The notes: a model not told the origin generated them from the sequence alone. 64,000 nt of DNA from an uncultured Chloroflexia bacterium (GCA_963726245.1 CAVSBT010000016.1:42901-106900); one strand, 5' to 3'. Shown: positions 1-64,000, counted from the stretch's first letter. Numbers and translations: made by a program.

Positions 1-758
1 CGCTGGAAGGGGTGCGGGTGGCCTTTCTCCCCCGCCACGGCAGGGGGCACCGCATCCTGCCCACCGAGGTGCCGGCGCGGGCCAACATCTACGCCCTCAA
101 GTCGCTTGGCGTGGAGTTCATCATCTCGATCAGCGCCGTGGGCAGCCTCCGCGAAGAGCTCCAGCCGCTGCACCTGGTCGTGCCCGACCAGCTCATCGAC
201 CGCACCAGGGCGCGGCCCAGCACCTTCTTCGGCGACGGGCTGGTGGCTCACGTCGCTATGGCCGAGCCCTTCTGCCCCGTCCTCAGCGACATCGTGCACG
301 ATAGCGCCCGCGATGCCGGCGCCACCGTCCATCGCGGCGGCACCTGCGTGGTCATCGAGGGGCCCGCCTTCTCGACGCGGGCCGAGTCGCACCTCTACCG
401 CTCCTGGGGGGCCGACCTCATCGGCATGACGGCTCTGCCGGAGGCGAAGCTGGCCCGCGAGGCCGAGATCTGCTACGTCACGCTCGCCTCCGTCACCGAC
501 TACGATAGCTGGTACGAGGCCCACGCCGAGGTGTCGGCGGAGATGATCCTGGACAACCTGAGCCGGAACGCCGCCACCTGCCGGCGTGTCGTGGCGAGCG
601 CGCTGCGGCGGCTTCCCGAGGCCCGCCGCTGCTCGTGCGCCTCCGCCCTCGACAACGCGCTGGTCACCCCGTTCGACCTGGTGCCTGACCGGACGAAGGG
701 TGCCTTGGCGCCCATCATCGGCCGCTTCCTATCGGGTGCCGGCGGAGGCTCACCGTGA
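1..758 (+). CDS. mtnP: S-methyl-5'-thioadenosine phosphorylase (5' truncated by window edge)
   Basis: FLPRHGRGH, SAVGSL, EGPAFSTRAES, GMT, TDYD motifs of the MTAP/PNP family. Confidence 0.92.
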   Translation, partial: LEGVRVAFLPRHGRGHRILPTEVPARANIYALKSLGVEFIISISAVGSLREELQPLHLVVPDQLIDRTRARPSTFFGDGLVAHVAMAEPFCPVLSDIVHDSARDAGATVHRGGTCVVIEGPAFSTRAESHLYRSWGADLIGMTALPEAKLAREAEICYVTLASVTDYDSWYEAHAEVSAEMILDNLSRNAATCRRVVASALRRLPEARRCSCASALDNALVTPFDLVPDRTKGALAPIIGRFLSGAGGGSP

Positions 759-1696
759 GGGACGCGAACGTGACGAGAGAGCTGGCCCGAACCGAGGCCC
801 TGTCCCAGACGGCGGAGACCTACACCGTCCGCCGCCTGACGGACCGTGAGACCATCCGCCGCCTCTTGGAGCCGCACCCGGCGTATGCCGCCTATGCCCT
901 GGGCCAACTGGAGCCGCGTCTCTTCCCCCTCTCCAGGTGGTGGCTGGCCGAAGGCGACGGCCGGAATACCCAGTCGGGCGGCCGGGCCCTGCTTCTTCAC
1001 TCCCGAGGCGGCCTGGGCAACGCCCTCTTCGCGCTGGGAGAGGCCGCGCCGTTGGCAGCCCTCCTCAGCCTGCACCCGGGACCGCGTCGCGCCTTCGCCA
1101 CCTGCCAAGCGGAGCACTTAGGGATCCTGCGCCGCTTCTTCGACCTGTCCCAGGAGCATCTCCTGCTGCGTATGAAGGTGACGGCTGACGCCTTTCGGCC
1201 TCTCGAGGGCGAGACGCGACTCTTGCGCGGTCGTGACGCCCGCATAGTAAACCGGCTCTACAACGCCGAGGGCGCCGTCGCCTCCTACACGGCCCGTCAG
1301 ATCGAAGACGGCGTGTACTTCGGGGTCAACGTCGGCGAGCGGCTGGTCGCTGTGGCGGGCACGCACGCCGTCTCGCCCACGCACGGCGTCGCCGTGGTGG
1401 GAAACGTCTACACGCACCCCCGATACCGCGGCCGCGGCCTGGGCGCCCTGGTGACCAGCGCCGTGACGGCGGCCGTCATCGAGGCCTGCCCGCTGGTCGT
1501 GCTGAGCGTGGACCCGCGCAACCGGGCCGCCGCGCGCGCCTACCAGCGCCTGGGCTACCAGGGCGACTGCCGTCTCATCGAAGCGGCGGCCACCCGCAAG
1601 GACAGGTTAGGGCTGAGGAGCCTGGTGCGTAGGCTGGTCGCCGTCCACCGTGGCGGACGCGGAAGAGGCGCGGGCGGCGCCCTGATTCGTCTCTAA
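755..1696 (+). CDS. GNAT family N-acetyltransferase (FR47-like)
   Basis: C-terminal VGNVYTHPRYRGRGLG acetyl-CoA motif A and N..A...Y..LG motif B; overlaps mtnP stop (GTGA). Confidence 0.85.
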   Translation: MRDANVTRELARTEALSQTAETYTVRRLTDRETIRRLLEPHPAYAAYALGQLEPRLFPLSRWWLAEGDGRNTQSGGRALLLHSRGGLGNALFALGEAAPLAALLSLHPGPRRAFATCQAEHLGILRRFFDLSQEHLLLRMKVTADAFRPLEGETRLLRGRDARIVNRLYNAEGAVASYTARQIEDGVYFGVNVGERLVAVAGTHAVSPTHGVAVVGNVYTHPRYRGRGLGALVTSAVTAAVIEACPLVVLSVDPRNRAAARAYQRLGYQGDCRLIEAAATRKDRLGLRSLVRRLVAVHRGGRGRGAGGALIRL

Positions 1697-1707
1697 AGGA
1701 GCAGACA

Positions 1708-4648
<2,941 letters not shown>

Positions 4649-4711
4649 AACCGAAGACGGGGTTGGGCCGCCGCAGGCTGCGGCGCGAAGTTGGCGAAGG
4701 GGGACGGCCCA

Positions 4712-5453
4712 GTGAGTCTGGAGGCCCTCAACCACGTGCACGACTTTGGCACTGGCGAAATGCGGCCTCAGGTGTTCACGTGTAGGGCTGACGATGGATT
4801 TGTCGGACAGGTGGGTGCTGAAGCTGATGGGGCGCTCCGACATCGAACTTGCCGCTGATTGGATCGGATCACTGCTCGCTCAGCGCCTGGCGGTGCCCTG
4901 CGTCAAGGTGGATATCGCCAGCATGAGCGCAGAAGCGCTCCAGAGCGCGCCGAGCGACATCCGAGCCTGGGCGGCAGCCGGACCAGCTTTTGCGTCCGAA
5001 GAGCTCCTCAATTGTACACCGCCCACTTCGGACACCGCGGTGGCCAGCGCGAGCAACCGCCAGGAGCTTGGCAAGCTATACGCTCTAGACGCATGGTTAG
5101 AGGTTCTGGACCGGAGGAAACCCGATGGCACCTGGAATCTGTTGCTGGAAACTGAGTCCTGGCGGTTCTACGCCGTGGACTTCGGGAAGTGTCTGGCCCT
5201 ACCGCTCCTGGGGACCGCGGTACTTGATCCGGCTCCCTGCATTCCCAAGTACCCCGAGGTCGTGAGGCGGGCGGCAGATCGACAACTGGGCGTGATGACA
5301 TGTCAAGACATTGATGCTATCGATGACGGTGAACTAGACGAGATCGTGCGGTCAGTACCCCCGAAGTGGCTAACCGCGCCAAGGCGCCATGAGGTTGTGA
5401 AGTTCCTCATCGACCGCAAAGCTGTGGCAAGAGCCGCAGTTGACGAGATGTAG
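4712..5453 (+). CDS. HipA-family (HipA_2-like) kinase; probable true start GTG 4712 with an apparent frameshift near 4808
   Basis: Frame from 4712 reads VSLEALNHVHDFGTGEMRPQVFTCRADDG, then joins WVLK; catalytic DR...N and DFG motifs; purine-rich RBS at 4697-4704. Confidence 0.75.
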
Positions 5454-5470
5454 AGAGGGGGCTAGTACGA

Positions 5471-6305
5471 ATGGTTACGTGCCATTATTCCGTCGTTAAG
5501 CTGGTCCCCGATCCGATCCGGGAAGAGTGCATCAATCTGGGTGTCATTGTGGTCTCGGAGGACCGGCGTGAGTCGCGTTGCGCGTTTCTCGGCCACTTTC
5601 GCACTCGCCTCAAGGCATTCGCGCCGGGCGTGAGCGCTGCTGGCGTCGACCGGATCATTGAATCCCTGAAGGAAAGATGTGGCGAGGCATACCAGCCACC
5701 GCTTGGAACAGAAGCGGAGGACGAGCACCTCTTCACGAGCGAGCACTTGTTCACCCTCTCCCGGGGCGATGCGCAACCAGCTTCAGTTCACGGGGCCGAA
5801 ACGGTACCAGGCCTCGTCGCTCCACGAAGCAACGGAGGAGTTGGCGCGACTCCTAGTGTGGCCGTCCGCCCGTGTGCAGCGCCCTCCTGAGGGGATGACA
5901 GTCCATGAGCTGCGTAGGCTAATACGTAACACCCTCAAGACTTGGGCCGTCGGGCCGCTGGGGCTAGCTGAAGGTGGAGTGGAACGAGGCAAAAAGGCCA
6001 GGCATTTCGCAGACTTCTGGATCACTGGCGGCGACCCTGTCGCCGCGTTCGTGGCGATTCCGGAAGATCCCGGGGAGCGCGACATTGCCTGGGCCAGAAG
6101 GGATTCCCTCCCGATCATCGCCGACGAGTTTCGAAGGAGCTACAGTTCATTTAGCGCTGTTGCCGTTCTGCCCGCGAACGGATCACAGCCCACTGAATTC
6201 GTGGAGGAGACACTCCAGTTCCTGGCGAGCTACGAGGGTGTGCTCGTGACTAGAGTGAACGATCTTGATCGCCTTCGCGAGGAAATCCTGCCGCACTTGA
6301 GTTGA
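5471..6305 (+). CDS. DUF3037 domain protein (apparent frameshift near 5765)
   Basis: N-terminal YSVVKLVPDPIREECINLGVI signature; continues as NQLQFTGPK in the second frame; directly downstream of the HipA-like kinase. Confidence 0.8.
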
Positions 6306-6358
6306 TCGTGCAGATAGGTCACGTGTGAGTAAGCGTTTCGTCGGGTGTGTCATTTAGC

Positions 6359-7051
6359 ATGCACGCCTTAGTCCTCGCCGGCGGCAAGGGGGAGCGGCTG
6401 CGCCCCCTGACCAGCGACCGGCCCAAGCCGATGATCCTCCTGGCCGGCCGGCCTATCCTGGAGTACCAGCTCGAGTGGCTGCGCGGCGAAGGGGTCACCG
6501 ACGTAGTCCTCCTCTGCGGCTACCTGCACGAGGTGGTCGCCGCCCACTTCGGCGACGGCTCTCGCTGGGGGCTGCGCATCGCCTACTCGGTGGAGAGCGA
6601 GCCCCTGGGCCGGGGCGGCGCCTTCAAGAAGGGCTTCGAGCTGGTGCCGCCTGACGTGCCCTTCGTCATCGGCACCAACGGCGACAGCGTCACCGAGCAG
6701 GCGCTGGCGCCCCTGATCCGCAGCCACCGTCGCACGGGGGCCGTGGCCACTATCATGCTCACGCCCATGGTCAGCCCCTTCGGAATTGCCCGCACGGGCC
6801 GCGGCTCACGCATACGGGGCTTCGACGAGAAGCCGCGCCTGCCCTACTGGCTCAACGCCGGCGTCTACGTCCTCAGCCGCGAGTTCTTCAAGGATCTGCC
6901 CGATAGGGGCGACCACGAGACCACCCTCTTCCCCCGACTGGCCGAATGCGGCAAACTGTACGGACATAAGAGCCATGCCTACTGGAAGGGCATCGACACC
7001 CTGAAGGACCTGACCGAGGTGGAAGCCCATCTGAAGGATCGGACTGCGTGA
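6359..7051 (+). CDS. Sugar-phosphate nucleotidyltransferase (NTP_transferase family)
   Basis: LAGGKGERLRPLT..PKPM, EPLGRGG, NGD, FDEKP, NAGVY. Confidence 0.9.
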   Translation: MHALVLAGGKGERLRPLTSDRPKPMILLAGRPILEYQLEWLRGEGVTDVVLLCGYLHEVVAAHFGDGSRWGLRIAYSVESEPLGRGGAFKKGFELVPPDVPFVIGTNGDSVTEQALAPLIRSHRRTGAVATIMLTPMVSPFGIARTGRGSRIRGFDEKPRLPYWLNAGVYVLSREFFKDLPDRGDHETTLFPRLAECGKLYGHKSHAYWKGIDTLKDLTEVEAHLKDRTA

Positions 7052-7070
7052 AAGCCAGGGACGCGGCGCG

Positions 7071-8516
7071 GTGAACACACCCATCCACTTCGGTACCGAC
7101 GGCTGGCGCGGCGTCATCGCCGAGGACTTCACCTTCGACAACGTTCGAGCCTGCGCCCGCAGCGTCGCCCTCTACCAGCAGTCGCAGGGGCTGGCGGACC
7201 GCGGCCTGGTCGTCGGCTACGACACGCGCTTCGCCTCCGAGGACTTCGCCGCCGCCGTGGCGGAGGTGGTGGCCGCCGCCGGCATCAAGGTCTACCTCTG
7301 CGACCGGCCAGCGCCCACGCCGGTCGTCACCTACGCCATCCTCGAAAAGCATGCGGGCGGCGCCGTCGTCATCACCGCCAGCCACAACCCGGCCCGCTGG
7401 AACGGCTTCAAGTACCGGCCGGAGTACGCCGGCAGCGCGCCGCCGGAGGTCACCGCCGCCCTCGAGGCTCCCCTGCCCGACATCCTGGCTGCCGGCCAGC
7501 TCGACCGGCTGCCGCTGCCGGAGGCCGAGGCCCGCGGCCTCGTCGAGCGCTTCGACCCGCGGCCGGCCTACCTGGCCCACATCGCCGAACTGGTGGACCT
7601 GGGGCGGGTGCGCGCCGCAGGGCTGCGGGTGCGGGTGGACTCCATGTACGGCGCCGGCGCCGGCTACCTGGCGGACATTCTCTCCGGCGGACGCATCGAG
7701 GTGCGCGAGCTGCACGGCGAGCGCAACCCGGCCTTCCCCGGCATCGCCTCGCCGGAGCCCATCGCCCGCAACCTTGGTGAGCTGTCGGAGGCCGTGCGCA
7801 GCGACACGGCCCAGGTCGGCCTGGCCACCGACGGCGACGCCGACCGCCTGGGCGTTTTCGACGAAAAGGGACGCTTCTTGACCCAGCTCCAGGTCTTCGG
7901 CCTCCTCACCTACTACCTCCTGGAGGCGCGAGGCCTGCGCGGGCCTATCGTCAAGTCGATCACCACGACACACATGGTGCAGCGCCTGGGCGAGCTGTAC
8001 GGCGTGCCGGTCTACGAGACGCCGGTGGGCTTCAAGTTCCTCGGCCCGAAGATGATGGAGGTGGATGCCCTGATAGCCGGCGAGGAGAGCGGCGGCTACG
8101 CCGTGCGCGGCCACCTGCCGGAGCGCGACGGCGTCGTCTCAGGCCTGCTCTTCCTGGACTTCATGGTTCAGAGCGGGAAGCGCCCCTCGGCCCTGCTAGA
8201 GGAGCTCTACGCCAAGGTAGGACCTCACTACTACGATCGCCTGGACGTCCACCTGCGACCCGAGGAGCGCGACGAGGTCTGGCGGCGGATCAGCGAGAGC
8301 CGCCCCGAGCGCCTGGCCGGCCTCCGGGTCACCGGCCGCGATACCACTGACGGCTTCCGCTACCATCTGGAGGACGGCGGCTGGCTGCTCGTTCGCTTCT
8401 CAGGGACAGAGCCTCTCATGCGCATCTACACAGAGGTGCCGGCGCAGGAGCTCGTGCCCCGCGTCCTGGACGCCGGCCGCGAGCTGGCGGGCGTCCCGGC
8501 AGGGGAGGGCCGATGA
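7071..8516 (+). CDS. Phosphoglucomutase/phosphomannomutase
   Basis: FGTDGWRG, TASHNP phosphoserine loop, DGDADR, GEESGG, RFSGTEP. Confidence 0.93.
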   Translation: MNTPIHFGTDGWRGVIAEDFTFDNVRACARSVALYQQSQGLADRGLVVGYDTRFASEDFAAAVAEVVAAAGIKVYLCDRPAPTPVVTYAILEKHAGGAVVITASHNPARWNGFKYRPEYAGSAPPEVTAALEAPLPDILAAGQLDRLPLPEAEARGLVERFDPRPAYLAHIAELVDLGRVRAAGLRVRVDSMYGAGAGYLADILSGGRIEVRELHGERNPAFPGIASPEPIARNLGELSEAVRSDTAQVGLATDGDADRLGVFDEKGRFLTQLQVFGLLTYYLLEARGLRGPIVKSITTTHMVQRLGELYGVPVYETPVGFKFLGPKMMEVDALIAGEESGGYAVRGHLPERDGVVSGLLFLDFMVQSGKRPSALLEELYAKVGPHYYDRLDVHLRPEERDEVWRRISESRPERLAGLRVTGRDTTDGFRYHLEDGGWLLVRFSGTEPLMRIYTEVPAQELVPRVLDAGRELAGVPAGEGR

Positions 8517-9589
8517 CCGATCATCTGGACGACCCCCGGGTCTACGAGAGCCTGGACCCCGAGGGCCTGCTCGCCCGCATCCGCGAACTGCCGCATCAGT
8601 GCCGCGAGGCCTGGGAGCGGGCCCGCGCCTTCAAGCTGCCCTCGTCGTACTGGAACGTGGAGCGGGTGGTGGTGCTGGGCATGGGTGGCTCCGCCATCGC
8701 CGCCGACCTGCTGCGGTCCCTGGCGGCGCGTCGCAGCCGGAAGGCCGTCTTCGTCTGTCGCGGCTATGAGATACCCGGCCTGGTGGACGAAAACACCCTC
8801 GTGATAGCTTCGAGCTACAGCGGCGAGACGGAGGAGACGCTGGCCGCCTTCAGCCAGGCTCTGCGTGGCCCTGCCAAGAAGCTGGTGATCACCGCGGGGG
8901 GGCGCTTGGCCGCCCTCGCCCGCGAGTACGAGATCCCCGCCTTCTTTTTCGACTACCAGGGCGAGCCACGGGCGGCGCTGGGCTACAGTCTGATGCCGCT
9001 CCTGTCGGTCGCCGAGCAGGTGGGCGTGCTGCAGGGGATGGAGACGGAGGTGGCCGAGGCGGTGGCCCTCATGGGGGAGCTGGTCCAGGAGGTGGACTCC
9101 AGGGTGGCGGCCGAAACGAACCCGGCCAAGCACTTAGCGGGACGCCTTCAGACCAAGGTGACCATCGTTTACGGGGCCGAGAACCTGATCGAGGTCGCCC
9201 ACCGCTGGAAGACCCAGCTCAACGAGAACAGCAAGGTCTGGGCCTTCTACGAAGAGCTACCGGAGGCCAACCACAACGCGCTCGTCGGCTATCCGCTGCC
9301 GCGGGAGGCGATCGACCGCCTGCACGTGGTGCTCCTCTATCACACGATGCTGCACCCGCGCATCACTATCCGCTACGAAGCCACCAGGGAAGCGCTGGAC
9401 GCCAACGGCGTGGGGTACGACGTGGTGGAGGTGAAGGGGACCGCGCCGTTGAGCCAGATGCTGACGGGCATCCTCTACGGCGACTTCGTGAGCTACTACC
9501 TGGCGATACTGAACGCCGTCAGCCCCTCGCCCCTGGCCGCCATCAACGAGCTGAAACGCCGCCTGGCCGACACCCCCTGGCCGCAGTAG
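8513..9589 (+). CDS. Bifunctional phosphoglucose/phosphomannose isomerase
   Basis: GMGGSAI, SYSGETEET, RWKTQLNENSK, PEANHN. Confidence 0.92.
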   Translation: MTDHLDDPRVYESLDPEGLLARIRELPHQCREAWERARAFKLPSSYWNVERVVVLGMGGSAIAADLLRSLAARRSRKAVFVCRGYEIPGLVDENTLVIASSYSGETEETLAAFSQALRGPAKKLVITAGGRLAALAREYEIPAFFFDYQGEPRAALGYSLMPLLSVAEQVGVLQGMETEVAEAVALMGELVQEVDSRVAAETNPAKHLAGRLQTKVTIVYGAENLIEVAHRWKTQLNENSKVWAFYEELPEANHNALVGYPLPREAIDRLHVVLLYHTMLHPRITIRYEATREALDANGVGYDVVEVKGTAPLSQMLTGILYGDFVSYYLAILNAVSPSPLAAINELKRRLADTPWPQ

Positions 9590-9607
9590 CGCGGCCACCC
9601 GCACGAC

Positions 9608-9635
9608 CGAAGGCCAGGCTTAAGCCTGGCCTTCG
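9608..9635. terminator. Perfect palindrome between convergent genes (terminator or single REP unit)
   Basis: CGAAGGCCAGGCTTAAGCCTGGCCTTCG is a perfect inverted repeat. Confidence 0.6.
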
Positions 9636-9662
9636 CATCTTTCCTCTGGTGGTCCGCGGCTT

Positions 9663-10055
9663 CTACCGCTTGGTGTACTGAGGGGCCTTACGAGCCCGCT
9701 TGAGGCCGTACTTCTTCCGTTCCTTCTCGCGGGGGTCGCGCGTGAGGAGGCCATTGCGGCGTAGGACAGGCTTCAGGTTCTCGTCGGCTGCTACCAGGGC
9801 GCGGGCGATGCCGTGGGAGATGGCACCCGCCCAGCCGCTGATACCGCCGCCCTCAACCTTGATCTGGGCGTTGAACTTCTCCTGGCTCTCCGTCACCGCC
9901 AGCGGTCGCAGTATGGCCTCCCGGTGCACGGGGCGCACGAAGAGCTCGTCCATGGGCTTGCCGTTGATGACGACGGCGCCTGTCCCCGGGTAGAGGCGCA
10001 CCCTCGCCACCGATCTCTTGCGTCGGCCGGTGCCGTAGTGATACTGCTGCTGCAA
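9663..10055 (-). CDS. rpsI: 30S ribosomal protein S9
   Basis: GTGRRKRSVARV...ERKKYGLKRARKAPQYTKR. Confidence 0.98.
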   Translation of the reverse strand: MQQQYHYGTGRRKRSVARVRLYPGTGAVVINGKPMDELFVRPVHREAILRPLAVTESQEKFNAQIKVEGGGISGWAGAISHGIARALVAADENLKPVLRRNGLLTRDPREKERKKYGLKRARKAPQYTKR

Positions 10056-10065
10056 GGCGCTTCTC

Positions 10066-10578
10066 CTAGGCCTCCGGGGCCTGCTCCGGGGTCTGCTCCG
10101 CCGCCGGCTCCACTACCTGCCCGTCCGGCCCGCCGTCGGCGGGGGCCTGCCGGCGCTTCTCGCTGGCCCTTACCTGAGACTCGTGGGGGTGATCAGGGCC
10201 AGCATACACCTTCAGGTGATGGTAGATGGCCCGGCCCAGGCGGTTATGGGGCAGCATGCCCTTCACCGCCCGTTCGATGACGCGGGTGGGACGGCGGGCC
10301 AGCAGCTTATCCAGGCTCTCCACCTTCAGGCCGCCCGGGTACCCTGAGTGGCGATAGTACATCTTCTGCTGTCGCTTGCGGCCGGTGACCCGTATCTTCG
10401 CCGCATTGACCACGACCACGCTGTCGCCCATGTCCAAGTGCGGCGCGTACGTTGGCTTGTGCTTGCCGCGCAGCAGGCTGGCCACCTCCGTGGCGAGGCG
10501 GCCCAGCGTCTGCCCTGCCGCGTCCACCACGTGCCAGTCGCGGGTGATCTCTCGAGCCTTTGGGCTATAGGTCTTCAT
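10066..10578 (-). CDS. rplM: 50S ribosomal protein L13 with C-terminal extension
   Basis: [34 protein letters not shown]. Confidence 0.98.
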
Positions 10579-11384
10579 GTCACTGTCTCACAGGGCGGGC
10601 CTTCCCGCCCGCCTGGTGGGCTCAGGTCGAGCCCCGGATAGTTCACTCTCATCAGGCAGAGCCCTTGCGGCGGCGCCGCCGGTCCGGCGACCCCGGATTC
10701 CGGCTTGCGCAGCAGGGCCGCCAGCTCTGCCGCCGATTGCCGGCCCAACCCTACCTGCACCAGCGCCCCCACCGTACGCCGCACCTGGTGGGGGAGGAAG
10801 GCGTCAGCCTCCATGTACAGGACCAGCAGCCGCCCCCAGGCCTTCAGCTCGCACCGGTGCAGCGAGCGGACCGTGCTGCCGGCCACCGGGCCGGCGAAGG
10901 CGGCGAAGTCGTGCCGGCCCACCAGCAGCGCGGCCGCGTTTCGCATGGCCTCCAGGCCCAACTGCTCCGCCACCTGCCAGGTGAAGGCCCCGAGCAGGGG
11001 CGAGGGCAGCGGGCTGTTGAGAACCAGGTAGCGGTACTCGCGGCTGCGGGCCCGCCGCCGCACATCGAAGTCCAGGGGCATCTCTAGTGCCCGCTGGACC
11101 GCGATATCGGCAGGCAGCCAGTGGTTCAGCCCGCGGACAAAGACCTCCGGCTCATGGTGGGAGCCGGTCACGAACGAGGCCACCTGTCCCCGAGCGTGTA
11201 CCCCTGCGTCGGTGCGGCCGGCGAAGGCCACCCGCACTGACTCGCCTGTTAGCTTGTTAAGGGCTGCCTCCAGCTCGCCCTGGATGCTGGGGGCGTTCTT
11301 CTGATACTGTGAGCCGCTATAGCGGCGACCGTCGTACTCCAGGACCAGGGCCAGCCGTCGCGCTCCCGGCCCTTGCGAGGCCAC
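10575..11384 (-). CDS. truA: tRNA pseudouridine(38-40) synthase
   Basis: [30 protein letters not shown]. Confidence 0.96.
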
Positions 11385-11396
11385 GGCTCTGACCGG

Positions 11397-11747
11397 CTAC
11401 ACCAGCTCTAGCTGGGCCATAGCTGCCCCGTCGCCCTGGCGTGGGCCCAGCTTGACGATGCGCGTGTAGCCGCCGTGGCGGGTCGCGTATCGCGGCCCGA
11501 TCTCCTCGAAGACCTTCTTCACCACCTTGGGGTCGGTGACGAATCGATGCGCCCGCCGACGGGAGGGCAGGCTGCCCTCCTTCCCCAGGGTGATGATACG
11601 CTCCGCCATCCCCTGCACCTCCCTGGCCTTGGCCTCGGTGGTGCGGATCTTCTCATAGCGCAGGAGGTCCACCACCTGACCGCGCAGCAGGGCCAACCGC
11701 TGATCGGTGGGCCTGTTCAGCTTGCGTCCGGCAATACGGTGTCTCAT
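11397..11747 (-). CDS. rplQ: 50S ribosomal protein L17
   Basis: [25 protein letters not shown]. Confidence 0.97.
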
Positions 11748-11763
11748 CTCTGCGCAGGCCCGT

Positions 11764-12978
11764 TCAGGCTTGCTGGTCCTCCTCTTCAACTTCCTCGCCC
11801 GCGGGAGGGCTCTCTTTTTGGCCCGCCTTCCGCAGCGCCTGGGCGAGCTTGGCGCCCAGGCTGCCCAGCTCCTCCTCGACCTCGCCCGTCGGGGCCTCCG
11901 CCGTGCTCTCTACGGCGGCGTCGGCTCTGGCCTTGGGCTTCGCTTCCCGCTTGGGCCGCGCCGGCAAGACGATCTCCTCCGGCACCTCCTCGATGTCCTC
12001 CTCCGGCACCTCGAACTCGACCTCAATCTCCTCCATGGCGGCCTCGGACAGGAAGCCCATCTCGATGAGCTTGTCCTTCAGCTCCTCGTAGGACTTGCGG
12101 CCGAAGTTGCGCAGAGCCAGAAGCTCGTCCTCACTCTTCTCTAGCACCTGGCCCACAGTCATGAGTCCGCTGCGCTTGAGGCAGTTGTAGGCACGTACCG
12201 ATAGGTTGAGCTCTTCGATCGGCGTGTTGTAGCGGTCCGGTTCCAGGGCAGCGCCCGTGCCCAGGCCTCGCGCCACGACGGCAGCCTGAGGCTTGCCGAG
12301 CTGGCCAAAGAGAGCGAACTGGCCCAGAAGGATGTCGGCTGCCTGGCTCACTGCCTCGACGCCCGTGACGGTGCCGTCGGTCCAGACCTCGAGCACGAGG
12401 CGGTCGTAGTGGGTGACCTGCCCCACGCGGGTGCGCTCAACGGCGAAGTTCACTCTGCGGACCGGCGTGAAGATAGCGTCCACCGGTATGACGCCAATGG
12501 GCGTGCCGTCCGTCTGGCGTCCGGCAGGCACCCAGCCGCGGCCTCTCTCCACGTTGAACTCCACAGTCAGGTGAGCTTCCGCCGAGTCCAGGGTGGCCAG
12601 GTGCAGCTCTGGGTTGACGAATCTCGTAGTCGGCCGTCACCTGGATATCGCCCGCCAGGATCCTGCCCTCGCCGCGGCCTTCTAAGTAGAGCTTGGCCGG
12701 ACGATCGGAGAGAGCCCGGAGCCGGATCTCCTTGACGTTGAGTAGGAACTCGGTCGTGTCCTCCTTCATGTGCGGGATGGTGGAGAACTCGTGCTGCACC
12801 TCTTCGATGCGGACCGAGGTTACGGCCGCACCCGGCAGCGAGCTGAGGAGCACCCGGCGGAGGGCATTGCCCAGCGTGACGCCGAAGCCGGCTTCCACGG
12901 GCTCCGCCACCAGGCGTGCGTAGCCTTCGCCCTCCTCTTCCACCTCGATGTTGGGTGTCACCAGCTCTGAGAGAGCAA
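11764..12978 (-). CDS. rpoA: RNA polymerase alpha subunit with long acidic C-terminal tail (apparent indels near 12970 and 12620)
   Basis: [60 protein letters not shown]; GGGAGG RBS before TTG 12978. Confidence 0.95.
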
Positions 12979-13079
12979 ACGCCTCCCCAGGGCCGGCGCC
13001 CACCTCCCCGCTCGACCAGCCGGCCTCGACGCCTCCTCGACCGGAGGTCGAGAGTCCGCCACCACCCCAAAGTGGTTGC

Positions 13080-13706
13080 CTATCGTGAGTAGAATTCGAC
13101 AATGACGCTGGCATCAAACTTCGCTTCGGTATCGCCCAGACCGGGCGGACTCAGCACGCGCCCCACCATGGCTTCGGTGTCCAAGTTCAGCCATCCAGGG
13201 ACGCGCGCACTCTTCGCCATTTGCTGCGCTATTTTGAAAGCCTCCGTTTCCTTGCTGGGTGCTCGCCAGCCGATGACGTCGCCGGCCTTCACCTGGCAGG
13301 AAGGCACGTCGGTCTTCCGGCCGTTGAGGAGGATATGGCCGTGACGGACCACCTGGCGGGCCTGGGAACGGGAATCGGCGAAACCCAGACGGTAGATCAC
13401 GTTGTCGAGACGCATCTCCAGCAGACGCAGGAGGTTCTCTCCCGTGACGCCCGGCCGGTGCACGGCTTCCCGATAGTAGCGACGGAACTGGCGCTCCATG
13501 ATGCCGTAGCTGTAGCGCGCCTTCTGCTTCTCGCGAAGCTGGAGGGCGCGGTCGGACACCCGGCGCCGCCGCGGGCTGCGGTTCCCCGGGGGAGTGGGGC
13601 GCTTCTCGAAGGCGCACTTCGGGCCGAAGCAGCGCTCCCCCTTCAGCATGAGCTTGTCGCCGTAGCGGCGACAGAGCCTACAGACCGGTCCGGTGTATCG
13701 AGCCAT
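13080..13706 (-). CDS. rpsD: 30S ribosomal protein S4
   Basis: MARYTGP.CRLCRR, QLREKQK, LE.RLDN..YRLG, IVEFYSR. Confidence 0.98.
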
Positions 13707-13731
13707 TCAAAGACCCCCGCTAAAGCCCCGT

Positions 13732-14124
13732 CTATACGCGGCGCCGCTTGGGTGGCCGGCAGCCGTTGTGAGGTATGGGCGTCATGTCGCGAATGCTTAG
13801 GATCGAGATCCCCGCCGCCTGGAGCGAGCGGATGGCGGCCTCCCGGCCGCTGCCCGGCCCCCGCACGAAGACGTCCACCTGCCGCATGCCGTGCTCCATG
13901 GCTCGGCGGGCCGCCGCCTCCGCCGCCATCTGGGCGGCGAATGGGGTGCTCTTGCGCGAGCCCTTGAAGCCCGCGGAGCCGGCGCTACTCCAGGCCACGA
14001 CGTTCCCGTTAGGGTCCGTCATGGTGATAAGCGTGTTGTTGAACGTGGACTGTATGTAGGCGCGACCCCGCGGCACGGACTTCCGTTCCCGCCTTCGCGC
14101 TCGAGTCTTCTTCTTCTCTGCCAT
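13732..14124 (-). CDS. rpsK: 30S ribosomal protein S11
   Basis: [35 protein letters not shown]. Confidence 0.98.
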
Positions 14125-14152
14125 TCCGTTTCCTCAGGTCTCAGCAGCCAGG

Positions 14153-14536
14153 TTACTTCTTGGCGACAGAGCGACGCTTGCCGGCCACCGTCCGGCGGGC
14201 GCCTCGCTTCGTGCGGGCGTTGGTGCGGGTGCGCTGTCCGTGCACCGGCAGCCCGCGACGGTGGCGCATGCCGCGGTAGCAGTTGATCTCGATCAGGCGC
14301 TGGATGTTCTGCCTCACCTCGCGCCGCAGGTCGCCTTCCACCGTGTACCCACGGTCGATGTTCTCCCGGATGCTGGTCACCTCGTCATCGGTGAGGTCCC
14401 GCACGCGGGTCTCCGGCGAGACTTTGGCGGCGGCGACGATCCGGCTGGCCAGGGTGGGGCCGATGCCGTAGATGTAGCGCAAGGCGATGTCGACCCGCTT
14501 ATCCCTGGGGATGTCTACACCGGCAATACGTGCCAT
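14153..14536 (-). CDS. rpsM: 30S ribosomal protein S13
   Basis: [32 protein letters not shown]. Confidence 0.98.
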
Positions 14537-14575
14537 GTCACCTCCTAGCCCGCACGCAGCGTGGAGTGTCCAATC

Positions 14576-14689
14576 CTAGCCCTGGCGCTGCTTGTGCTTC
14601 GGATTCTCACAGATAATCCTAAGCACGCCACGGCGCCGGATCAGCTTGCATTTCTCGCAGCGCGGCTTTACCGATGCCCTTACCTTCAT
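14576..14689 (-). CDS. rpmJ: 50S ribosomal protein L36 (not in the ORF track)
   Basis: Manual translation [37 protein letters not shown]; Zn-type CxxC...C....H. Confidence 0.97.
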
Positions 14690-14699
14690 CGAACTCTCT

Positions 14700-14918
14700 C
14701 TACTTGAACCGGTAGGTTATGCGGCCCCGGCTCAGGTCGTAGGGCGAAAGCTCCACCAGCACCCGGTCTCCAGGCAGGATCTTGATGAAGTGGAGCCTTA
14801 TCTTGCCCGAGATGTGCGCCAGCACCTGGTGGCCGTTGGGCAGCTCAACGCGGAACATGGCGTTGGGCAAGGGTTCCTTCACCAGCCCCTCGACCTCTAT
14901 TGCTTCCTTTTTCCCCAT
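14700..14918 (-). CDS. infA: Translation initiation factor IF-1
   Basis: [23 protein letters not shown]...SPYDL.RGRI. Confidence 0.98.
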
Positions 14919-14938
14919 TCTCCCATCCGTTCCCTGTC

Positions 14939-15688
14939 TCAGGGAAGGGTCAGAACCTGCGCCTCGCCATCCGTGATGGCGATGGTGTGCTCGAAGTGGG
15001 CCGACAGGCTGCCGTCAAGGGTGCTGACCGTCCAGTTGTCGCTGTCACGCTTCGTGCGCCAGTCGCCGACGTTCACCATGGGCTCCAGAGCCAGCACCAT
15101 CCCCTTGCTGAGGATGGGACCCCGGTCCGGCGGGCCGTAGTTGGGCACCTGAGGCTCCTCGTGCATCTCCCGTCCGACGCCATGGCCCACGTACTCACGC
15201 ACCACCGAGAAGCCCGCGCCCTCGGCGTGGCGCTGGATGGCGAAGGAGACGGCCCCCAGCGGCGCACCGGCCCGGGCCGCCGCGATCCCCTTCCAGAGCG
15301 CCTCCTCCGTGGTCTTGACGAGACGCTCCGCCTCGGGGCTGATGCGGCCCACTCCGACGGTGATGGCCGCGTCACCCACGAAGCCGCGATGTGTGGCACC
15401 CAGGTCTATGCTGACGATATCTCCTTCTTGGAGGACTCTGTCCCCCGGGATGCCGTGCACTATCTGGTCGTTCACCGACACGCAGACGGTGGCCGGGTAG
15501 CCGTGATAGCCAAGAAAGGTTGGCGTCACCTCCCGCGCCGTGAACTCACGCCGGACGATGTCGTCCAGCTCCTTGACGACAAGCCCAGGACGAATCTCCT
15601 TCTTCAGTATCTCCAAGACCTGCGCGACGATGCGCCCCGCCTCGCGGATGATGGCGACCTCGTCGGCCGACTTTATGATAATGGGCAT
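14939..15688 (-). CDS. map: Methionine aminopeptidase type I
   Basis: CVSVND.IVHGIP, GHGVG..MHEEP, EPMVN, SAHFEHT. Confidence 0.97.
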
Positions 15689-15715
15689 GAGCCGCCTTTC
15701 TAGCTCACACCCCCG

Positions 15716-16375
15716 TCAACGCGCCGGTGTCGAAGGACCCAGGCCCTTCAGCAGGGCCCGGCCCACAGCCTCTATGCCCTGCCCGCCGTCCACCTCGACC
15801 AGCTTGCCGCGCTGGCGGTAGTACTCCACCAAAGGTTCCGTGTCCCGGAAGTAGACGGTCAGGCGCCGGCGTACCGTCTCCGGCTGGTCGTCGCTCCGCT
15901 GGTACAGCTCGCCGCCGCACTGGTCGCAGCGACCGGCGGTCTTGGGCGGGCTGTTCCGCTGGTGATAGACGGCGCCACACTGGCGGCAGGTCCAGCGGCC
16001 GCCCAGGCGCTCTATCAGCTCCTCCTCACCGACCCGGATGTAGGCCACCTGGTCCACGGCCTGGCCTCGCCCGGCCAGGGCGCTGTCCAGGGCCTTGGCC
16101 TGCTCCAGGGTACGGGGGAACCCGTCCAGCATGCAGCCGCCGGCGCAGTCGGGCTGCGTCAGCCGCTCCAGGAGCATGCGGACGGTGATCTCATCGGGCA
16201 CCAGTTCGCCCCGGTCCACGTAGGCCTTGGCCTGCTGTCCCACCTCGCTGCCCGAGCGCATCGCCTCCCGGAACATGTCGCCGGTGGCGATGTGGGCAAG
16301 GTCCCGCGCTTGCGCCAGGAGCGCCGCCTGTGTACCCTTGCCGGCCCCTGGGGGCCCCAGCAGGATCAGAAACAT
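15716..16375 (-). CDS. adk: Adenylate kinase (Zn-binding LID)
   Basis: GPPGAGKGTQ, LDGFPRT, CxxC...CxxC, LYQRSDD. Confidence 0.97.
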   Translation of the reverse strand: MFLILLGPPGAGKGTQAALLAQARDLAHIATGDMFREAMRSGSEVGQQAKAYVDRGELVPDEITVRMLLERLTQPDCAGGCMLDGFPRTLEQAKALDSALAGRGQAVDQVAYIRVGEEELIERLGGRWTCRQCGAVYHQRNSPPKTAGRCDQCGGELYQRSDDQPETVRRRLTVYFRDTEPLVEYYRQRGKLVEVDGGQGIEAVGRALLKGLGPSTPAR

Positions 16376-16388
16376 CTGGCTACCCTCA

Positions 16389-17720
16389 TCAGCGAATGAA
16401 ACCCCCGTAGTCTCGCATCAAGAGTTGGGCCTCAAGCTGTCGCATGGTATCCAGCACCACGCCCACCACGATTATGAGCCCCGTGCTGCTGATACTTAGC
16501 TGCTGCACGTTCGTGAAGCGGGTGAAGAAGAAGGGCACCACAGCCACGAATCCCAGGAATATACCGCCGGCCCAGGTGATCCGCACCAGCACCCGCATGA
16601 TGTACTCCTGGGTGGGCCGCCCGGGTCTTATGCCGGGTATGAAGCCTCCTTGCTTTTGCAGGTTCTCGGCCAAGTTTTGCTGCTGGAAGATGACCAGCGT
16701 GTAGAAGAAAGTGAATATCACGACCAGGAAGAAGACCATGATATAGTACGGCCCTCCCCTGGGAGTGAAGATCCTCACGAGGAAGTCGGCCGTGTTCGCC
16801 ACCCAGGCCGTGCTGGAGCCCTGGAAGGCCTGGGCCGCGGCCGACGGGAAGATAACCAGCGAATAGGCGAAGATAAGCGGGATCATGCCTGCCGAGTTGA
16901 CCCGCAGCGGGATGTGGGTGGCCCCCGACTGCCGGTACATGCGCCCGCCCCGGAAGAGGCTGCGCGCGTACTGCACGGGCACCCGCCGCTGCGCCTCCTG
17001 CACGAAGACGATGGCCGCCAGCAGGCCGAAGACCAGCAATACCATGACGCCGATGCCCGCCAGGCCGGCCGAGGAGCTGGCGATGGTGGGCAGCATGCTC
17101 GGCAGGGAGGCTACTATGCCAGCGAAGATAATGATGGACACGCCGTTGCCGATGCCGTTCTCCGTGATGAGCTCGCCCAGCCAGACCAGGAACATGGTGC
17201 CGGCCGTCATGGAGATCACGGCGGCCGCCGTGGGCAGCGCCTCGCTGCCGGACACCCCTATGCCGCTGATGGCGCCCGACCGCTGCAGGACGATGAGCTG
17301 GCTGTAGCCCTGGATGACGGCCAGGGGTATGGCCAGCCAGTGGGTGTACTGCTGGATCTTGTTGTGCCCCGACTCCCCTTCCTTGGACAGCGCCTGGAGC
17401 GAGGGCACGATGGGGATCATGACCTGTAGGATGATCGAGGCCGTGATGTACGGATAGACGCCCAGAGCCGCCACGCTGAGGTTGCGCAGGGCGCCGCCGC
17501 TGAACAGGTTCAGGAAGCCCAGGACCGCGTTGTTCTCGAAGGCCTGTTTCAGGAGTTTCGGATCGATGCCGGGGATGGGCATGTGGGCCACGAACCGGAA
17601 GATGACGAGCATGGCGAAAGTGAAGAGCAGCTTTCGCCTCAGGTCCGGCTGCTGGAAGGCGTCGAAAAGCGCCTGAAGCAGCCGCGGTCGTTGGGTCTGC
17701 TGGGCCCGGGACGCGATCAC
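16389..17720 (-). CDS. secY: Preprotein translocase SecY
   Basis: [34 protein letters not shown]. Confidence 0.98.
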
Positions 17721-18466
17721 GCCTCTATCACCTCTGCCGTGCCTTCGGCCGGCTCGACCACCTCTGCCTTACGTCGGGCGGCCTTCCTTACCTTTGCCTT
17801 GCCTCCAGCGGCCTCCGGCACCTCTGCCTCTTCCGCCGGCTCGACCACCTCTGCCTTAGCTTCGGCCGCCTCCGTCACCTCTGCCTTGGCTCCGGCGGCC
17901 TCCGGCACCTCCGCCGTGCCTTCCGCCGGCTCGACCACCTCTGCCTTGCGTCGGGCGGCCTTTTTCACCTCTGTCTTGGCTCCGACAGCCTCTATCACCT
18001 CTGCCTCGGCTCCGACGGCCCCTATCACCTCTGCCTTGCCACCGGCCGCCTCGATCTTCTCGCGTGCGGCCGCCGAGAACTTATGCGCATGCACGGTCAA
18101 GGCGCCTTCCAGGTCGCCCTGGCCCAGGACCTTGACCGGCTTCTTGAGATTCTTGATGACGCCCGCCCGCACGAGCGCTTCCGGCGTGACATCGCTACCG
18201 GTTGGGAAGCGGCTGGGCAGGCTGCTCAGGTTCACCTCCGCGTACTCGACGCGAAAGATGTTGGTGAAGCCGCGCTTGCGCGACAGGCGCCGGATCAGAG
18301 GGAGTTGCCCTCCCTCGAAGCCGAGGTGCAGTCCGGGGCCGCTGCGAGCCTTCTGGCCCTTGAGTCCCCGACCCGAATACGTACCGTGGCCGCTGGCGTT
18401 GCCACGGCCCACGCGCTTGCGCTTGTGCTTGGCGCCCCTCGGTGGCCGCAGGTCATTCTGTAGCAT
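17717..18466 (-). CDS. rplO: 50S ribosomal protein L15 with ~105-aa repetitive C-terminal extension
   Basis: [39 protein letters not shown] followed by repeats. Confidence 0.96.
17720..18050. repeat. Degenerate ~30-bp tandem repeat (~11 units, core ACCTCTGCC) coding the L15 tail
   Basis: Recurrent CACCTCTGCCTT at roughly 30-bp spacing; peptide A..KAEV.E. Confidence 0.85.
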
Positions 18467-18469
18467 CGG

Positions 18470-18655
18470 CTACTCGCTGACCTCCTCGACGGCCACCAGG
18501 TGCTTCACTTTGGTGATCATACCACGCACCGAACGTGAATCGCTATGTTCGACGGTCTGGCCCAGGCGTCGCAGCCCCAGGGCCTCGATCGTCCTCTTCT
18601 GGTCCATCTGGTAGCCAATGGCGCTCTTCTTCCAGGTGATCCTAAGCCGGCCCAC
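18470..18655 (-). CDS. rpmD: 50S ribosomal protein L30
   Basis: KS.IG....QKRT..ALGL, RGMI.KV.HLV. Confidence 0.96.
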
Positions 18656-19172
18656 GAGAAGCCTCCGCGGCTTTCGCCGCCGCCCGGCGACGCGCCAGTT
18701 CCACTCGCGGCTCGCGCATGTTCTGCAGGCCCTGCATGGTGGCCTTGACCACGTTGATGGGGTTGGCGCTGCCCAGGGACTTGGTAAGGATGTCCTTGAT
18801 GCCCGCAGCCTCGACGACGGCCCGAACGCCCCCTCCAGCGATGGCGCCCGTCCCCGCTGAGGCCGGCTTCATCAAGACCTTGGCCGCGCCATAGCGAGCC
18901 AGCACCGGGTGGGGGATGGTGGTCCCAACCATAGGTACCTGGATCAGGTTCTTGCGGGCGATGGCCGCCCCCTTGCGGATCGCCTCTGGCACCTCGTTGG
19001 CTTTGCCCAGGCCGGCCCCCACGCGTCCCTGTCCGTCTCCTACAACCACCACGGCGCTGAAACTGAAGCGGCGGCCGCCCTTGACCACCTTGGAGACGCG
19101 GTTGATGTACACAACCTTCTCTGTCAGCTCCAGCTTGCGAGCGTCGCTATCATCAAACGGCGTTGTTACCAT
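18642..19172 (-). CDS. rpsE: 30S ribosomal protein S5
   Basis: [24 protein letters not shown]. Confidence 0.98.
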
Positions 19173-19182
19173 GCCTGTATCC

Positions 19183-19551
19183 TCAGAACTTCAGGCCCGC
19201 CTCGCGAGCAGCCTCGGCCAGGGCCTTCACTCGACCGTGGTACTTGTACCCTCCCCGGTCGAAGACGATCTCCTTGATGCCCTTCTCCAGGGCGCGCTGT
19301 CCCACCAGTTTGCCGACCAGCGCGGCCCGACCTGTCTTGCGTGTGCCGTCGACGCTGGCCCGCGCCTCCTTCTCCAGGTCCGATGCGGCAACCAGCGTTC
19401 GCCCGCTCTCGTCGTCGATCACCTGAGCGTAGATGTGGGACAGGCTGCGGAAGATACAGAGCCGGGGACGGCTCGCCGTGCCTTCCACCCGCTTTCTGAC
19501 CCGGACGTGGCGCCGCCGGCGCGCCGCCCAGGCGGTGTTACCGCTTTTCAT
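19183..19551 (-). CDS. rplR: 50S ribosomal protein L18
   Basis: [24 protein letters not shown]. Confidence 0.98.
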
Positions 19552-19562
19552 CTATGCCCGCG

Positions 19563-20108
19563 TCACCTGACGGCCTTGCCCGCCTTACCGGCCTTGCGTC
19601 GCACGTGCTCACCGGCGTAGCGAATGCCCTTGCCCTTGTACGGCTCGGGAGGACGTACGCGGCGGATCTCCGCCGCCACCTGTCCAACCTTCTCTTTGTC
19701 GATGCCGCGCACATGGATGCGGTTCGTCCCTTCCACTTCCAGGCTGATGCCCTCCGGGGGCGCGATCTCCACCGTGTGGGAGAGCCCCACGGAGAGGACG
19801 AGCCGGTCACCCTGCTGTTGCGCGCGGTAGCCCACTCCCTGCATCTCCAGCGTCTTCGTGAACCCCTTCTGGACGCCGATCACCATGTTGGCCACCAGCG
19901 TCCGTGTGAGCCCGTGGAGGGAACGGTGACGGGGCGCGTCGCTGGGGCGCGCCACTCTCAGCTCGCCCTCCCCCAGATGAAGGAGCATTTCGGGGTGAAG
20001 ATCGCGCGAAAGCTCACCGCGGGGCCCCTTCACTGTGACGTGGTTCCCCTCGATCTCCACCTTCACGTCAGGCGAGACGGCTATCGGCAGTCGACCTACG
20101 CGAGACAT
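19563..20108 (-). CDS. rplF: 50S ribosomal protein L6
   Basis: [25 protein letters not shown]. Confidence 0.98.
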
Positions 20109-20121
20109 CTCCCTGATTCAC

Positions 20122-20520
20122 CTACCAGACGTAGCAGAGCAGCTCGCCACCTATCCGCTGGCGCCAGGCCTGCTGCCCCGTCATCACTCCCTGAGGAGTG
20201 GACATGATGGCGATGCCCAGACCGCCGTACACGCGCGGAATCTCCCCGTTCTGCACGTAGACCCGCAGGCCGGGCTTGCTCACTCTTCGAATGCCGCTGA
20301 GAAGGGACTCCTTCTTTCCCACGTAGACGAGTTGGATTCGCAACGTCTTGCGCGGGCCCTCCTCCTTGGTCTCAAAGTCACGAATGAACCCCTCCTCCTT
20401 GAGCACACGGGCTATGGCCACCTTGAGCTTGGAGGCGGGGACGTTGACGTAGTCGTGCTTGGCCGCCACCGCGTTGCGGATGCGGGTCAGCATATCGGCG
20501 ATTGGGTCTGTCATGTTCAT
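20122..20520 (-). CDS. rpsH: 30S ribosomal protein S8
   Basis: [30 protein letters not shown]. Confidence 0.98.
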
Positions 20521-20586
20521 CGCTGGCTCCCTCCTGTGGCGGAGGCGGTACGGAGACCGCCCGTGGCCTCTAGAGCCAACACCTGC

Positions 20587-20772
20587 CTACCAGCTAGACT
20601 TCTGTACTCCCGGCAACTGACCCTCCAGGGCCAGGTGGCGGAAGCATATGCGGCACATGCCGAACAACCGGATGAAGGCGCGGGGGCGGCCGCAGAGGCG
20701 ACAACGGTTCCTCTGGCGAGACTGATACTTGGCGGGCCGCCGGGCCCTGACGATCTTGGATATCTTTGCCAA
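20587..20772 (-). CDS. rpsN: 30S ribosomal protein S14, type Z (Zn-binding)
   Basis: RC..CGRPR....FG.CRICFR, 61 aa. Confidence 0.97.
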
Positions 20773-20786
20773 CTTCCTCGCGCCCC

Positions 20787-21332
20787 CTAATTACGGCTAA
20801 ATGGCATCCCCAGGAGCTGCAGCAGCCGCTTGCCCTCTTCGTCGTTGCGGGCGGTGGTAACCAGCGTCATCTGCAGCCCACGGATGTGGTCTATCTTGTC
20901 GTACTCGATCTCCGGGAAGATAAGCTGCTCCCGGATGCCCAGGGTGTAGTTGCCGCGGCCGTCGAAGCCCTTGTTGGAGACGCCGTGGAAGTCACGGATG
21001 CGCGGCAGAGCGGCGTTCACCATCCGGTCGATGAACTCCCACATGCGGTCACCGCGCACCGTCACCATCAGTCCGATGGCGTTACCCTCCCGGATCTTGA
21101 AGTTGGCGATGGAGCGCCTGGCGCGGGTGATGACGGGCTTCTGGCCGGTGATGGCGGCGATGTCGCTGGCCGCCGAGTCCATGGCCTTCGGGTTCTGGAG
21201 GGCCTCCCCCATGCCGATGTTGATCACGACCTTCTCCAGGCGGGGCACCTCCATGGCATTGCGGTAGCCGAACTCCTTCATAAGGGCCGGCACCACGTCC
21301 TGCCGGTACGTCTCTTTCAGCCTGGGTATCAC
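20787..21332 (-). CDS. rplE: 50S ribosomal protein L5
   Basis: [25 protein letters not shown]. Confidence 0.98.
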
Positions 21333-21341
21333 CTGGCCTCC

Positions 21342-21656
21342 CTAATCGATGTCCTCTTTGCAGATGCGACAGATGCGCGCCTTGACGCCGTCCTGCCGCA
21401 CACGCGTGGCCACCCTTGTCGGCTTCGCGCAGCTCTTGCAGATGAGCATGACGTTGGAGGCGTGGATCGGGGCCTCCTTCTCGATGATGCCGGCCTGTGT
21501 GCCCATGGCCCGGGGGCGCATGTGCCGCTTGATCATGTTCACCCCCTGCACCACGAGCCGGTTCTCTCGGGGGAACACCTGCCTCACCTGCCCCTGCTTG
21601 CCCCGGTCCTTGCCGGCGATCACCAGCACCACGTCTTCCCGCTTGATCCTGCCCAC
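21342..21656 (-). CDS. rplX: 50S ribosomal protein L24
   Basis: VIAGKDRGK.G, EAPIHASNV. Confidence 0.97.
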   Translation of the reverse strand: MGRIKREDVVLVIAGKDRGKQGQVRQVFPRENRLVVQGVNMIKRHMRPRAMGTQAGIIEKEAPIHASNVMLICKSCAKPTRVATRVRQDGVKARICRICKEDID

Positions 21657-21657
21657 C

Positions 21658-22026
21658 TCAGACCACCTCCGGCGCCAGGGAGACGATCTTCATGAACTGG
21701 CGCTCCCTCAACTCGCGAGCCACCGGCCCGAAGATGCGGCTCCCGCGCGGGTTCTGCTTGTCGGAGAGAAGGACGGCCGCATTCTCGTCGAAGCGGATGT
21801 AGGAGCCGTCCCGACGCCCGTACGTCTTGGCGGTCCGCACCACCACCGCCCGCACCACGTCGCCTTTCTTGACGGCGGCGCCCGGCTGCGCCAGCTTGAC
21901 GGCGGCGACGATGACGTCTCCCACTCGGGCATAGCGACGGCGCGTGCCTCCCAGAACCTGGATGCACATGACCACGCGCGCCCCCGAGTTGTCGGCCACC
22001 TTCAGGCGAGAGAACTTTTGGATCAC
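21658..22026 (-). CDS. rplN: 50S ribosomal protein L14
   Basis: [32 protein letters not shown]. Confidence 0.98.
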
Positions 22027-22957
22027 CGCTCTTCCTCGACCTCCGGCGCTTCCTGCGTCGCCTCAGGCGGCGCCTCTTCGGCCTCGGTGACGGGCTCCGG
22101 CACCTCGGCCACGGCCTCGGGCTCCACGACGGCCTCCGGCGCCTCGACTACGGCTTCGGGCTCCACGACGGCCTCCGGCGCCTCAGCCACGGCCTCGGGC
22201 TCCACGACGGCCTCCGGCGCCTCGACCACGGCTTCGGGCTCCACGACCGCCTCCGGCGCCTCAGCCACGGCTTCGGGCTCCACGACGGCCTCCGGCGCCT
22301 CGACCACGGCTTCGGGCTCCACGACGGCCTCCGGCGCCTCGACCACGGCTTCGGGCTCCACGACGGCCTCCGGCGCCTCAGCCACGGCCTCGGGCTCCAC
22401 GACGGCCTCCGGCGCCTCGACCACGGCTTCGGGCTCCACGACGGCCTCCGGCGCCTCGACCACGGCTTCGGGCTCCACGACGGCCTCCGGCGCCTCAGCC
22501 ACGGCTTCGGGCTCCACGACGGCCTCCGGCGCCTCAGCCACGGCCTCGGGCTCCACGACGGCCTCCGGCGCCTCGCCACGGCCTCGGCCTCTACGACCGC
22601 CTCCGGCGCCTCTGCCGCGCGCTCCACCACCGGGGGCGGCGTCTTGGCGCTGAGCTCCTCGATCAGCTCGGCGTCGATCTCCTGCGGCTTCACCTCGGCC
22701 ACCTCGCCGCGTACCAGCACCTCGGCGACGCGCCAGCGCTTCTCCCGCGACAGGGGCCGTGTCTCGACGATGCGCACGAGGTCGCCTAGGCCGCAGACAC
22801 TGTTCTCATCGTGGACCTTGAAGCGCCGCGTCTGTCGCAGGATCTTCTTGTAGATGCGGTGACGCTTGAAGGTCTCGATGGCGACCACCACAGTCTTCTG
22901 CATCTTGTTGGAGACAACGACGCCGATGCGTTCTTTGCGACGAGTTTCTCCCGTCAC
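22023..22957 (-). CDS. rpsQ: 30S ribosomal protein S17 with very long Glu/Ala/Pro/Val repeat tail (apparent 1-bp deletion near 22575)
   Basis: [25 protein letters not shown] core; GTG start overlaps rpmC stop; tail stop overlaps rplN start. Confidence 0.93.
22100..22615. repeat. 39-bp tandem repeat, ~13 units, coding [12 protein letters not shown](A/V)
   Basis: Unit GCCTCCGGCGCCTC(GA/AG)CCACGGC(T/C)TCGGGCTCCACGACG repeated head to tail without spacers. Confidence 0.95.
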
Positions 22958-23205
22958 GACCCATGCTCCTCGGCGGCAGCGAAGGCCGCCTCCAGTTCTT
23001 TTTCGCGCTGTATGGTCTTGATGCGGGCGATGCGCCGCCGTACCTTGCTCGCCTCGTTGACGTTGGTGAGCTGGCGGGTGGATAGCTGGAGGCGCACCGT
23101 GAAGGACTGACGGTAGGCTTCGCCCAGCTCCTTGTCCAGGTCCTCGCCGGACTTGGCCCGCAGCTCCTGCAACGCCTTGTTTGCTCGCTTGACCTTGGCC
23201 GCCAT
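22954..23205 (-). CDS. rpmC: 50S ribosomal protein L29
   Basis: ELR.KS...[10 protein letters not shown]; located between rplP and rpsQ. Confidence 0.93.
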
Positions 23206-23208
23206 CTT

Positions 23209-23628
23209 CTATAGACCCTCGTGTTCCCTGGCGATGAAGCGGGTGTCCAGGGGCAGCTTGTGCGATGCGAGGCGCATGGCCTCGCGGGCCACGTCCTCCC
23301 GCACGCCGGCGATCTCGAAGAGCATGCGGCCGGGCTTGACTACGGCTACCCAGTGGTCCACGGCGCCTTTGCCGCTGCCCATGCGCGTCTCCGCCGGCTT
23401 GCTGGTCACCGGCTTGTCGGGGAAGATGCGGATCCAGACCTTGCCGCCGCGTCGCACGTGGTGGGTGATGGCGCGCCGCGCTGCCTCGATCTGGCGGCTG
23501 GCGATCCAGGCTCGCCCCACGGCCTGGAGGCCAAACTCCCCGAAGGACACCTGGTTGCCGGCGTTGGCCTGCCCGCGGCGGTGTCCGCGGTGGACCTTGC
23601 GCCACTTGACCCGTTTTGGTTGAAGCAC
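23209..23628 (-). CDS. rplP: 50S ribosomal protein L16
   Basis: MLQPKR.K.RK, QIEAAR, RMGSGKG. Confidence 0.98.
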
Positions 23629-23630
23629 AG

Positions 23631-24416
23631 CTATTGCTCCGCCGATTGACTATTGGCGGGCGCCCCTTGCTCAGCCGGTGCAACGCCCTCAGCTTGGGCA
23701 CCCTCTCCCTCGCCCGGCGACGCCGACGCCACCCCAACGGGCGCCTCCTCCTCGACCTCGGCTTCCTTTGGCTTCCGAGGCGCCTTGGCTTCGGGCAGGA
23801 TGTCACCCTTGTAGATCCAGGCCTTGACGCCGATGCGGCCGAAGGTGGTGTGGGCTTCCGCCATCCCGTAGTCGATGTCGGCGCGGAGGGTGTGAAGGGG
23901 CACGCGGCCCTCCATGTCCGTCTCCCGGCGCGACATCTCGGAGCCGCCCAGGCGCCCGCCCACCGTGATCTTGACTCCTTTAGCGCCCCGCTGCATGGTT
24001 CGGGCCACGCTCTGCTTGAGGACGCGCCGGAAGGAAACCCGCCGCTGCAACTGCTCGGCGACGCTGCGGGCCACCAGTTGAGCGTCCAGCTCCGGCTGCC
24101 GGATCTCGGTGATGTTGACCCGCACCCGGCGGCCCGTCAGGCGCTCCAGCGTCAGCCGCAGCTCATCTACCTTCTGTCCGCCACGGCCGATGACGATGCC
24201 GGGCTTCGCGGTGTGCACCGTCACCACCACGTGGTTGGCATCGCGGTCGATCTCCACCTTCGAGATGCTGGCGTCCGCCAGGCCCTTCATGATGGTGCGC
24301 CGGATCGTCAGGTCCTCGTGCAGGAGACTCGTGTAGTGGCGATCGGCGTACCACTTGCTCTGCCAGCCGTAGATGATGCCCAGGCGAAACCCCGTCGGGT
24401 GGACCTTGTGACCCAC
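23631..24416 (-). CDS. rpsC: 30S ribosomal protein S3
   Basis: [33 protein letters not shown]. Confidence 0.98.
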
Positions 24417-24417
24417 G

Positions 24418-24756
24418 CTAAGTCTCCTGTTCTGCCACCACGATGGTTATGTGGCTCGAGGGGCGCCTAATGACTGCGGCGCGACCTCGCGGCCGCGGAC
24501 GGAACCTCTTTTGGCGGCGCGCCTCGCCCGCGTAGGCGGCCGTGATGCGCAGGTCCGCCATCGACATCTGGAAGTTGTTCTCGGCGTTGGCCGCCGCCGA
24601 TTTCACCAGCTTGGCCACCATGCGCGCGTTCGGCGTCGGCATGAACTGGAGCAAGGTAAGGGCCTCCTGGACCCGCTTGCCGGGCAGGGTCTCCAGCACC
24701 AGCCGCACTTTGCGGGCCGATACGCCGGTATGCTTGGCAGTGGCCTTGATCTCCAT
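24418..24756 (-). CDS. rplV: 50S ribosomal protein L22
   Basis: [24 protein letters not shown]. Confidence 0.97.
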
Positions 24757-24761
24757 GATCG

Positions 24762-25052
24762 CTATTTTCGCCTCACCTGGGTGGTCCGCTCTGACCGGCC
24801 GCTGTGCCCCCGGAAGTGGCGCGTGGCGGCGAACTCCCCCAGTTTATGGCCGACCATGTTCTCGGTGACGAAGATGGGCACGTGGCGCCGCCCGTCGTGG
24901 ACGCCGATGGTGAGCCCCACCATCTGCGGCATTATGGTTGAGGCCCGCGACCAGGTACGGATGACGGTCCGCTGGCCGGAGCGCAGCACGATGTCCACCT
25001 TCTTCATGAGCTTGGGCTCTACGAAGGGCCCTTTCTTGATCGAGCGCGACAT
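24762..25052 (-). CDS. rpsS: 30S ribosomal protein S19
   Basis: [25 protein letters not shown]. Confidence 0.98.
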
Positions 25053-25065
25053 GTCCTCTTACCTG

Positions 25066-25893
25066 CTAGCCGAATCGACGGCGCACGATGTACTTGTCGC
25101 TGGGCTTCTTGCCGCGGGTGCGGTATCCCATGGCGGGCTTGCCCCAGGGCGTCTTGGGCCCCGGCATCCCCACGGGCGCCTTGCCCTCGCCGCCGCCGTG
25201 GGGGTGATCGCGCGGGTTCATGGCGGCGCCACGGACCTCGGGCCGGCGCCCCCTGTGTCGCATACGGCCCGCCTTGCCCAGCTTGATGATGTTGTTCTCC
25301 ACGTTTCCCAACTGGCCTATGGTGGCCAGGCAGTCGGAGGGAAGGCGGCGCATCTCACCCGAGGGAAGGCGCACCAGGCTGTAGCGCTCCTCCTTCGCCA
25401 TCAGTTGGGCGGAGGTGCCGGCCCCGCGCACCAACTGGCCGCCCCTGCCGGCCATCAGCTCTAGGTTGTGGATCGTGGTGCCGTTAGGTATGTTCCGCAG
25501 CGGGAGGGCGTTACCCAGCTTGATCTCGGCATTCGGCCCTGACTCCACGCTGTCTCCGACCTGGATGCCCAAGGGGGCCAGGATGTAGCGCTTGTCCCCA
25601 TCCCGGTAGTGGATGAGGGCGATGCGGGCCGAGCGGTTGGGGTCGTACTCAATGCTGACCACCTTGCCCGGCACGCCCCACTTGTCCCGCTTGAAGTCGA
25701 TTAGACGCAGTTGCCGCTTCGAGCCGCCTCCCCGGTGCCGCACCGTGAGCCGGCCCTGGTTGTTGCGGCCGCCTCGACGCGCCAGCGGCGTGAGCAGGGA
25801 TCGCTCAGGCTTGCTGCGCGTGACCTCTTCGAAGGTGAAGCCGGACGACCCGCGCCGGCCGGGCGAGGTGGGCTTGTACTGCTTCAGTGCCAT
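25066..25893 (-). CDS. rplB: 50S ribosomal protein L2
   Basis: [26 protein letters not shown]. Confidence 0.99.
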
Positions 25894-25914
25894 AGTCTTT
25901 CGCCTGTCCGAGCC

Positions 25915-26211
25915 CTAAATGCCCTCGAAGAGCTCGATCTTGTAGCCCTCCTCCAGGGTGACGATCGCCTTCTTCCAGGAGCGGCCCACACTGCGCGCGC
26001 GCCCGAAGCGCCGGACCTTGCCGTGCACGTTGGCGGTATTGACGCCGCGCACGCGCACGCTGAACGCCACCTCTACCGCCTGTTTGATCTGCACCTTGTT
26101 GGAATGGGGCGCGACCTCGAAGGCGTACTTGTTGAAGCCGGCAAGGACGGTGCTCTTCTCTGTCACCAACGGCCTAACGATGACCGTGTAGGGGTGAAGC
26201 GCCTTCGGCAT
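25915..26211 (-). CDS. rplW: 50S ribosomal protein L23
   Basis: P.VTEKS, K.QIKQAVE, WKKAIVTL. Confidence 0.97.
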   Translation of the reverse strand: MPKALHPYTVIVRPLVTEKSTVLAGFNKYAFEVAPHSNKVQIKQAVEVAFSVRVRGVNTANVHGKVRRFGRARSVGRSWKKAIVTLEEGYKIELFEGI

Positions 26212-26212
26212 C

Positions 26213-26920
26213 TCAGCTCCCCTCCCCTACCGCTACCTGCCCGTCCGGCAGGCGGGTCTGCTCGTCCGCGCGTGGCGCCCGACGGCGCAGCGCCCGTTCG
26301 CCGCCCCAGAGGGACTCGGCCTTGCGGACCGCGTCGACCGTCATGATCAGCGCTCGGTATGAGAGCATGTCCACCACGTTCAGGTAGGCGGCCGGCAGCA
26401 CCTTCGCCTCCGGCAGGTTGCGCGCCCCGAGGAGAACGTTGGGCTCCGGCTCCACGGTGACGATCAGCGCCGGCCCGGTGACCTCCAGGTTTGCCAGCAT
26501 CTCCGCCACGTCCTTGGTCCTGGGCTTCTCCAGGGCCAGGCGGTCCAGCACCTGCAGGTGGCCCTGCGCCGCCTTATCGGAGAGAACAGAGCGAATGGCC
26601 AGCCGTCGCATGCGTTTGGGCATCCTCTGTGCGAAGCTGCGGGGCTTGGGGCCGAAGGCCACGCCACCGCCCGAAAGGTTCGGCGCGCGTATGCTGCCCA
26701 TGCGGGCCCGTCCCGATCCCTTCTGGCGCCGCATCTTCGCCGTGCTCCCCCGCACCTCGCCTCGGGTCTTGGTGGCGCCCGTTCCCGCCCGGCGGTTGGC
26801 CAGGTGAGCGAGAAGCGCCTGGTGCACCACCGCCCGGTTAGGCTTGATGCCGAACACCCGGTCGTCCACCTCGATGGTGTCGACTTCTTGGCCCTGGGCG
26901 TCCTTGACTGTCAGTTGCAC
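26213..26920 (-). CDS. rplD: 50S ribosomal protein L4
   Basis: [31 protein letters not shown]. Confidence 0.97.
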
Positions 26921-26932
26921 GGGACGGCGACC

Positions 26933-27567
26933 TCAGTCCTTCTTCTTCTCAGCCAGGATGACCCGCTTGATGGCCAGGAGGCCGCTCCGAGCCCCGGGAC
27001 TGCTCCCTCCACCAGCAGGATGCCGGTGGCCGGGTTGCTTTCCAGCACCCGCAGGTTACGCACCGTTACCCGGGCGTTGCCCATGTGGCCGGCCATCTTC
27101 AGCCCCTTCAGCACCCGCCCCGGCGTGGTGCCGGAGCCGATGGAGCCCGGCGCCCGGTGCCGGTCCGACTGGCCGTGCGTACGGGGGCCGGTCCGAAAGC
27201 CGTGGCGGCGGACGCCGCCGGCAAACCCCCGGCCCTTGGACACGCCGGTGATGTTTACCAGCTCCCCCGCCTGGAAGAGCTCGGCGCCCAGGCGCTGGCC
27301 GACCTCGTACTCGGAGGCGTCGCCGACGCGGAACTCCCGCAGGTAGCGGAACTGGCCCAGCTTCTTCAGGTGCCCCTTCTCGGGCGAGTTGAGCTTCTTG
27401 CTGTGGCCGAAGCCCAGTTGCACCGCCTGGTAGCCATCGTTCTCCACGGTCTTCACCTGAATCACCAGGCAGGGGCCCGCCTCGATGACCGTGGCCGGCC
27501 GCACCTCGCCCTGCTGGTCGAAGTACTGGGTCATCCCTATCTTGCGCCCCAGGATACCGTCCGGCAT
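26933..27567 (-). CDS. rplC: 50S ribosomal protein L3 (apparent 1-bp deletion near 26993)
   Basis: GRKIGMTQ, DGYQAVQ, SKGRGFAG, HRAPGSIG, MAGHMG; corrected frame ends ...KKKD*. Confidence 0.96.
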
Positions 27568-27576
27568 CGGCCTCCC

Positions 27577-27885
<309 letters not shown>

Positions 27886-27912
27886 CGCTTCGCTCGCAAG
27901 GCGCCGCCCAAC

Positions 27913-30003
27913 TCAAGCTAGGGTCGGACGACGCACCCTTCCGCCGCCGATCTTCTCCGCCAGCGGCGCTGGCACCTCTTCGTAGTGGTCGAACTCCATG
28001 CTATGGGTGGCCCGCCCCTGGGTCAGAGACCGCAGGTCAGTGGCGTAGCCGAAGGTCTCCGCCAGGGGAACCAGGGCCCGCACTATCTGGGTGCTGCCCC
28101 TTGCATCCACGCCCATGACGTGGCCCCGGCGCGAGGTGATGTCGCCCACCACGTCGCCGAAGAACTGCTCCGGCGTGGCCGCCTCTATCTTCATGATGGG
28201 CTCCAGCAGGATGGAATCGCCCTTCTCCAGCGCCTGGTGCGTGGCCAGGGAGCCCGCCGTTCGGAAGGCGATCTCCGAGGAGTCGACGGGGTGGTAACTG
28301 CCGTCCACCAGGGTGGCCCGCACGTCGATGACCGGATAGCCGGCCACGGCGCCGCTGTCCAGCGCCTCCTTGACTCCCGCCTCCACGTCAGGGATGAACT
28401 CGCGGGGGATGACGGCCCCCACGATCTTCTTGACGAACTCGAAGCCGGCGCCCCGCTCCAGAGGCTCGAACTCCAGCCATACGTGGCCGTACTGGCCGCG
28501 GCCCCCGGTCTGACGGACGAAGCGCCCCTCGACCTTGACGGAGCGCGTGATCGTCTCCTTGTAGGCCACCTGAGGCCGGCCAACGTTGGCGCCCACCCGG
28601 AACTCGCGCAGCATGCGGTCCACGATCACCTCAAGGTGGAGCTCGCCCATGCCCGAGATGATCGTCTGGCCTGTTTCCTGGTCGTAGCGGATGCGGAAGG
28701 TGGGGTCTTCCTCTGCCAGGCGGTTCAGGGTCTCGCTCATGCGATCCTGGTCTTCTTTGGTCTTAGGCTCAATAGCGACTGCGATGACGGGTTCGGGGAA
28801 GCGGATGGATTCGAGGAGTATCTGGTGGCTAAGGTCGCTGAGGGTGTCGCCGGTGAACGTGTTCTTGAGGCCCACGGCGGCCGCGATATCGCCGGCGTAG
28901 ACCTCCTCTATCTCCTCGCGGTGATTGGCGTGCATACGCAGGAGCCGTCCGAACCGCTCTCGCTCGCCGCGGGTGCTGTTGAAGACTGTGGAGCCTGTCG
29001 CAGCCTTGCCTGAGTAGACACGGAAGTAGGCGAGGCGTCCCACGTAGGGGTCCGCCACGATCTTGAAGGCCAAAGAGGCGAAGGGGGCCGCGTCATCGGC
29101 CCGGCGCTCCTGGGCTTCGCCGGTCTTGGGGTTGCTTCCCGACACGGGCAGCACGTCATCCGGCGCCGGCAAGTAGTCGACGACGGCGTCCAGCAGGGGC
29201 TGGATGCCCTTGTTGCGGAGGGCGCTGCCACACAAGACGGGGGTAGCCGCGCTGCCCAGGGTGGCGCGGCGTAGGGCCTTCTTCAGCTCCGTGGCGCTGA
29301 CAGCGCGGCCCTCCACGTAGCTGATCATGAGCTGATGGTCGACCTCCGCCACCTTTTCGATGAGCTTCTCGCGCTGGCGGGCACAGGCCTCGGCGTACTC
29401 CGGGGGTACCGGCGTCATCTCCGGCGTCTCGTCGCGGTCGGCGGGGAAGATCCAGGCCTGCTCCTCCACGAGGTCGATTACGCCCCCGAAGTTGGCCTCC
29501 TCGCCGATGGGTATCTGGATGGGAAGAGGCCTGGCCTCCAGCCGCTCGGCAATCATGTCGATGGTCCGCCAGAGGTCAGCGCCCACCCGGTCCATCTTGT
29601 TCACGAAGCAGATCCTGGGCACGTGGTAACGGTCGGCCTGGCGCCACACGGTCTCCGACTGGGGCTCGACGCCGTGGACCGCGTCGAAGACCACGACGCC
29701 GCCGTCGAGGACGCGCAGGCTGCGCTCGACCTCAACCGTGAAGTCGACGTGGCCCGGGGTATCGATGATGTTCACCAGGTGGTCGCGCCACTCGCAGGTA
29801 GTGGCGGCGGCCGTGATGGTGATACCACGCTCCCTCTCCTGGTCCATCCAGTCCATGACGGCTGTGCCCTCGTGGACCTCGCCTATCTTGTAGGTGCGGC
29901 CAGTGTAGAACAGGATGCGTTCGGTCACGGTCGTCTTGCCGGCATCGATGTGGGCGATGATGCCGATGTTACGCGTTCGGTTGATTGATATCGTTCTTGG
30001 CAT
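27913..30003 (-). CDS. fusA: Elongation factor G
   Basis: [35 protein letters not shown]. Confidence 0.99.
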
Positions 30004-30065
30004 TCCACTTCAACAAACGAGACCGCCGGCGAAGGGTCACCGGCGGCTCTGGGGATCCCGCCGAT

Positions 30066-30536
30066 TCACCACCGGTAATGAACGAAGGCGCGGTTCGCCT
30101 CCGCCATGCGGTGGGTGTCTTCCTTGCGCTTGATGGTCGCGCCCTGGCCGTTGGCAGCATCCAGGAGCTCCGCTGCCAGCCTCTCGGGGAACGAGCGGCC
30201 GCGGCGGGCCCGTGACGCGTTCAGCAGCCAGCGCATCGCCAGCGAGTTCCTGCGCTCGGAGCGGATATCTACCGGAACCTGGTAGGTGGCGCCGCCCACC
30301 CGCCGGGGCTTCACCTCCACCACCGGCGTGGCGTTGCGGAGGGCCTGGTCGAAGATGTCCAGCGGGTTGCGCTTGGTCTGCGCCTCAATCTGGTCAAGAG
30401 CTTTGTAGACGACGCGCTCGGCCAGGCTCTTCCTGCCGTCGCGCATGACCTTGTGGATAAACGCAGCCAGCGCCCGGCTGTGATAGCGGGCGTCGGGTGA
30501 AACCTCCCTGCGAACGACTTTGGCTCGTCTTGGCAT
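30066..30536 (-). CDS. rpsG: 30S ribosomal protein S7
   Basis: RRVGGATYQVP, HRMAEANRAF.HYRW. Confidence 0.98.
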   Translation of the reverse strand: MPRRAKVVRREVSPDARYHSRALAAFIHKVMRDGRKSLAERVVYKALDQIEAQTKRNPLDIFDQALRNATPVVEVKPRRVGGATYQVPVDIRSERRNSLAMRWLLNASRARRGRSFPERLAAELLDAANGQGATIKRKEDTHRMAEANRAFVHYRW

Positions 30537-30539
30537 GTC

Positions 30540-30971
30540 CTAGCCCGCCGTCTGCGGCCCTCCCGTCTTGCGGGTGCCGTACTTGCTGCGACCGCGCCGG
30601 CGCCCCGACACTCCCTGAGCATCCAGAGCGCCCCGGATGATGTGATAGCGCACGCCGGGGAGATCCTTGATGCGGCCGCCCCGGATGAGCACCACAGAGT
30701 GCTCCTGAAGGGTGTGGCCTTCACCCGGAATGTAGGCCGTGACCTCGATGCCGTTGGTGAGGCGCACGCGGGCGATCTTGCGCAGAGCTGAATTCGGCTT
30801 CTTGGGGGTCATGGTCCGCACCTGGGTGCAGACGCCCCGCTTCTGGGGCGACCCCTCGCCTCGCACTAGACGACCCCTCAGCGCATTCAGGGTGAAACGC
30901 AGGGCGGGCGCCTTGGTCTTCTTGACTACCTTCTTGCGCCCCTTGCGCACCAACTGATTGATGGTAGGCAC
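30540..30971 (-). CDS. rpsL: 30S ribosomal protein S12
   Basis: [27 protein letters not shown]. Confidence 0.99.
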
Positions 30972-31013
30972 GGCTTTCTCCTGCCTGTCTGTCTCAACGT
31001 CTATGGTGCGAAC

Positions 31014-31193
31014 GCCGCAGTCACGATGATAGGTCGAAAGCCCCGACTCCTGAGCCAGTGCGGCGTGGGGCGCTGCTGCGGCGGGCTCACCGAGCCCTCG
31101 ATGCAGTTTCCCGACGTTAGCCGGGGCTGCCCCACTAAGCGCCGACCGTAGTCACTTTCGGGGTCTTCCGACCTTTTGCCGTATACCTGCGGC
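31014..31193 (-). ncRNA. Candidate structured RNA in the rpsL 5' leader (r-leader or 6S-like; family unassigned)
   Basis: Nested long-range complementarity: 31187-31193 with 31014-31020; 31158-31174 with 31031-31046; internal hairpins. Confidence 0.5.
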
Positions 31194-31211
31194 CTAGAGC
31201 GCCGAAACCGT

Positions 31212-31240
31212 AGTCTAGCAGGGGCGTAATGTGGTGTCAA
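31212..31240 (-). promoter_or_regulatory. Sigma70 promoter for the rpsL/ribosomal supercluster
   Basis: TTGACA-N17-TAGACT on the minus strand. Confidence 0.75.
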
Positions 31241-31303
31241 GGAGTGGATAGAGTGGGTAAGACCCCTGATTGCCCCTATGTTCAGTCCGCTCCCTGGACG
31301 GCG

Positions 31304-31331
31304 TTGACCATATGGTATCGCTGGCTATCAT
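31304..31331 (+). promoter_or_regulatory. Possible sigma70 promoter for the Fe-S oxidoreductase/etf operon
   Basis: TTGACC-N16-TATCAT. Confidence 0.45.
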
Positions 31332-31421
31332 AGCCTGATGGTGGGCCTGCAGCCGGCGCTGCCTTAGACTGGCTCGGCCCCCTCTTGATCAGCTAGCTCA
31401 CCCCTTACCTAGGGAGGCGCT

Positions 31422-33494
31422 ATGGCCCCTTCTAATGAGTTCCCCGGCAACATCTTCTTCTACGTCCTCTTTATAGGGTTCATGTCGTTCTTCATCTGGG
31501 CGGTGTTCCTCCGACTCAGGGTTTTCATGCGGGGCAAGATGGTGGTCCGCTGGGACCAGCTTCCCAAGCGCGTCATCACGGCCGCCGGCCTCGTCCTCGG
31601 CAACTGGCGGGTGGCCACCCGACGCCGCTACTGGCTATCGGGCATTGCCCACACCATGATCTTCTGGGGCTTTATCACCCTGCAGGTCCGCACCCTGAAC
31701 TTCCTCCTCGACGGAGTCAACGAAAAGGCCAGCCTGCAGCACATCTTCGGCAACGTTTACACCTACTACCGGCCGGTCATGGACCTCTTCGACGTCCTCG
31801 TCATCGTCGGTGTGGGCATAGCCATGTTCCAGCGCACAGTGCTGAAGCCGGCGCGCATGACCCTCAACAGGGACGCCTGGATCATCCTCGGCCTGATCGA
31901 CTTCCTGATGATCACGGACGTCATGACGAACAGCTTCGAGATCTCCATGGCTCGAGGCAGCCAGGACTACTTCACGTTCTTCGGCTTCGGCGTCGCCAAC
32001 CTGTGGGACCGCGTCGGCCTGCAGGGAAGCTCCCTTCAAGCCCTGCACACCACCTTCTGGTACCTGCACCTGGTCGACTTCCTGGTCTTCCTCAACTTCC
32101 TGCCCTTCTCCAAGCATTCGCACGTTATCACGGTGTCTTTCAACGTCCTCTTCCGCAGCCTCCAGCCCACGGGCGTCCTCCAGCCCATGCCTGAACTGGA
32201 GACGCTGGAGGTCTTCGGCGCCGGCCGCGTGAAGGACTTCACCTGGAAGCAGATGATGGACTTCTACACCTGTACGGAGTGCGGTCGCTGCGAGGTCAAC
32301 TGCCCCGCCTTCCTCACCGGCAAGGCGCTTTCGCCCAAGAAGATCATGCACGACCTGCGCCGGACTACGCAGATCCACGTGGTTCCGGCCTTCTCGCCCC
32401 AGAGGTTCGGCTCCATTCCCCTTGACGGCGAGATGAACGAGACCATCGAGCACGTCGGCTTCGACCCCGTGTGGGACTGCGTCACCTGCGGCGCCTGCCA
32501 GGAGCAGTGCCCCGTCTTCATCGAGCACATCTCCGAGATCATCGAGATGCGCCGCTTCCTGGTGATGAACGAGGCCAACATGCCGGAGCTGGCTCAGACC
32601 ACCCTCATGCAGATCGAGCAGCGCGGCCACCCCTGGCGCGGCACCGTCCTCACCCGCACCTCCTGGATGGAGGACATGGGCGTGGAGGTGCCCCGTTTCA
32701 CCGGCGAGCAGGAGTACCTCTACTGGGTGGGCTGCTCCGGCGCCCTGGTGGAGCGCAACCTGCCGGTCACTCAGGCCATGGCCCGACTGCTCTTGGAGGC
32801 AGGAGTGAGCTTCGGCGTGCTGGGCGAGGAGGAGACCTGCTCCGGCGACCCGGCGCGCCGCTTCGGAAACGAGTACCTGTTCCAGCTCCAGGCCCAGCAG
32901 ACGGTCGAGACCTTGAACTCCAAGGGGGTCAAGAAGATCATCACCAACTGCCCCCACTGCTTCAACACCTTCAAGAACGAGTACCCGCAGCTGGATGGTC
33001 GCTACGAGGTGATCCACCACACGGAGTTCCTCGCCCAGCTCGTCCGGGAGGGCCGCCTGCAGCCCAAGGACGGCCTGGCCCAGAAGGTGACGTATCACGA
33101 CTCCTGCTACCTGGGCCGCCACAACGGGGTGTTTGACGCGCCGCGAGAGGTCATCGCCAGCCTGCCCGGAGTCGAGGTGGTGGAGATGCCCCGCAGCCGC
33201 CGCACCGGCTTCTGCTGCGGCGCCGGCGGGTCGCACATGTGGCTGGAGGAGTCCACCGGCAAGCGCATCAACAACGAGCGCTCCGAAGAGGCGCAGGCCA
33301 GCGGCGCCGATGTGGTGGCCACGGCCTGCCCATTCTGTATCCAGATGTTCGACGACGGGATTCCCGCCGTGGAGCCCGACGAGACGAAGCGTATGCGCGT
33401 CCTCGACGTGGCCGAGCTCCTCGAGGCGGCGACGGTTCCGGCCGCTGCCCGCCGGCAAGAGGCAGCACGTCCCCAAGTCGCGCCTGAGGAGTGA
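31422..33494 (+). CDS. Membrane Fe-S oxidoreductase (FadF/HdrD-like; probable ETF:quinone oxidoreductase)
   Basis: N-terminal TM helices with His residues (FSKHSH), two CxxCxxCxxxCP clusters, two CCG domains (CSGD, YHDSCYLGR, CCGAGG, ACPFC); upstream of etfBA. Confidence 0.88.
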   Translation: MAPSNEFPGNIFFYVLFIGFMSFFIWAVFLRLRVFMRGKMVVRWDQLPKRVITAAGLVLGNWRVATRRRYWLSGIAHTMIFWGFITLQVRTLNFLLDGVNEKASLQHIFGNVYTYYRPVMDLFDVLVIVGVGIAMFQRTVLKPARMTLNRDAWIILGLIDFLMITDVMTNSFEISMARGSQDYFTFFGFGVANLWDRVGLQGSSLQALHTTFWYLHLVDFLVFLNFLPFSKHSHVITVSFNVLFRSLQPTGVLQPMPELETLEVFGAGRVKDFTWKQMMDFYTCTECGRCEVNCPAFLTGKALSPKKIMHDLRRTTQIHVVPAFSPQRFGSIPLDGEMNETIEHVGFDPVWDCVTCGACQEQCPVFIEHISEIIEMRRFLVMNEANMPELAQTTLMQIEQRGHPWRGTVLTRTSWMEDMGVEVPRFTGEQEYLYWVGCSGALVERNLPVTQAMARLLLEAGVSFGVLGEEETCSGDPARRFGNEYLFQLQAQQTVETLNSKGVKKIITNCPHCFNTFKNEYPQLDGRYEVIHHTEFLAQLVREGRLQPKDGLAQKVTYHDSCYLGRHNGVFDAPREVIASLPGVEVVEMPRSRRTGFCCGAGGSHMWLEESTGKRINNERSEEAQASGADVVATACPFCIQMFDDGIPAVEPDETKRMRVLDVAELLEAATVPAAARRQEAARPQVAPEE

Positions 33495-33628
33495 GAAGGC
33501 AGCTAGATCAGCCATGACCCGCCATAGGCGGGTCGCCAAGGGGGAGCGGGAGGTTCACCCAAGAGCGCTTCCTCGAGTACCCATCAAGCCCTGTAGTCAT
33601 CTCTAATGCCAAAGGCAGGAGGTAGAGA

Positions 33629-34438
33629 ATGCCGTTGAACATGATTGTGTGCGTCAAACAGGTCCCAGACCCGGAGACGCCCCCCAGCAGCTTTCGGGTG
33701 GACGAGGTCGCCAAGAAGGTCGTCCCGGCGGCCGGCGTCCAGCCGGTTATCAGCCAGTTCGATGCCATCGCCGCGGAGGCCGCGCTCCGCATTCGCGACG
33801 CCGGCGCTGACGCCAAGATCACCGTGGTCAGCCTGGGGCCCGCCAGCGCCCGCGACGTCATCAAGATTGTCCTGGCGATGGGCGCCGACGAGGGATTCCA
33901 GCTTACCGACGCCGCCTTCGAAGACGGGGATAGCTACACCACCGCCCTGGCGCTGACCACCGCCATCAAGAAGCTGGGCGACTTCGATGTCATCTTCTGC
34001 GGTCGCCAGGCTGTCGACTGGGACATGGGCGTCACCGGCTCGGCCATGGCCGAGATACTGGGGCTGCCCACGGTCACCCTGGCCAAGGACGTGCAGCACA
34101 AGGACGGCAAACTGGTCGTAGAGCGCGTGCTCGCCGACGGGTACGAGACCCTGGAGGTGCCCATCCCATGCCTGATCACGGTCAGCAACGAGATGGGAGA
34201 GCCCCGTTACCCAAAGCTCCAGCAGATCATGGCCGCGGCCCGCAAGCAGGTCACCGTATGGTCCGCCGCGGACCTGGGTCTGGATGCCAGCCAGATCGGC
34301 AAGCAGGGTGTCCGGCTCAACCTCGAGCGCCTGTTCATCCCCGTGGTGGAGAGCAAGTGCGAATACGTGGAAGGCGAGACGCCTGAGGAGACCGCCAACG
34401 CCCTCGCTCAGAAGCTGCGCGAAGCGAAGCTGGTCTAG
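33629..34438 (+). CDS. etfB: Electron transfer flavoprotein beta subunit
   Basis: VCVKQVPDPE, LAMGAD, CGRQAVD.D.G, EPRYP. Confidence 0.94.
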   Translation: MPLNMIVCVKQVPDPETPPSSFRVDEVAKKVVPAAGVQPVISQFDAIAAEAALRIRDAGADAKITVVSLGPASARDVIKIVLAMGADEGFQLTDAAFEDGDSYTTALALTTAIKKLGDFDVIFCGRQAVDWDMGVTGSAMAEILGLPTVTLAKDVQHKDGKLVVERVLADGYETLEVPIPCLITVSNEMGEPRYPKLQQIMAAARKQVTVWSAADLGLDASQIGKQGVRLNLERLFIPVVESKCEYVEGETPEETANALAQKLREAKLV

Positions 34439-34475
34439 TCGGCGCTGACTTACTCCCCAGAAGGAGAACGATAGA

Positions 34476-35465
34476 ATGGCTAACGAAAACGGAATCCTGA
34501 TTTTCGCCGAGGCGGAAGACGGCGCTCTGGCCCCCGTCACCGGCGAGCTGCTGGCAGCGGCTCGCCGGCTGGGCGGCAGCCTGGGCCAGCCTGCCTGCGC
34601 CGCCCTGATCGGTTCCGGCGTCGCCGGCCTGGCTCAAGAGGCCGTTGCCTTCGGCGCCGACAAGGTCTTCGTCGTCGACGACGCCCAGCTTGCCCAGTAC
34701 ACCACCGATGCCTACGTAGCCGCCATGGAGCAAGTGTGCAGCCAGGCCAATCCGGCCGCCATCCTCCTCGGCCAGACCGACGCCGGCCGCGACCTGGCGC
34801 CTTCGCTGGCCTTCCGCCTGGGCACCACCGTCGCCATGGACTGCGTCGAGCTGGGCGTTCAGGACGGAAAGATGGCGATGACCCGGCCCTGCTACGGCGG
34901 CGCCGCCCGCGCCGTCCATACCAGCAAGACCATGCCCCAGATGGCCACCCTACGACCCAAGTCCAACGATCCTCTGGCCAAGGATGCCTCTCGCAAGGGC
35001 GAGGTGGTGACGGTCAGCGCATCGCTGGACGCGTCCGCGATGCGCACCAAGGTCCTGGACAGGAAGAAGGTCGAGGCCACGGGCATCCGCCTGGAGGACG
35101 CCGACGTCGTCGTCTGCGGCGGCCGCGGCATCGGCGGGGCGGAAGGCTTCCAGACCCTAGATGCGCTGGCCAGCGTCCTGGGCGGCGCCGTGGGCGTCAC
35201 CCGCGCGGTCTGCGACATGGGCTGGCGCCCGGTGTCGGAGCAGATCGGCCTGACCGGCAAGGTGGTGGGCCCGACGCTCTACTTTGCCATCGCCCTCTCC
35301 GGAGCGAGCCAGCACATGGCGGGCTGCTCCGGCGCCAAGAACATCGTCGCCATCAACAAGGACCCGGAGGCGAACATCTTCAAGTCCGCCCGCTTCGGCA
35401 TCGTGGGCGACTACAAGCAGGTAATGCCCGCCCTGCTGGAAGCTGTCAAGAAGGCTAAGGGCTAG
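34476..35465 (+). CDS. etfA: Electron transfer flavoprotein alpha subunit
   Basis: GGRG, QIGLTGKVV.P.LY, SGASQH.AG, AINKDPEA.IF. Confidence 0.94.
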   Translation: MANENGILIFAEAEDGALAPVTGELLAAARRLGGSLGQPACAALIGSGVAGLAQEAVAFGADKVFVVDDAQLAQYTTDAYVAAMEQVCSQANPAAILLGQTDAGRDLAPSLAFRLGTTVAMDCVELGVQDGKMAMTRPCYGGAARAVHTSKTMPQMATLRPKSNDPLAKDASRKGEVVTVSASLDASAMRTKVLDRKKVEATGIRLEDADVVVCGGRGIGGAEGFQTLDALASVLGGAVGVTRAVCDMGWRPVSEQIGLTGKVVGPTLYFAIALSGASQHMAGCSGAKNIVAINKDPEANIFKSARFGIVGDYKQVMPALLEAVKKAKG

Positions 35466-35489
35466 CCGTCACCGCCTGAAACGACACGA

Positions 35490-35526
35490 AGGAGCGAGGG
35501 GACGCCGCCGGCGTTCCCTCGCTCCT
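35490..35526 (+). terminator. Strong hairpin after etfA (probable terminator, no U-tract)
   Basis: AGGAGCGAGGGGACGCC-GCC-GGCGTTCCCTCGCTCCT. Confidence 0.5.
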
Positions 35527-35571
35527 GGCTGCGTGGAGCACTCCTTTCCCCTGTGCTAGCCTAGCAGCACT

Positions 35572-36820
35572 GTGAGGAACCTCTCGACCCAGGGGCGCAT
35601 CGTCACGTACACGGCGCTGGCGCACGCCCTGGTGCACGCCACCGAGCTCACCTACGCCGCCCTCCTCCTGCGCATCGGCGACCAGTTCGGCCAGGGCGAC
35701 TTCATGCTGGGCGTGATCGCCAACGTCGCCGCCTTCACCTTCGGCGCGGGCGCCCTGCCTGCGGGCCTCCTCGTCGACCGACTGGGGTCGCAGCGGGTCA
35801 TCACCTTCGGCTTCCTGGCGGCGTCGGCGTCGGCGCTGCTGGTGGGTCTCTCGCCCAACGCCTTCGTCCTGGGGGCCTCCCTGGCGCTGCTGGGGCTGAG
35901 CATCGGCCTCTATCACCCGGCCGGCCTCTCTATCATCGTCCAGGGCGCGGAGAAGAGGGGCCTGGCCCTCGGCTACCACGGCGTGGCCGGCAACATCGGC
36001 GCCGCCCTGGCCCCGGCGCTGGCCGTGGGGCTGGCCGTAGCCATCGACTGGCGGGCCGCCTACTTCGTCCTGAGCGGGCTGGCGCTGCTACTGGTGCTCC
36101 TCCTGCGGGCCATACGCCTGCCCGAGGAAGTGTCGCGGCCGGCGGCAGCGCCGGCGGACGCAGCCGGCCGATGAGGCGCAGGCAGCGCGGGCGCTCATGC
36201 CGCTGCTCCTGGTGTATGGCGTCTTCGTCCTCAACGGCTTCATCTACCGCGGCAGCATAACCTTCCTGCCCACCCACATCGAAGAGAACGTGCACATCAG
36301 CGTCCTGGGCATCAACGAGGCGGCCCTGGCCGGCTCCCTGACCACCGTTGCCCTCCTGGCCGGCGCGGTGGGGCAGTACGTCGGCGGCAGCCTGTCCCAG
36401 CGCCACGTCCTGGAGCGACTGGCGCCGCCGCTGGCCCTGGCTCTCGTACCGGCCCTCCTCTTGATGAGCGTCAGCAGCGGCCTGGCCCTTGTGGCCGCTT
36501 CGGCGGTCTTCGTCTTCTTCAACTTCAGCGGCCAGCCCGTCTACAATGGACTGATCGCCGAGTACACCCCTCAGGGCGCGATGGGCCGGAGCTACGGCAT
36601 CTCCTTCTTCGCGGCCTTCGGGCTGGGCTCGGCGGCAGCGAGCTTCGCGGGCTTCTTCGCCCAGCGCTGGGGGACCGGCTCCGTGTTCGTCTCCCTGGCG
36701 GGCTTCGCGGCGCTGGTGATGGGCCTGTCACTGGTCATATGGCGAACGGCGCCGGCGCGCGGGGGCCTGGTTGCCCCGGCAGCGGCGCCCGGCGACCTGG
36801 CCGCGGGCGGCCTGCAGTAG
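35572..36820 (+). CDS. MFS transporter (apparent frameshift near 36170)
   Basis: G.LVDRLG motif A, YHPAG, ~12 hydrophobic segments over two frames. Confidence 0.85.
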
Positions 36821-36831
36821 GGGGTATCGAC

Positions 36832-37352
36832 ATGGGGTGGAAGGTTCGCGTCGAGGGCACCGACCTGCGCTTCAGCGCCGCCCACTTCACTACCTTCGAG
36901 GGGCAGTGCGAGCCGCTGCACGGCCACAACTACGCAGTAATCGTCGAGGTGGAGGGGGAGCTGACGGAGGACTCCTGGGTGGTGGACTTCAGCGCGCTGC
37001 GGAAGATGGCCCGCCGCATATGCGACGAGCTGGACCACCGCTTCCTCCTCCAGCGCGAGAGCCGCGTGCTCGAGATGGACGAGGGGCCGAGCAACTGGGA
37101 GGTGCGCTTTCGCCCCGGCGGGGCCCCGCCTGACGCGCGAGCGCGCCTGGACGCTGCCCAAGGCCGAGGTGGTCGCCCTCCCCATCGACAACTCGACGGC
37201 GGAGCGGCTGGCGGAGTGGTTCGCCGGGCGTCTGAGCGAGGCGCTGCGCGCCGCCGGCGCCAGCCAACGTCACGGCCATCACCGTCGGCGTCGAGGAGGC
37301 GCCGGGCCAGGCGGCGTGGTACCGGCGGGAGGCCGGTAGGCGGCCGCGTTGA
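36832..37352 (+). CDS. 6-pyruvoyl-tetrahydropterin synthase/QueD-family protein (frameshifted; end approximate)
   Basis: FSAAHF, CEPLHGHNY, VVDF, LDHRFL, N.TAE.LA in an alternate frame. Confidence 0.8.
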
Positions 37353-37377
37353 CATCCCCTCAGCTTGGGCCTACGCT
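37349..37377 (+). promoter_or_regulatory. Sigma70 promoter for pyrE
   Basis: TTGACA-N17-TACGCT. Confidence 0.55.
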
Positions 37378-37420
37378 GCGACCACAGAGGTGCGACACCT
37401 GAGATGAAGCGAGGTTGGGC

Positions 37421-38065
37421 ATGACCCGCGTGACGCGTCAGGAGATCTACGAGCTGCGAGACTCCATGCGGAGGTTCTGCTTCCGGTACGGAGACTTCAC
37501 GCTCTCGTCCGGCCTCAAGAGCAAGTACTACTACAATGGGAAAAGGGCCGTCTTGCGCCCCGGCGTCGCCAGGCTGATCGGGAGGGTCGTCTTCCAACTG
37601 GTGGAGGAGGCGGGCGCCGAGGCCGTCGGCGGCCCCGAGATCGGCTGCATTCCCATCGCGCAGTCGGTTGGCGCCGCCGGTCTGGAGGCAGGTCGGGAGG
37701 TTCCAGGCTTCATCGTCCGCAAGGAGGCGAAGCAGCACGGCGCCAGGGAGCAGGTCGCCGAGGCGGCGCCCGACCAGGGGGAGCACCTGCTGACCGCAGG
37801 GCGCAAGGTGGCGATCGTTGACGACGTGATCACCACCGGCGGCTCCATAGACAAGGCGATCGAGGTGGTGGAGGCGCTCGGCTGTGAGGTGGTTCTCGTC
37901 GTGGCGCTTGTGGAGCGGCACGAGGGCGGCGGCCAGGGTCTCCGCGACCGCGGCTACAACTTCCGGCGGCTCTTCTACACCGATGAGGAGGGCCAGCTCT
38001 TCATCGATGAGGCGCTTCTGCGGAGCGTTCCGGAGACCACCGAAGAGGGGATTCTACACGCATAA
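37421..38065 (+). CDS. pyrE: Orotate phosphoribosyltransferase
   Basis: GDFTLSSG..S.YY, RKEAK.HG, IVDDVITTGGS. Confidence 0.9.
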   Translation: MTRVTRQEIYELRDSMRRFCFRYGDFTLSSGLKSKYYYNGKRAVLRPGVARLIGRVVFQLVEEAGAEAVGGPEIGCIPIAQSVGAAGLEAGREVPGFIVRKEAKQHGAREQVAEAAPDQGEHLLTAGRKVAIVDDVITTGGSIDKAIEVVEALGCEVVLVVALVERHEGGGQGLRDRGYNFRRLFYTDEEGQLFIDEALLRSVPETTEEGILHA

Positions 38066-38149
38066 CACAGGTTCGCCAGAAGCCTGTTGCTCCGATCCTA
38101 TTCGCTATTCCCCCACCAGTGACGAACCAGTCATGTCCTCATAGCCGCG

Positions 38150-38178
38150 TTGACACAGCCGGAGGCCCCCCTTACAAT
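38150..38178 (+). promoter_or_regulatory. Sigma70 promoter for the Trm112-like gene
   Basis: TTGACA-N17-TACAAT. Confidence 0.7.
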
Positions 38179-38234
38179 GAGCGACGTTCCGGCCGCGCCC
38201 GGAGAAGCCGGCAGCTTGTTCGGAGGAGTACCTA

Positions 38235-38426
38235 ATGCGCAAGGACCTCATGGACATCCTCGCCTGCCCCGTCTGCAAGAGCCCTCTGGAGCTCACGGTC
38301 GAGGAGGAGGAAGGCGACGAGGTCATCAAGGGCGCCCTCTACTGCAAGAAGTGCGACGAGCGGTACCCGATAGAGGACAGGATCCCCAACCTTCTGCCGC
38401 CGGAGCTTCGAAAGTCTATGGGCTGA
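38235..38426 (+). CDS. Trm112-like methyltransferase activator (UPF0434)
   Basis: LMDILACPVCK..L...L.C..C...YPI.D.IP.LL; GGAGGAG RBS. Confidence 0.9.
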   Translation: MRKDLMDILACPVCKSPLELTVEEEEGDEVIKGALYCKKCDERYPIEDRIPNLLPPELRKSMG

Positions 38427-38456
38427 GGCCCACGCCTGCGAGGGGAGGCTGACAGC

Positions 38457-38684
38457 ATGGACCGATCACAGACGACAGGAATAATCATAATGGCAGGCGC
38501 CGCCTTGGAGATGCTGCTCTTCCTGTACGGCGCCGCCCGGCGCAGCTACATGGCGGTGGCCCTGCCCGTAATGGCTGCTGTGGCCGCCGTCTCCGCCCTC
38601 GCCTTCTGGGTGGGCTGGACCCTCCTCACGACCGAGGAGGAGATCCCCGAGCTGGAGGGCGAATCGGAGGGCACGACCGTCTAG
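38457..38684 (+). CDS. Small two-TM membrane protein of unknown function
   Basis: GGGAGG RBS, two hydrophobic helices, acidic tail. Confidence 0.7.
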   Translation: MDRSQTTGIIIMAGAALEMLLFLYGAARRSYMAVALPVMAAVAAVSALAFWVGWTLLTTEEEIPELEGESEGTTV

Positions 38685-38707
38685 GGCCCAGCTTAGAGGC
38701 GAAGAGC

Positions 38708-38736
38708 AAAGGGGGTCGCGGTTGCGACCCCTTTTT
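38708..38736. terminator. Bidirectional intrinsic terminator
   Basis: AAAGGGGGTCGC-GGTT-GCGACCCCTTTTT between convergent genes. Confidence 0.75.
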
Positions 38737-39270
38737 CACGCCTCGGGCCCGCCGGAGAGGCGGGCGTCGGTGCCAGCCGGCGGGCGCCACCAGCGTCACC
38801 CCCTCCTCGCCCGCGGCCGCCAGCAGCTCTCGCACCGTCTTCTTCAGGGTGGGGTGCCGCGCCTCGGGGGCGATCTCGGCCAGCGGCACCAGCACGAACG
38901 GCCGCTCGGCCAGCCGCGGATGGGGCAGCACCAGGTCGGCCGCTTCCACGACCCGATCGCCGTAGAGCAGGATGTCCAGGTCCAGGGGCCGCGGGCCCCA
39001 GCGCGGGCCGCCGGGCCGCCGCCCGACCTCGAACTCGACGCGCTTGAGGAAGCGCAGGAGCGCCTCGGGCTCCAGGCCGGTGGTGACGCGACAGGCGGCG
39101 TTGTAGAAGGGGGGCTGGTCCTCCACGCCGACGGGCGCCGTCTCGTAGAGGGAGGAGACCTCCTCCGGGCGGCACAGGCGCTCCAGGAGGCGCAGGCCCA
39201 TGCGCAGGTTGGCCTCGCGGTTTCCCAGGTTGGAGCCCAGCCCCAGGTAGACGGCCGGCCGGTCGCTCAC
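38736..39270 (-). CDS. folK: 2-amino-4-hydroxy-6-hydroxymethyldihydropteridine diphosphokinase (3' end approximate)
   Basis: YLGLGSNLG, SSLYET.P, WGPRPLDLDILLY, PHPR...R.FVL.PL.E. Confidence 0.93.
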
Positions 39271-40138
39271 CGCCGGTCGCCCTGCTTCCAGGACAAGTCG
39301 GCGCGAACGACGGCGTCGGCCACGCGGCAGACCTGCACCATCTCCGCCACGTCGTGGACGCGGACGATGTCGGCGCCGTGGGCGATGGCGATGGCCACGG
39401 TGGCGGCCGTGCCCATGAGCCGCTCCTCCACCGGCACGCCGCCCAGGACGGCCCCGATGGTGGACTTGCGCGAGGTGCCGATAAGGATCGGCAGCCCCAG
39501 GTCTCGGAGCTCCCCCAGGCGGCGCAGCATCTCGAGGTTGTGCTCCTCCGCCCAGCCGAAGCCGAAGCCGGGGTCGATGATGAGGCGCTGGCGGGGGATG
39601 CCGGCCTGCTGGGCCAAGCCCAGGCTGACCTCCAGGCCGGCCCGGATGTCGCCGATGACATCGTGGAAGTCGCGGCCGCGCTGGTTGTGCATGATCACGG
39701 CCGGCACCCCGCGACTCGGCGACCAGGGGCGCCATAGCCGGGTCGTGGCGGAAGCCCCAGATGTCGTTCACCAGGTGGGCGCCGGCCTCCAGGGCGGCCC
39801 GCGCCACGGCCGCCTTGTAGGTGTCGATGCTGACGGGCACGTCCACCTCGCGCGCCAGCCGCTCCACCACGGGCAGCACCCGGCGCATCTCCTCCTCCGG
39901 CGTCACGGCCTGAAAGCCGGGGCGCGTCGATTCGCCGCCCACGTCCAGGATATCGGCGCCCTCCTCGGCAAAGCGCCGGCCCTGGGCCACCGCCGCCTCC
40001 ACGTCGAGCCCCAGGCCGTCGCCTGAGAAGGAGTCCGGCGTCACGTTGATGATGCCCATGACGTAGGTGCGGGCAGCCCCAATCGAAGCGGCGGCCCCCG
40101 ATGGTGAGGGAGGTTGCCCCACCGTCTGTCCTTGCCAC
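39267..40138 (-). CDS. folP: Dihydropteroate synthase (apparent frameshifts near 40075 and 39710)
   Basis: MGIINVTPDSFS, DVGGESTRPG, SIDT, DPGFGF, SRKS, RVHDV. Confidence 0.93.
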
Positions 40139-40262
40139 GCGTCACCCTCCTTCAGAATGTCCAGTGAGAGGCATTCTAAGGCAGGTTCAGGGGCCGGGAC
40201 AAGGATAGACAGGCTATTGGGGGAGGACGGCAGCCGCGGTGGGCGGATTGTGGGACCGTAAC

Positions 40263-43200
40263 CTAGGCGGCGCGGGTCTCCTGGGCCTCGGCCTCCAGCA
40301 CCTGGACAAACGCCTCCACCACCTTGGGGTCGAACTGGGTGCCGGCGCCGCGCCGCAGCTCCTCGACCGCCTCCTCGCGGCTCATGGCCAGGCGGTAGGG
40401 CCGGTCGTTGGTCATGGCCGAGTAGGCATCGGCCACCGACAGGATGCGGGCCGTCATGAGGGATGCGCCGGCCCTTGAGGCCCCGCGGGTAGCCGCTGCC
40501 GTCGAACCACTCATGGTGGGCCGCCACGGCCGGCACTATGTCGGCCAGATGAGCGATGCCGCGCAGGATCGTCACGCTGAACTCTACGTGCTGGCGGATC
40601 AGCTTCCACTCTTCCTCGTTCAAGGGGCCCGGCTTGAGGAGGACACCGTCCGGTACGGCGATCTTCCCCACGTCATGCACCCAGCCGGCCCTGCGCAGGA
40701 TGTTCTGGTTTTCTCGCCCAGGCCCAGAGCGGCCGCCGCCAGCACGCTGTACTTGGCGACGTTGCCGACGTGGCTGGCGCATGGAGGGCTCTTTCTGGAT
40801 GAGAGCGCTGACGAGGCCCTGCATGGCGCTGAAGGCGCTGCTATCGGCCGGCATGAGCTCCTCGACCCGGCCACGGGCGGTGGTGATGCGGCCGCCACCC
40901 CGCTGCTTGGAGCGGTAGAGGGCGCTGTCGGCCAGGCGTCTACCAGCTCGTGCATGACGGTGGCATCGCTGGGGTAGCAGGCGACGCCCATGCTGATGCG
41001 AACCGGGACGCAGCCGTCCTTCCCCTCGCCCTCCAGATAGCGGGCAGCCAGGTTGGCCTGGATACGTTCTCCTATGCGCTCAGCCTCGGCGGTGTCGGCC
41101 TCAGGCAGAATGACCATGAACTCGTCGCCGCCGTAGCGCCCCACGATGTCCTCGGCCCGGCAACTGCTCTGGAGCACCGAGGCCAGGAGCTTCAGGGCTT
41201 CGTCGCCCACCTGGTGGCCGTAGGTGTCATTGATGAGCTTCAAGCTATCGATGTCGAGCATCAGGACGGCGACTGGACGGCGGCTCCGCTTGGCCCGAGC
41301 CATCTCCTGCTCCAGGCGCTCGTACAGGTGGCGGTGGTTGTACAGCCCCGTGAGGGGGTCGGCGATGGCCTGCTGCTGGACCTGCTCGTGGAGGCGGGCG
41401 TTCTCGATGAGGACCGCCGCCTGCCTGGCGATGGCGGCCATGCGTCTCCACCTCCTCCGGCGGGAAGTGCACGAAGTCGCTGAAGGAGTCGACCGCCATC
41501 ACCCCTATGGTCTCTTCCTTGACCACCAGCGGGTAGATGGCTATGGACTTGATGCCGAAGCTCTCCAGCCAGTCGCGCGGAAGGAGACGCGTAGCAGGGA
41601 CGTTCTCCTGGATGATGGGGGCGCGTATGCGGGTGATAGCCTCCACCAGCCGGTGCTCTCCGGCGTCGGCGGTACGCCGTGACGATGGAGCGGAACTTCT
41701 CCCACATCCTCTCATCCTCGGGGCCGAGGGACATGTAGGGCAGCAGCCTGCCCGTCGCCTTGTCGGCCAGGAAGATGCTACAGCGCTCGCCGACGCTGAG
41801 GTCGACCACCGAGCGGCAGAGGGTGATGATCACCTTCTGGAGGCTGAGGCTGGAGCTCGCCGCGCCCACCACCTGCAACAGCGCCTCCGCCCGCCGCCGC
41901 TGCTTCTGCTCTTGCTCGAAGAGCCTGGCGTTCTCGATGACGACCGCCGCCTGCCTGGCGATGGCGGCCAGGGTCTCCACCTCCTCTGGCGGGAAGTGCA
42001 CGAAGTCCCGGAAGGAGTCGACCGCCATGACCCCCACGTTCTTCTCCCTGTGGACAAGCGGGTAAAGGGCGAGCGACTTCACATTGAAGGTATCCACCCA
42101 GTAGTCGGGCAGGAGTCCCGACCCCGGCACATGCTCCTCGATGACGGGTTCCAGCGACTGGAAGGCCTCACTGATGCCGTGGACCTGCGATGCCTCGAGG
42201 GCCGACGACCCCTTGAACTTCTCCCACAGCGAGGGGTCCTCGATGCCAAGGGACATGATGGGTATGGCTCTCTCCTCTCCCTCCTCGGAGAGGAAGAAGG
42301 AGCAGCGGTCGCCCACGCTGAGGTCTACCACCGACTGGCACAACTTGATGAGGACCTTCTTGAGGCTGAGGCTGGAGCTCAGCCGCGCCCACTACCTGCA
42401 ACAGCGCCTCCGCCCGCTGCCGCTGCTTCTGCTCTTGCTCGAAGAGCCTGGCGTTCTCGATGACGACCGCCGCCTGCCTGGCGATGGCCGTCATCGCCTC
42501 GACCTCCTCCGGCGGGAAGTGCACGAAGTCGCTGTAGGAGTCAACGGCTATTACTCCTACCGTGGCATCCTTGACCATCAGCGGATAGATCGCCAGGGAC
42601 TTGAGCCCGAAACTGTCAATCCAGAAGTCGGGGAGGATGCCCGAACCGGGGACGTGCTCCTCGATGACAGGCTGCTGTACGTTAAGGGCGATGCCGAATC
42701 CGCGCACGTCGGGGATGCGCAGCCCGGCGGCGCCGCGGAACTGCTCCCACATGATCGGGCTCTCGGCTCCCAGCGACATGATCGGCTCGAGGGTGCCGCT
42801 TTCGGCGTTGAACAGGAACACGCTGCAGCGTTCGGCGACTGTGAGGTCCACCACCGATCGGCAGACGCTGATCAGCACTTTCTCCAGGCTGAGGCTGGAA
42901 CCGGCCGCATCCACGATGTTTAGGAGCGCCTCGGTTCGTCGCCGCTGCCCTTGCTCCCGCTCGAAGAGCCTGGCGTTGTCGATGAGGACCGCCGCCTGCC
43001 TGGCGATGGCGGTCATCGTCTCTACTTCCTCCTGGGAAGCGCAGGTACTTTCTGGTCGAATCCACCACCATGACGCCGACCACCTGGTCCCGGACGACCA
43101 TGGGATATATGGCCACGCTCTTCATCCCGAAGTCCTTGACCACTGACTTTGAGGGATGAGCCGCGTCCGGTTGGCGTGGCCGATGAGAATGGGCTTCTGG

Positions 43201-44024
43201 GTGAGGAGGACATCGCGCATCCCGGGCGCAAGACTGACAGGGACGCGCGCCGTGGCGCGGAAGCGCTGCCACATCTTCTCGTTCTTGAAGCCCAGGGACA
43301 TGAAGGGCTCCAGCGTCTCGCCGGCCTCATCGACCAGCAGGATGCTACAGCGGTCGGCCACGCTGAGCCTGGTGGCGGCCTCACAGACCTGGATGAGGGC
43401 TTGTTTCAGGCTAGGCTGGATCCGGCGGCGCGGACCAGCTCCAGAAGGGCCTGGGAGCGCTGTGCGCCCGCCGCTCGCGTTCGAGGAGGGAGGCGTTGGC
43501 CACAGCCGCGGCTATCTGCTGGGCGAAGACGCAGGCCACGCGCACGTCGTCGTCCGTGAAACGGCGGGGCGTGAAGCTGCCGATATAGAGGCACCCGATT
43601 TCCTCTCCGCCCACCCGCAGCGGCACCATGATGACGCCGCGGATGCCGAGCTTGCTGGCTTGCGACTCAGCGTAGTTGGGGTCGCGGGCGATGTCAGTGC
43701 TGACGTAGGGCTCGCTCGCCGCGGAAGACGATCCCCCTCCGGCTGGCGTCCCTGTCCAGGCGCCAGTGAGCAAGCGACCTCATCAGGAAGGCCGTACTGG
43801 GCGCGGAAGGTGGGGATGCCGCCCTCGAGCAGGGCGATGGCGGCGGCGTCGGCCTTCAGGGCCTCGCAGACGCCGCGGGCGGCAGCGGCCAGCACCTCGT
43901 CCAGACTGGGGCCTGCCTCGACATCGGATACCTGGAGGGACGCAGCCGGTTGTCCATGGCCTCCGGGACGCACGCTCCGACGGCGCTCGCCATCAATCCG
44001 CCGCCTACTTTCAGTATCGGCCAA
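40263..44024 (-). CDS. Multi-GAF diguanylate cyclase / HD-GYP phosphodiesterase hybrid (multiple apparent frameshifts; start approximate)
   Basis: ~5 GAF-like repeats; [13 protein letters not shown]-site and GRYGGDEF; [22 protein letters not shown]. Confidence 0.85.
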
Positions 44025-44100
44025 CTGGTGGATGTCAATAGGGGATAACTCGTTCAGGAGGCGAGTGAGGTGGGCGGGGAGAGCCGGCCCCAGGGCAGCC

Positions 44101-44502
44101 TCAGCCCTCGATCCTGAGCTCTTCCTCGGACACGCGGCCGTCCTGGATGCGGAAGGCCCTCAGGACGGGGTTCTCGGGGTCGGCCAGGGAGACGATGATG
44201 TAGGTCGACTCCGGCCAGGCGGCCAGGCGCACGTCAGTGGGGGAGGGATAGGCCTCGGTGTGGGTATGGGAGTGGTAGATGGCCAGGAAGTCCCAGCCGT
44301 TGGCGTCGCACTCGCGGTAGATGCGCAGGAGGTCGTGGGGGTCCACGTTGTAGCGATAGGGGCTCTTCTCGGCGTTGACGGCGCGAAACAGCTTCTCAAC
44401 CCGCCCATCGCGCCCGCCGAGGACGCCGCAGCACTCGTTGGGCGCCTCCTCGCGGGCCTGGGCGATGATCTCGTCGGCGTACTTGCGCTCCAGGACGAAC
44501 AC
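44101..44502 (-). CDS. JAMM/M67 metallopeptidase (Mec+/CysO-cysteine peptidase-like)
   Basis: E.CG.L, YHSH......PS..D JAMM motif. Confidence 0.92.
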   Translation of the reverse strand: MFVLERKYADEIIAQAREEAPNECCGVLGGRDGRVEKLFRAVNAEKSPYRYNVDPHDLLRIYRECDANGWDFLAIYHSHTHTEAYPSPTDVRLAAWPESTYIIVSLADPENPVLRAFRIQDGRVSEEELRIEG

Positions 44503-44563
44503 CGGCTCGTCCGTTAGTCCCAGCGCCTCACCTCTCCGTCGTCGATGTAGGCGGCAGGCGCCC

Positions 44564-45506
44564 CTACCACCAGATCATGGACTCTATCTCCTCCGGCAGG
44601 TCCTCGTACTCCTTGGTCCAGAGCTCGGTGGAGAGGTACTTCCAGCCCCCGTCGGCCAGGAGGAGAACGACGTTGCCCTCTCTTCAGGCGCCGCGCCACC
44701 CGCTGGGCCGTGCGCAGCACCGCCCCCGACGAGATGCCGGCGAAGATGCCCTCCTTCTGCGTGAGCTCCTTGGCGGCGGCGAAGGCCGTGCGCGAGGTCG
44801 ACCACGATCCTGCCGTCCAGCACCGACTCGTCGAACACCTCAGGGATGAAGCCGTCCTCCAGGCTGCGCAGCCCCTGGACCAGGTCGCCCGGGTGGGGCA
44901 CGGTGGCGATGACCTTCACGTCCGGCTTGCGCTCCTTCAGGTAGCGGCCGGCGCCGGTGAGGGTGCCGCCGGTACCCAGCCCCGCCACGAAGACATCCAC
45001 CTCCGGCAGGTCGCGCAGGATCTCGGGGCCGGTGGTCTCGTAGTGGGCGCGCGGATTGGCGACGTTGCCGAACTGGTAGGGCATGTAGTAGGCATCGGGG
45101 TCGGCGCGCATCATCTCCTGCGCCATGGCGATGGCGCCGTTGGTGCCCGTAGCGGCCGTCGCGTGTAGACGACCTCGGCCCCGAAGGCCTTCAGGAGCTG
45201 AGCCCGCTCTTCGCTGACGTTGTCCGGCATCACCGCCTTCACCCGGTAGCCCTTGAGACGGCCGATGAAGGCCAGGGCGATGCCGGTGTTGCCGCTGGTG
45301 GCCTCCAGGATGATCCGCTCCGGCGTCAGCTCGCCCTTCCGCTCGGCGTCCTCCAGCATGTACTTGGCGATGCGGTCCTTGACGCTGCCGGTCGGGTTCT
45401 GGCCCTCCAGCTTGGCGAAGAAGCGCACGTCCTCGTTAGGGCTGAGGTTGGGTAGCTGCACCAGCGGCGTGTTGCCGATGGCATCCAGGATGCTCGTGAT
45501 ACGCAA
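44564..45506 (-). CDS. cysM: PLP-dependent cysteine synthase, CysM type (sulfur-carrier dependent; frameshifted)
   Basis: IGNTPLV, NPTGSVKDR, TSGNTG, GTGGT; C-terminus ADGGWKYLS...WW* resembles mycobacterial CysM. Confidence 0.82.
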
Positions 45507-45518
45507 GGCGATCCCCGC

Positions 45519-45793
45519 TCAGGCGCCTCCCGCCAGGGCCGGCAGGATGGAGATACGTCGCCGTCCTGGAGGGGCGTGTCGAGGGCATCCAGGTAGCGGA
45601 TGTCCTCGTCGTTAAGGTAGATGTTCACGAAGCGGTGGAGCTGGCCGTCCTCGCCCGTGATCTGCTCCTTGAAGCCGGGATAGGCGGCATCCAGGTTGGC
45701 GAGAAGCTCGCCGACGGTGGCGCCCTCGCTCATCACGGACTTGGCGCCCACCACGCGCTGCAACACAGAAGTCAGACGGACCTCCACGGCCAT
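45519..45793 (-). CDS. Ubiquitin-like sulfur carrier (CysO/MoaD/ThiS family) ending ...ALAGGA*
   Basis: AGGAGG RBS; G.TV.ELL..L...YPG, FVNIYLNDEDIR, DTPL.DGD, ILPALAGGA after one indel. Confidence 0.88.
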
Positions 45794-45803
45794 ACGCTTC
45801 CTC

Positions 45804-46958
45804 CTAGGCGTCGTTGCCTGACCGGCGGGCAGGCCCGCCGCGGCATGGCTGCCGCCGGGGAACCCGCAGAACTCCTCGTAGTCGATGAGCTCCGTCACCG
45901 TCGGGTGGTCGCCGCAGACAGCGCACTCCGGGTCGCGGCGGATGCGGACGCTGCGCCACTCCATGGAGAGGGCATCGAACAGCAGCAGGCGGCCGCTAGA
46001 GACTCGCCCGCGCCCAGGATGAGCTTCATGGTCTCGATGGCCTGGATGCAGCCGATGACGCCCGGCAGGGCGCCCAGCACGCCGGCCTCGGCGCAGGAGG
46101 GCACCAGCCCCGGCGGCGGCGGCGTCGGGTAGAGGCAGCGGTAGCAGCCCTTGCCGGGCAGGAACACCGTGGCCTGGCCGTCGAAGAGGAGGACGCTGCC
46201 GTCCACCAGCGGCTTCTTGCAGGAAGACGCAGGCGTCGTTCACCAGGTAGCGGGCGGCGAAGTTGTCCATCCCGTTCACCACGATGTCGTACTGGGAGAT
46301 GATGTCCAGGGCGTTGTCGGAGGTCAGGGCACGTTGTGGGGCACCACCCGCACGTCCGGGTTATGGGCGGCGATGGTCTCCCGGGCCGACTCCACCTTGG
46401 GGCGGCCCACGTCCTCGGTATGGTGGAGGATCTGGCGCTGGAGGTTCGAGAGGTCCACGGCGTCGAAGTCGACGATGCCCAGGGTGCCGACGCCCGCCAG
46501 GGCCAGGTAGAGGGCCGCCGGCGAGCCCAGGCCGCCCGCCCCCAGGATGAGGACTCTGGCCTCCATGAGCTTTCGCTGCCCGACGCTGCCCACCTGGGGC
46601 ATGATGATGTGACGCGAGTAGCGCAGCACCTGCTGCTCGGTGAGGGCCCAAGGCGCCCGCGCCGGGTGCTCGCCATCGCCCGCGCCGCCGGCCAGGGCGG
46701 GGATCACCGCCACCTGATCGCCGTCCTCGAGGGGTGTCGCCGTGCCCTCCAGGGTGCTGATCTCCTGGTTGTTGACGTAGATGTTGATGTGGGCCGGGAT
46801 CTCGATTCGTCATCGTTGAAGACCAGGCTTCTGAATCCCGGGAACTGGCGCTCCAGGTCCTCCAGAAGCTCGGCCACGTCCTTGCCGTGCGCCTCCACCT
46901 GGGACCGGTTGCCGGTCAGCCGGCGGAAGGGCGACGGCACGTACACCGAGACTGCCAT
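45804..46958 (-). CDS. moeB: Ubl (MoaD-like)-MoeB/ThiF E1 adenylyltransferase fusion (frameshifted)
   Basis: N-terminal beta-grasp ending IPALAGG runs without a stop into [40 protein letters not shown]. Confidence 0.85.
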
Positions 46959-47008
46959 CCTATCCTCCGAGTGGGTATGGGTCGCCGAGTTTCATCTCTG
47001 CCCTGTCT

Positions 47009-47956
47009 CTACAGGTTCACGCTCAGGTATCGCTCGCCGGTGTCGGGCAGGATGGTAACGACGCGCTTGCCCGCGCCCAGGCGCCGGGCCACGACCACGG
47101 ACGCGTGGACGTTGGCCCCCGCCGAGATGCCTACCAGCAGGCCCTCTTCGCTCGTGAGCCGTCGCGTCATCTCCAGCGCGTCCTCGTCGCGCACGGCGAT
47201 GATCTCGTCGATGACCTCGCGGTTGAGCACGCCCGGCACGAAGCTGGCGCCGATGCCCTGGATAGCGTGCAGCCCGGCCTTGCCCCCTCCCAGGACCGGC
47301 GAGCGGGCGGGCTCCACCGCCACCACCAGAATGCGCGGATTCTGCTCCTTCAGCACCTCGCCGACGCCGGTGATGGTGCCGCCGGTGCCCACACCCGCCA
47401 CGAAGGCGTCCAGGCGCCCTTCCGTCGCCCGCAGGATCTCGCGGGCGGTGGTCCGGCGGTGGATCTCCGGGTTGGCCGGGTTGTTGAACTGCTGGGGCAT
47501 GAAGTAGCCGGGGTTCTTCTCCACCAGCTCCTCGGCAGCGTGAACGGCGCCGCTCATCCCCTCGATGGCCGGCGTCAGCACCAGCTTGGCCCCGTAGCGG
47601 CCGAACAGCTTGCGCCGCTCCACGCTCATGTCCTCGGGCATGGTGAGGATGAGGTGATAGCCCTTGACCGCCGCCACCATGGCCAGGCCGATGCCCGTGT
47701 TGCCGCTGGTGGGCTCGACGATGGTGTCGCCGGGCTTGATGAGCCCCCGCTCCTCGGCGTCCTCGATCATGCTGAGGGCGATGCGGTCCTTGATGCTGCC
47801 CGCCGGGTTCAGGGACTCCATCTTGCCCAGAACCTCGGCGGCGCCCTCGGGGATCACCCGTCGCAGGCGGACCAGGGGGGTGTTCCCGACCAGGTCCAGC
47901 ACGCTGTCCGCGACGAACTCCGCCCTCTCCCGCCTGGCTTCAGAGCGCGTAGTCAA
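47009..47956 (-). CDS. cysK: Cysteine synthase A (O-acetylserine sulfhydrylase)
   Basis: [43 protein letters not shown]. Confidence 0.94.
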
Positions 47957-47975
47957 CGCTTACCCCCTCAAATCC

Positions 47976-48416
47976 CTAAATGACGTAGCGCCCGCCGCCG
48001 TTACCGGCCTGGCGCTCACGGGATGCCAGATCGCCGATCGAGACATCATCCAGAATCTTGCGAGTGGCGTCACGCACGGCCTCCCAGACCTCACGCTGAG
48101 GGCAGAAGCCGCGCTTGCTACAGCCGTCCGGCTCGTCGACGCAGGCGATGGGCGATAGAGAGCCCTCCAGCGCGCCCACGACCTCACTCAACTTGAGGTT
48201 CTGCGGTTCTCGGATGAGGGCGTGTCCGCCCTGTGGTCCGCGCACGCTCCGGATGAAGCCCGCCCGGCGCAGGGTCGTGAGGAGTTGGTCCAGGTAGGGC
48301 TCGGGGATGCTCTGTCGAGCGGCGATCTCGGCGCTCTGAAGGGGCCCCTGCCCAAAGTGGTGCGCCAGCTCTATGAGGGCGCGCACGCCGTAGTCGCCCT
48401 TGGTGGACACGCGCAA
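47976..48416 (-). CDS. Rrf2 family transcriptional regulator with three Cys (Fe-S binding type)
   Basis: STKGDYG.RA, YLDQL...LRRAG...S.RGP.GG, C-x6-C-x5-C. Confidence 0.92.
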   Translation of the reverse strand: MRVSTKGDYGVRALIELAHHFGQGPLQSAEIAARQSIPEPYLDQLLTTLRRAGFIRSVRGPQGGHALIREPQNLKLSEVVGALEGSLSPIACVDEPDGCSKRGFCPQREVWEAVRDATRKILDDVSIGDLASRERQAGNGGGRYVI

Positions 48417-48447
48417 CGGGACTTCACCTCCCTATGTCTCGGCACAA

Positions 48448-48459
48448 AGTTAAGTAACT
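48448..48459. promoter_or_regulatory. Candidate Rrf2 operator (AGTTA-AG-TAACT) in an AT-rich promoter region
   Basis: Inverted repeat just downstream of an extended -10 TGCTAAAAT (minus strand), flanked by two CTCGGCAC direct repeats. Confidence 0.35.
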
Positions 48460-48581
48460 ACGTCAACAATTTTAGCACGCTCGGCACTTAGCAACAAGGA
48501 GAAGGCGGTGCGTGGCCAAAGACGGCCACAGACACCGCAGATTGCTATTGGTGCTACAATGCACGCGTCCAGGGGAGTTGG

Positions 48582-50009
48582 ATGCCAGACTCGAGCCCTC
48601 AGCAGCTCCCGGAAAGCGACGAGGCCCTGGCCGCAAGAGCAGCCCGGGGAGACCAAGCGGCCTTCGTCGCCCTGTACGACCGCCACTTCCACGACATCTA
48701 CGATTTCCTCGCCCGTCTGCTGCTGTCTCGCCGGAGAGCCGCGACAGCGCTTCTTTCCACCTTCGTTCGCTTCCGCCGGCGCCTCTCGGAGGAGCACGGA
48801 CGGGGCAGCCCGCGGCTGGCGATCCTGGCTACGGCCTACCAGGCGGCCATCGAGGAAGGGCCGTCAACGGCTGAAATCGCCGGCGGCGATGAGGAGGAGC
48901 AGCTTCGCACGTTCGCACAGGTAGACCCGGACAGGCTGGCCAGCCCCGGCGAGGCGGCTCAAGCGCAGGAGGAGGCGCTGATCGTATGGCAGGGCGCGGC
49001 CGGCGTGGACCGCACAGAGTACGCCCTTCTGGACCTGCACTTGAGACGGGGACTAAATGCGGCGCAAGCGGGGCAGGTGCTCGGCATGGGGAGGTTCAAG
49101 GTGGGAGGCATGATCTCCCGCCTGAAGACGGCAGCCGAAGAGGCCTTCACTTCCCTTCTCGTGTTCAGGTTCGGCCGTCAGCAGTGCACGGAGCTGGATC
49201 AGCTCGCCGCCAGCATGGATGAGGCCGCCCTGCCGTCCGAGTCGAGGCACCTCGTGAGCGGCCACATCGCCGCCTGCGCCAACTGCTCTGAGACCAGGAA
49301 GCGATTGGTCCCGCCCCTGAACGTGCTGGCGGCCCTCCTGCCCGTGCCGCCGGTGCCCGGCGTGAAGGATGCGGTCCTCCAGGACTTGCTGTCCTACACC
49401 GCCGTCCAGGCCGGCGCCGCAGTCGCCGCTGCGGCGGCGCGAGAGGCGGCGCCACCGCGTCCTGCGCCGATGGGCCCGCCTCCGCAGCGTCCGGGCATCC
49501 CCCCGGCCATCGGCGGCTCAACGGGTGGGCCTGTTTTCCCGCTCATCATCGGGGCGGCCGTGGCCCTGGCCATTCCGGTGGCTGCCCTGCTGCTCTGGCT
49601 GGCGGTGCTCTCCGGCGATGGCGGCGACGGCTCCGCCAGCGTCGAGCCCACATCTACGCCGCTGGGCGGGGCTGCGCTGGAGGGCTGCGGGAGCGCCGGC
49701 CCTGGCACACCAGGGCTGGGCACCTGCACGCCAACGCCCACGCGAACCGCCACCCTGACGCCCACAGCGACTGCCGCCACAAAGACGCCTTCGCCCACCG
49801 GCACGGCCAGCCCCTCTCCGTCGGCGACGGCACCGCCCGTTGCGACGGCGACGAAGACGCCGGTGGTCGGAGAGACTCCCACGGGGACGGTGGAAACGGC
49901 GACGCCGACGCCCAAGCCGTCGCCGGGGCCAGGCGCCACTGCCACCGCCGCGAGCTCGCCCTCTCCGGCCCACAGTCCCTCGCCGGGAGCGTCACCCTCC
50001 CCACACTAG
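48582..50009 (+). CDS. ECF sigma-like protein fused to a ZAS zinc motif, TM helix and Pro/Thr-rich tail
   Basis: D..L..RA..GD..AF..LY region 2, region-4-like HTH, HIAACANC, hydrophobic helix, TPTPT-rich C-terminus. Confidence 0.72.
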   Translation: MPDSSPQQLPESDEALAARAARGDQAAFVALYDRHFHDIYDFLARLLLSRRRAATALLSTFVRFRRRLSEEHGRGSPRLAILATAYQAAIEEGPSTAEIAGGDEEEQLRTFAQVDPDRLASPGEAAQAQEEALIVWQGAAGVDRTEYALLDLHLRRGLNAAQAGQVLGMGRFKVGGMISRLKTAAEEAFTSLLVFRFGRQQCTELDQLAASMDEAALPSESRHLVSGHIAACANCSETRKRLVPPLNVLAALLPVPPVPGVKDAVLQDLLSYTAVQAGAAVAAAAAREAAPPRPAPMGPPPQRPGIPPAIGGSTGGPVFPLIIGAAVALAIPVAALLLWLAVLSGDGGDGSASVEPTSTPLGGAALEGCGSAGPGTPGLGTCTPTPTRTATLTPTATAATKTPSPTGTASPSPSATAPPVATATKTPVVGETPTGTVETATPTPKPSPGPGATATAASSPSPAHSPSPGASPSPH

Positions 50010-50096
50010 GGGACTAGGCCGAAGGCAACGCCTTCCCCGAGCTGGCACCCTCGTCAGGCCGCCGCCCTGATGCTCGTATGCGGTCGGGGTGGGATT

Positions 50097-50372
50097 CTAG
50101 CCGCCGGCGACGGCGGGCACGATGCTCACCTCATCGCCCGCTTTGAGGGGCGTCTCCAGCCCGGAGAGGAAGCGCACGTCCTCGCCGTTGACGTAGAGGT
50201 TGATAAAGCGACGGATCTCGCCGCTCTCGTCGCAGAGGCGCTCCTTGAGGCCGGGATATTCCTGATCCAGGCGTCCGATGATCTCCACCAGGCTGCCGCC
50301 GTCGGCGGTGACGGTCTCGCGGTTGCCGGTTACCTTCCGCAGCGGCCCTGGGATACGTACTGTCACGCTCAA
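50097..50372 (-). CDS. Ubiquitin-like MoaD/ThiS family sulfur carrier ending AVAGG*
   Basis: VRIPGPLR, FINLYVNGEDVR, IVPAVAGG*; GGAGG RBS. Confidence 0.92.
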   Translation of the reverse strand: MSVTVRIPGPLRKVTGNRETVTADGGSLVEIIGRLDQEYPGLKERLCDESGEIRRFINLYVNGEDVRFLSGLETPLKAGDEVSIVPAVAGG

Positions 50373-50408
50373 TGTAAGACCTCCATTGACGGGGTCCGCC
50401 GGGGCGTA

Positions 50409-50651
50409 TCAGCCCTCGACGATGTCGCCCTCCACGGGGTCGACGCGCACGCCCTGTGAGGTTACCCACTGGATGCCGCGCTCGATCTCCTGGAGGTCGC
50501 CATCCAACTCCAGCACCACCCAGCCGCGGTCCTCGGTGACGTCGGCCCGGCGGATATTAGTCACCAGGCTAAAGGTCTTGCCCAACTCGTAAATAACGGG
50601 CAGAGTGATGAGCTCCTGGGGAAAGGTGAACTTCACACGCTGCTTGGCCAT
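50409..50651 (-). CDS. Stand-alone NIL domain protein
   Basis: MAKQRVKFTFP.....PVIY.L...F.LVTNIRRADV....GWVVLEL.G. Confidence 0.82.
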   Translation of the reverse strand: MAKQRVKFTFPQELITLPVIYELGKTFSLVTNIRRADVTEDRGWVVLELDGDLQEIERGIQWVTSQGVRVDPVEGDIVEG

Positions 50652-50682
50652 GCTCTTCCCCCTCGTCGAGGCCGCCCCAGGC

Positions 50683-51930
50683 CTAGCCCGCGGGCAGGGC
50701 CTCGTCTCGCTGTTCCACGGCTTGCTCAAAGGCGCCCAGGGTGGGCTCGATGTGGAGCGGCTCCCGCAGGCGCCCCCAGACGGCCTCCTGCGTCTTCAAC
50801 CCGGCGCCGGTTATAAAGGCCACCACCAGCTCGTCGCGGCCCACGCGGCCGGCCTCCACCAGCCGCCGCAGTCCGGAGACCACCACTCCGCCGGCCGTCT
50901 CGGCGAAGACGCCCTCGCTCTCGGCCAGAAGGCGGATGCCTTCCACCACCTCGTCGTCGCTCACCGCCACCGCCGAGCCGCCGGAGTCGGCCATCGTCCG
51001 CAGGGCATAGTAACCGTCGGCGGGGTTGCCGATGGCCAGCGACTTGGCGATGGTGTTGGGCTTGACCGGCCTGATGTTCAGCGTTCCCGCCTGCCAGGCG
51101 TTGACGATGGGCGAGCAGCCCGCCGCCTGGGCCCCGGATATCCTGGTCTGCACGCTATCGACGAGCCACAGTTTAGCCAGTTCGTCGAGACCTTTCCATA
51201 TCTTGGTCAAGAGAGAGCCGCTGGCCATGGGGATGATGCAGTGGTCGGGGGCCCGCCAGCCCAACTGCTCCGCCACCTCGTAGGCCAGGGTCTTGCTGCC
51301 CTCGGAATAGTAGGGGCGGACGTTGATGTTGACGAAGGCCCAGCCGTACTTGTCCGCCAGCTCCGAGCAGAGGCGGTTCACCTCGTCGTAGCTGCCGTCG
51401 ACGGCCACCAGCGTGGCGCCGTAGACGGCGGAACCGATCAGCTTGCCCGACTCCAGGTCGGCGGGCACGAAGACGAAGGCGTCCATGCCCGCCTTGGCGG
51501 CGTGGGCGGAGACGCTGTTGGCCAGGTTGCCTGTCGAGGCGCAGGCCAGGGTCTTGAACCCGAACTCGCGCGCCTTGGTGCTGGCCACCGCCACCACCCG
51601 GTCCTTGAAAGACCAGGTGGGGTTCACGCAGTCGTTCTTGATGTAGAGATGGCTCAGGCCAAGCTCCTCACCCAGGTTGACGGCCCGAAAGAGGGGTGTG
51701 AAGCCCGCCCCGATGTCCACGGCGCCTTCGGCGTCGCAGGGCAGGAGGTGGCGGTAGCGCCAGAGGGTGAGGGGCCCGCGCTCGATAGCCTCGCGGGTGG
51801 CCGTCTTGCGTATGGCCTCGTAGTCGTAGGCGACCTCCAGCGGGCCAAAGCAGAACTCGCAGACGTTGATGGGGTCGAGCGGGTACTCCCGCCCGCACTC
51901 ACGGCACTTCAGGGCTGTGGCAAAGGACAT
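50683..51930 (-). CDS. thrC: Threonine synthase-like PLP enzyme with N-terminal Zn ribbon
   Basis: CRECG...CEFC, G.TPL, NPTWSFKDR, ASTGN, EGSKT..YE, TG.GLK. Confidence 0.85.
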   Translation of the reverse strand: MSFATALKCRECGREYPLDPINVCEFCFGPLEVAYDYEAIRKTATREAIERGPLTLWRYRHLLPCDAEGAVDIGAGFTPLFRAVNLGEELGLSHLYIKNDCVNPTWSFKDRVVAVASTKAREFGFKTLACASTGNLANSVSAHAAKAGMDAFVFVPADLESGKLIGSAVYGATLVAVDGSYDEVNRLCSELADKYGWAFVNINVRPYYSEGSKTLAYEVAEQLGWRAPDHCIIPMASGSLLTKIWKGLDELAKLWLVDSVQTRISGAQAAGCSPIVNAWQAGTLNIRPVKPNTIAKSLAIGNPADGYYALRTMADSGGSAVAVSDDEVVEGIRLLAESEGVFAETAGGVVVSGLRRLVEAGRVGRDELVVAFITGAGLKTQEAVWGRLREPLHIEPTLGAFEQAVEQRDEALPAG

Positions 51931-52083
51931 GACGGCGGTACCTCGGAGGCGCTCCAGGCCGCGATGAACCCGGAGCGGGCTGGACTAGCTGTCCGCTTGG
52001 GGTGGCCCGACTCGCTCGGGCCGAGGCATCGCCATCGAGTGGTAGAACATCTTGAGTGTGATTATCCGCCAGTTGTGGCGGAG

Positions 52084-52112
52084 ATGGTAACAGAGGAAGG
52101 CGAATCTGTCAA
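52084..52112 (-). promoter_or_regulatory. Sigma70 promoter for the thrC-NIL-Ubl operon
   Basis: TTGACA-N17-TACCAT on the minus strand. Confidence 0.7.
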
Positions 52113-52128
52113 ATTGACGGAGTCCGAG

Positions 52129-52653
52129 TCACGGGCAGGCTGACAGCGCGTCCACCGCCTCCTCCCAGTAGGTGCGGTCGCGGCCCCAGCCTTCCTCCCA
52201 CATGGCGCGGAGGTAGTCGATCTGGGCGCCGTGGTAGAGGGCGTGCTGCATCAGGCGATTGCTGATGAAGTTCAGCGTGATGGGCTCGCCTCCCGGACGG
52301 CCGGGCCGGCCCAGCCGCTCAGGGAGAACCGACGGCCAGACGGCGTCGAGCTCGGCGTCGACGGCCGAGGCGAGCACCGCGTCCAGGCGGCCGCGCACCT
52401 GCTGCAAGGAGGCGAGGATGGTCTCCAGGGGCGCCCCGCGCTCGACGGCAGGCGGCAGCTCCTCGCCCTCGCGCCAGAGCCAGTAGACGATGGCGTCGCG
52501 CACGTGGCCCAAGAGCCGGGCGATGGTGAAGCCGTGGCCCGGGCGCTCCCACAGGTGCTCAGGCGGCAGGCCGTCCAGCGAGTGCAGGAAATTATCGTAC
52601 ACCAGCCGCAGCACCTGCCGCCGCCGCTCGACTATGTCTCTGGATGCTGACAT
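52129..52653 (-). CDS. DinB-family protein
   Basis: TIARLLGH...WL and H..YH.AQI..LR motifs. Confidence 0.78.
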   Translation of the reverse strand: MSASRDIVERRRQVLRLVYDNFLHSLDGLPPEHLWERPGHGFTIARLLGHVRDAIVYWLWREGEELPPAVERGAPLETILASLQQVRGRLDAVLASAVDAELDAVWPSVLPERLGRPGRPGGEPITLNFISNRLMQHALYHGAQIDYLRAMWEEGWGRDRTYWEEAVDALSACP

Positions 52654-52655
52654 GG

Positions 52656-52690
52656 CTATGCCCTATGCACTATGCCCTGTGCCCTGTGCC
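52656..52690. repeat. Heptamer tandem repeat (CTRTGCC x5)
   Basis: ctatgcc ctatgca ctatgcc ctgtgcc ctgtgcc fills the dapA-dinB spacer. Confidence 0.8.
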
Positions 52691-52691
52691 C

Positions 52692-53592
52692 TTAGACGGC
52701 CACCGGCAGGTCGATGCGGTGTCGCTTCACCTCGGCGGCGATCTTCTCCCCCGCTGCCTGGTCCACCTCGCACAGAGGAAGCCGCAGGCCGCCCACCGGG
52801 AAGCCGACTACGTTGAGGGCGTGCTTGATGGGAATGGGATTACTGGCTGCCGTCATCAATATGCTCATGAGCGGCAGCAGGCTCCGATGGGTGCGGGCCG
52901 CCTCGTCCACCCGGCCGGCCAGGTAAGCCTCGATCATGCCCTTCATCTGGCTGCCCACCAGGTGGGAGACCACACAGATGACGCCGTAGCCGCCCACGGA
53001 GAGGATAGGCAGGGTATCGCTGTCGTTGCCGCTCCAGACCAAGAAGTCTTCGCGGGTGTTCTCGACGATGTGGGCCACCTGCTCCATGTTGCCGCTGGCC
53101 TCCTTCACCCCCACGATGTTGGGGATGCGCGAGAGGCGAACGATGGTCTCCGCGAGTGATGTTCACCCCGGTGCGGCCGGGGATGTTATAGAGGATGCAG
53201 GGCAGGCTAATGGCGCGGGCGATGGCCTCGAAGTGGCGGAAGATGCCCTCCTGGGTGGGCTTGTTGTAGTAGGGGCAGGTGAGCAGGAGCCCGTCGACGC
53301 CCGCGCGCTCCGCTTCCCGGCTAAGCTCCACGCTTTCGGCCGTGTTGTAGCTGCTGGTGCCGGCGATGACGACTCCGGCGCCGCCCACCGCCCGATTCAC
53401 CTCGGCAAAGAGGCGCAGCTTCTCCTCTGTGGTCAGGGTAGGCGCCTCGCCCGTCGTTCCCGACAAGACGACGCCGTCGCTACCCGACTCCAGAAGGGCC
53501 AGCGCCAGGCGCCCGGCCTGGGCGTAGTCGACGGCGCCCTCGGGCGTGAACGGCGTAACCATAGCCGTGAGTAGACGGCCTATCTGAGCCAT
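52692..53592 (-). CDS. dapA: 4-hydroxy-tetrahydrodipicolinate synthase (apparent frameshift near 53152)
   Basis: TAMVTPF, GTTGE, PYYNKP, YNIPGRT, GVKEASG, SGND, NPIPIK. Confidence 0.94.
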
Positions 53593-53621
53593 AGCAGAGC
53601 CTCCTACTGTCGGGCGGGATG

Positions 53622-54659
53622 CTAGATCAGGTTCCTGGTGACCAGCTCCTCGGCGATCTGGATAGCGTTGGTGGCGGCGCCCTTTCGCAGGTTGTCGCTC
53701 ACGATCCAGAATACCATGCCGTTGGGGTGCGAGCTGTCCTGGCGGATGCGTCCCACGAAGACGTCGTCCTGGCCGGTCGCCGTCCATGGCTGCGGGTAGA
53801 GGCTGACGCTGGGGTCGTCCTGGACAGCCACGCCGGGGGCCTGACTCAGGATATCCCGCACGTCGTCCGCCGACCAGGGCCGGCTGAACTCGACGTGGAC
53901 GGCGGCGCTGTGGCTGACGAATATGGGCGCGCGCACGCACGTCGCCGAGATGGCGATGCTCTCGTCGTGCATGATCTTCCGCGTCTCCGCCATCATCTTC
54001 CATTCTTCCTTCGTGTAGCCGTCGTCCCGGAAGACATCGATCTCCGGCAGAACGTTGAAGGCGATCTGGTGCGGGTAGACGTGGGGAACGACGTTCTTGC
54101 CCTCCAGCACGGCTTTGCTCTGGACGTTCAGCTCCTCCACGGCCAGCCTGCCGGTGCCGGACACCGACTGGTAGGTGGCGGCGGTAATGCGCTTCACGGC
54201 GTTCACCCGGTGCAGGGGCCAGAGCACCATCACGATCGGCGTCGTCGAGCAGTTGGGGATGGCGAGGATGCCCTTGTGCCACTCCACATCGTCGGCGTTG
54301 ATCTCGGGCACCACCAGCGGCACCTGGGGGTCCATCCGCCAGGCAGAGCTGTCGTCAATGGCCACAGCCCCCAGCTTGGCCACCATGGGGCAGTACTCGC
54401 GCGAGGCCGCCCCGGAGGCGGAGATGAAGACCAGGTCCGAGCCTTCGAAGGACTTGGGTGTCGTCTCCTCCACTACCAGCTCCTGCTCGCCCACCATCAT
54501 GCGCTTACCGGCCGATCGCGAGGTAGCGAGGAGCTTGAGCGAGGCAACCGGGAAACGGCGCTCCAGGAGTATCTTGATGAACTCCTGGCCCACCACTCCC
54601 GCGGCGCCCACGACGGCGATGTTGTACTGCTTGTGGCCGTCAGGCGACATGTGTGGCAT
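53622..54659 (-). CDS. asd: Aspartate-semialdehyde dehydrogenase
   Basis: PLVVPEIN, PNCST, TYQSVSG.G, DNLRKGAA.NA.QI. Confidence 0.96.
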   Translation of the reverse strand: MPHMSPDGHKQYNIAVVGAAGVVGQEFIKILLERRFPVASLKLLATSRSAGKRMMVGEQELVVEETTPKSFEGSDLVFISASGAASREYCPMVAKLGAVAIDDSSAWRMDPQVPLVVPEINADDVEWHKGILAIPNCSTTPIVMVLWPLHRVNAVKRITAATYQSVSGTGRLAVEELNVQSKAVLEGKNVVPHVYPHQIAFNVLPEIDVFRDDGYTKEEWKMMAETRKIMHDESIAISATCVRAPIFVSHSAAVHVEFSRPWSADDVRDILSQAPGVAVQDDPSVSLYPQPWTATGQDDVFVGRIRQDSSHPNGMVFWIVSDNLRKGAATNAIQIAEELVTRNLI

Positions 54660-54788
54660 GGAGTCCCCTACTCTGCCGCCCCGTACTACCCAGACCCATT
54701 GGGGGCGGTGTGACGATATTAGCCCATCCCCTGGCTCACATCAATCCCCTATGCACCTGTGGTATATTACGGCGGCGGAGTACCTCGA

Positions 54789-55646
54789 ATGACAAGGGTG
54801 GCCCTCATAACCGACAGCGCTGCCTGCCTGCCGCCCCACCTGGTCGAGGAGTACGGCATCGACGTGGTGCCGCTCTCGTTGGTCCTCGAGGGCAAGGTCT
54901 ACCCCGACCAGGCCGACGGCGACAACCGCCAGTTCTACCATCACCTGAAGACGTCGCGACGCCTGCCCACTACCGCCTCGCCGTCGCCCGGCGACTACCT
55001 CGAGGCCCTGCGACGCGCCGCTGGCAAGGCGGAAGCGGCCCTCTGCATCACCGTAGGCTCTCGCTTCAGCGTCGCCTATGACTCCGCCGTGCAGGCGGTG
55101 GAGAAAGCGCGCGTCGAGGTGCCCACCCTCCAGGTGAAGGTCATCGACTCCGGCTCGGCGACGATGGCCCAGGGCTTCATGGTGCTGGAGGCCGCGCGGG
55201 CCGCCGCCGGCGCCGGCCTGGAGGCGGCTGCCTGCCGAGCGGAGGCCCTGAAGCCGCGCGTGGGCATCATCGCCCTCCTCGATACCCTGGACTACCTGGC
55301 CCGGGGCGGCCGCGTGCCGAGGGCCGCCGCCTGGGCTTCGTCCCTCCTTCAAATCAAGCCGATCGTCGAGTTCAGCCACGACAGCGTGCGCCTCATCGGA
55401 CGCGTGCGCATCCGCCGGCGCGCCTACGACCGGCTTTACGCGCTGATGAAGGAGCGCGCCGCCGGCAGCCCGTCTCTCCATCTCTGCGTCCACCATGCCG
55501 ATGCCCCTGAGGAGGCAGAGGCCCTGGCCGGGTGGGCCCGCTCCGCGCTCCATCCGGCGGAACTCTACGTTACCGAGTTCACGAGGGTGATGAGCGCCCA
55601 CACCGGGCCGGGCCTCCTGGGATTCGCCTACTACCTGGACTCCTAG
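54789..55646 (+). CDS. DegV family fatty-acid-binding protein
   Basis: ITDSA, P.T.SPS, IDS, L.YL.RGGR, IKPI, HTGPG. Confidence 0.92.
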   Translation: MTRVALITDSAACLPPHLVEEYGIDVVPLSLVLEGKVYPDQADGDNRQFYHHLKTSRRLPTTASPSPGDYLEALRRAAGKAEAALCITVGSRFSVAYDSAVQAVEKARVEVPTLQVKVIDSGSATMAQGFMVLEAARAAAGAGLEAAACRAEALKPRVGIIALLDTLDYLARGGRVPRAAAWASSLLQIKPIVEFSHDSVRLIGRVRIRRRAYDRLYALMKERAAGSPSLHLCVHHADAPEEAEALAGWARSALHPAELYVTEFTRVMSAHTGPGLLGFAYYLDS

Positions 55647-55732
55647 GGGGCTGCCCTTGCCACAGACTTACACAGACCGGCACTGATGGCGAATTGGACC
55701 GTGACGATGTGGGACGGGTCTGCAACCAGGCC

Positions 55733-55794
55733 GTAAGGACGGAGCTTCAGCTCGGTCCGCCCCCTTGAGGACGGAGCTAAAGCTCCGTCCCTAC
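55733..55794. repeat. REP doublet (REPIN-like, GTAG family)
   Basis: GTAAGGACGGAGC-TTCA-GCTCGGTCC followed by inverted GGACGGAGC-TAAA-GCTCCGTCCCTAC. Confidence 0.75.
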
Positions 55795-55911
55795 ATTTAT
55801 GGACAGCGAACTTGGCGCCCGCCTATAATGACTTCGTTCCGACCCTTGAAAGAGCATCTTGTTGGTCCTGCCCGCTTCTGGCGGGCTCACTTCGGCAGGG
55901 GAAGCTGCCTA

Positions 55912-56737
55912 TTGAATAAGATAGATTCCCTAGATGACCTTCAAGCGGCGGCGCGGCGGATCAGACGCCACATCATCACCATGCTCGCCGCCGCCGGCAG
56001 CGGCCACCCCGGCGGGTCCCTCTCCGCCGTCGAGATCCTCTGTGCCCTCTACTTCCGCGTCCTCCGCCACGAGCCGCAGGACCCCGCCTGGCCCGACCGC
56101 GACCGCTTCATACTGAGCAAGGGCCACGCCGTGCCCGTTCTCTACGCCGTGCTCGCCGAGTGCGGCTACCTGCCGGTGGAGGAGCTCGCCACGCTGCGCA
56201 AGCTGGGCAGCCGGCTCCAGGGCCACTCGCTGGCCGGCTCGCCGCCGGGGGTGGAGATGTCCGCCGGCTCTCTGGGGCAGGGGCTCTCCTACTCCGTCGG
56301 CCAGGCCCTGGCCGGTCGCCTCGACGGCCGCGACTATCGCGTCTACTGCCTCCTCGGCGACGGCGAGCTGGACGAGGGCCAGGTCTGGGAGGCCGCCATG
56401 GCCGCCGCCCACTACTCGCTCGACAACCTGACGGCCATCGTCGACCGCAACCGCATCCAGAACGACGACTTCTGCGACAAGGTCATGCGCACCGACCCCC
56501 TGCCCGACAAGTGGAAGGCCTTCGGCTGGCACGTCCAGGAGGTGGACGGCCACGACCTCTCTCAGCGTCATCGAGGCGTTGGAGAAGGCCAGGGATGTGC
56601 GAGGCCGGCCTAGCGCTATCATCGCCCACACCGTGAAGGGGAAGGGCGTCAGCTTCATGGAGAACAACCCCGAGTTGCACGGCAAGGCGCCGACGCCGGA
56701 GCAGGCGGAGCGCGCCCTGGCGGAGCTGGGTGGATAG
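55912..56737 (+). CDS. Transketolase N-terminal subunit (apparent frameshift near 56565)
   Basis: [34 protein letters not shown]. Confidence 0.92.
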
Positions 56738-56741
56738 CCGG

Positions 56742-57704
56742 ATGACAATCGTATCCCGGGCGGACGCTGCCACGCGGGAGGCCCTGGGCCCCACGCTGGT
56801 GCGCCTCGCTCAGGAGGGACTGGACATCGTGGCGGTGGACGGCGACCTGGGCGCTTCCACCACGGCCCGCGTCTTCGGCGAAGCCTTCCCCGACCGCTTC
56901 TTCACCCTGGGCCCCGCCGAGCAGAACATGATCGGCGTCGCCGCCGGCCTGGCCGCCGCCGGCAAGATCGCCTTCGCCAGCACCTTCGCCGTCTTCATCC
57001 CCGGCCGCTGCTTCGACCAGATCCGGGTCAGCGTCGCCCAGCCTCACCTCAACGTGAAGCTGGTGGCCAGCCACGCCGGCATCAGCGTCGGCGAGGACGG
57101 CATCTCCGCTCAGGCCATCGAAGACATAGCCCTGATGTCGGCCCTGGTGGGGTTCAGCGTCATCGTCCCCGCCGACGTGGTCGAGGCCGCCCAAGCGGTA
57201 GAGACGGCGGCCCGCACTCCGGGCCCCTTCTACATTCGCTGCGGCCGCCCCAAGATACCCATCATCTACGACCAGAGCTACCGATTCCAGCTCGGCAAGG
57301 CCAGCCTGCTGCGCCCCGGCCGCGACGTGACCGTCATCGCCGCCGGGATCATGGTGAAGCGCGCCCTCGATGCGGCGACCGCCCTGGAGGCGGAAGGTGT
57401 CGACTGCCGGGTGCTGAACATGGCCACCATCAAGCCCCTGGACCATGAGGCCATTCTTGCGGCCGCCCGCGAGACGGGGGCCATCGTCGTCGCCGAGGAA
57501 CACCTGGTACACTGTGGGTTAGGAAGCATGGTGGCCCAGGCGCTCGCCGGCGAGCACCCCGTGCCCATGGGCTTCGTGGGCATCAAGGACCGCTACGCCG
57601 AGTCGGGGCCCTGGGACGTGCTGCTCGAGAAGTACGGGCTGACGGCGGAGGCGATCGCCGCGGAGGCCCGTCGCCTGCTGGAACGGAAGGGGAGGGGTTC
57701 ATGA
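56742..57704 (+). CDS. Transketolase C-terminal subunit
   Basis: AEQNM...AAG, FDQIR, GEDG.S.Q, EEH....GLG. Confidence 0.92.
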   Translation: MTIVSRADAATREALGPTLVRLAQEGLDIVAVDGDLGASTTARVFGEAFPDRFFTLGPAEQNMIGVAAGLAAAGKIAFASTFAVFIPGRCFDQIRVSVAQPHLNVKLVASHAGISVGEDGISAQAIEDIALMSALVGFSVIVPADVVEAAQAVETAARTPGPFYIRCGRPKIPIIYDQSYRFQLGKASLLRPGRDVTVIAAGIMVKRALDAATALEAEGVDCRVLNMATIKPLDHEAILAAARETGAIVVAEEHLVHCGLGSMVAQALAGEHPVPMGFVGIKDRYAESGPWDVLLEKYGLTAEAIAAEARRLLERKGRGS

Positions 57705-58846
57705 CTACGGAAGCGGAGGAGAAACCCGTCCCGGCGCCGGCGCCTGCGAAGAGCCGGGGCAAGGCATCGGCGAAGGCCCGCGTCGCCGTCGTCTACACCA
57801 GCGCCAACACGGTGCTGGAGGACATCGGACGGGCCATGCGCCTGGCGGACTACAGCTCGCACCTGTCGCGCGAGGCCGCCACCTTGCTCAAGGTCAACAT
57901 CTCCTGGCAGCACTACTACCCGGCCTGCTCCACCACTCCCTGGCAGCTCGAAGGCGTCATCCGCACCCTCCAGGCCGACGGCTACCGGGACATCGTGCCC
58001 GCTCAGAACGGCACCGTAGTGGTGGACTCTCACCGCGGCGAGGTCAACAACAAGCACAAGGCCGTCTTCGACAGGTACGGCCTGAAGAGCATCCACCTCA
58101 CCGACAAGGACGCCCGCTGGGTCACCTACGCGCCTAAAGGCAAGATGCTGGTGCTGAACGACATCTTCCCCGACGGCATCCAGATCCCTGAGGCGCTCAT
58201 CGGCAAGAACGTCATCCACCTGCCCACTCTGAAGACCCACGTCTTCACGACGATGACGGGCGCCATGAAGAACGCCTTCGGCGGTCTGCTGAACTACCGC
58301 CGCCACTGGACCCACTCCGTCATCCACGAGACGCTGGTCGACCTCCTGACCATCCAGAAGGAGATCCACCCCGGCATCTTCGCCGTCACCGACGGCACCA
58401 TCGCCGGCGACGGGCCGGGGCCGCGGGCCATGCGCCCCCACGTCAAGAACGTCATCCTCGCCAGCGCCGACCAGGTGGCCATCGACGCCGTAGCGGCGCG
58501 CATGATGGGCTTCGACCCCCTCTCGCTGGGGTTCATCCGCCTCGCCCACGAGCGGGGCCTGGGCTGCGGCGACCCGAGCCAGATCGAGGTCGTGGGGATG
58601 GACGTGAGCAACGTCAACTTCGGCTTCCGCGGCGACGAGAACACCTTCGCCAGTTGGGGCCAGAAGCTCATCTACTGGGGCCCTCTCAAGCCGCTCGAGA
58701 AGCCGCTGCTCAGGACGCCCATCGTCCCCTGGTCCTACGCGGCCTCCAACGTCTACTACAACCTCTACTGGTACCCACTTTTCGGGCGGAAGCGGGTGAA
58801 GCAGGCCCTCCAGACCGAGTGGGGCAAGCTGTTCCAGAGCTACTAG
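57701..58846 (+). CDS. DUF362 domain protein
   Basis: KVN.SW, LP.LKTH...T.TGAMKN.FG, DG...G.GP, D.VA.D. Confidence 0.85.
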   Translation: MTTEAEEKPVPAPAPAKSRGKASAKARVAVVYTSANTVLEDIGRAMRLADYSSHLSREAATLLKVNISWQHYYPACSTTPWQLEGVIRTLQADGYRDIVPAQNGTVVVDSHRGEVNNKHKAVFDRYGLKSIHLTDKDARWVTYAPKGKMLVLNDIFPDGIQIPEALIGKNVIHLPTLKTHVFTTMTGAMKNAFGGLLNYRRHWTHSVIHETLVDLLTIQKEIHPGIFAVTDGTIAGDGPGPRAMRPHVKNVILASADQVAIDAVAARMMGFDPLSLGFIRLAHERGLGCGDPSQIEVVGMDVSNVNFGFRGDENTFASWGQKLIYWGPLKPLEKPLLRTPIVPWSYAASNVYYNLYWYPLFGRKRVKQALQTEWGKLFQSY

Positions 58847-58917
58847 AGCAGGCTCGCACGTCGCCTCTGCTGCTTCCCTGTCCTCTGCTTGCGCCGCCCC
58901 ACACCGCTCTCCGTCTG

Positions 58918-59068
58918 ACCCACCCGGCCCTCCCCAGTGACTTCGCTGCCGCGCAGTCACTGCATGGAAACCCATCCCACTCGATGCCGGATCATCCCCG
59001 ATGGGGCGGGGGCTTCCTCACATCGAGCGAGCGGCAGCGAGCGAGATGGGGGGCGGCCCTGGGTGGGT
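58918..59068. repeat. Composite inverted-repeat / structured non-coding element
   Basis: ACCCACCC/GGGTGGGT, TCGCTGCCGC/GCGGCAGCGA and CTCGATG/CATCGAG nested pairings. Confidence 0.6.
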
Positions 59069-59208
59069 GCCGCGGGCTCGGCGTGCCCAGCGGCGTTCGC
59101 GACAGGCATTCGCGCGCATTCTGGTGTCGCGTATTGCAGCGTCTCTCCCGCACGTAGTACTATTGGACGCGATTTAGAAGAGCACGAGTCGGCAAGCGAG
59201 GAAAACCG

Positions 59209-60306
59209 GTGATAGTCTGGGTGACCGGGATCAGCGGCATCGACAGAAGGGGGTACGTGGAAGAGGCCGCCAAGATCGGAAACTCGACAACAACCGGCCG
59301 CTACAGGGTGATTGATGTGGGGACGCTGCTAGAGAACGTGCCGGCGCACCTTAGGGTGCAGCCCAACCCCACGGCCCTTCTTGACGGGAACCCTGAGGTG
59401 CTCCGACTCCACCGGGTGATAGCTCTGCAGGGGCTAGTGTGGGAGCTCCAGAAGGGGCCTGACAGCCAGGTCACCCTTGTGAGCAGCCACGCGTGCTTCA
59501 TGCGGGACGGTCGACTGCTGCCCGGACTCGACATGGCCTTCCTCAGACAGGAACTGGAAGGTAAGATCGACCTCTTCGCAACCGTCATTGACGACTGCCA
59601 CACAGCATGGGAGGCCCTGCAGCAAAGGCCTGAGTGGCAGGGAAAGGTATGCTTCGCAGATATAGCGATATGGCGTGACTTCGAAGCTTCTCTGACCAAG
59701 ATGCTGGCCGAGTATGAGGGCAAGCCTTTCTATCTGCTGGCACGCCAGGATCCACCCAGTTCTCTAACGTACCTAACCGCGGATCCTCCATACCCGAGTG
59801 TCTATCTGAGTTTCCCCATCACCCGCGTCCAGCAGGACAACCCTGAACTGATCCGGGAAGCTGAGAGGCTGAGAGACGATCTCCGCGCAGCGGGCTTCGT
59901 GGTGTTCGATCCACTCGCCATCAAGGACGTTCCGGGCACTCGAGAAAAGGCCGGGATGGCCAGCACTGTGCCTGAAGAGCAGGTGGAGGCGGCAAAGCTT
60001 TATCTGACGCGGCAGACGAATCCCAGGGATCTTCAGCTCATTGACCAGGCGGACATGGTCGTTGTGTATTACCCTACAACCAAGGATTCGCCGGGCGTCT
60101 CAACGGAAATGGGCCACGCCAGGGACAGGCGCAAACCCCTGTATCTGTGCGCCTATCCTGGCGTGCCCGACTCCATAAGTCCTTTCCTTCGCGACTATTT
60201 CACGGAAGCCTTCGCGGATCCGCCGAAACTCATCGAGTTCCTGACGCAGCAATACATAGCAGAGCCGCCGGACACCAAATCCGGCGGCAAGCCACCAACT
60301 GCCTAG
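59209..60306 (+). CDS. NMP-kinase-like P-loop domain fused to a nucleoside 2-deoxyribosyltransferase-like domain
   Basis: N-terminal VTGISG.DR degenerate P-loop and ..SHA.F; C-terminal VYLSFPI, GF.VFDP, RD.QLIDQAD.VV.YY, SPGV..E..HA. Confidence 0.7.
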   Translation: MIVWVTGISGIDRRGYVEEAAKIGNSTTTGRYRVIDVGTLLENVPAHLRVQPNPTALLDGNPEVLRLHRVIALQGLVWELQKGPDSQVTLVSSHACFMRDGRLLPGLDMAFLRQELEGKIDLFATVIDDCHTAWEALQQRPEWQGKVCFADIAIWRDFEASLTKMLAEYEGKPFYLLARQDPPSSLTYLTADPPYPSVYLSFPITRVQQDNPELIREAERLRDDLRAAGFVVFDPLAIKDVPGTREKAGMASTVPEEQVEAAKLYLTRQTNPRDLQLIDQADMVVVYYPTTKDSPGVSTEMGHARDRRKPLYLCAYPGVPDSISPFLRDYFTEAFADPPKLIEFLTQQYIAEPPDTKSGGKPPTA

Positions 60307-60316
60307 CGCCTCGAGG

Positions 60317-60514
60317 TCACTTGACGAACAGTTTGTCAACCTCTTCCCTGATTGCCTTTTCTGTGACCGCCGTGACGCGCAGCCTGTCGCCCACCACCTC
60401 CACGTCTCGCACCACTACAACGTCACCGCCCGAGATCTGTTCGCCAGTTTTCACCTCGAAGGAGAAGCTTCTCGCCTCTAGGTCGACATGGTTCTGGCCG
60501 CCTCCGGAATTCAT
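60317..60514 (-). CDS. Small hypothetical protein (65 aa)
   Basis: AAAGGAG RBS upstream of ATG; converges tightly on the kinase-NDT gene. Confidence 0.5.
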   Translation of the reverse strand: MNSGGGQNHVDLEARSFSFEVKTGEQISGGDVVVVRDVEVVGDRLRVTAVTEKAIREEVDKLFVK

Positions 60515-60825
60515 GTGGGCCTGAACTCCTTTCTATGCCTTCCACGTCAATACCTTTGCGGGCAATTGAAACACAATGGCAGCGGTCCGTCAACGACCTC
60601 TTTCTAGTAGAACATGTGTGCTCCCACTTTGTCAAGACGTTCCTCAGTGGGCGTTTAGGCCCCCGTTCCCGCCCCGTCCGAGGGGATATCCTGGCTGCTG
60701 CCAGCGCTGGCCTGGGCGTCGGCATATAATCATAGGACAAGCGGCGAGGCCGCACCTGGGCCTTTTCCCCCGCCGGCGGTGTCCCTCTCTGGAGGCGAGT
60801 CGCCTTTGGAGACGGCCGGTTCGCC

Positions 60826-60854
60826 CGTCCGCCGGAGGCGGACTCAGAGTGACA
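60826..60854. repeat. Half copy of the 3276-3360 REP/MITE element, reverse orientation
   Basis: Reverse complement TGTCACTCTGAGTCCGCC-TCC-GGCGGACG versus TGTCATTCTGAGTCCGCC-AA-GGCGGACG. Confidence 0.7.
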
Positions 60855-60942
60855 GTCCAGGGAAACCCCATCACTTGCCGTCGGCCGCTCGACTGACGCA
60901 GCGCCAGGCGCCCGGCCTGGGCGACCCTGCTACAATGTGCCC

Positions 60943-61996
60943 ATGAACCTCCAGAAGCTCCGCGGCCGGCTGCTACTCTCCGCTCCTGCTGGGCGCGGCC
61001 GTCTTCGTCGGGCTGTCGGCCTACGGCGACTTCTCGGACGTCGTCGAGGGCCTGCAGGACTTCAAATGGTGGCTGCTGCCGGCCATCCTGGCCCTCACCT
61101 GCATCAACTACCTCCTCCGCTTCGTGAAGTGGGACTTCTATCTCCACCAGATCGGCGTGCGCGACCTGCCCAAGCGCGACAGCTTCCTCATGTTCTTCTC
61201 CGGTCTGGCCATGGTCATCACGCCGGGCAAGGTCGGCGAGTGGCTGAAGGGCTACCTGCTGCGCGAGGTGCACGGCACCCCCTTCGCCCGCTCGGCGCCC
61301 ATCCTGATCGCCGAGCGGCTCACCGATACCTTCGCCCTGCTCATCCTGGCGACGGCGGGGCTCTTCGTCTTCGGTCAGGCCTGGCAGTTCTTCGTGGTGG
61401 TAGGCGTCACGGCCGCCGTCTTCCTCTTCGTGGCCCGTCACCGGCCCGCAATGCAGGCTATCCTGCGCCTGGTGGAGCGGCTGCCTGTCGTTTCCCGCTT
61501 CGCCCACCTCATCGAGGAGTTCTACGAGAGCACCCACGTGCTCGTCTCGCCCCGCAACCTGCTGCTGATGACGGCCCTCAGCGTCGTCTCCTGGAGCGGC
61601 GAGGTGCTGGCCTTCTACGTCACCCTGCTGGCGCTGGGGCTGGACCCCACGGGCCTGCTGCTGCTCCAGGCGGCCTTCATCCTGCCCGTGGCGACCGTCG
61701 CCGGGGCCGTCCTGCTGACGCCGGGCGGGCTGGGGGTGGCGGAAGGCGGCCTCACGGGGCTGCTCCAGGTCATCGTCGACATGCCGAAGAGCCTGGCGAC
61801 CGTGGCTACCATTGTCATCCGCTTCGCCACGCTTTGGTTCGGCGTCATGGTGGGGATGGGGGCTCTCGCTATTATGACCCGCCGCCTGGCCCGGCAGCCG
61901 GCATCGGAGGCCGCCTCGGCGACCGGCGCCGCGGCTGACGAGGCTGGGTCAAGGAATCGGGGCCTGCCGCCCGGCGTCGCGGCGCCTGAGCCGTGA
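60943..61996 (+). CDS. Flippase-like membrane protein (UPF0104 / LPG synthase TM domain; apparent frameshift near 60980)
   Basis: LRF.KW, TPGKVGE..K, ER..D, TPGGLG..EG, R.ATLW. Confidence 0.88.
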
Positions 61997-62008
61997 ACTG
62001 TTTAGATG

Positions 62009-62096
62009 GCCACAGATTCACACAGATGAAACACAGATTCCCAGGCCAGCGGACCCTGTTTGGCGCAATCTGTGCCTGTCTGTGTCCATCTGTGGC
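62009..62096. repeat. Inverted decamer-array element (CACAGAT x3 ... ATCTGTG-like x3)
   Basis: GCCACAGATTCACACAGATGAAACACAGATT ... AATCTGTGCCTGTCTGTGTCCATCTGTGGC. Confidence 0.75.
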
Positions 62097-62166
62097 TGAT
62101 GGGTTATTCTGTCAATCGTCCATGTCGGTTCGCACCGACACCGCAAGGGATGAAGACGCGGGGCGC

Positions 62167-62247
62167 GCCCTTCGACAGGCTCAGGGTGCGGAATGGGCTG
62201 CTTGTCGCAGAGGGAAGGCGATATGGCATGCTGAGCTTGTCGAAGCA
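62167..62247. repeat. REP doublet CTTCGACAGGCTCAG ... CTGAGCTTGTCGAAG
   Basis: Two inverted copies about 35 bp apart. Confidence 0.75.
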
Positions 62248-62302
62248 CCCAGAGTGAACGACGGCCGCATTTTCGAAGCAATGACCATCAGGCGGCGGTA
62301 AG

Positions 62303-63186
62303 ATGGACCTGGCCTCCCGAGCCGCCGGCCTCTCCTTCTCGTCCAACTTCACCTCATGCTCTTGAAGCTGGCCGTGGGCCTCTTCACCGGCAGCATCGCC
62401 ATCCTCTCCGACGCCCTGGACAGCGCCGAGGACACCGTCTCCTCCGCCTTCGCCTTCGTCACCGTGCGTCTCTCGGCCCGGCCGGCGGACGTGGAGCACC
62501 CCTACGGCCACGGCAAGGCGGAGAGCGTGGCCGCCGGCGCACAGGCCGTCCTCATCGGCGGCGGCGGGGTCTTCATCATGTATCAGGCGGTGCGGCGTCT
62601 GGTGGTGGGCCAGTCGGACATCGTGGTGGGGCCCGGCCTGGCGATCATGGGCGTTACCGCCCTCGCCAACCTGGGGGTTGTCGTCTTCGTGGGCCGGGCG
62701 GCCCGCGCCACCGGCTCCCTGGCCCTGACCACCGAGACCCGCCATCTGCGTGCGAACATCGCCCAGGCGCTGGCCGTCATCGTGGGCCTGGCCCTGGTAG
62801 GCCTGACCGGTCGCAACCTGTTCGACCCGCTGGTAGCGCTGGTCCTGTCTGCTTACCTTCTATGGACGGCCTTCCGCATCTTCCAGACGGCGCTGGTGCA
62901 GATCATGGATGTGAGCCTGCCCGCCAGCGAGATGGACATCATCGAAGATACGATCCTGGGCTTCCGGCCGCAGATCGCCGGCTACCATCATCTGCGCACA
63001 CGTCGCTCCGGGCGCGAGCGCTACGTCGAAGTGCACCTGGTGGTGGACCCGCGGAGGAGCGTGGAGGAGGTGCACGGCATCTGCGACCGCATCGAAGAGG
63101 AGGTGGTGCGCCGCCTGCCGGGTACGGTGGTCACCATTCACGTGGAGCCCGCCGACGGCCGCTACGCCGGTGGTGCAGAGACGTAG
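62303..63186 (+). CDS. Cation diffusion facilitator transporter (apparent frameshift near 62355)
   Basis: GSIA..SDA.DS..D, P.D.EHPYGHGKAE, LRTRRSG, IHVEP. Confidence 0.9.
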
Positions 63187-63195
63187 CCAGCGAGT

Positions 63196-63254
63196 GTAGC
63201 GGAGGGCTTCAGCCCTCCACCGCGCTTTCGTGGAAGGCTAAAGCCTTCCGCTAA
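63196..63254. repeat. REP doublet (REPIN-like, GTAG family) between convergent genes
   Basis: GTAGCGGAGGGC-TTCA-GCCCTCC and GGAAGGC-TAAA-GCCTTCCGCTA. Confidence 0.75.
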
Positions 63255-63260
63255 GCGGCC

Positions 63261-63608
63261 TTACTCCCGGTGCCCGTTGCCCTCTACCTCCTCCTCCTCT
63301 TCCTCCTCCTCGTCCTCGTCCTCTTCGAGCTCCTCTTCGGAGTAGACGCCGGTCTGGCGGCCCACCCAGACGGTGACGACGAAGTCCTCGCGGTAGGGGT
63401 CGTTGCTCATCACCAGCCGCTCGTCGATCTCGCTGATGAGCTCCTGGATGTCGTCCTCGGTCAGGCTCTCCGGGATGCAGAGGGTGCCGTAGGTGACGCT
63501 GAACGTGTAGTGGAGGTCGATCCGGCCCACGTCGTCGCCGTCGACCTCAATGACGAAGGACTCGGAGTAAGGCGTACGGCTCTCGCGCTCGAAATCGTAA
63601 TCGGCCAT
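63261..63608 (-). CDS. Acidic hypothetical protein with poly-Glu tail
   Basis: AAGGAGG RBS before ATG (MADYDFERESRTPYSE); host-like codon usage. Confidence 0.75.
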   Translation of the reverse strand: MADYDFERESRTPYSESFVIEVDGDDVGRIDLHYTFSVTYGTLCIPESLTEDDIQELISEIDERLVMSNDPYREDFVVTVWVGRQTGVYSEEELEEDEDEEEEEEEEVEGNGHRE

Positions 63609-63670
63609 GGCGTCCTCCTTCCACCCGCCACCGGCGGGCGCGCCTGCCTGCCTGCCGGCAGACCGACGTG

Positions 63671-64000
63671 CTAGGCGCGGGTCTGGCCTGAGCCCAGGAC
63701 GACCCACTTGTAGGTGGTGATCTCCTGGAGGCCCACCGGCCCCCGCGCGTGGAACTTCTGCGTAGAGTCTATGATCTCGGCGCCCAGGCCGAACTGGGCG
63801 CCGTCGGTGAACTGGGTGCTGGCGTTGACGTAGACCACCGCCGTGTCCACCTCCGCCACGAAGCGACGGGCGGCGCTGTAGTCCTCGGTGACGATGGCGT
63901 CGGAGTGGCCCGTGCCATGGGTGTAGATGTGGTCGATGGCTTCGTCCAGCGAGTCTACCACCCGCACGGCGGCGACGGGCGCCAGGAACTCGTGGCCGAA
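63671..64000 (-). CDS. proA: Gamma-glutamyl phosphate reductase (5' truncated by window edge)
   Basis: HSDAIVT, VD.A.VYVNAST.FTDG..FG.GAE, HARGP.GL..ITTYK. Confidence 0.95.

Follow-up and report, generated by a model that had tools for sequence, protein, structure and literature searches.

A CysO-like protein fused to an E1 enzyme in a conserved Chloroflexota gene cluster for predicted carrier-dependent cysteine synthesis

In a 64,000-nucleotide stretch of DNA, which we call the window, we have identified a conserved Chloroflexota gene set that probably makes cysteine, and also homocysteine, by way of small ubiquitin-like sulfur carriers (Ubls). One of its three carriers, Ubl1, is joined to the N-terminus of a MoeB-type E1, and a putative cut by a JAMM peptidase would set it free. 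The cluster is real and appears to be a variant of already known biology, with a predicted function. Our best explanation, which we consider fairly likely to be right as a whole, is that the source is a Dehalococcoidia-type Chloroflexota bacterium and the locus a sulfur-amino-acid supercluster with a CysO/CysM/Mec-type and a MetM/MetO-type branch, in which the JAMM enzyme matures carriers and the frameshifts seen in several genes are assembly errors.

The cysteine operon and its predicted chemistry

All of the cluster genes, from the ThrC-family gene to the JAMM gene (51930 to 44101), lie on the minus strand. The conserved cysteine operon is headed by a CymR/IscR-like regulator of the Rrf2 family (47976..48416; PF02082, E 1.1e-36), which scores 114 bits on the NCBIfam CymR model, under the cut-off of 195. 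Next come CysK, a conventional cysteine synthase A (47009..47956; TIGR01139 cysK, 451.3 bits, cut-off 350.95), the Ubl1-E1 fusion (45804..46958), the free CysO-type carrier Ubl2 (45519..45793; PF02597, E 2.1e-10 on the N-terminal part), a CysM-type cysteine synthase (44564..45506; PF00291 pieces in three frames) and an intact, Mec-like JAMM/MPN+ metallopeptidase (44101..44502; PF14464, E 1.1e-24). The intact CysM orthologue of Tepidiforma flava, a cultured relative that carries the fusion in one open frame, scores 364.8 bits on the subfamily model TIGR01136 cysKM (cut-off 344.15) and reaches no CysM equivalog cut-off. When the Chloroflexota were surveyed, the fusion was found in at least 22 of 301 sampled genomes, from several families, and the order Rrf2-CysK-[Ubl1-E1]-Ubl2-CysM is retained in 55 of 80 public loci.

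The chemical steps that we infer are as follows. The Rrf2 regulator, CysK, Ubl1-E1, Ubl2, CysM and JAMM would form a CysO/CysM/Mec-type cysteine route, in which the E1 would adenylate the C-terminal glycine of a small carrier and sulfur would turn the carrier adenylate into a thiocarboxylate. Because the fused E1 is without a rhodanese domain, this sulfur would be supplied by free sulfide or by a rhodanese whose gene lies elsewhere; the rhodanese genes of the source genome are on other contigs only. CysM would use the thiocarboxylate to make a carrier-cysteine adduct, from which the JAMM enzyme would free cysteine, and CysK would act beside this route as an ordinary sulfide-using enzyme. The ThrC-like protein, the NIL protein and Ubl3 would form a MetM/MetO-type branch from O-phosphohomoserine to homocysteine. 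Carriers with residues past the Gly-Gly, i.e. Ubl2 with one alanine and Ubl1 with the whole E1, would need trimming first, and one JAMM enzyme that cuts right after Gly-Gly would yield a third free carrier and an E1 of normal length.

A good point of comparison is Mycobacterium tuberculosis, where CysO, CysM, Mec+ and MoeZ carry out thiocarboxylate-dependent cysteine synthesis (structures 3DWG and 3DWM), with O-phosphoserine and the carrier thiocarboxylate as the substrates of CysM. In both systems a Ubl of the CysO family, with Gly-Gly at its C-terminus, has a CysM-type PLP enzyme next to it, the JAMM peptidase has its motif intact, and the E1 belongs to the MoeB/MoeZ family. Unlike MoeZ, the E1 described here has no rhodanese domain; in addition, an extra CysO paralogue is fused to its N-terminus, Ubl2 has a one-residue cap, and CysK and an Rrf2 regulator belong to the operon. 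The second comparison is the HcyS-Ala/HcyD/HcyF system of Wolinella succinogenes, which feeds an O-acetylhomoserine sulfhydrylase and whose carrier is made with an extra residue past Gly-Gly that a JAMM enzyme removes before activation. Ubl2 is likewise capped past Gly-Gly, whereas it adjoins CysM.

Systems of this type were catalogued early. The sections of Iyer, Burroughs and Aravind (2006; PMC1779556) drawn on here list Ubl-ThiF fusions as well as operons that combine ThiS/MoaD, E1, JAB and cysteine synthase genes, and Chloroflexus is included in row 4c of Table 1. What these share with our cluster is a Ubl at the N-terminus of an E1-like enzyme, the type of operon and the proposed release of a fused ThiS/MoaD C-terminus by JAB. 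However, in those sections the Ubl fused to ThiF is "distinct from ThiS" and lies in thiamine operons, whereas the fused Ubl here is CysO-type and retains its Gly-Gly; the E1 of the 4c operons is fused to rhodanese and ours is not. Our literature search found no paper on the Ubl1-E1 fusion.

The Ubl1-E1 fusion

The fusion consists of a CysO-like Ubl, a 13-residue linker and a MoeB-type E1 (PF02597/PF00899), with intact orthologues in loci L005-L023 and L024-L103. Ubl1 starts at an ATG at 46958 and its Gly-Gly codons are at 46689-46684. A frameshift falls near 46803-46809 in Ubl1, after which 46809-46327 is a single open frame of 161 aa with no stop, hosting the C-terminal part of the ThiS-family domain (PF02597, E 6.9e-07) and the beginning of the ThiF domain (PF00899, E 1.4e-37). 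As assembled, the frame overruns a conserved TAG (45806-45804) and enters Ubl2. In searches of PDB sequences with the T. flava orthologue, the E1 part matches MoeB (1jw9_B, E 1.5e-55) and the Ubl part CysO (3dwg_C, E 1.8e-13). The E1 carries two CxxC motifs. No rhodanese domain was found in it, Pfam giving ThiF pieces alone, and the intact T. flava E1 orthologue gets 386.1 bits on the MoeZ model NF005902, below the cut-off of 647.

The junction between the Gly-Gly and the E1 is kept much more often than chance would allow: 33 of 40 relatives, spanning five families of the order, match it with no stop, and 77 of 80 public loci, T. flava included, have it in a single open frame. The fusion is therefore not an assembly artefact. 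The tail of Ubl1 is also well kept, with IPA[LIM]AGG found in 78 of 84 ORF matches and the remaining six being fragments or split forms. Across 65 genomes Ubl1 is conserved as well as the free Ubl2 (mean pairwise identities 0.589 and 0.607), and a comparison of the window with G001, a genome of the same genus, gives the Ubl1 domain a dN/dS of 0.146. By these sequence measures the fused Ubl1 resembles a functional carrier. The linker, to judge from its length, is unconstrained: it ranges from 3 to 35 residues among relatives and has at most 5 residues in 30 of 78 junctions, and many relatives have just 3 variable residues between the Gly-Gly and the conserved E1 start.

Natural split forms can also be found. 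In locus L096 Ubl1 reads ...AGGSQPAAQAAAQ-TAG and the E1 then begins at its own ATG, while in genome G022 Ubl1 finishes as ...AGGNTR-stop and overlaps the start of the E1 through ATGA; both retain residues after the Gly-Gly. Four more genomes have the Ubl, a single in-frame stop and then the E1. In three loci (L051, L040 and L101) Ubl2 is absent and the fused Ubl1 and Ubl3 are the only carriers. Loci lacking Ubl2 nonetheless have CysM.

An earlier note, made from the window alone, had described three carriers: one fused N-terminally to MoeB with no stop, one ending in GG-A beside CysM and one ending in GG beside ThrC and NIL genes, with an E1 free of rhodanese. This description has held up in full; all three are ThiS/MoaD-fold proteins (PF02597) with Gly-Gly tails. 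Its statements that there is only one E1 and one JAMM peptidase are correct for the region. Genome-wide the first fails, because there is a second, plain ThiF protein of 279 aa (G000:C30:181641-182348), which could serve some of the carriers, and for the second the genome has a further, weak Prok-JAB match on contig C17 (25.7 bits).

Putative release of Ubl1 by the JAMM peptidase

The JAMM peptidase carries the E...HxH...S..D motif, and none of its catalytic positions (E23, H77, H79, S87 and D90) varies among the 24 aligned sequences. A complex model of the JAMM protein and Ubl1 with linker from L024 (15-residue linker) reached a score of 0.78 (best of three controls, 0.01), although this score may reflect memory of solved JAMM-Ubl complexes. 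Of 157 solved complexes, 116 attained the 0.78 mark, and 2 of 215 mismatched pairs did so too. At least 66% of contacts are common to the runs, the partner pLDDT is at least 74, and Ubl residues 86-95 (IPALAGG and three linker residues) contact JAMM residues 23, 77, 79 and 87-90. The Ubl1 tail is thus predicted to sit in the JAMM active-site cleft, and the model is supportive of a cut there.

A Prok-JAB gene is present in all 5 genomes checked and in 24 of 25 genomes with a fused or split pair, the lone miss being 73% complete. As a JAMM enzyme is expected anyway for the Mec role, i.e. cysteine release, this co-occurrence does not single out a processing role. In 38 of 61 loci the JAMM gene follows CysM on the same strand at a distance of no more than 3.2 kb; the other 23 have no nearby JAMM gene, and in T. 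flava the sole JAMM gene is about 1 Mb away.

The idea that JAMM enzymes cleave such fusions is not new. It dates to 2006, when JAB enzymes were proposed to cleave ThiS/MoaD fusions and so free the C-terminus (Iyer et al., 2006, in the same sections of PMC1779556), and it has been demonstrated for MoaD-MoaE. The relevant part of PMC8832034 describes how the Deinococcus radiodurans JAMM enzyme DR0402 cuts the MoaD-MoaE fusion DR2607 to give a C-terminal Gly, and how HvJAMM1 cuts Haloferax SAMP1-MoaE. Our cluster is alike in that the Gly-Gly of a Ubl leads in frame into a partner enzyme and the genome has a gene for a stand-alone JAMM enzyme. It differs in that the partner is an E1 and not MoaE, the cleavage is putative, and the pathway is that of cysteine and homocysteine instead of molybdopterin synthesis. 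The earlier note had suggested that the JAMM enzyme trims residues past Gly-Gly and cleaves the Ubl-E1 polyprotein; a cut after the Gly-Gly of Ubl1-E1 is putative and is the most likely reading of the comparative and modelling data. We infer the cleavage itself and also the enzyme that a freed Ubl1 would serve. A linker as short as 3 residues may hinder the protease.

Is Ubl1 cut at all? The alternative is that Ubl1 stays on the E1 for good as an accessory domain, e.g. serving CysM, CysK or a sulfur donor as a docking or regulatory module, or acting as a pseudo-substrate, and that Ubl2 and Ubl3 are the only carriers. We regard this as unlikely, though far from negligible. It would fit the free Ubl2 that follows the fusion in the 55 of 80 loci, the shortest linkers and the 23 of 61 loci that have no JAMM gene close by, and the sections of Iyer et al. 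(2006; PMC1779556) argue, of another fusion family, that a ThiF-fused Ubl encoded beside a free ThiS has a role other than a carrier's. However, the internal IPAxAGG tail is no less strictly conserved than the tails of the free carriers, and a docking domain would have no need of it, which counts against an accessory domain. The split forms, where Ubl1 is a separate protein, the retention of CysM where Ubl2 is missing, and the modelled placement of the junction in the JAMM active site also point to a carrier that is cut.

A more ambitious and distinctly unlikely proposal is that the fusion is a zymogen-like "pro-E1", in which Ubl1, as long as it is joined just a few residues ahead of the conserved N-terminal RYSRH segment, would block the E1. 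We assume that this segment may carry the active-site arginine, as in MoeB. If correct, a single JAMM cut would release the third carrier and also switch on the activation of all carriers, and the metalloprotease would be a master valve, possibly metal- or redox-sensitive, for sulfur flow into cysteine and homocysteine. The "protease-gated hub" of the earlier note is speculation. The three maturation states that it names do not recur among relatives as a fixed design, since Ubl2 tails run from 0 to 14 residues. Ubl2 ends in ILPALAGG-A-stop in the window, with an identical GG-A ending in the same-genus genome; among 66 relatives, 25 have nothing past the Gly-Gly and 41 have 1-14 residues. These tails do not follow JAMM proximity, as they are present in 20 of 36 loci with a JAMM gene nearby and in 17 of 23 without.

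Frameshifts and the homocysteine branch

Ten 1-nt frameshifting indels separate the window from the same-genus genome: four insertions in CysM (near 45163, 45152, 44800 and 44679), one deletion in Ubl2 (near 45555) and five indels in Ubl1-E1 (near 46809, 46803, 46331, 46219 and 45998). Errors of assembly are the most likely cause of the frameshifts in the window. At each of the ten positions the indel is missing from the same-genus genome and from contigs of four metagenome runs, all of them relatives of the source and not the same strain, and there is no stop after the first Gly-Gly in these sequences. It is very unlikely that CysM, Ubl2 and Ubl1-E1 are decaying pseudogenes here, with real frameshifts and the carrier-dependent cysteine branch lost. 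The clustering of the indels is odd for random error: all ten are packed in 2.4 kb, and not one falls in some 4.5 kb of neighbouring genes, the JAMM, CysK, Rrf2, Ubl3, NIL and ThrC-like genes being free of indels, and at most of the sites there is no long single-base run. Against decay, the dN/dS of the broken genes (0.13-0.27, window against the same-genus genome) is like that of intact neighbours, no premature stops are left once the indels are skipped, and genes for dapA, an MFS transporter and a GAF protein are frameshifted in the window as well.

The homocysteine branch consists of a ThrC-family PLP enzyme with an N-terminal Cys4 zinc ribbon (50683..51930; PF00291, E 3.7e-72), a small NIL-domain protein (50409..50729; PF09383, E 8.9e-13) and Ubl3, a free, MetO-like carrier of CysO/MoaD type that ends in VAGG-stop (50097..50372; PF02597, E 1.3e-18). 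The ThrC-family enzyme scores as threonine synthase in NCBIfam, and gene context makes it a probable MetM-type homocysteine synthase; a second ThrC paralogue (42% identity) is found elsewhere in the source genome, at G000:C36:8796-9830. The two PLP branches proposed in the earlier note are, by analogy, a good fit to CysO/CysM and MetM/MetO.

It is highly improbable that the cluster mainly serves protein conjugation of the SAMP/TtuB kind, with the E1 attaching Ubls to target lysines and the JAMM enzyme stripping them. In its favour, Ubl3 passes the SAMP1 cut-off (67.7 bits against 60; moaD_arch, 56.7 bits), the best NCBIfam match of the JAMM protein is desampylase, at 93.5 bits, and the E1 gets 342.8 bits on the SAMP-activating UbaA model. 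However, Ubl3 alone passes an equivalog cut-off of that system: the desampylase and UbaA scores fall below 130 and 450, and on SAMP1 the T. flava carriers stay under the cut-off, with 47.5 bits for Ubl1 and 52 bits for Ubl2. Nothing in the data points to conjugation in particular: every Ubl adjoins a PLP sulfur-amino-acid enzyme, the Rrf2-headed operon is a CysO/MetO context, and no E2-like gene was seen among the ORFs and Pfam matches of the region.

The closest parallel for the homocysteine branch is MetM/MetO of Streptomyces albulus, which acts with Mec and MoeZ to convert O-phospho-L-homoserine to homocysteine (Hasebe et al., 2024, as cited in passages of PMC13759103 and PMC12172450); Table 2 of GapMind 2026 (PMC13759103) likewise lists this route together with Mec and MoeZ. 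In both cases a ThrC-family enzyme adjoins a carrier ending in Gly-Gly and a ThrC paralogue is encoded elsewhere, a likeness of gene context. Here, in contrast, a NIL-domain protein lies between the two genes and no SAM riboswitch was found upstream. The NIL ORF is listed from a TTG at 50729, overlapping the 3′ end of the ThrC-like gene, and its true start is probably the ATG at 50651. Gly-Gly is the terminus in 14 of 17 Ubl3 homologues. In 11 of the 54 loci whose upstream flank is long enough, the ThrC-like/NIL/Ubl3 trio lies upstream of Rrf2; the same-genus genome has the trio also, and all 11 ThrC-like/Ubl3 trios include the NIL protein.

A carrier fused to its activating enzyme

The small ubiquitin-like carrier Ubl1 forms the N-terminal part of its own activating enzyme, a MoeB-type E1 (46958-45804, minus strand). 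The junction lies inside one open frame of 161 amino acids (46809-46327) in which a ThiS-family domain ends and a ThiF domain begins; the Gly-Gly codons (46689-46684) are followed by a 13-residue linker and then by the conserved E1 start. An origin of the fusion in an assembly artefact is rejected, as 33 of 40 related genomes, spread over five families of one order, match the junction piece stop-free, and intact open frames comprising Ubl, Gly-Gly, linker and E1 were obtained from relatives (L005-L023). The fusion is real, and the earlier note was right to read it as running without a stop.

The survey of fusion and operon across the Chloroflexota that the note had suggested finds the architecture widely. 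A scan of species-representative genomes gave 344 stretches encoding relatives, and among the best 80 of these Gly-Gly and RYSRH share one open frame in 77. Apart from the cultured Tepidiforma flava, nearly all of the 80 come from MAGs of Dehalococcoidia or Chloroflexota. When 301 Chloroflexota genomes were sampled evenly, at least 22, the window's own among them, had the fused form; these belong to several families, some within the class and some beyond it. Four more genomes have a Ubl, a single in-frame stop and an E1, and 109 weaker matches lie outside the counted set. PF02597 and PF00899 are found together in 119 of the best 120 clusters of a 5.8-billion-protein collection, where the source names, if given, are 'MoeB', 'adenylyltransferase/sulfurtransferase' or adenylyltransferase with 'converting factor small subunit'. 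The Ubl-E1 architecture is widespread and is caught by automatic annotation.

The fusion of T. flava matches Mycobacterium tuberculosis CysO in its Ubl1 domain (3dwg_C, E 1.8e-13) and Escherichia coli MoeB in its E1 part (1jw9_B, E 1.5e-55); the same PDB sequence search returned no solved chain holding both. One related genome also has a second, divergent match (G003:C19:134769-135200, 45% identity) that takes in both Ubl end and E1 start within an open frame of 471 aa, which suggests a paralogous second fusion.

The sulfur genes and their neighbours

The sulfur genes lie on the minus strand of a contig with 67% G+C, from a MAG of 2.68 Mb in 46 contigs that is 83% complete. They form two clusters. 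The first encodes a ThrC-family enzyme with an N-terminal Cys4 ribbon (51930-50683, PF00291), a NIL-domain protein (50729-50409, PF09383) and Ubl3 (50372-50097, PF02597), which ends VAGG-stop. The second encodes an Rrf2 regulator (48416-47976, PF02082), CysK (47956-47009, TIGR01139), the Ubl1-E1 fusion, Ubl2 (45793-45519), which ends ILPALAGG-A-stop, CysM in pieces (45506-44564, PF00291) and a JAMM peptidase (44502-44101, PF14464). Against the NCBIfam models, CysK scores above the cysK equivalog cut-off and the CysM orthologue above that of the cysKM subfamily model only; the Rrf2 protein is CymR/IscR-like, yet falls under the CymR/IscR cut-offs. The JAMM catalytic residues are unchanged in 24 of 24 aligned sequences.

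The order Rrf2-CysK-[Ubl1-E1]-Ubl2-CysM is kept in 55 of the 80 loci, and many of the remaining 25 end at contig ends. A same-strand JAMM gene follows, no more than 3.2 kb away, in 38 of the 61 loci with enough downstream sequence. Of the 54 loci with enough upstream sequence, 11 have ThrC-like, NIL and Ubl3 genes immediately upstream in the same orientation, as does the same-genus genome G001.

The two clusters are separated in the window by a plus-strand gene (48582-50009) that is unrelated to either. Its 475-aa product has no Pfam match; it has a sigma-factor-like-looking N-terminal region, an anti-sigma-like HxxxCxxC motif, a membrane segment and a long tail rich in Pro, Thr and Ala. The gene looks like an insertion because the ThrC-like, NIL and Ubl3 genes directly abut Rrf2 in other relatives; G001 also has a counterpart, at 76% DNA identity only. 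Directly upstream of the ThrC-like gene are aspartate-family genes (52129-54659, minus strand): asd (53622-54659), a frameshifted dapA (about 52692-53570) and a DinB-family gene (52129-52653). Just downstream of JAMM, a long gene with repeated GAF domains (41261-44038, minus strand) is spread over several frames and contains internal protein near-repeats. An 817-aa open frame with HD, pterin-binding (DHPS) and HPPK domains (38629-41079, minus strand) represents a folate-pathway fusion, unless indels have joined separate frames.

All three carriers are CysO/MoaD-type paralogues, and their placement (Ubl1 fused, Ubl2 ending GG-A-stop, Ubl3 ending GG-stop) agrees with the earlier description. Within a genome, Ubl2 and Ubl3 are about 48% identical, and Ubl1 is 35-37% identical to either. 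The claim of a single E1 holds at the locus and fails genome-wide, where a second, plain E1 of 279 aa is encoded; its surroundings, alpha/beta hydrolases, are uninformative on its role. The rhodanese genes of this genome are on other contigs only, and each of five genomes checked has 5-6 ThiS-family matches.

In Streptomyces albulus, homocysteine is made by a ThrC-like enzyme and a carrier (MetM/MetO), and a SAM riboswitch reportedly lies upstream of metM. A similar riboswitch upstream of the ThrC-like gene was considered and rejected: there are no Rfam matches at gathering threshold in the whole window, and a search of 51850-52200 returned a single chance miRNA match (E 0.85). The genome has a second ThrC paralogue, which lies outside any hom/thrB operon, next to an S49 peptidase gene and a gene for a protein without a Pfam match. 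Which paralogue makes threonine is therefore not confirmed by gene context.

Every gene of the region is intact in G001, which is 89.7% identical to the window at the DNA level. Compared with it, the window has ten 1-nt indels that shift the frame, of which CysM has four, Ubl2 one and Ubl1-E1 five; JAMM, CysK, Rrf2, Ubl3, NIL and the ThrC-like gene have none. The same ten places are contradicted by contigs from four public metagenome runs; these contigs come from relatives (88-99% alike) and are short, and no single one covers the whole stretch. With indels skipped, the broken genes contain no stops, and dN/dS against G001 is 0.134 (CysM), 0.145 (Ubl2), 0.146 (Ubl1 domain) and 0.271 (E1 domain); intact neighbour genes range from 0.07 to 0.37. 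To judge from these comparisons, the ten indels are probably assembly errors. Most of them lie outside long single-base runs, and they cluster within 2.4 kb (44564-46958), while about 4.5 kb of adjoining coding sequence has none. This clustering is odd for random sequencing error; it speaks for the unlikely alternative that CysM, Ubl2 and Ubl1-E1 have begun to decay very recently in this organism.

As assembled, the E1 frame continues stop-free into Ubl2 (45791-45860), since the TAG at which E1 stops in G001, though preserved in the window (45806-45804), is out of frame. One more indel is the probable cause; otherwise the locus encodes a Ubl1-E1-Ubl2 triple fusion. Ubl2 retains its own GGAGG and ATG.

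Proposed release of the fused carrier

An internal Gly-Gly offers no free carboxylate for adenylation, so Ubl1 is either cut free or not a carrier. In the proposed mechanism, JAMM would cut the Ubl1-E1 precursor after Gly-Gly and yield a free Ubl1 carrier, and from sequence conservation and a complex model we consider this release most likely. The IPAxAGG tail of Ubl1 is as strictly kept as in free carriers, and the domain is about as conserved as Ubl2 across the same 65 genomes (0.589 versus 0.607). The linker ranges in length between 3 and 35 residues and has no conserved sequence. Natural split forms exist, and every one keeps a tail after Gly-Gly: in L096 ten residues and a TAG precede an E1 with its own start, and in G022 Gly-Gly is followed by NTR-stop, with an ATGA overlap with the E1 start. 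Three loci (L051, L040 and L101) have CysM or JAMM and lack Ubl2, which leaves fused Ubl1 as their only cysteine-side carrier. Finally, Ubl2 has tails of 1-14 residues past Gly-Gly in 41 of 66 relatives, so a post-Gly-Gly peptidase is needed in any case. The strict tail, variable linker, split forms, Ubl2-less loci and Ubl2 tails all favour cutting.

The less likely alternative, that Ubl1 stays uncut and is not a carrier, draws on the position of the JAMM genes. No such gene is nearby in 23 of the 61 loci, the only one in T. flava is far from the operon, and Ubl2 tails do not follow JAMM proximity (20 of 36 loci with JAMM nearby have a tail, against 17 of 23 without). On the side of cutting, a Prok-JAB gene is found in five of five genomes checked, and of 25 genomes that have the pair, fused or split, 24 carry one, the sole miss being 73% complete. 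Against it, a JAMM would be expected anyway for the role of Mec, the cysteine-releasing enzyme, and some linkers are very short.

The complex was modelled with the JAMM protein and Ubl1 with linker from L024, the closest intact relative carrying both genes on one contig. It scores 0.78, a mark that 116 of 157 solved complexes and 2 of 215 mismatched pairs attain; the best of three controls scores 0.01. Contact agreement between runs is at least 66% and partner pLDDT at least 74. In the model, the IPALAGG tail of the Ubl chain and the three linker residues after it (86-95 in that chain) are placed against JAMM residues 23, 77, 79 and 87-90. Because similar JAMM-Ubl complexes have already been solved, this pass may reflect memory of them. 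Overall, the interpretation offered in the earlier note is partly supported.

Relation to described systems

To our knowledge, carrier-dependent synthesis of cysteine and homocysteine is established in a few model organisms only. A large group of mostly uncultured Chloroflexota appears, from its gene content, to encode both branches side by side. Ubiquitin itself is produced as a fusion precursor; should the JAMM cut be confirmed, the Ubl-E1 protein would be a bacterial parallel, and the protease-activated Ubl fusions would come to include Ubl-E1 besides MoaD-MoaE. The proposal is testable in T. flava, a cultured carrier of the operon. Current annotation names the fusion just 'MoeB' and the MetM-like gene 'threonine synthase'.

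The gain is incremental, as the architecture has been catalogued and the mechanism was proposed in 2006. The catalogue of Iyer, Burroughs and Aravind 2006 (PMC1779556) lists operons of ThiS/MoaD, E1 fused to rhodanese, JAB and cysteine synthase, one of them in Chloroflexus, and describes Ubl domains at the N-terminus of certain ThiF proteins. The same paper proposed that JAB frees the C-terminus of fused ThiS/MoaD. JAMM cleavage of linear MoaD-MoaE in Deinococcus and of SAMP1-MoaE in Haloferax, giving a C-terminal Gly, is described in PMC8832034. The MetM/MetO route, with the helpers Mec and MoeZ, appears in Table 2 of GapMind 2026 (PMC13759103) and is also discussed in PMC12172450. Our literature search found the 2006 work and studies of MoaD-MoaE, SAMP and Uba4-Urm1, and no characterised Ubl-E1 fusion.

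The system in the window is a composite of described modules. Unlike the E1-rhodanese operons catalogued in 2006, it has a CysO-type carrier on a rhodanese-less E1, and unlike the S. albulus MetM/MetO module it adds a NIL protein and has no SAM riboswitch; these are its putative twists. A further Ubl may be fused to something else on the same contig, where a strong ThiS-family match (63.8 bits; G000:C16:38182-38412, about 4.5 kb before the window start) lies in a 430-aa open frame.
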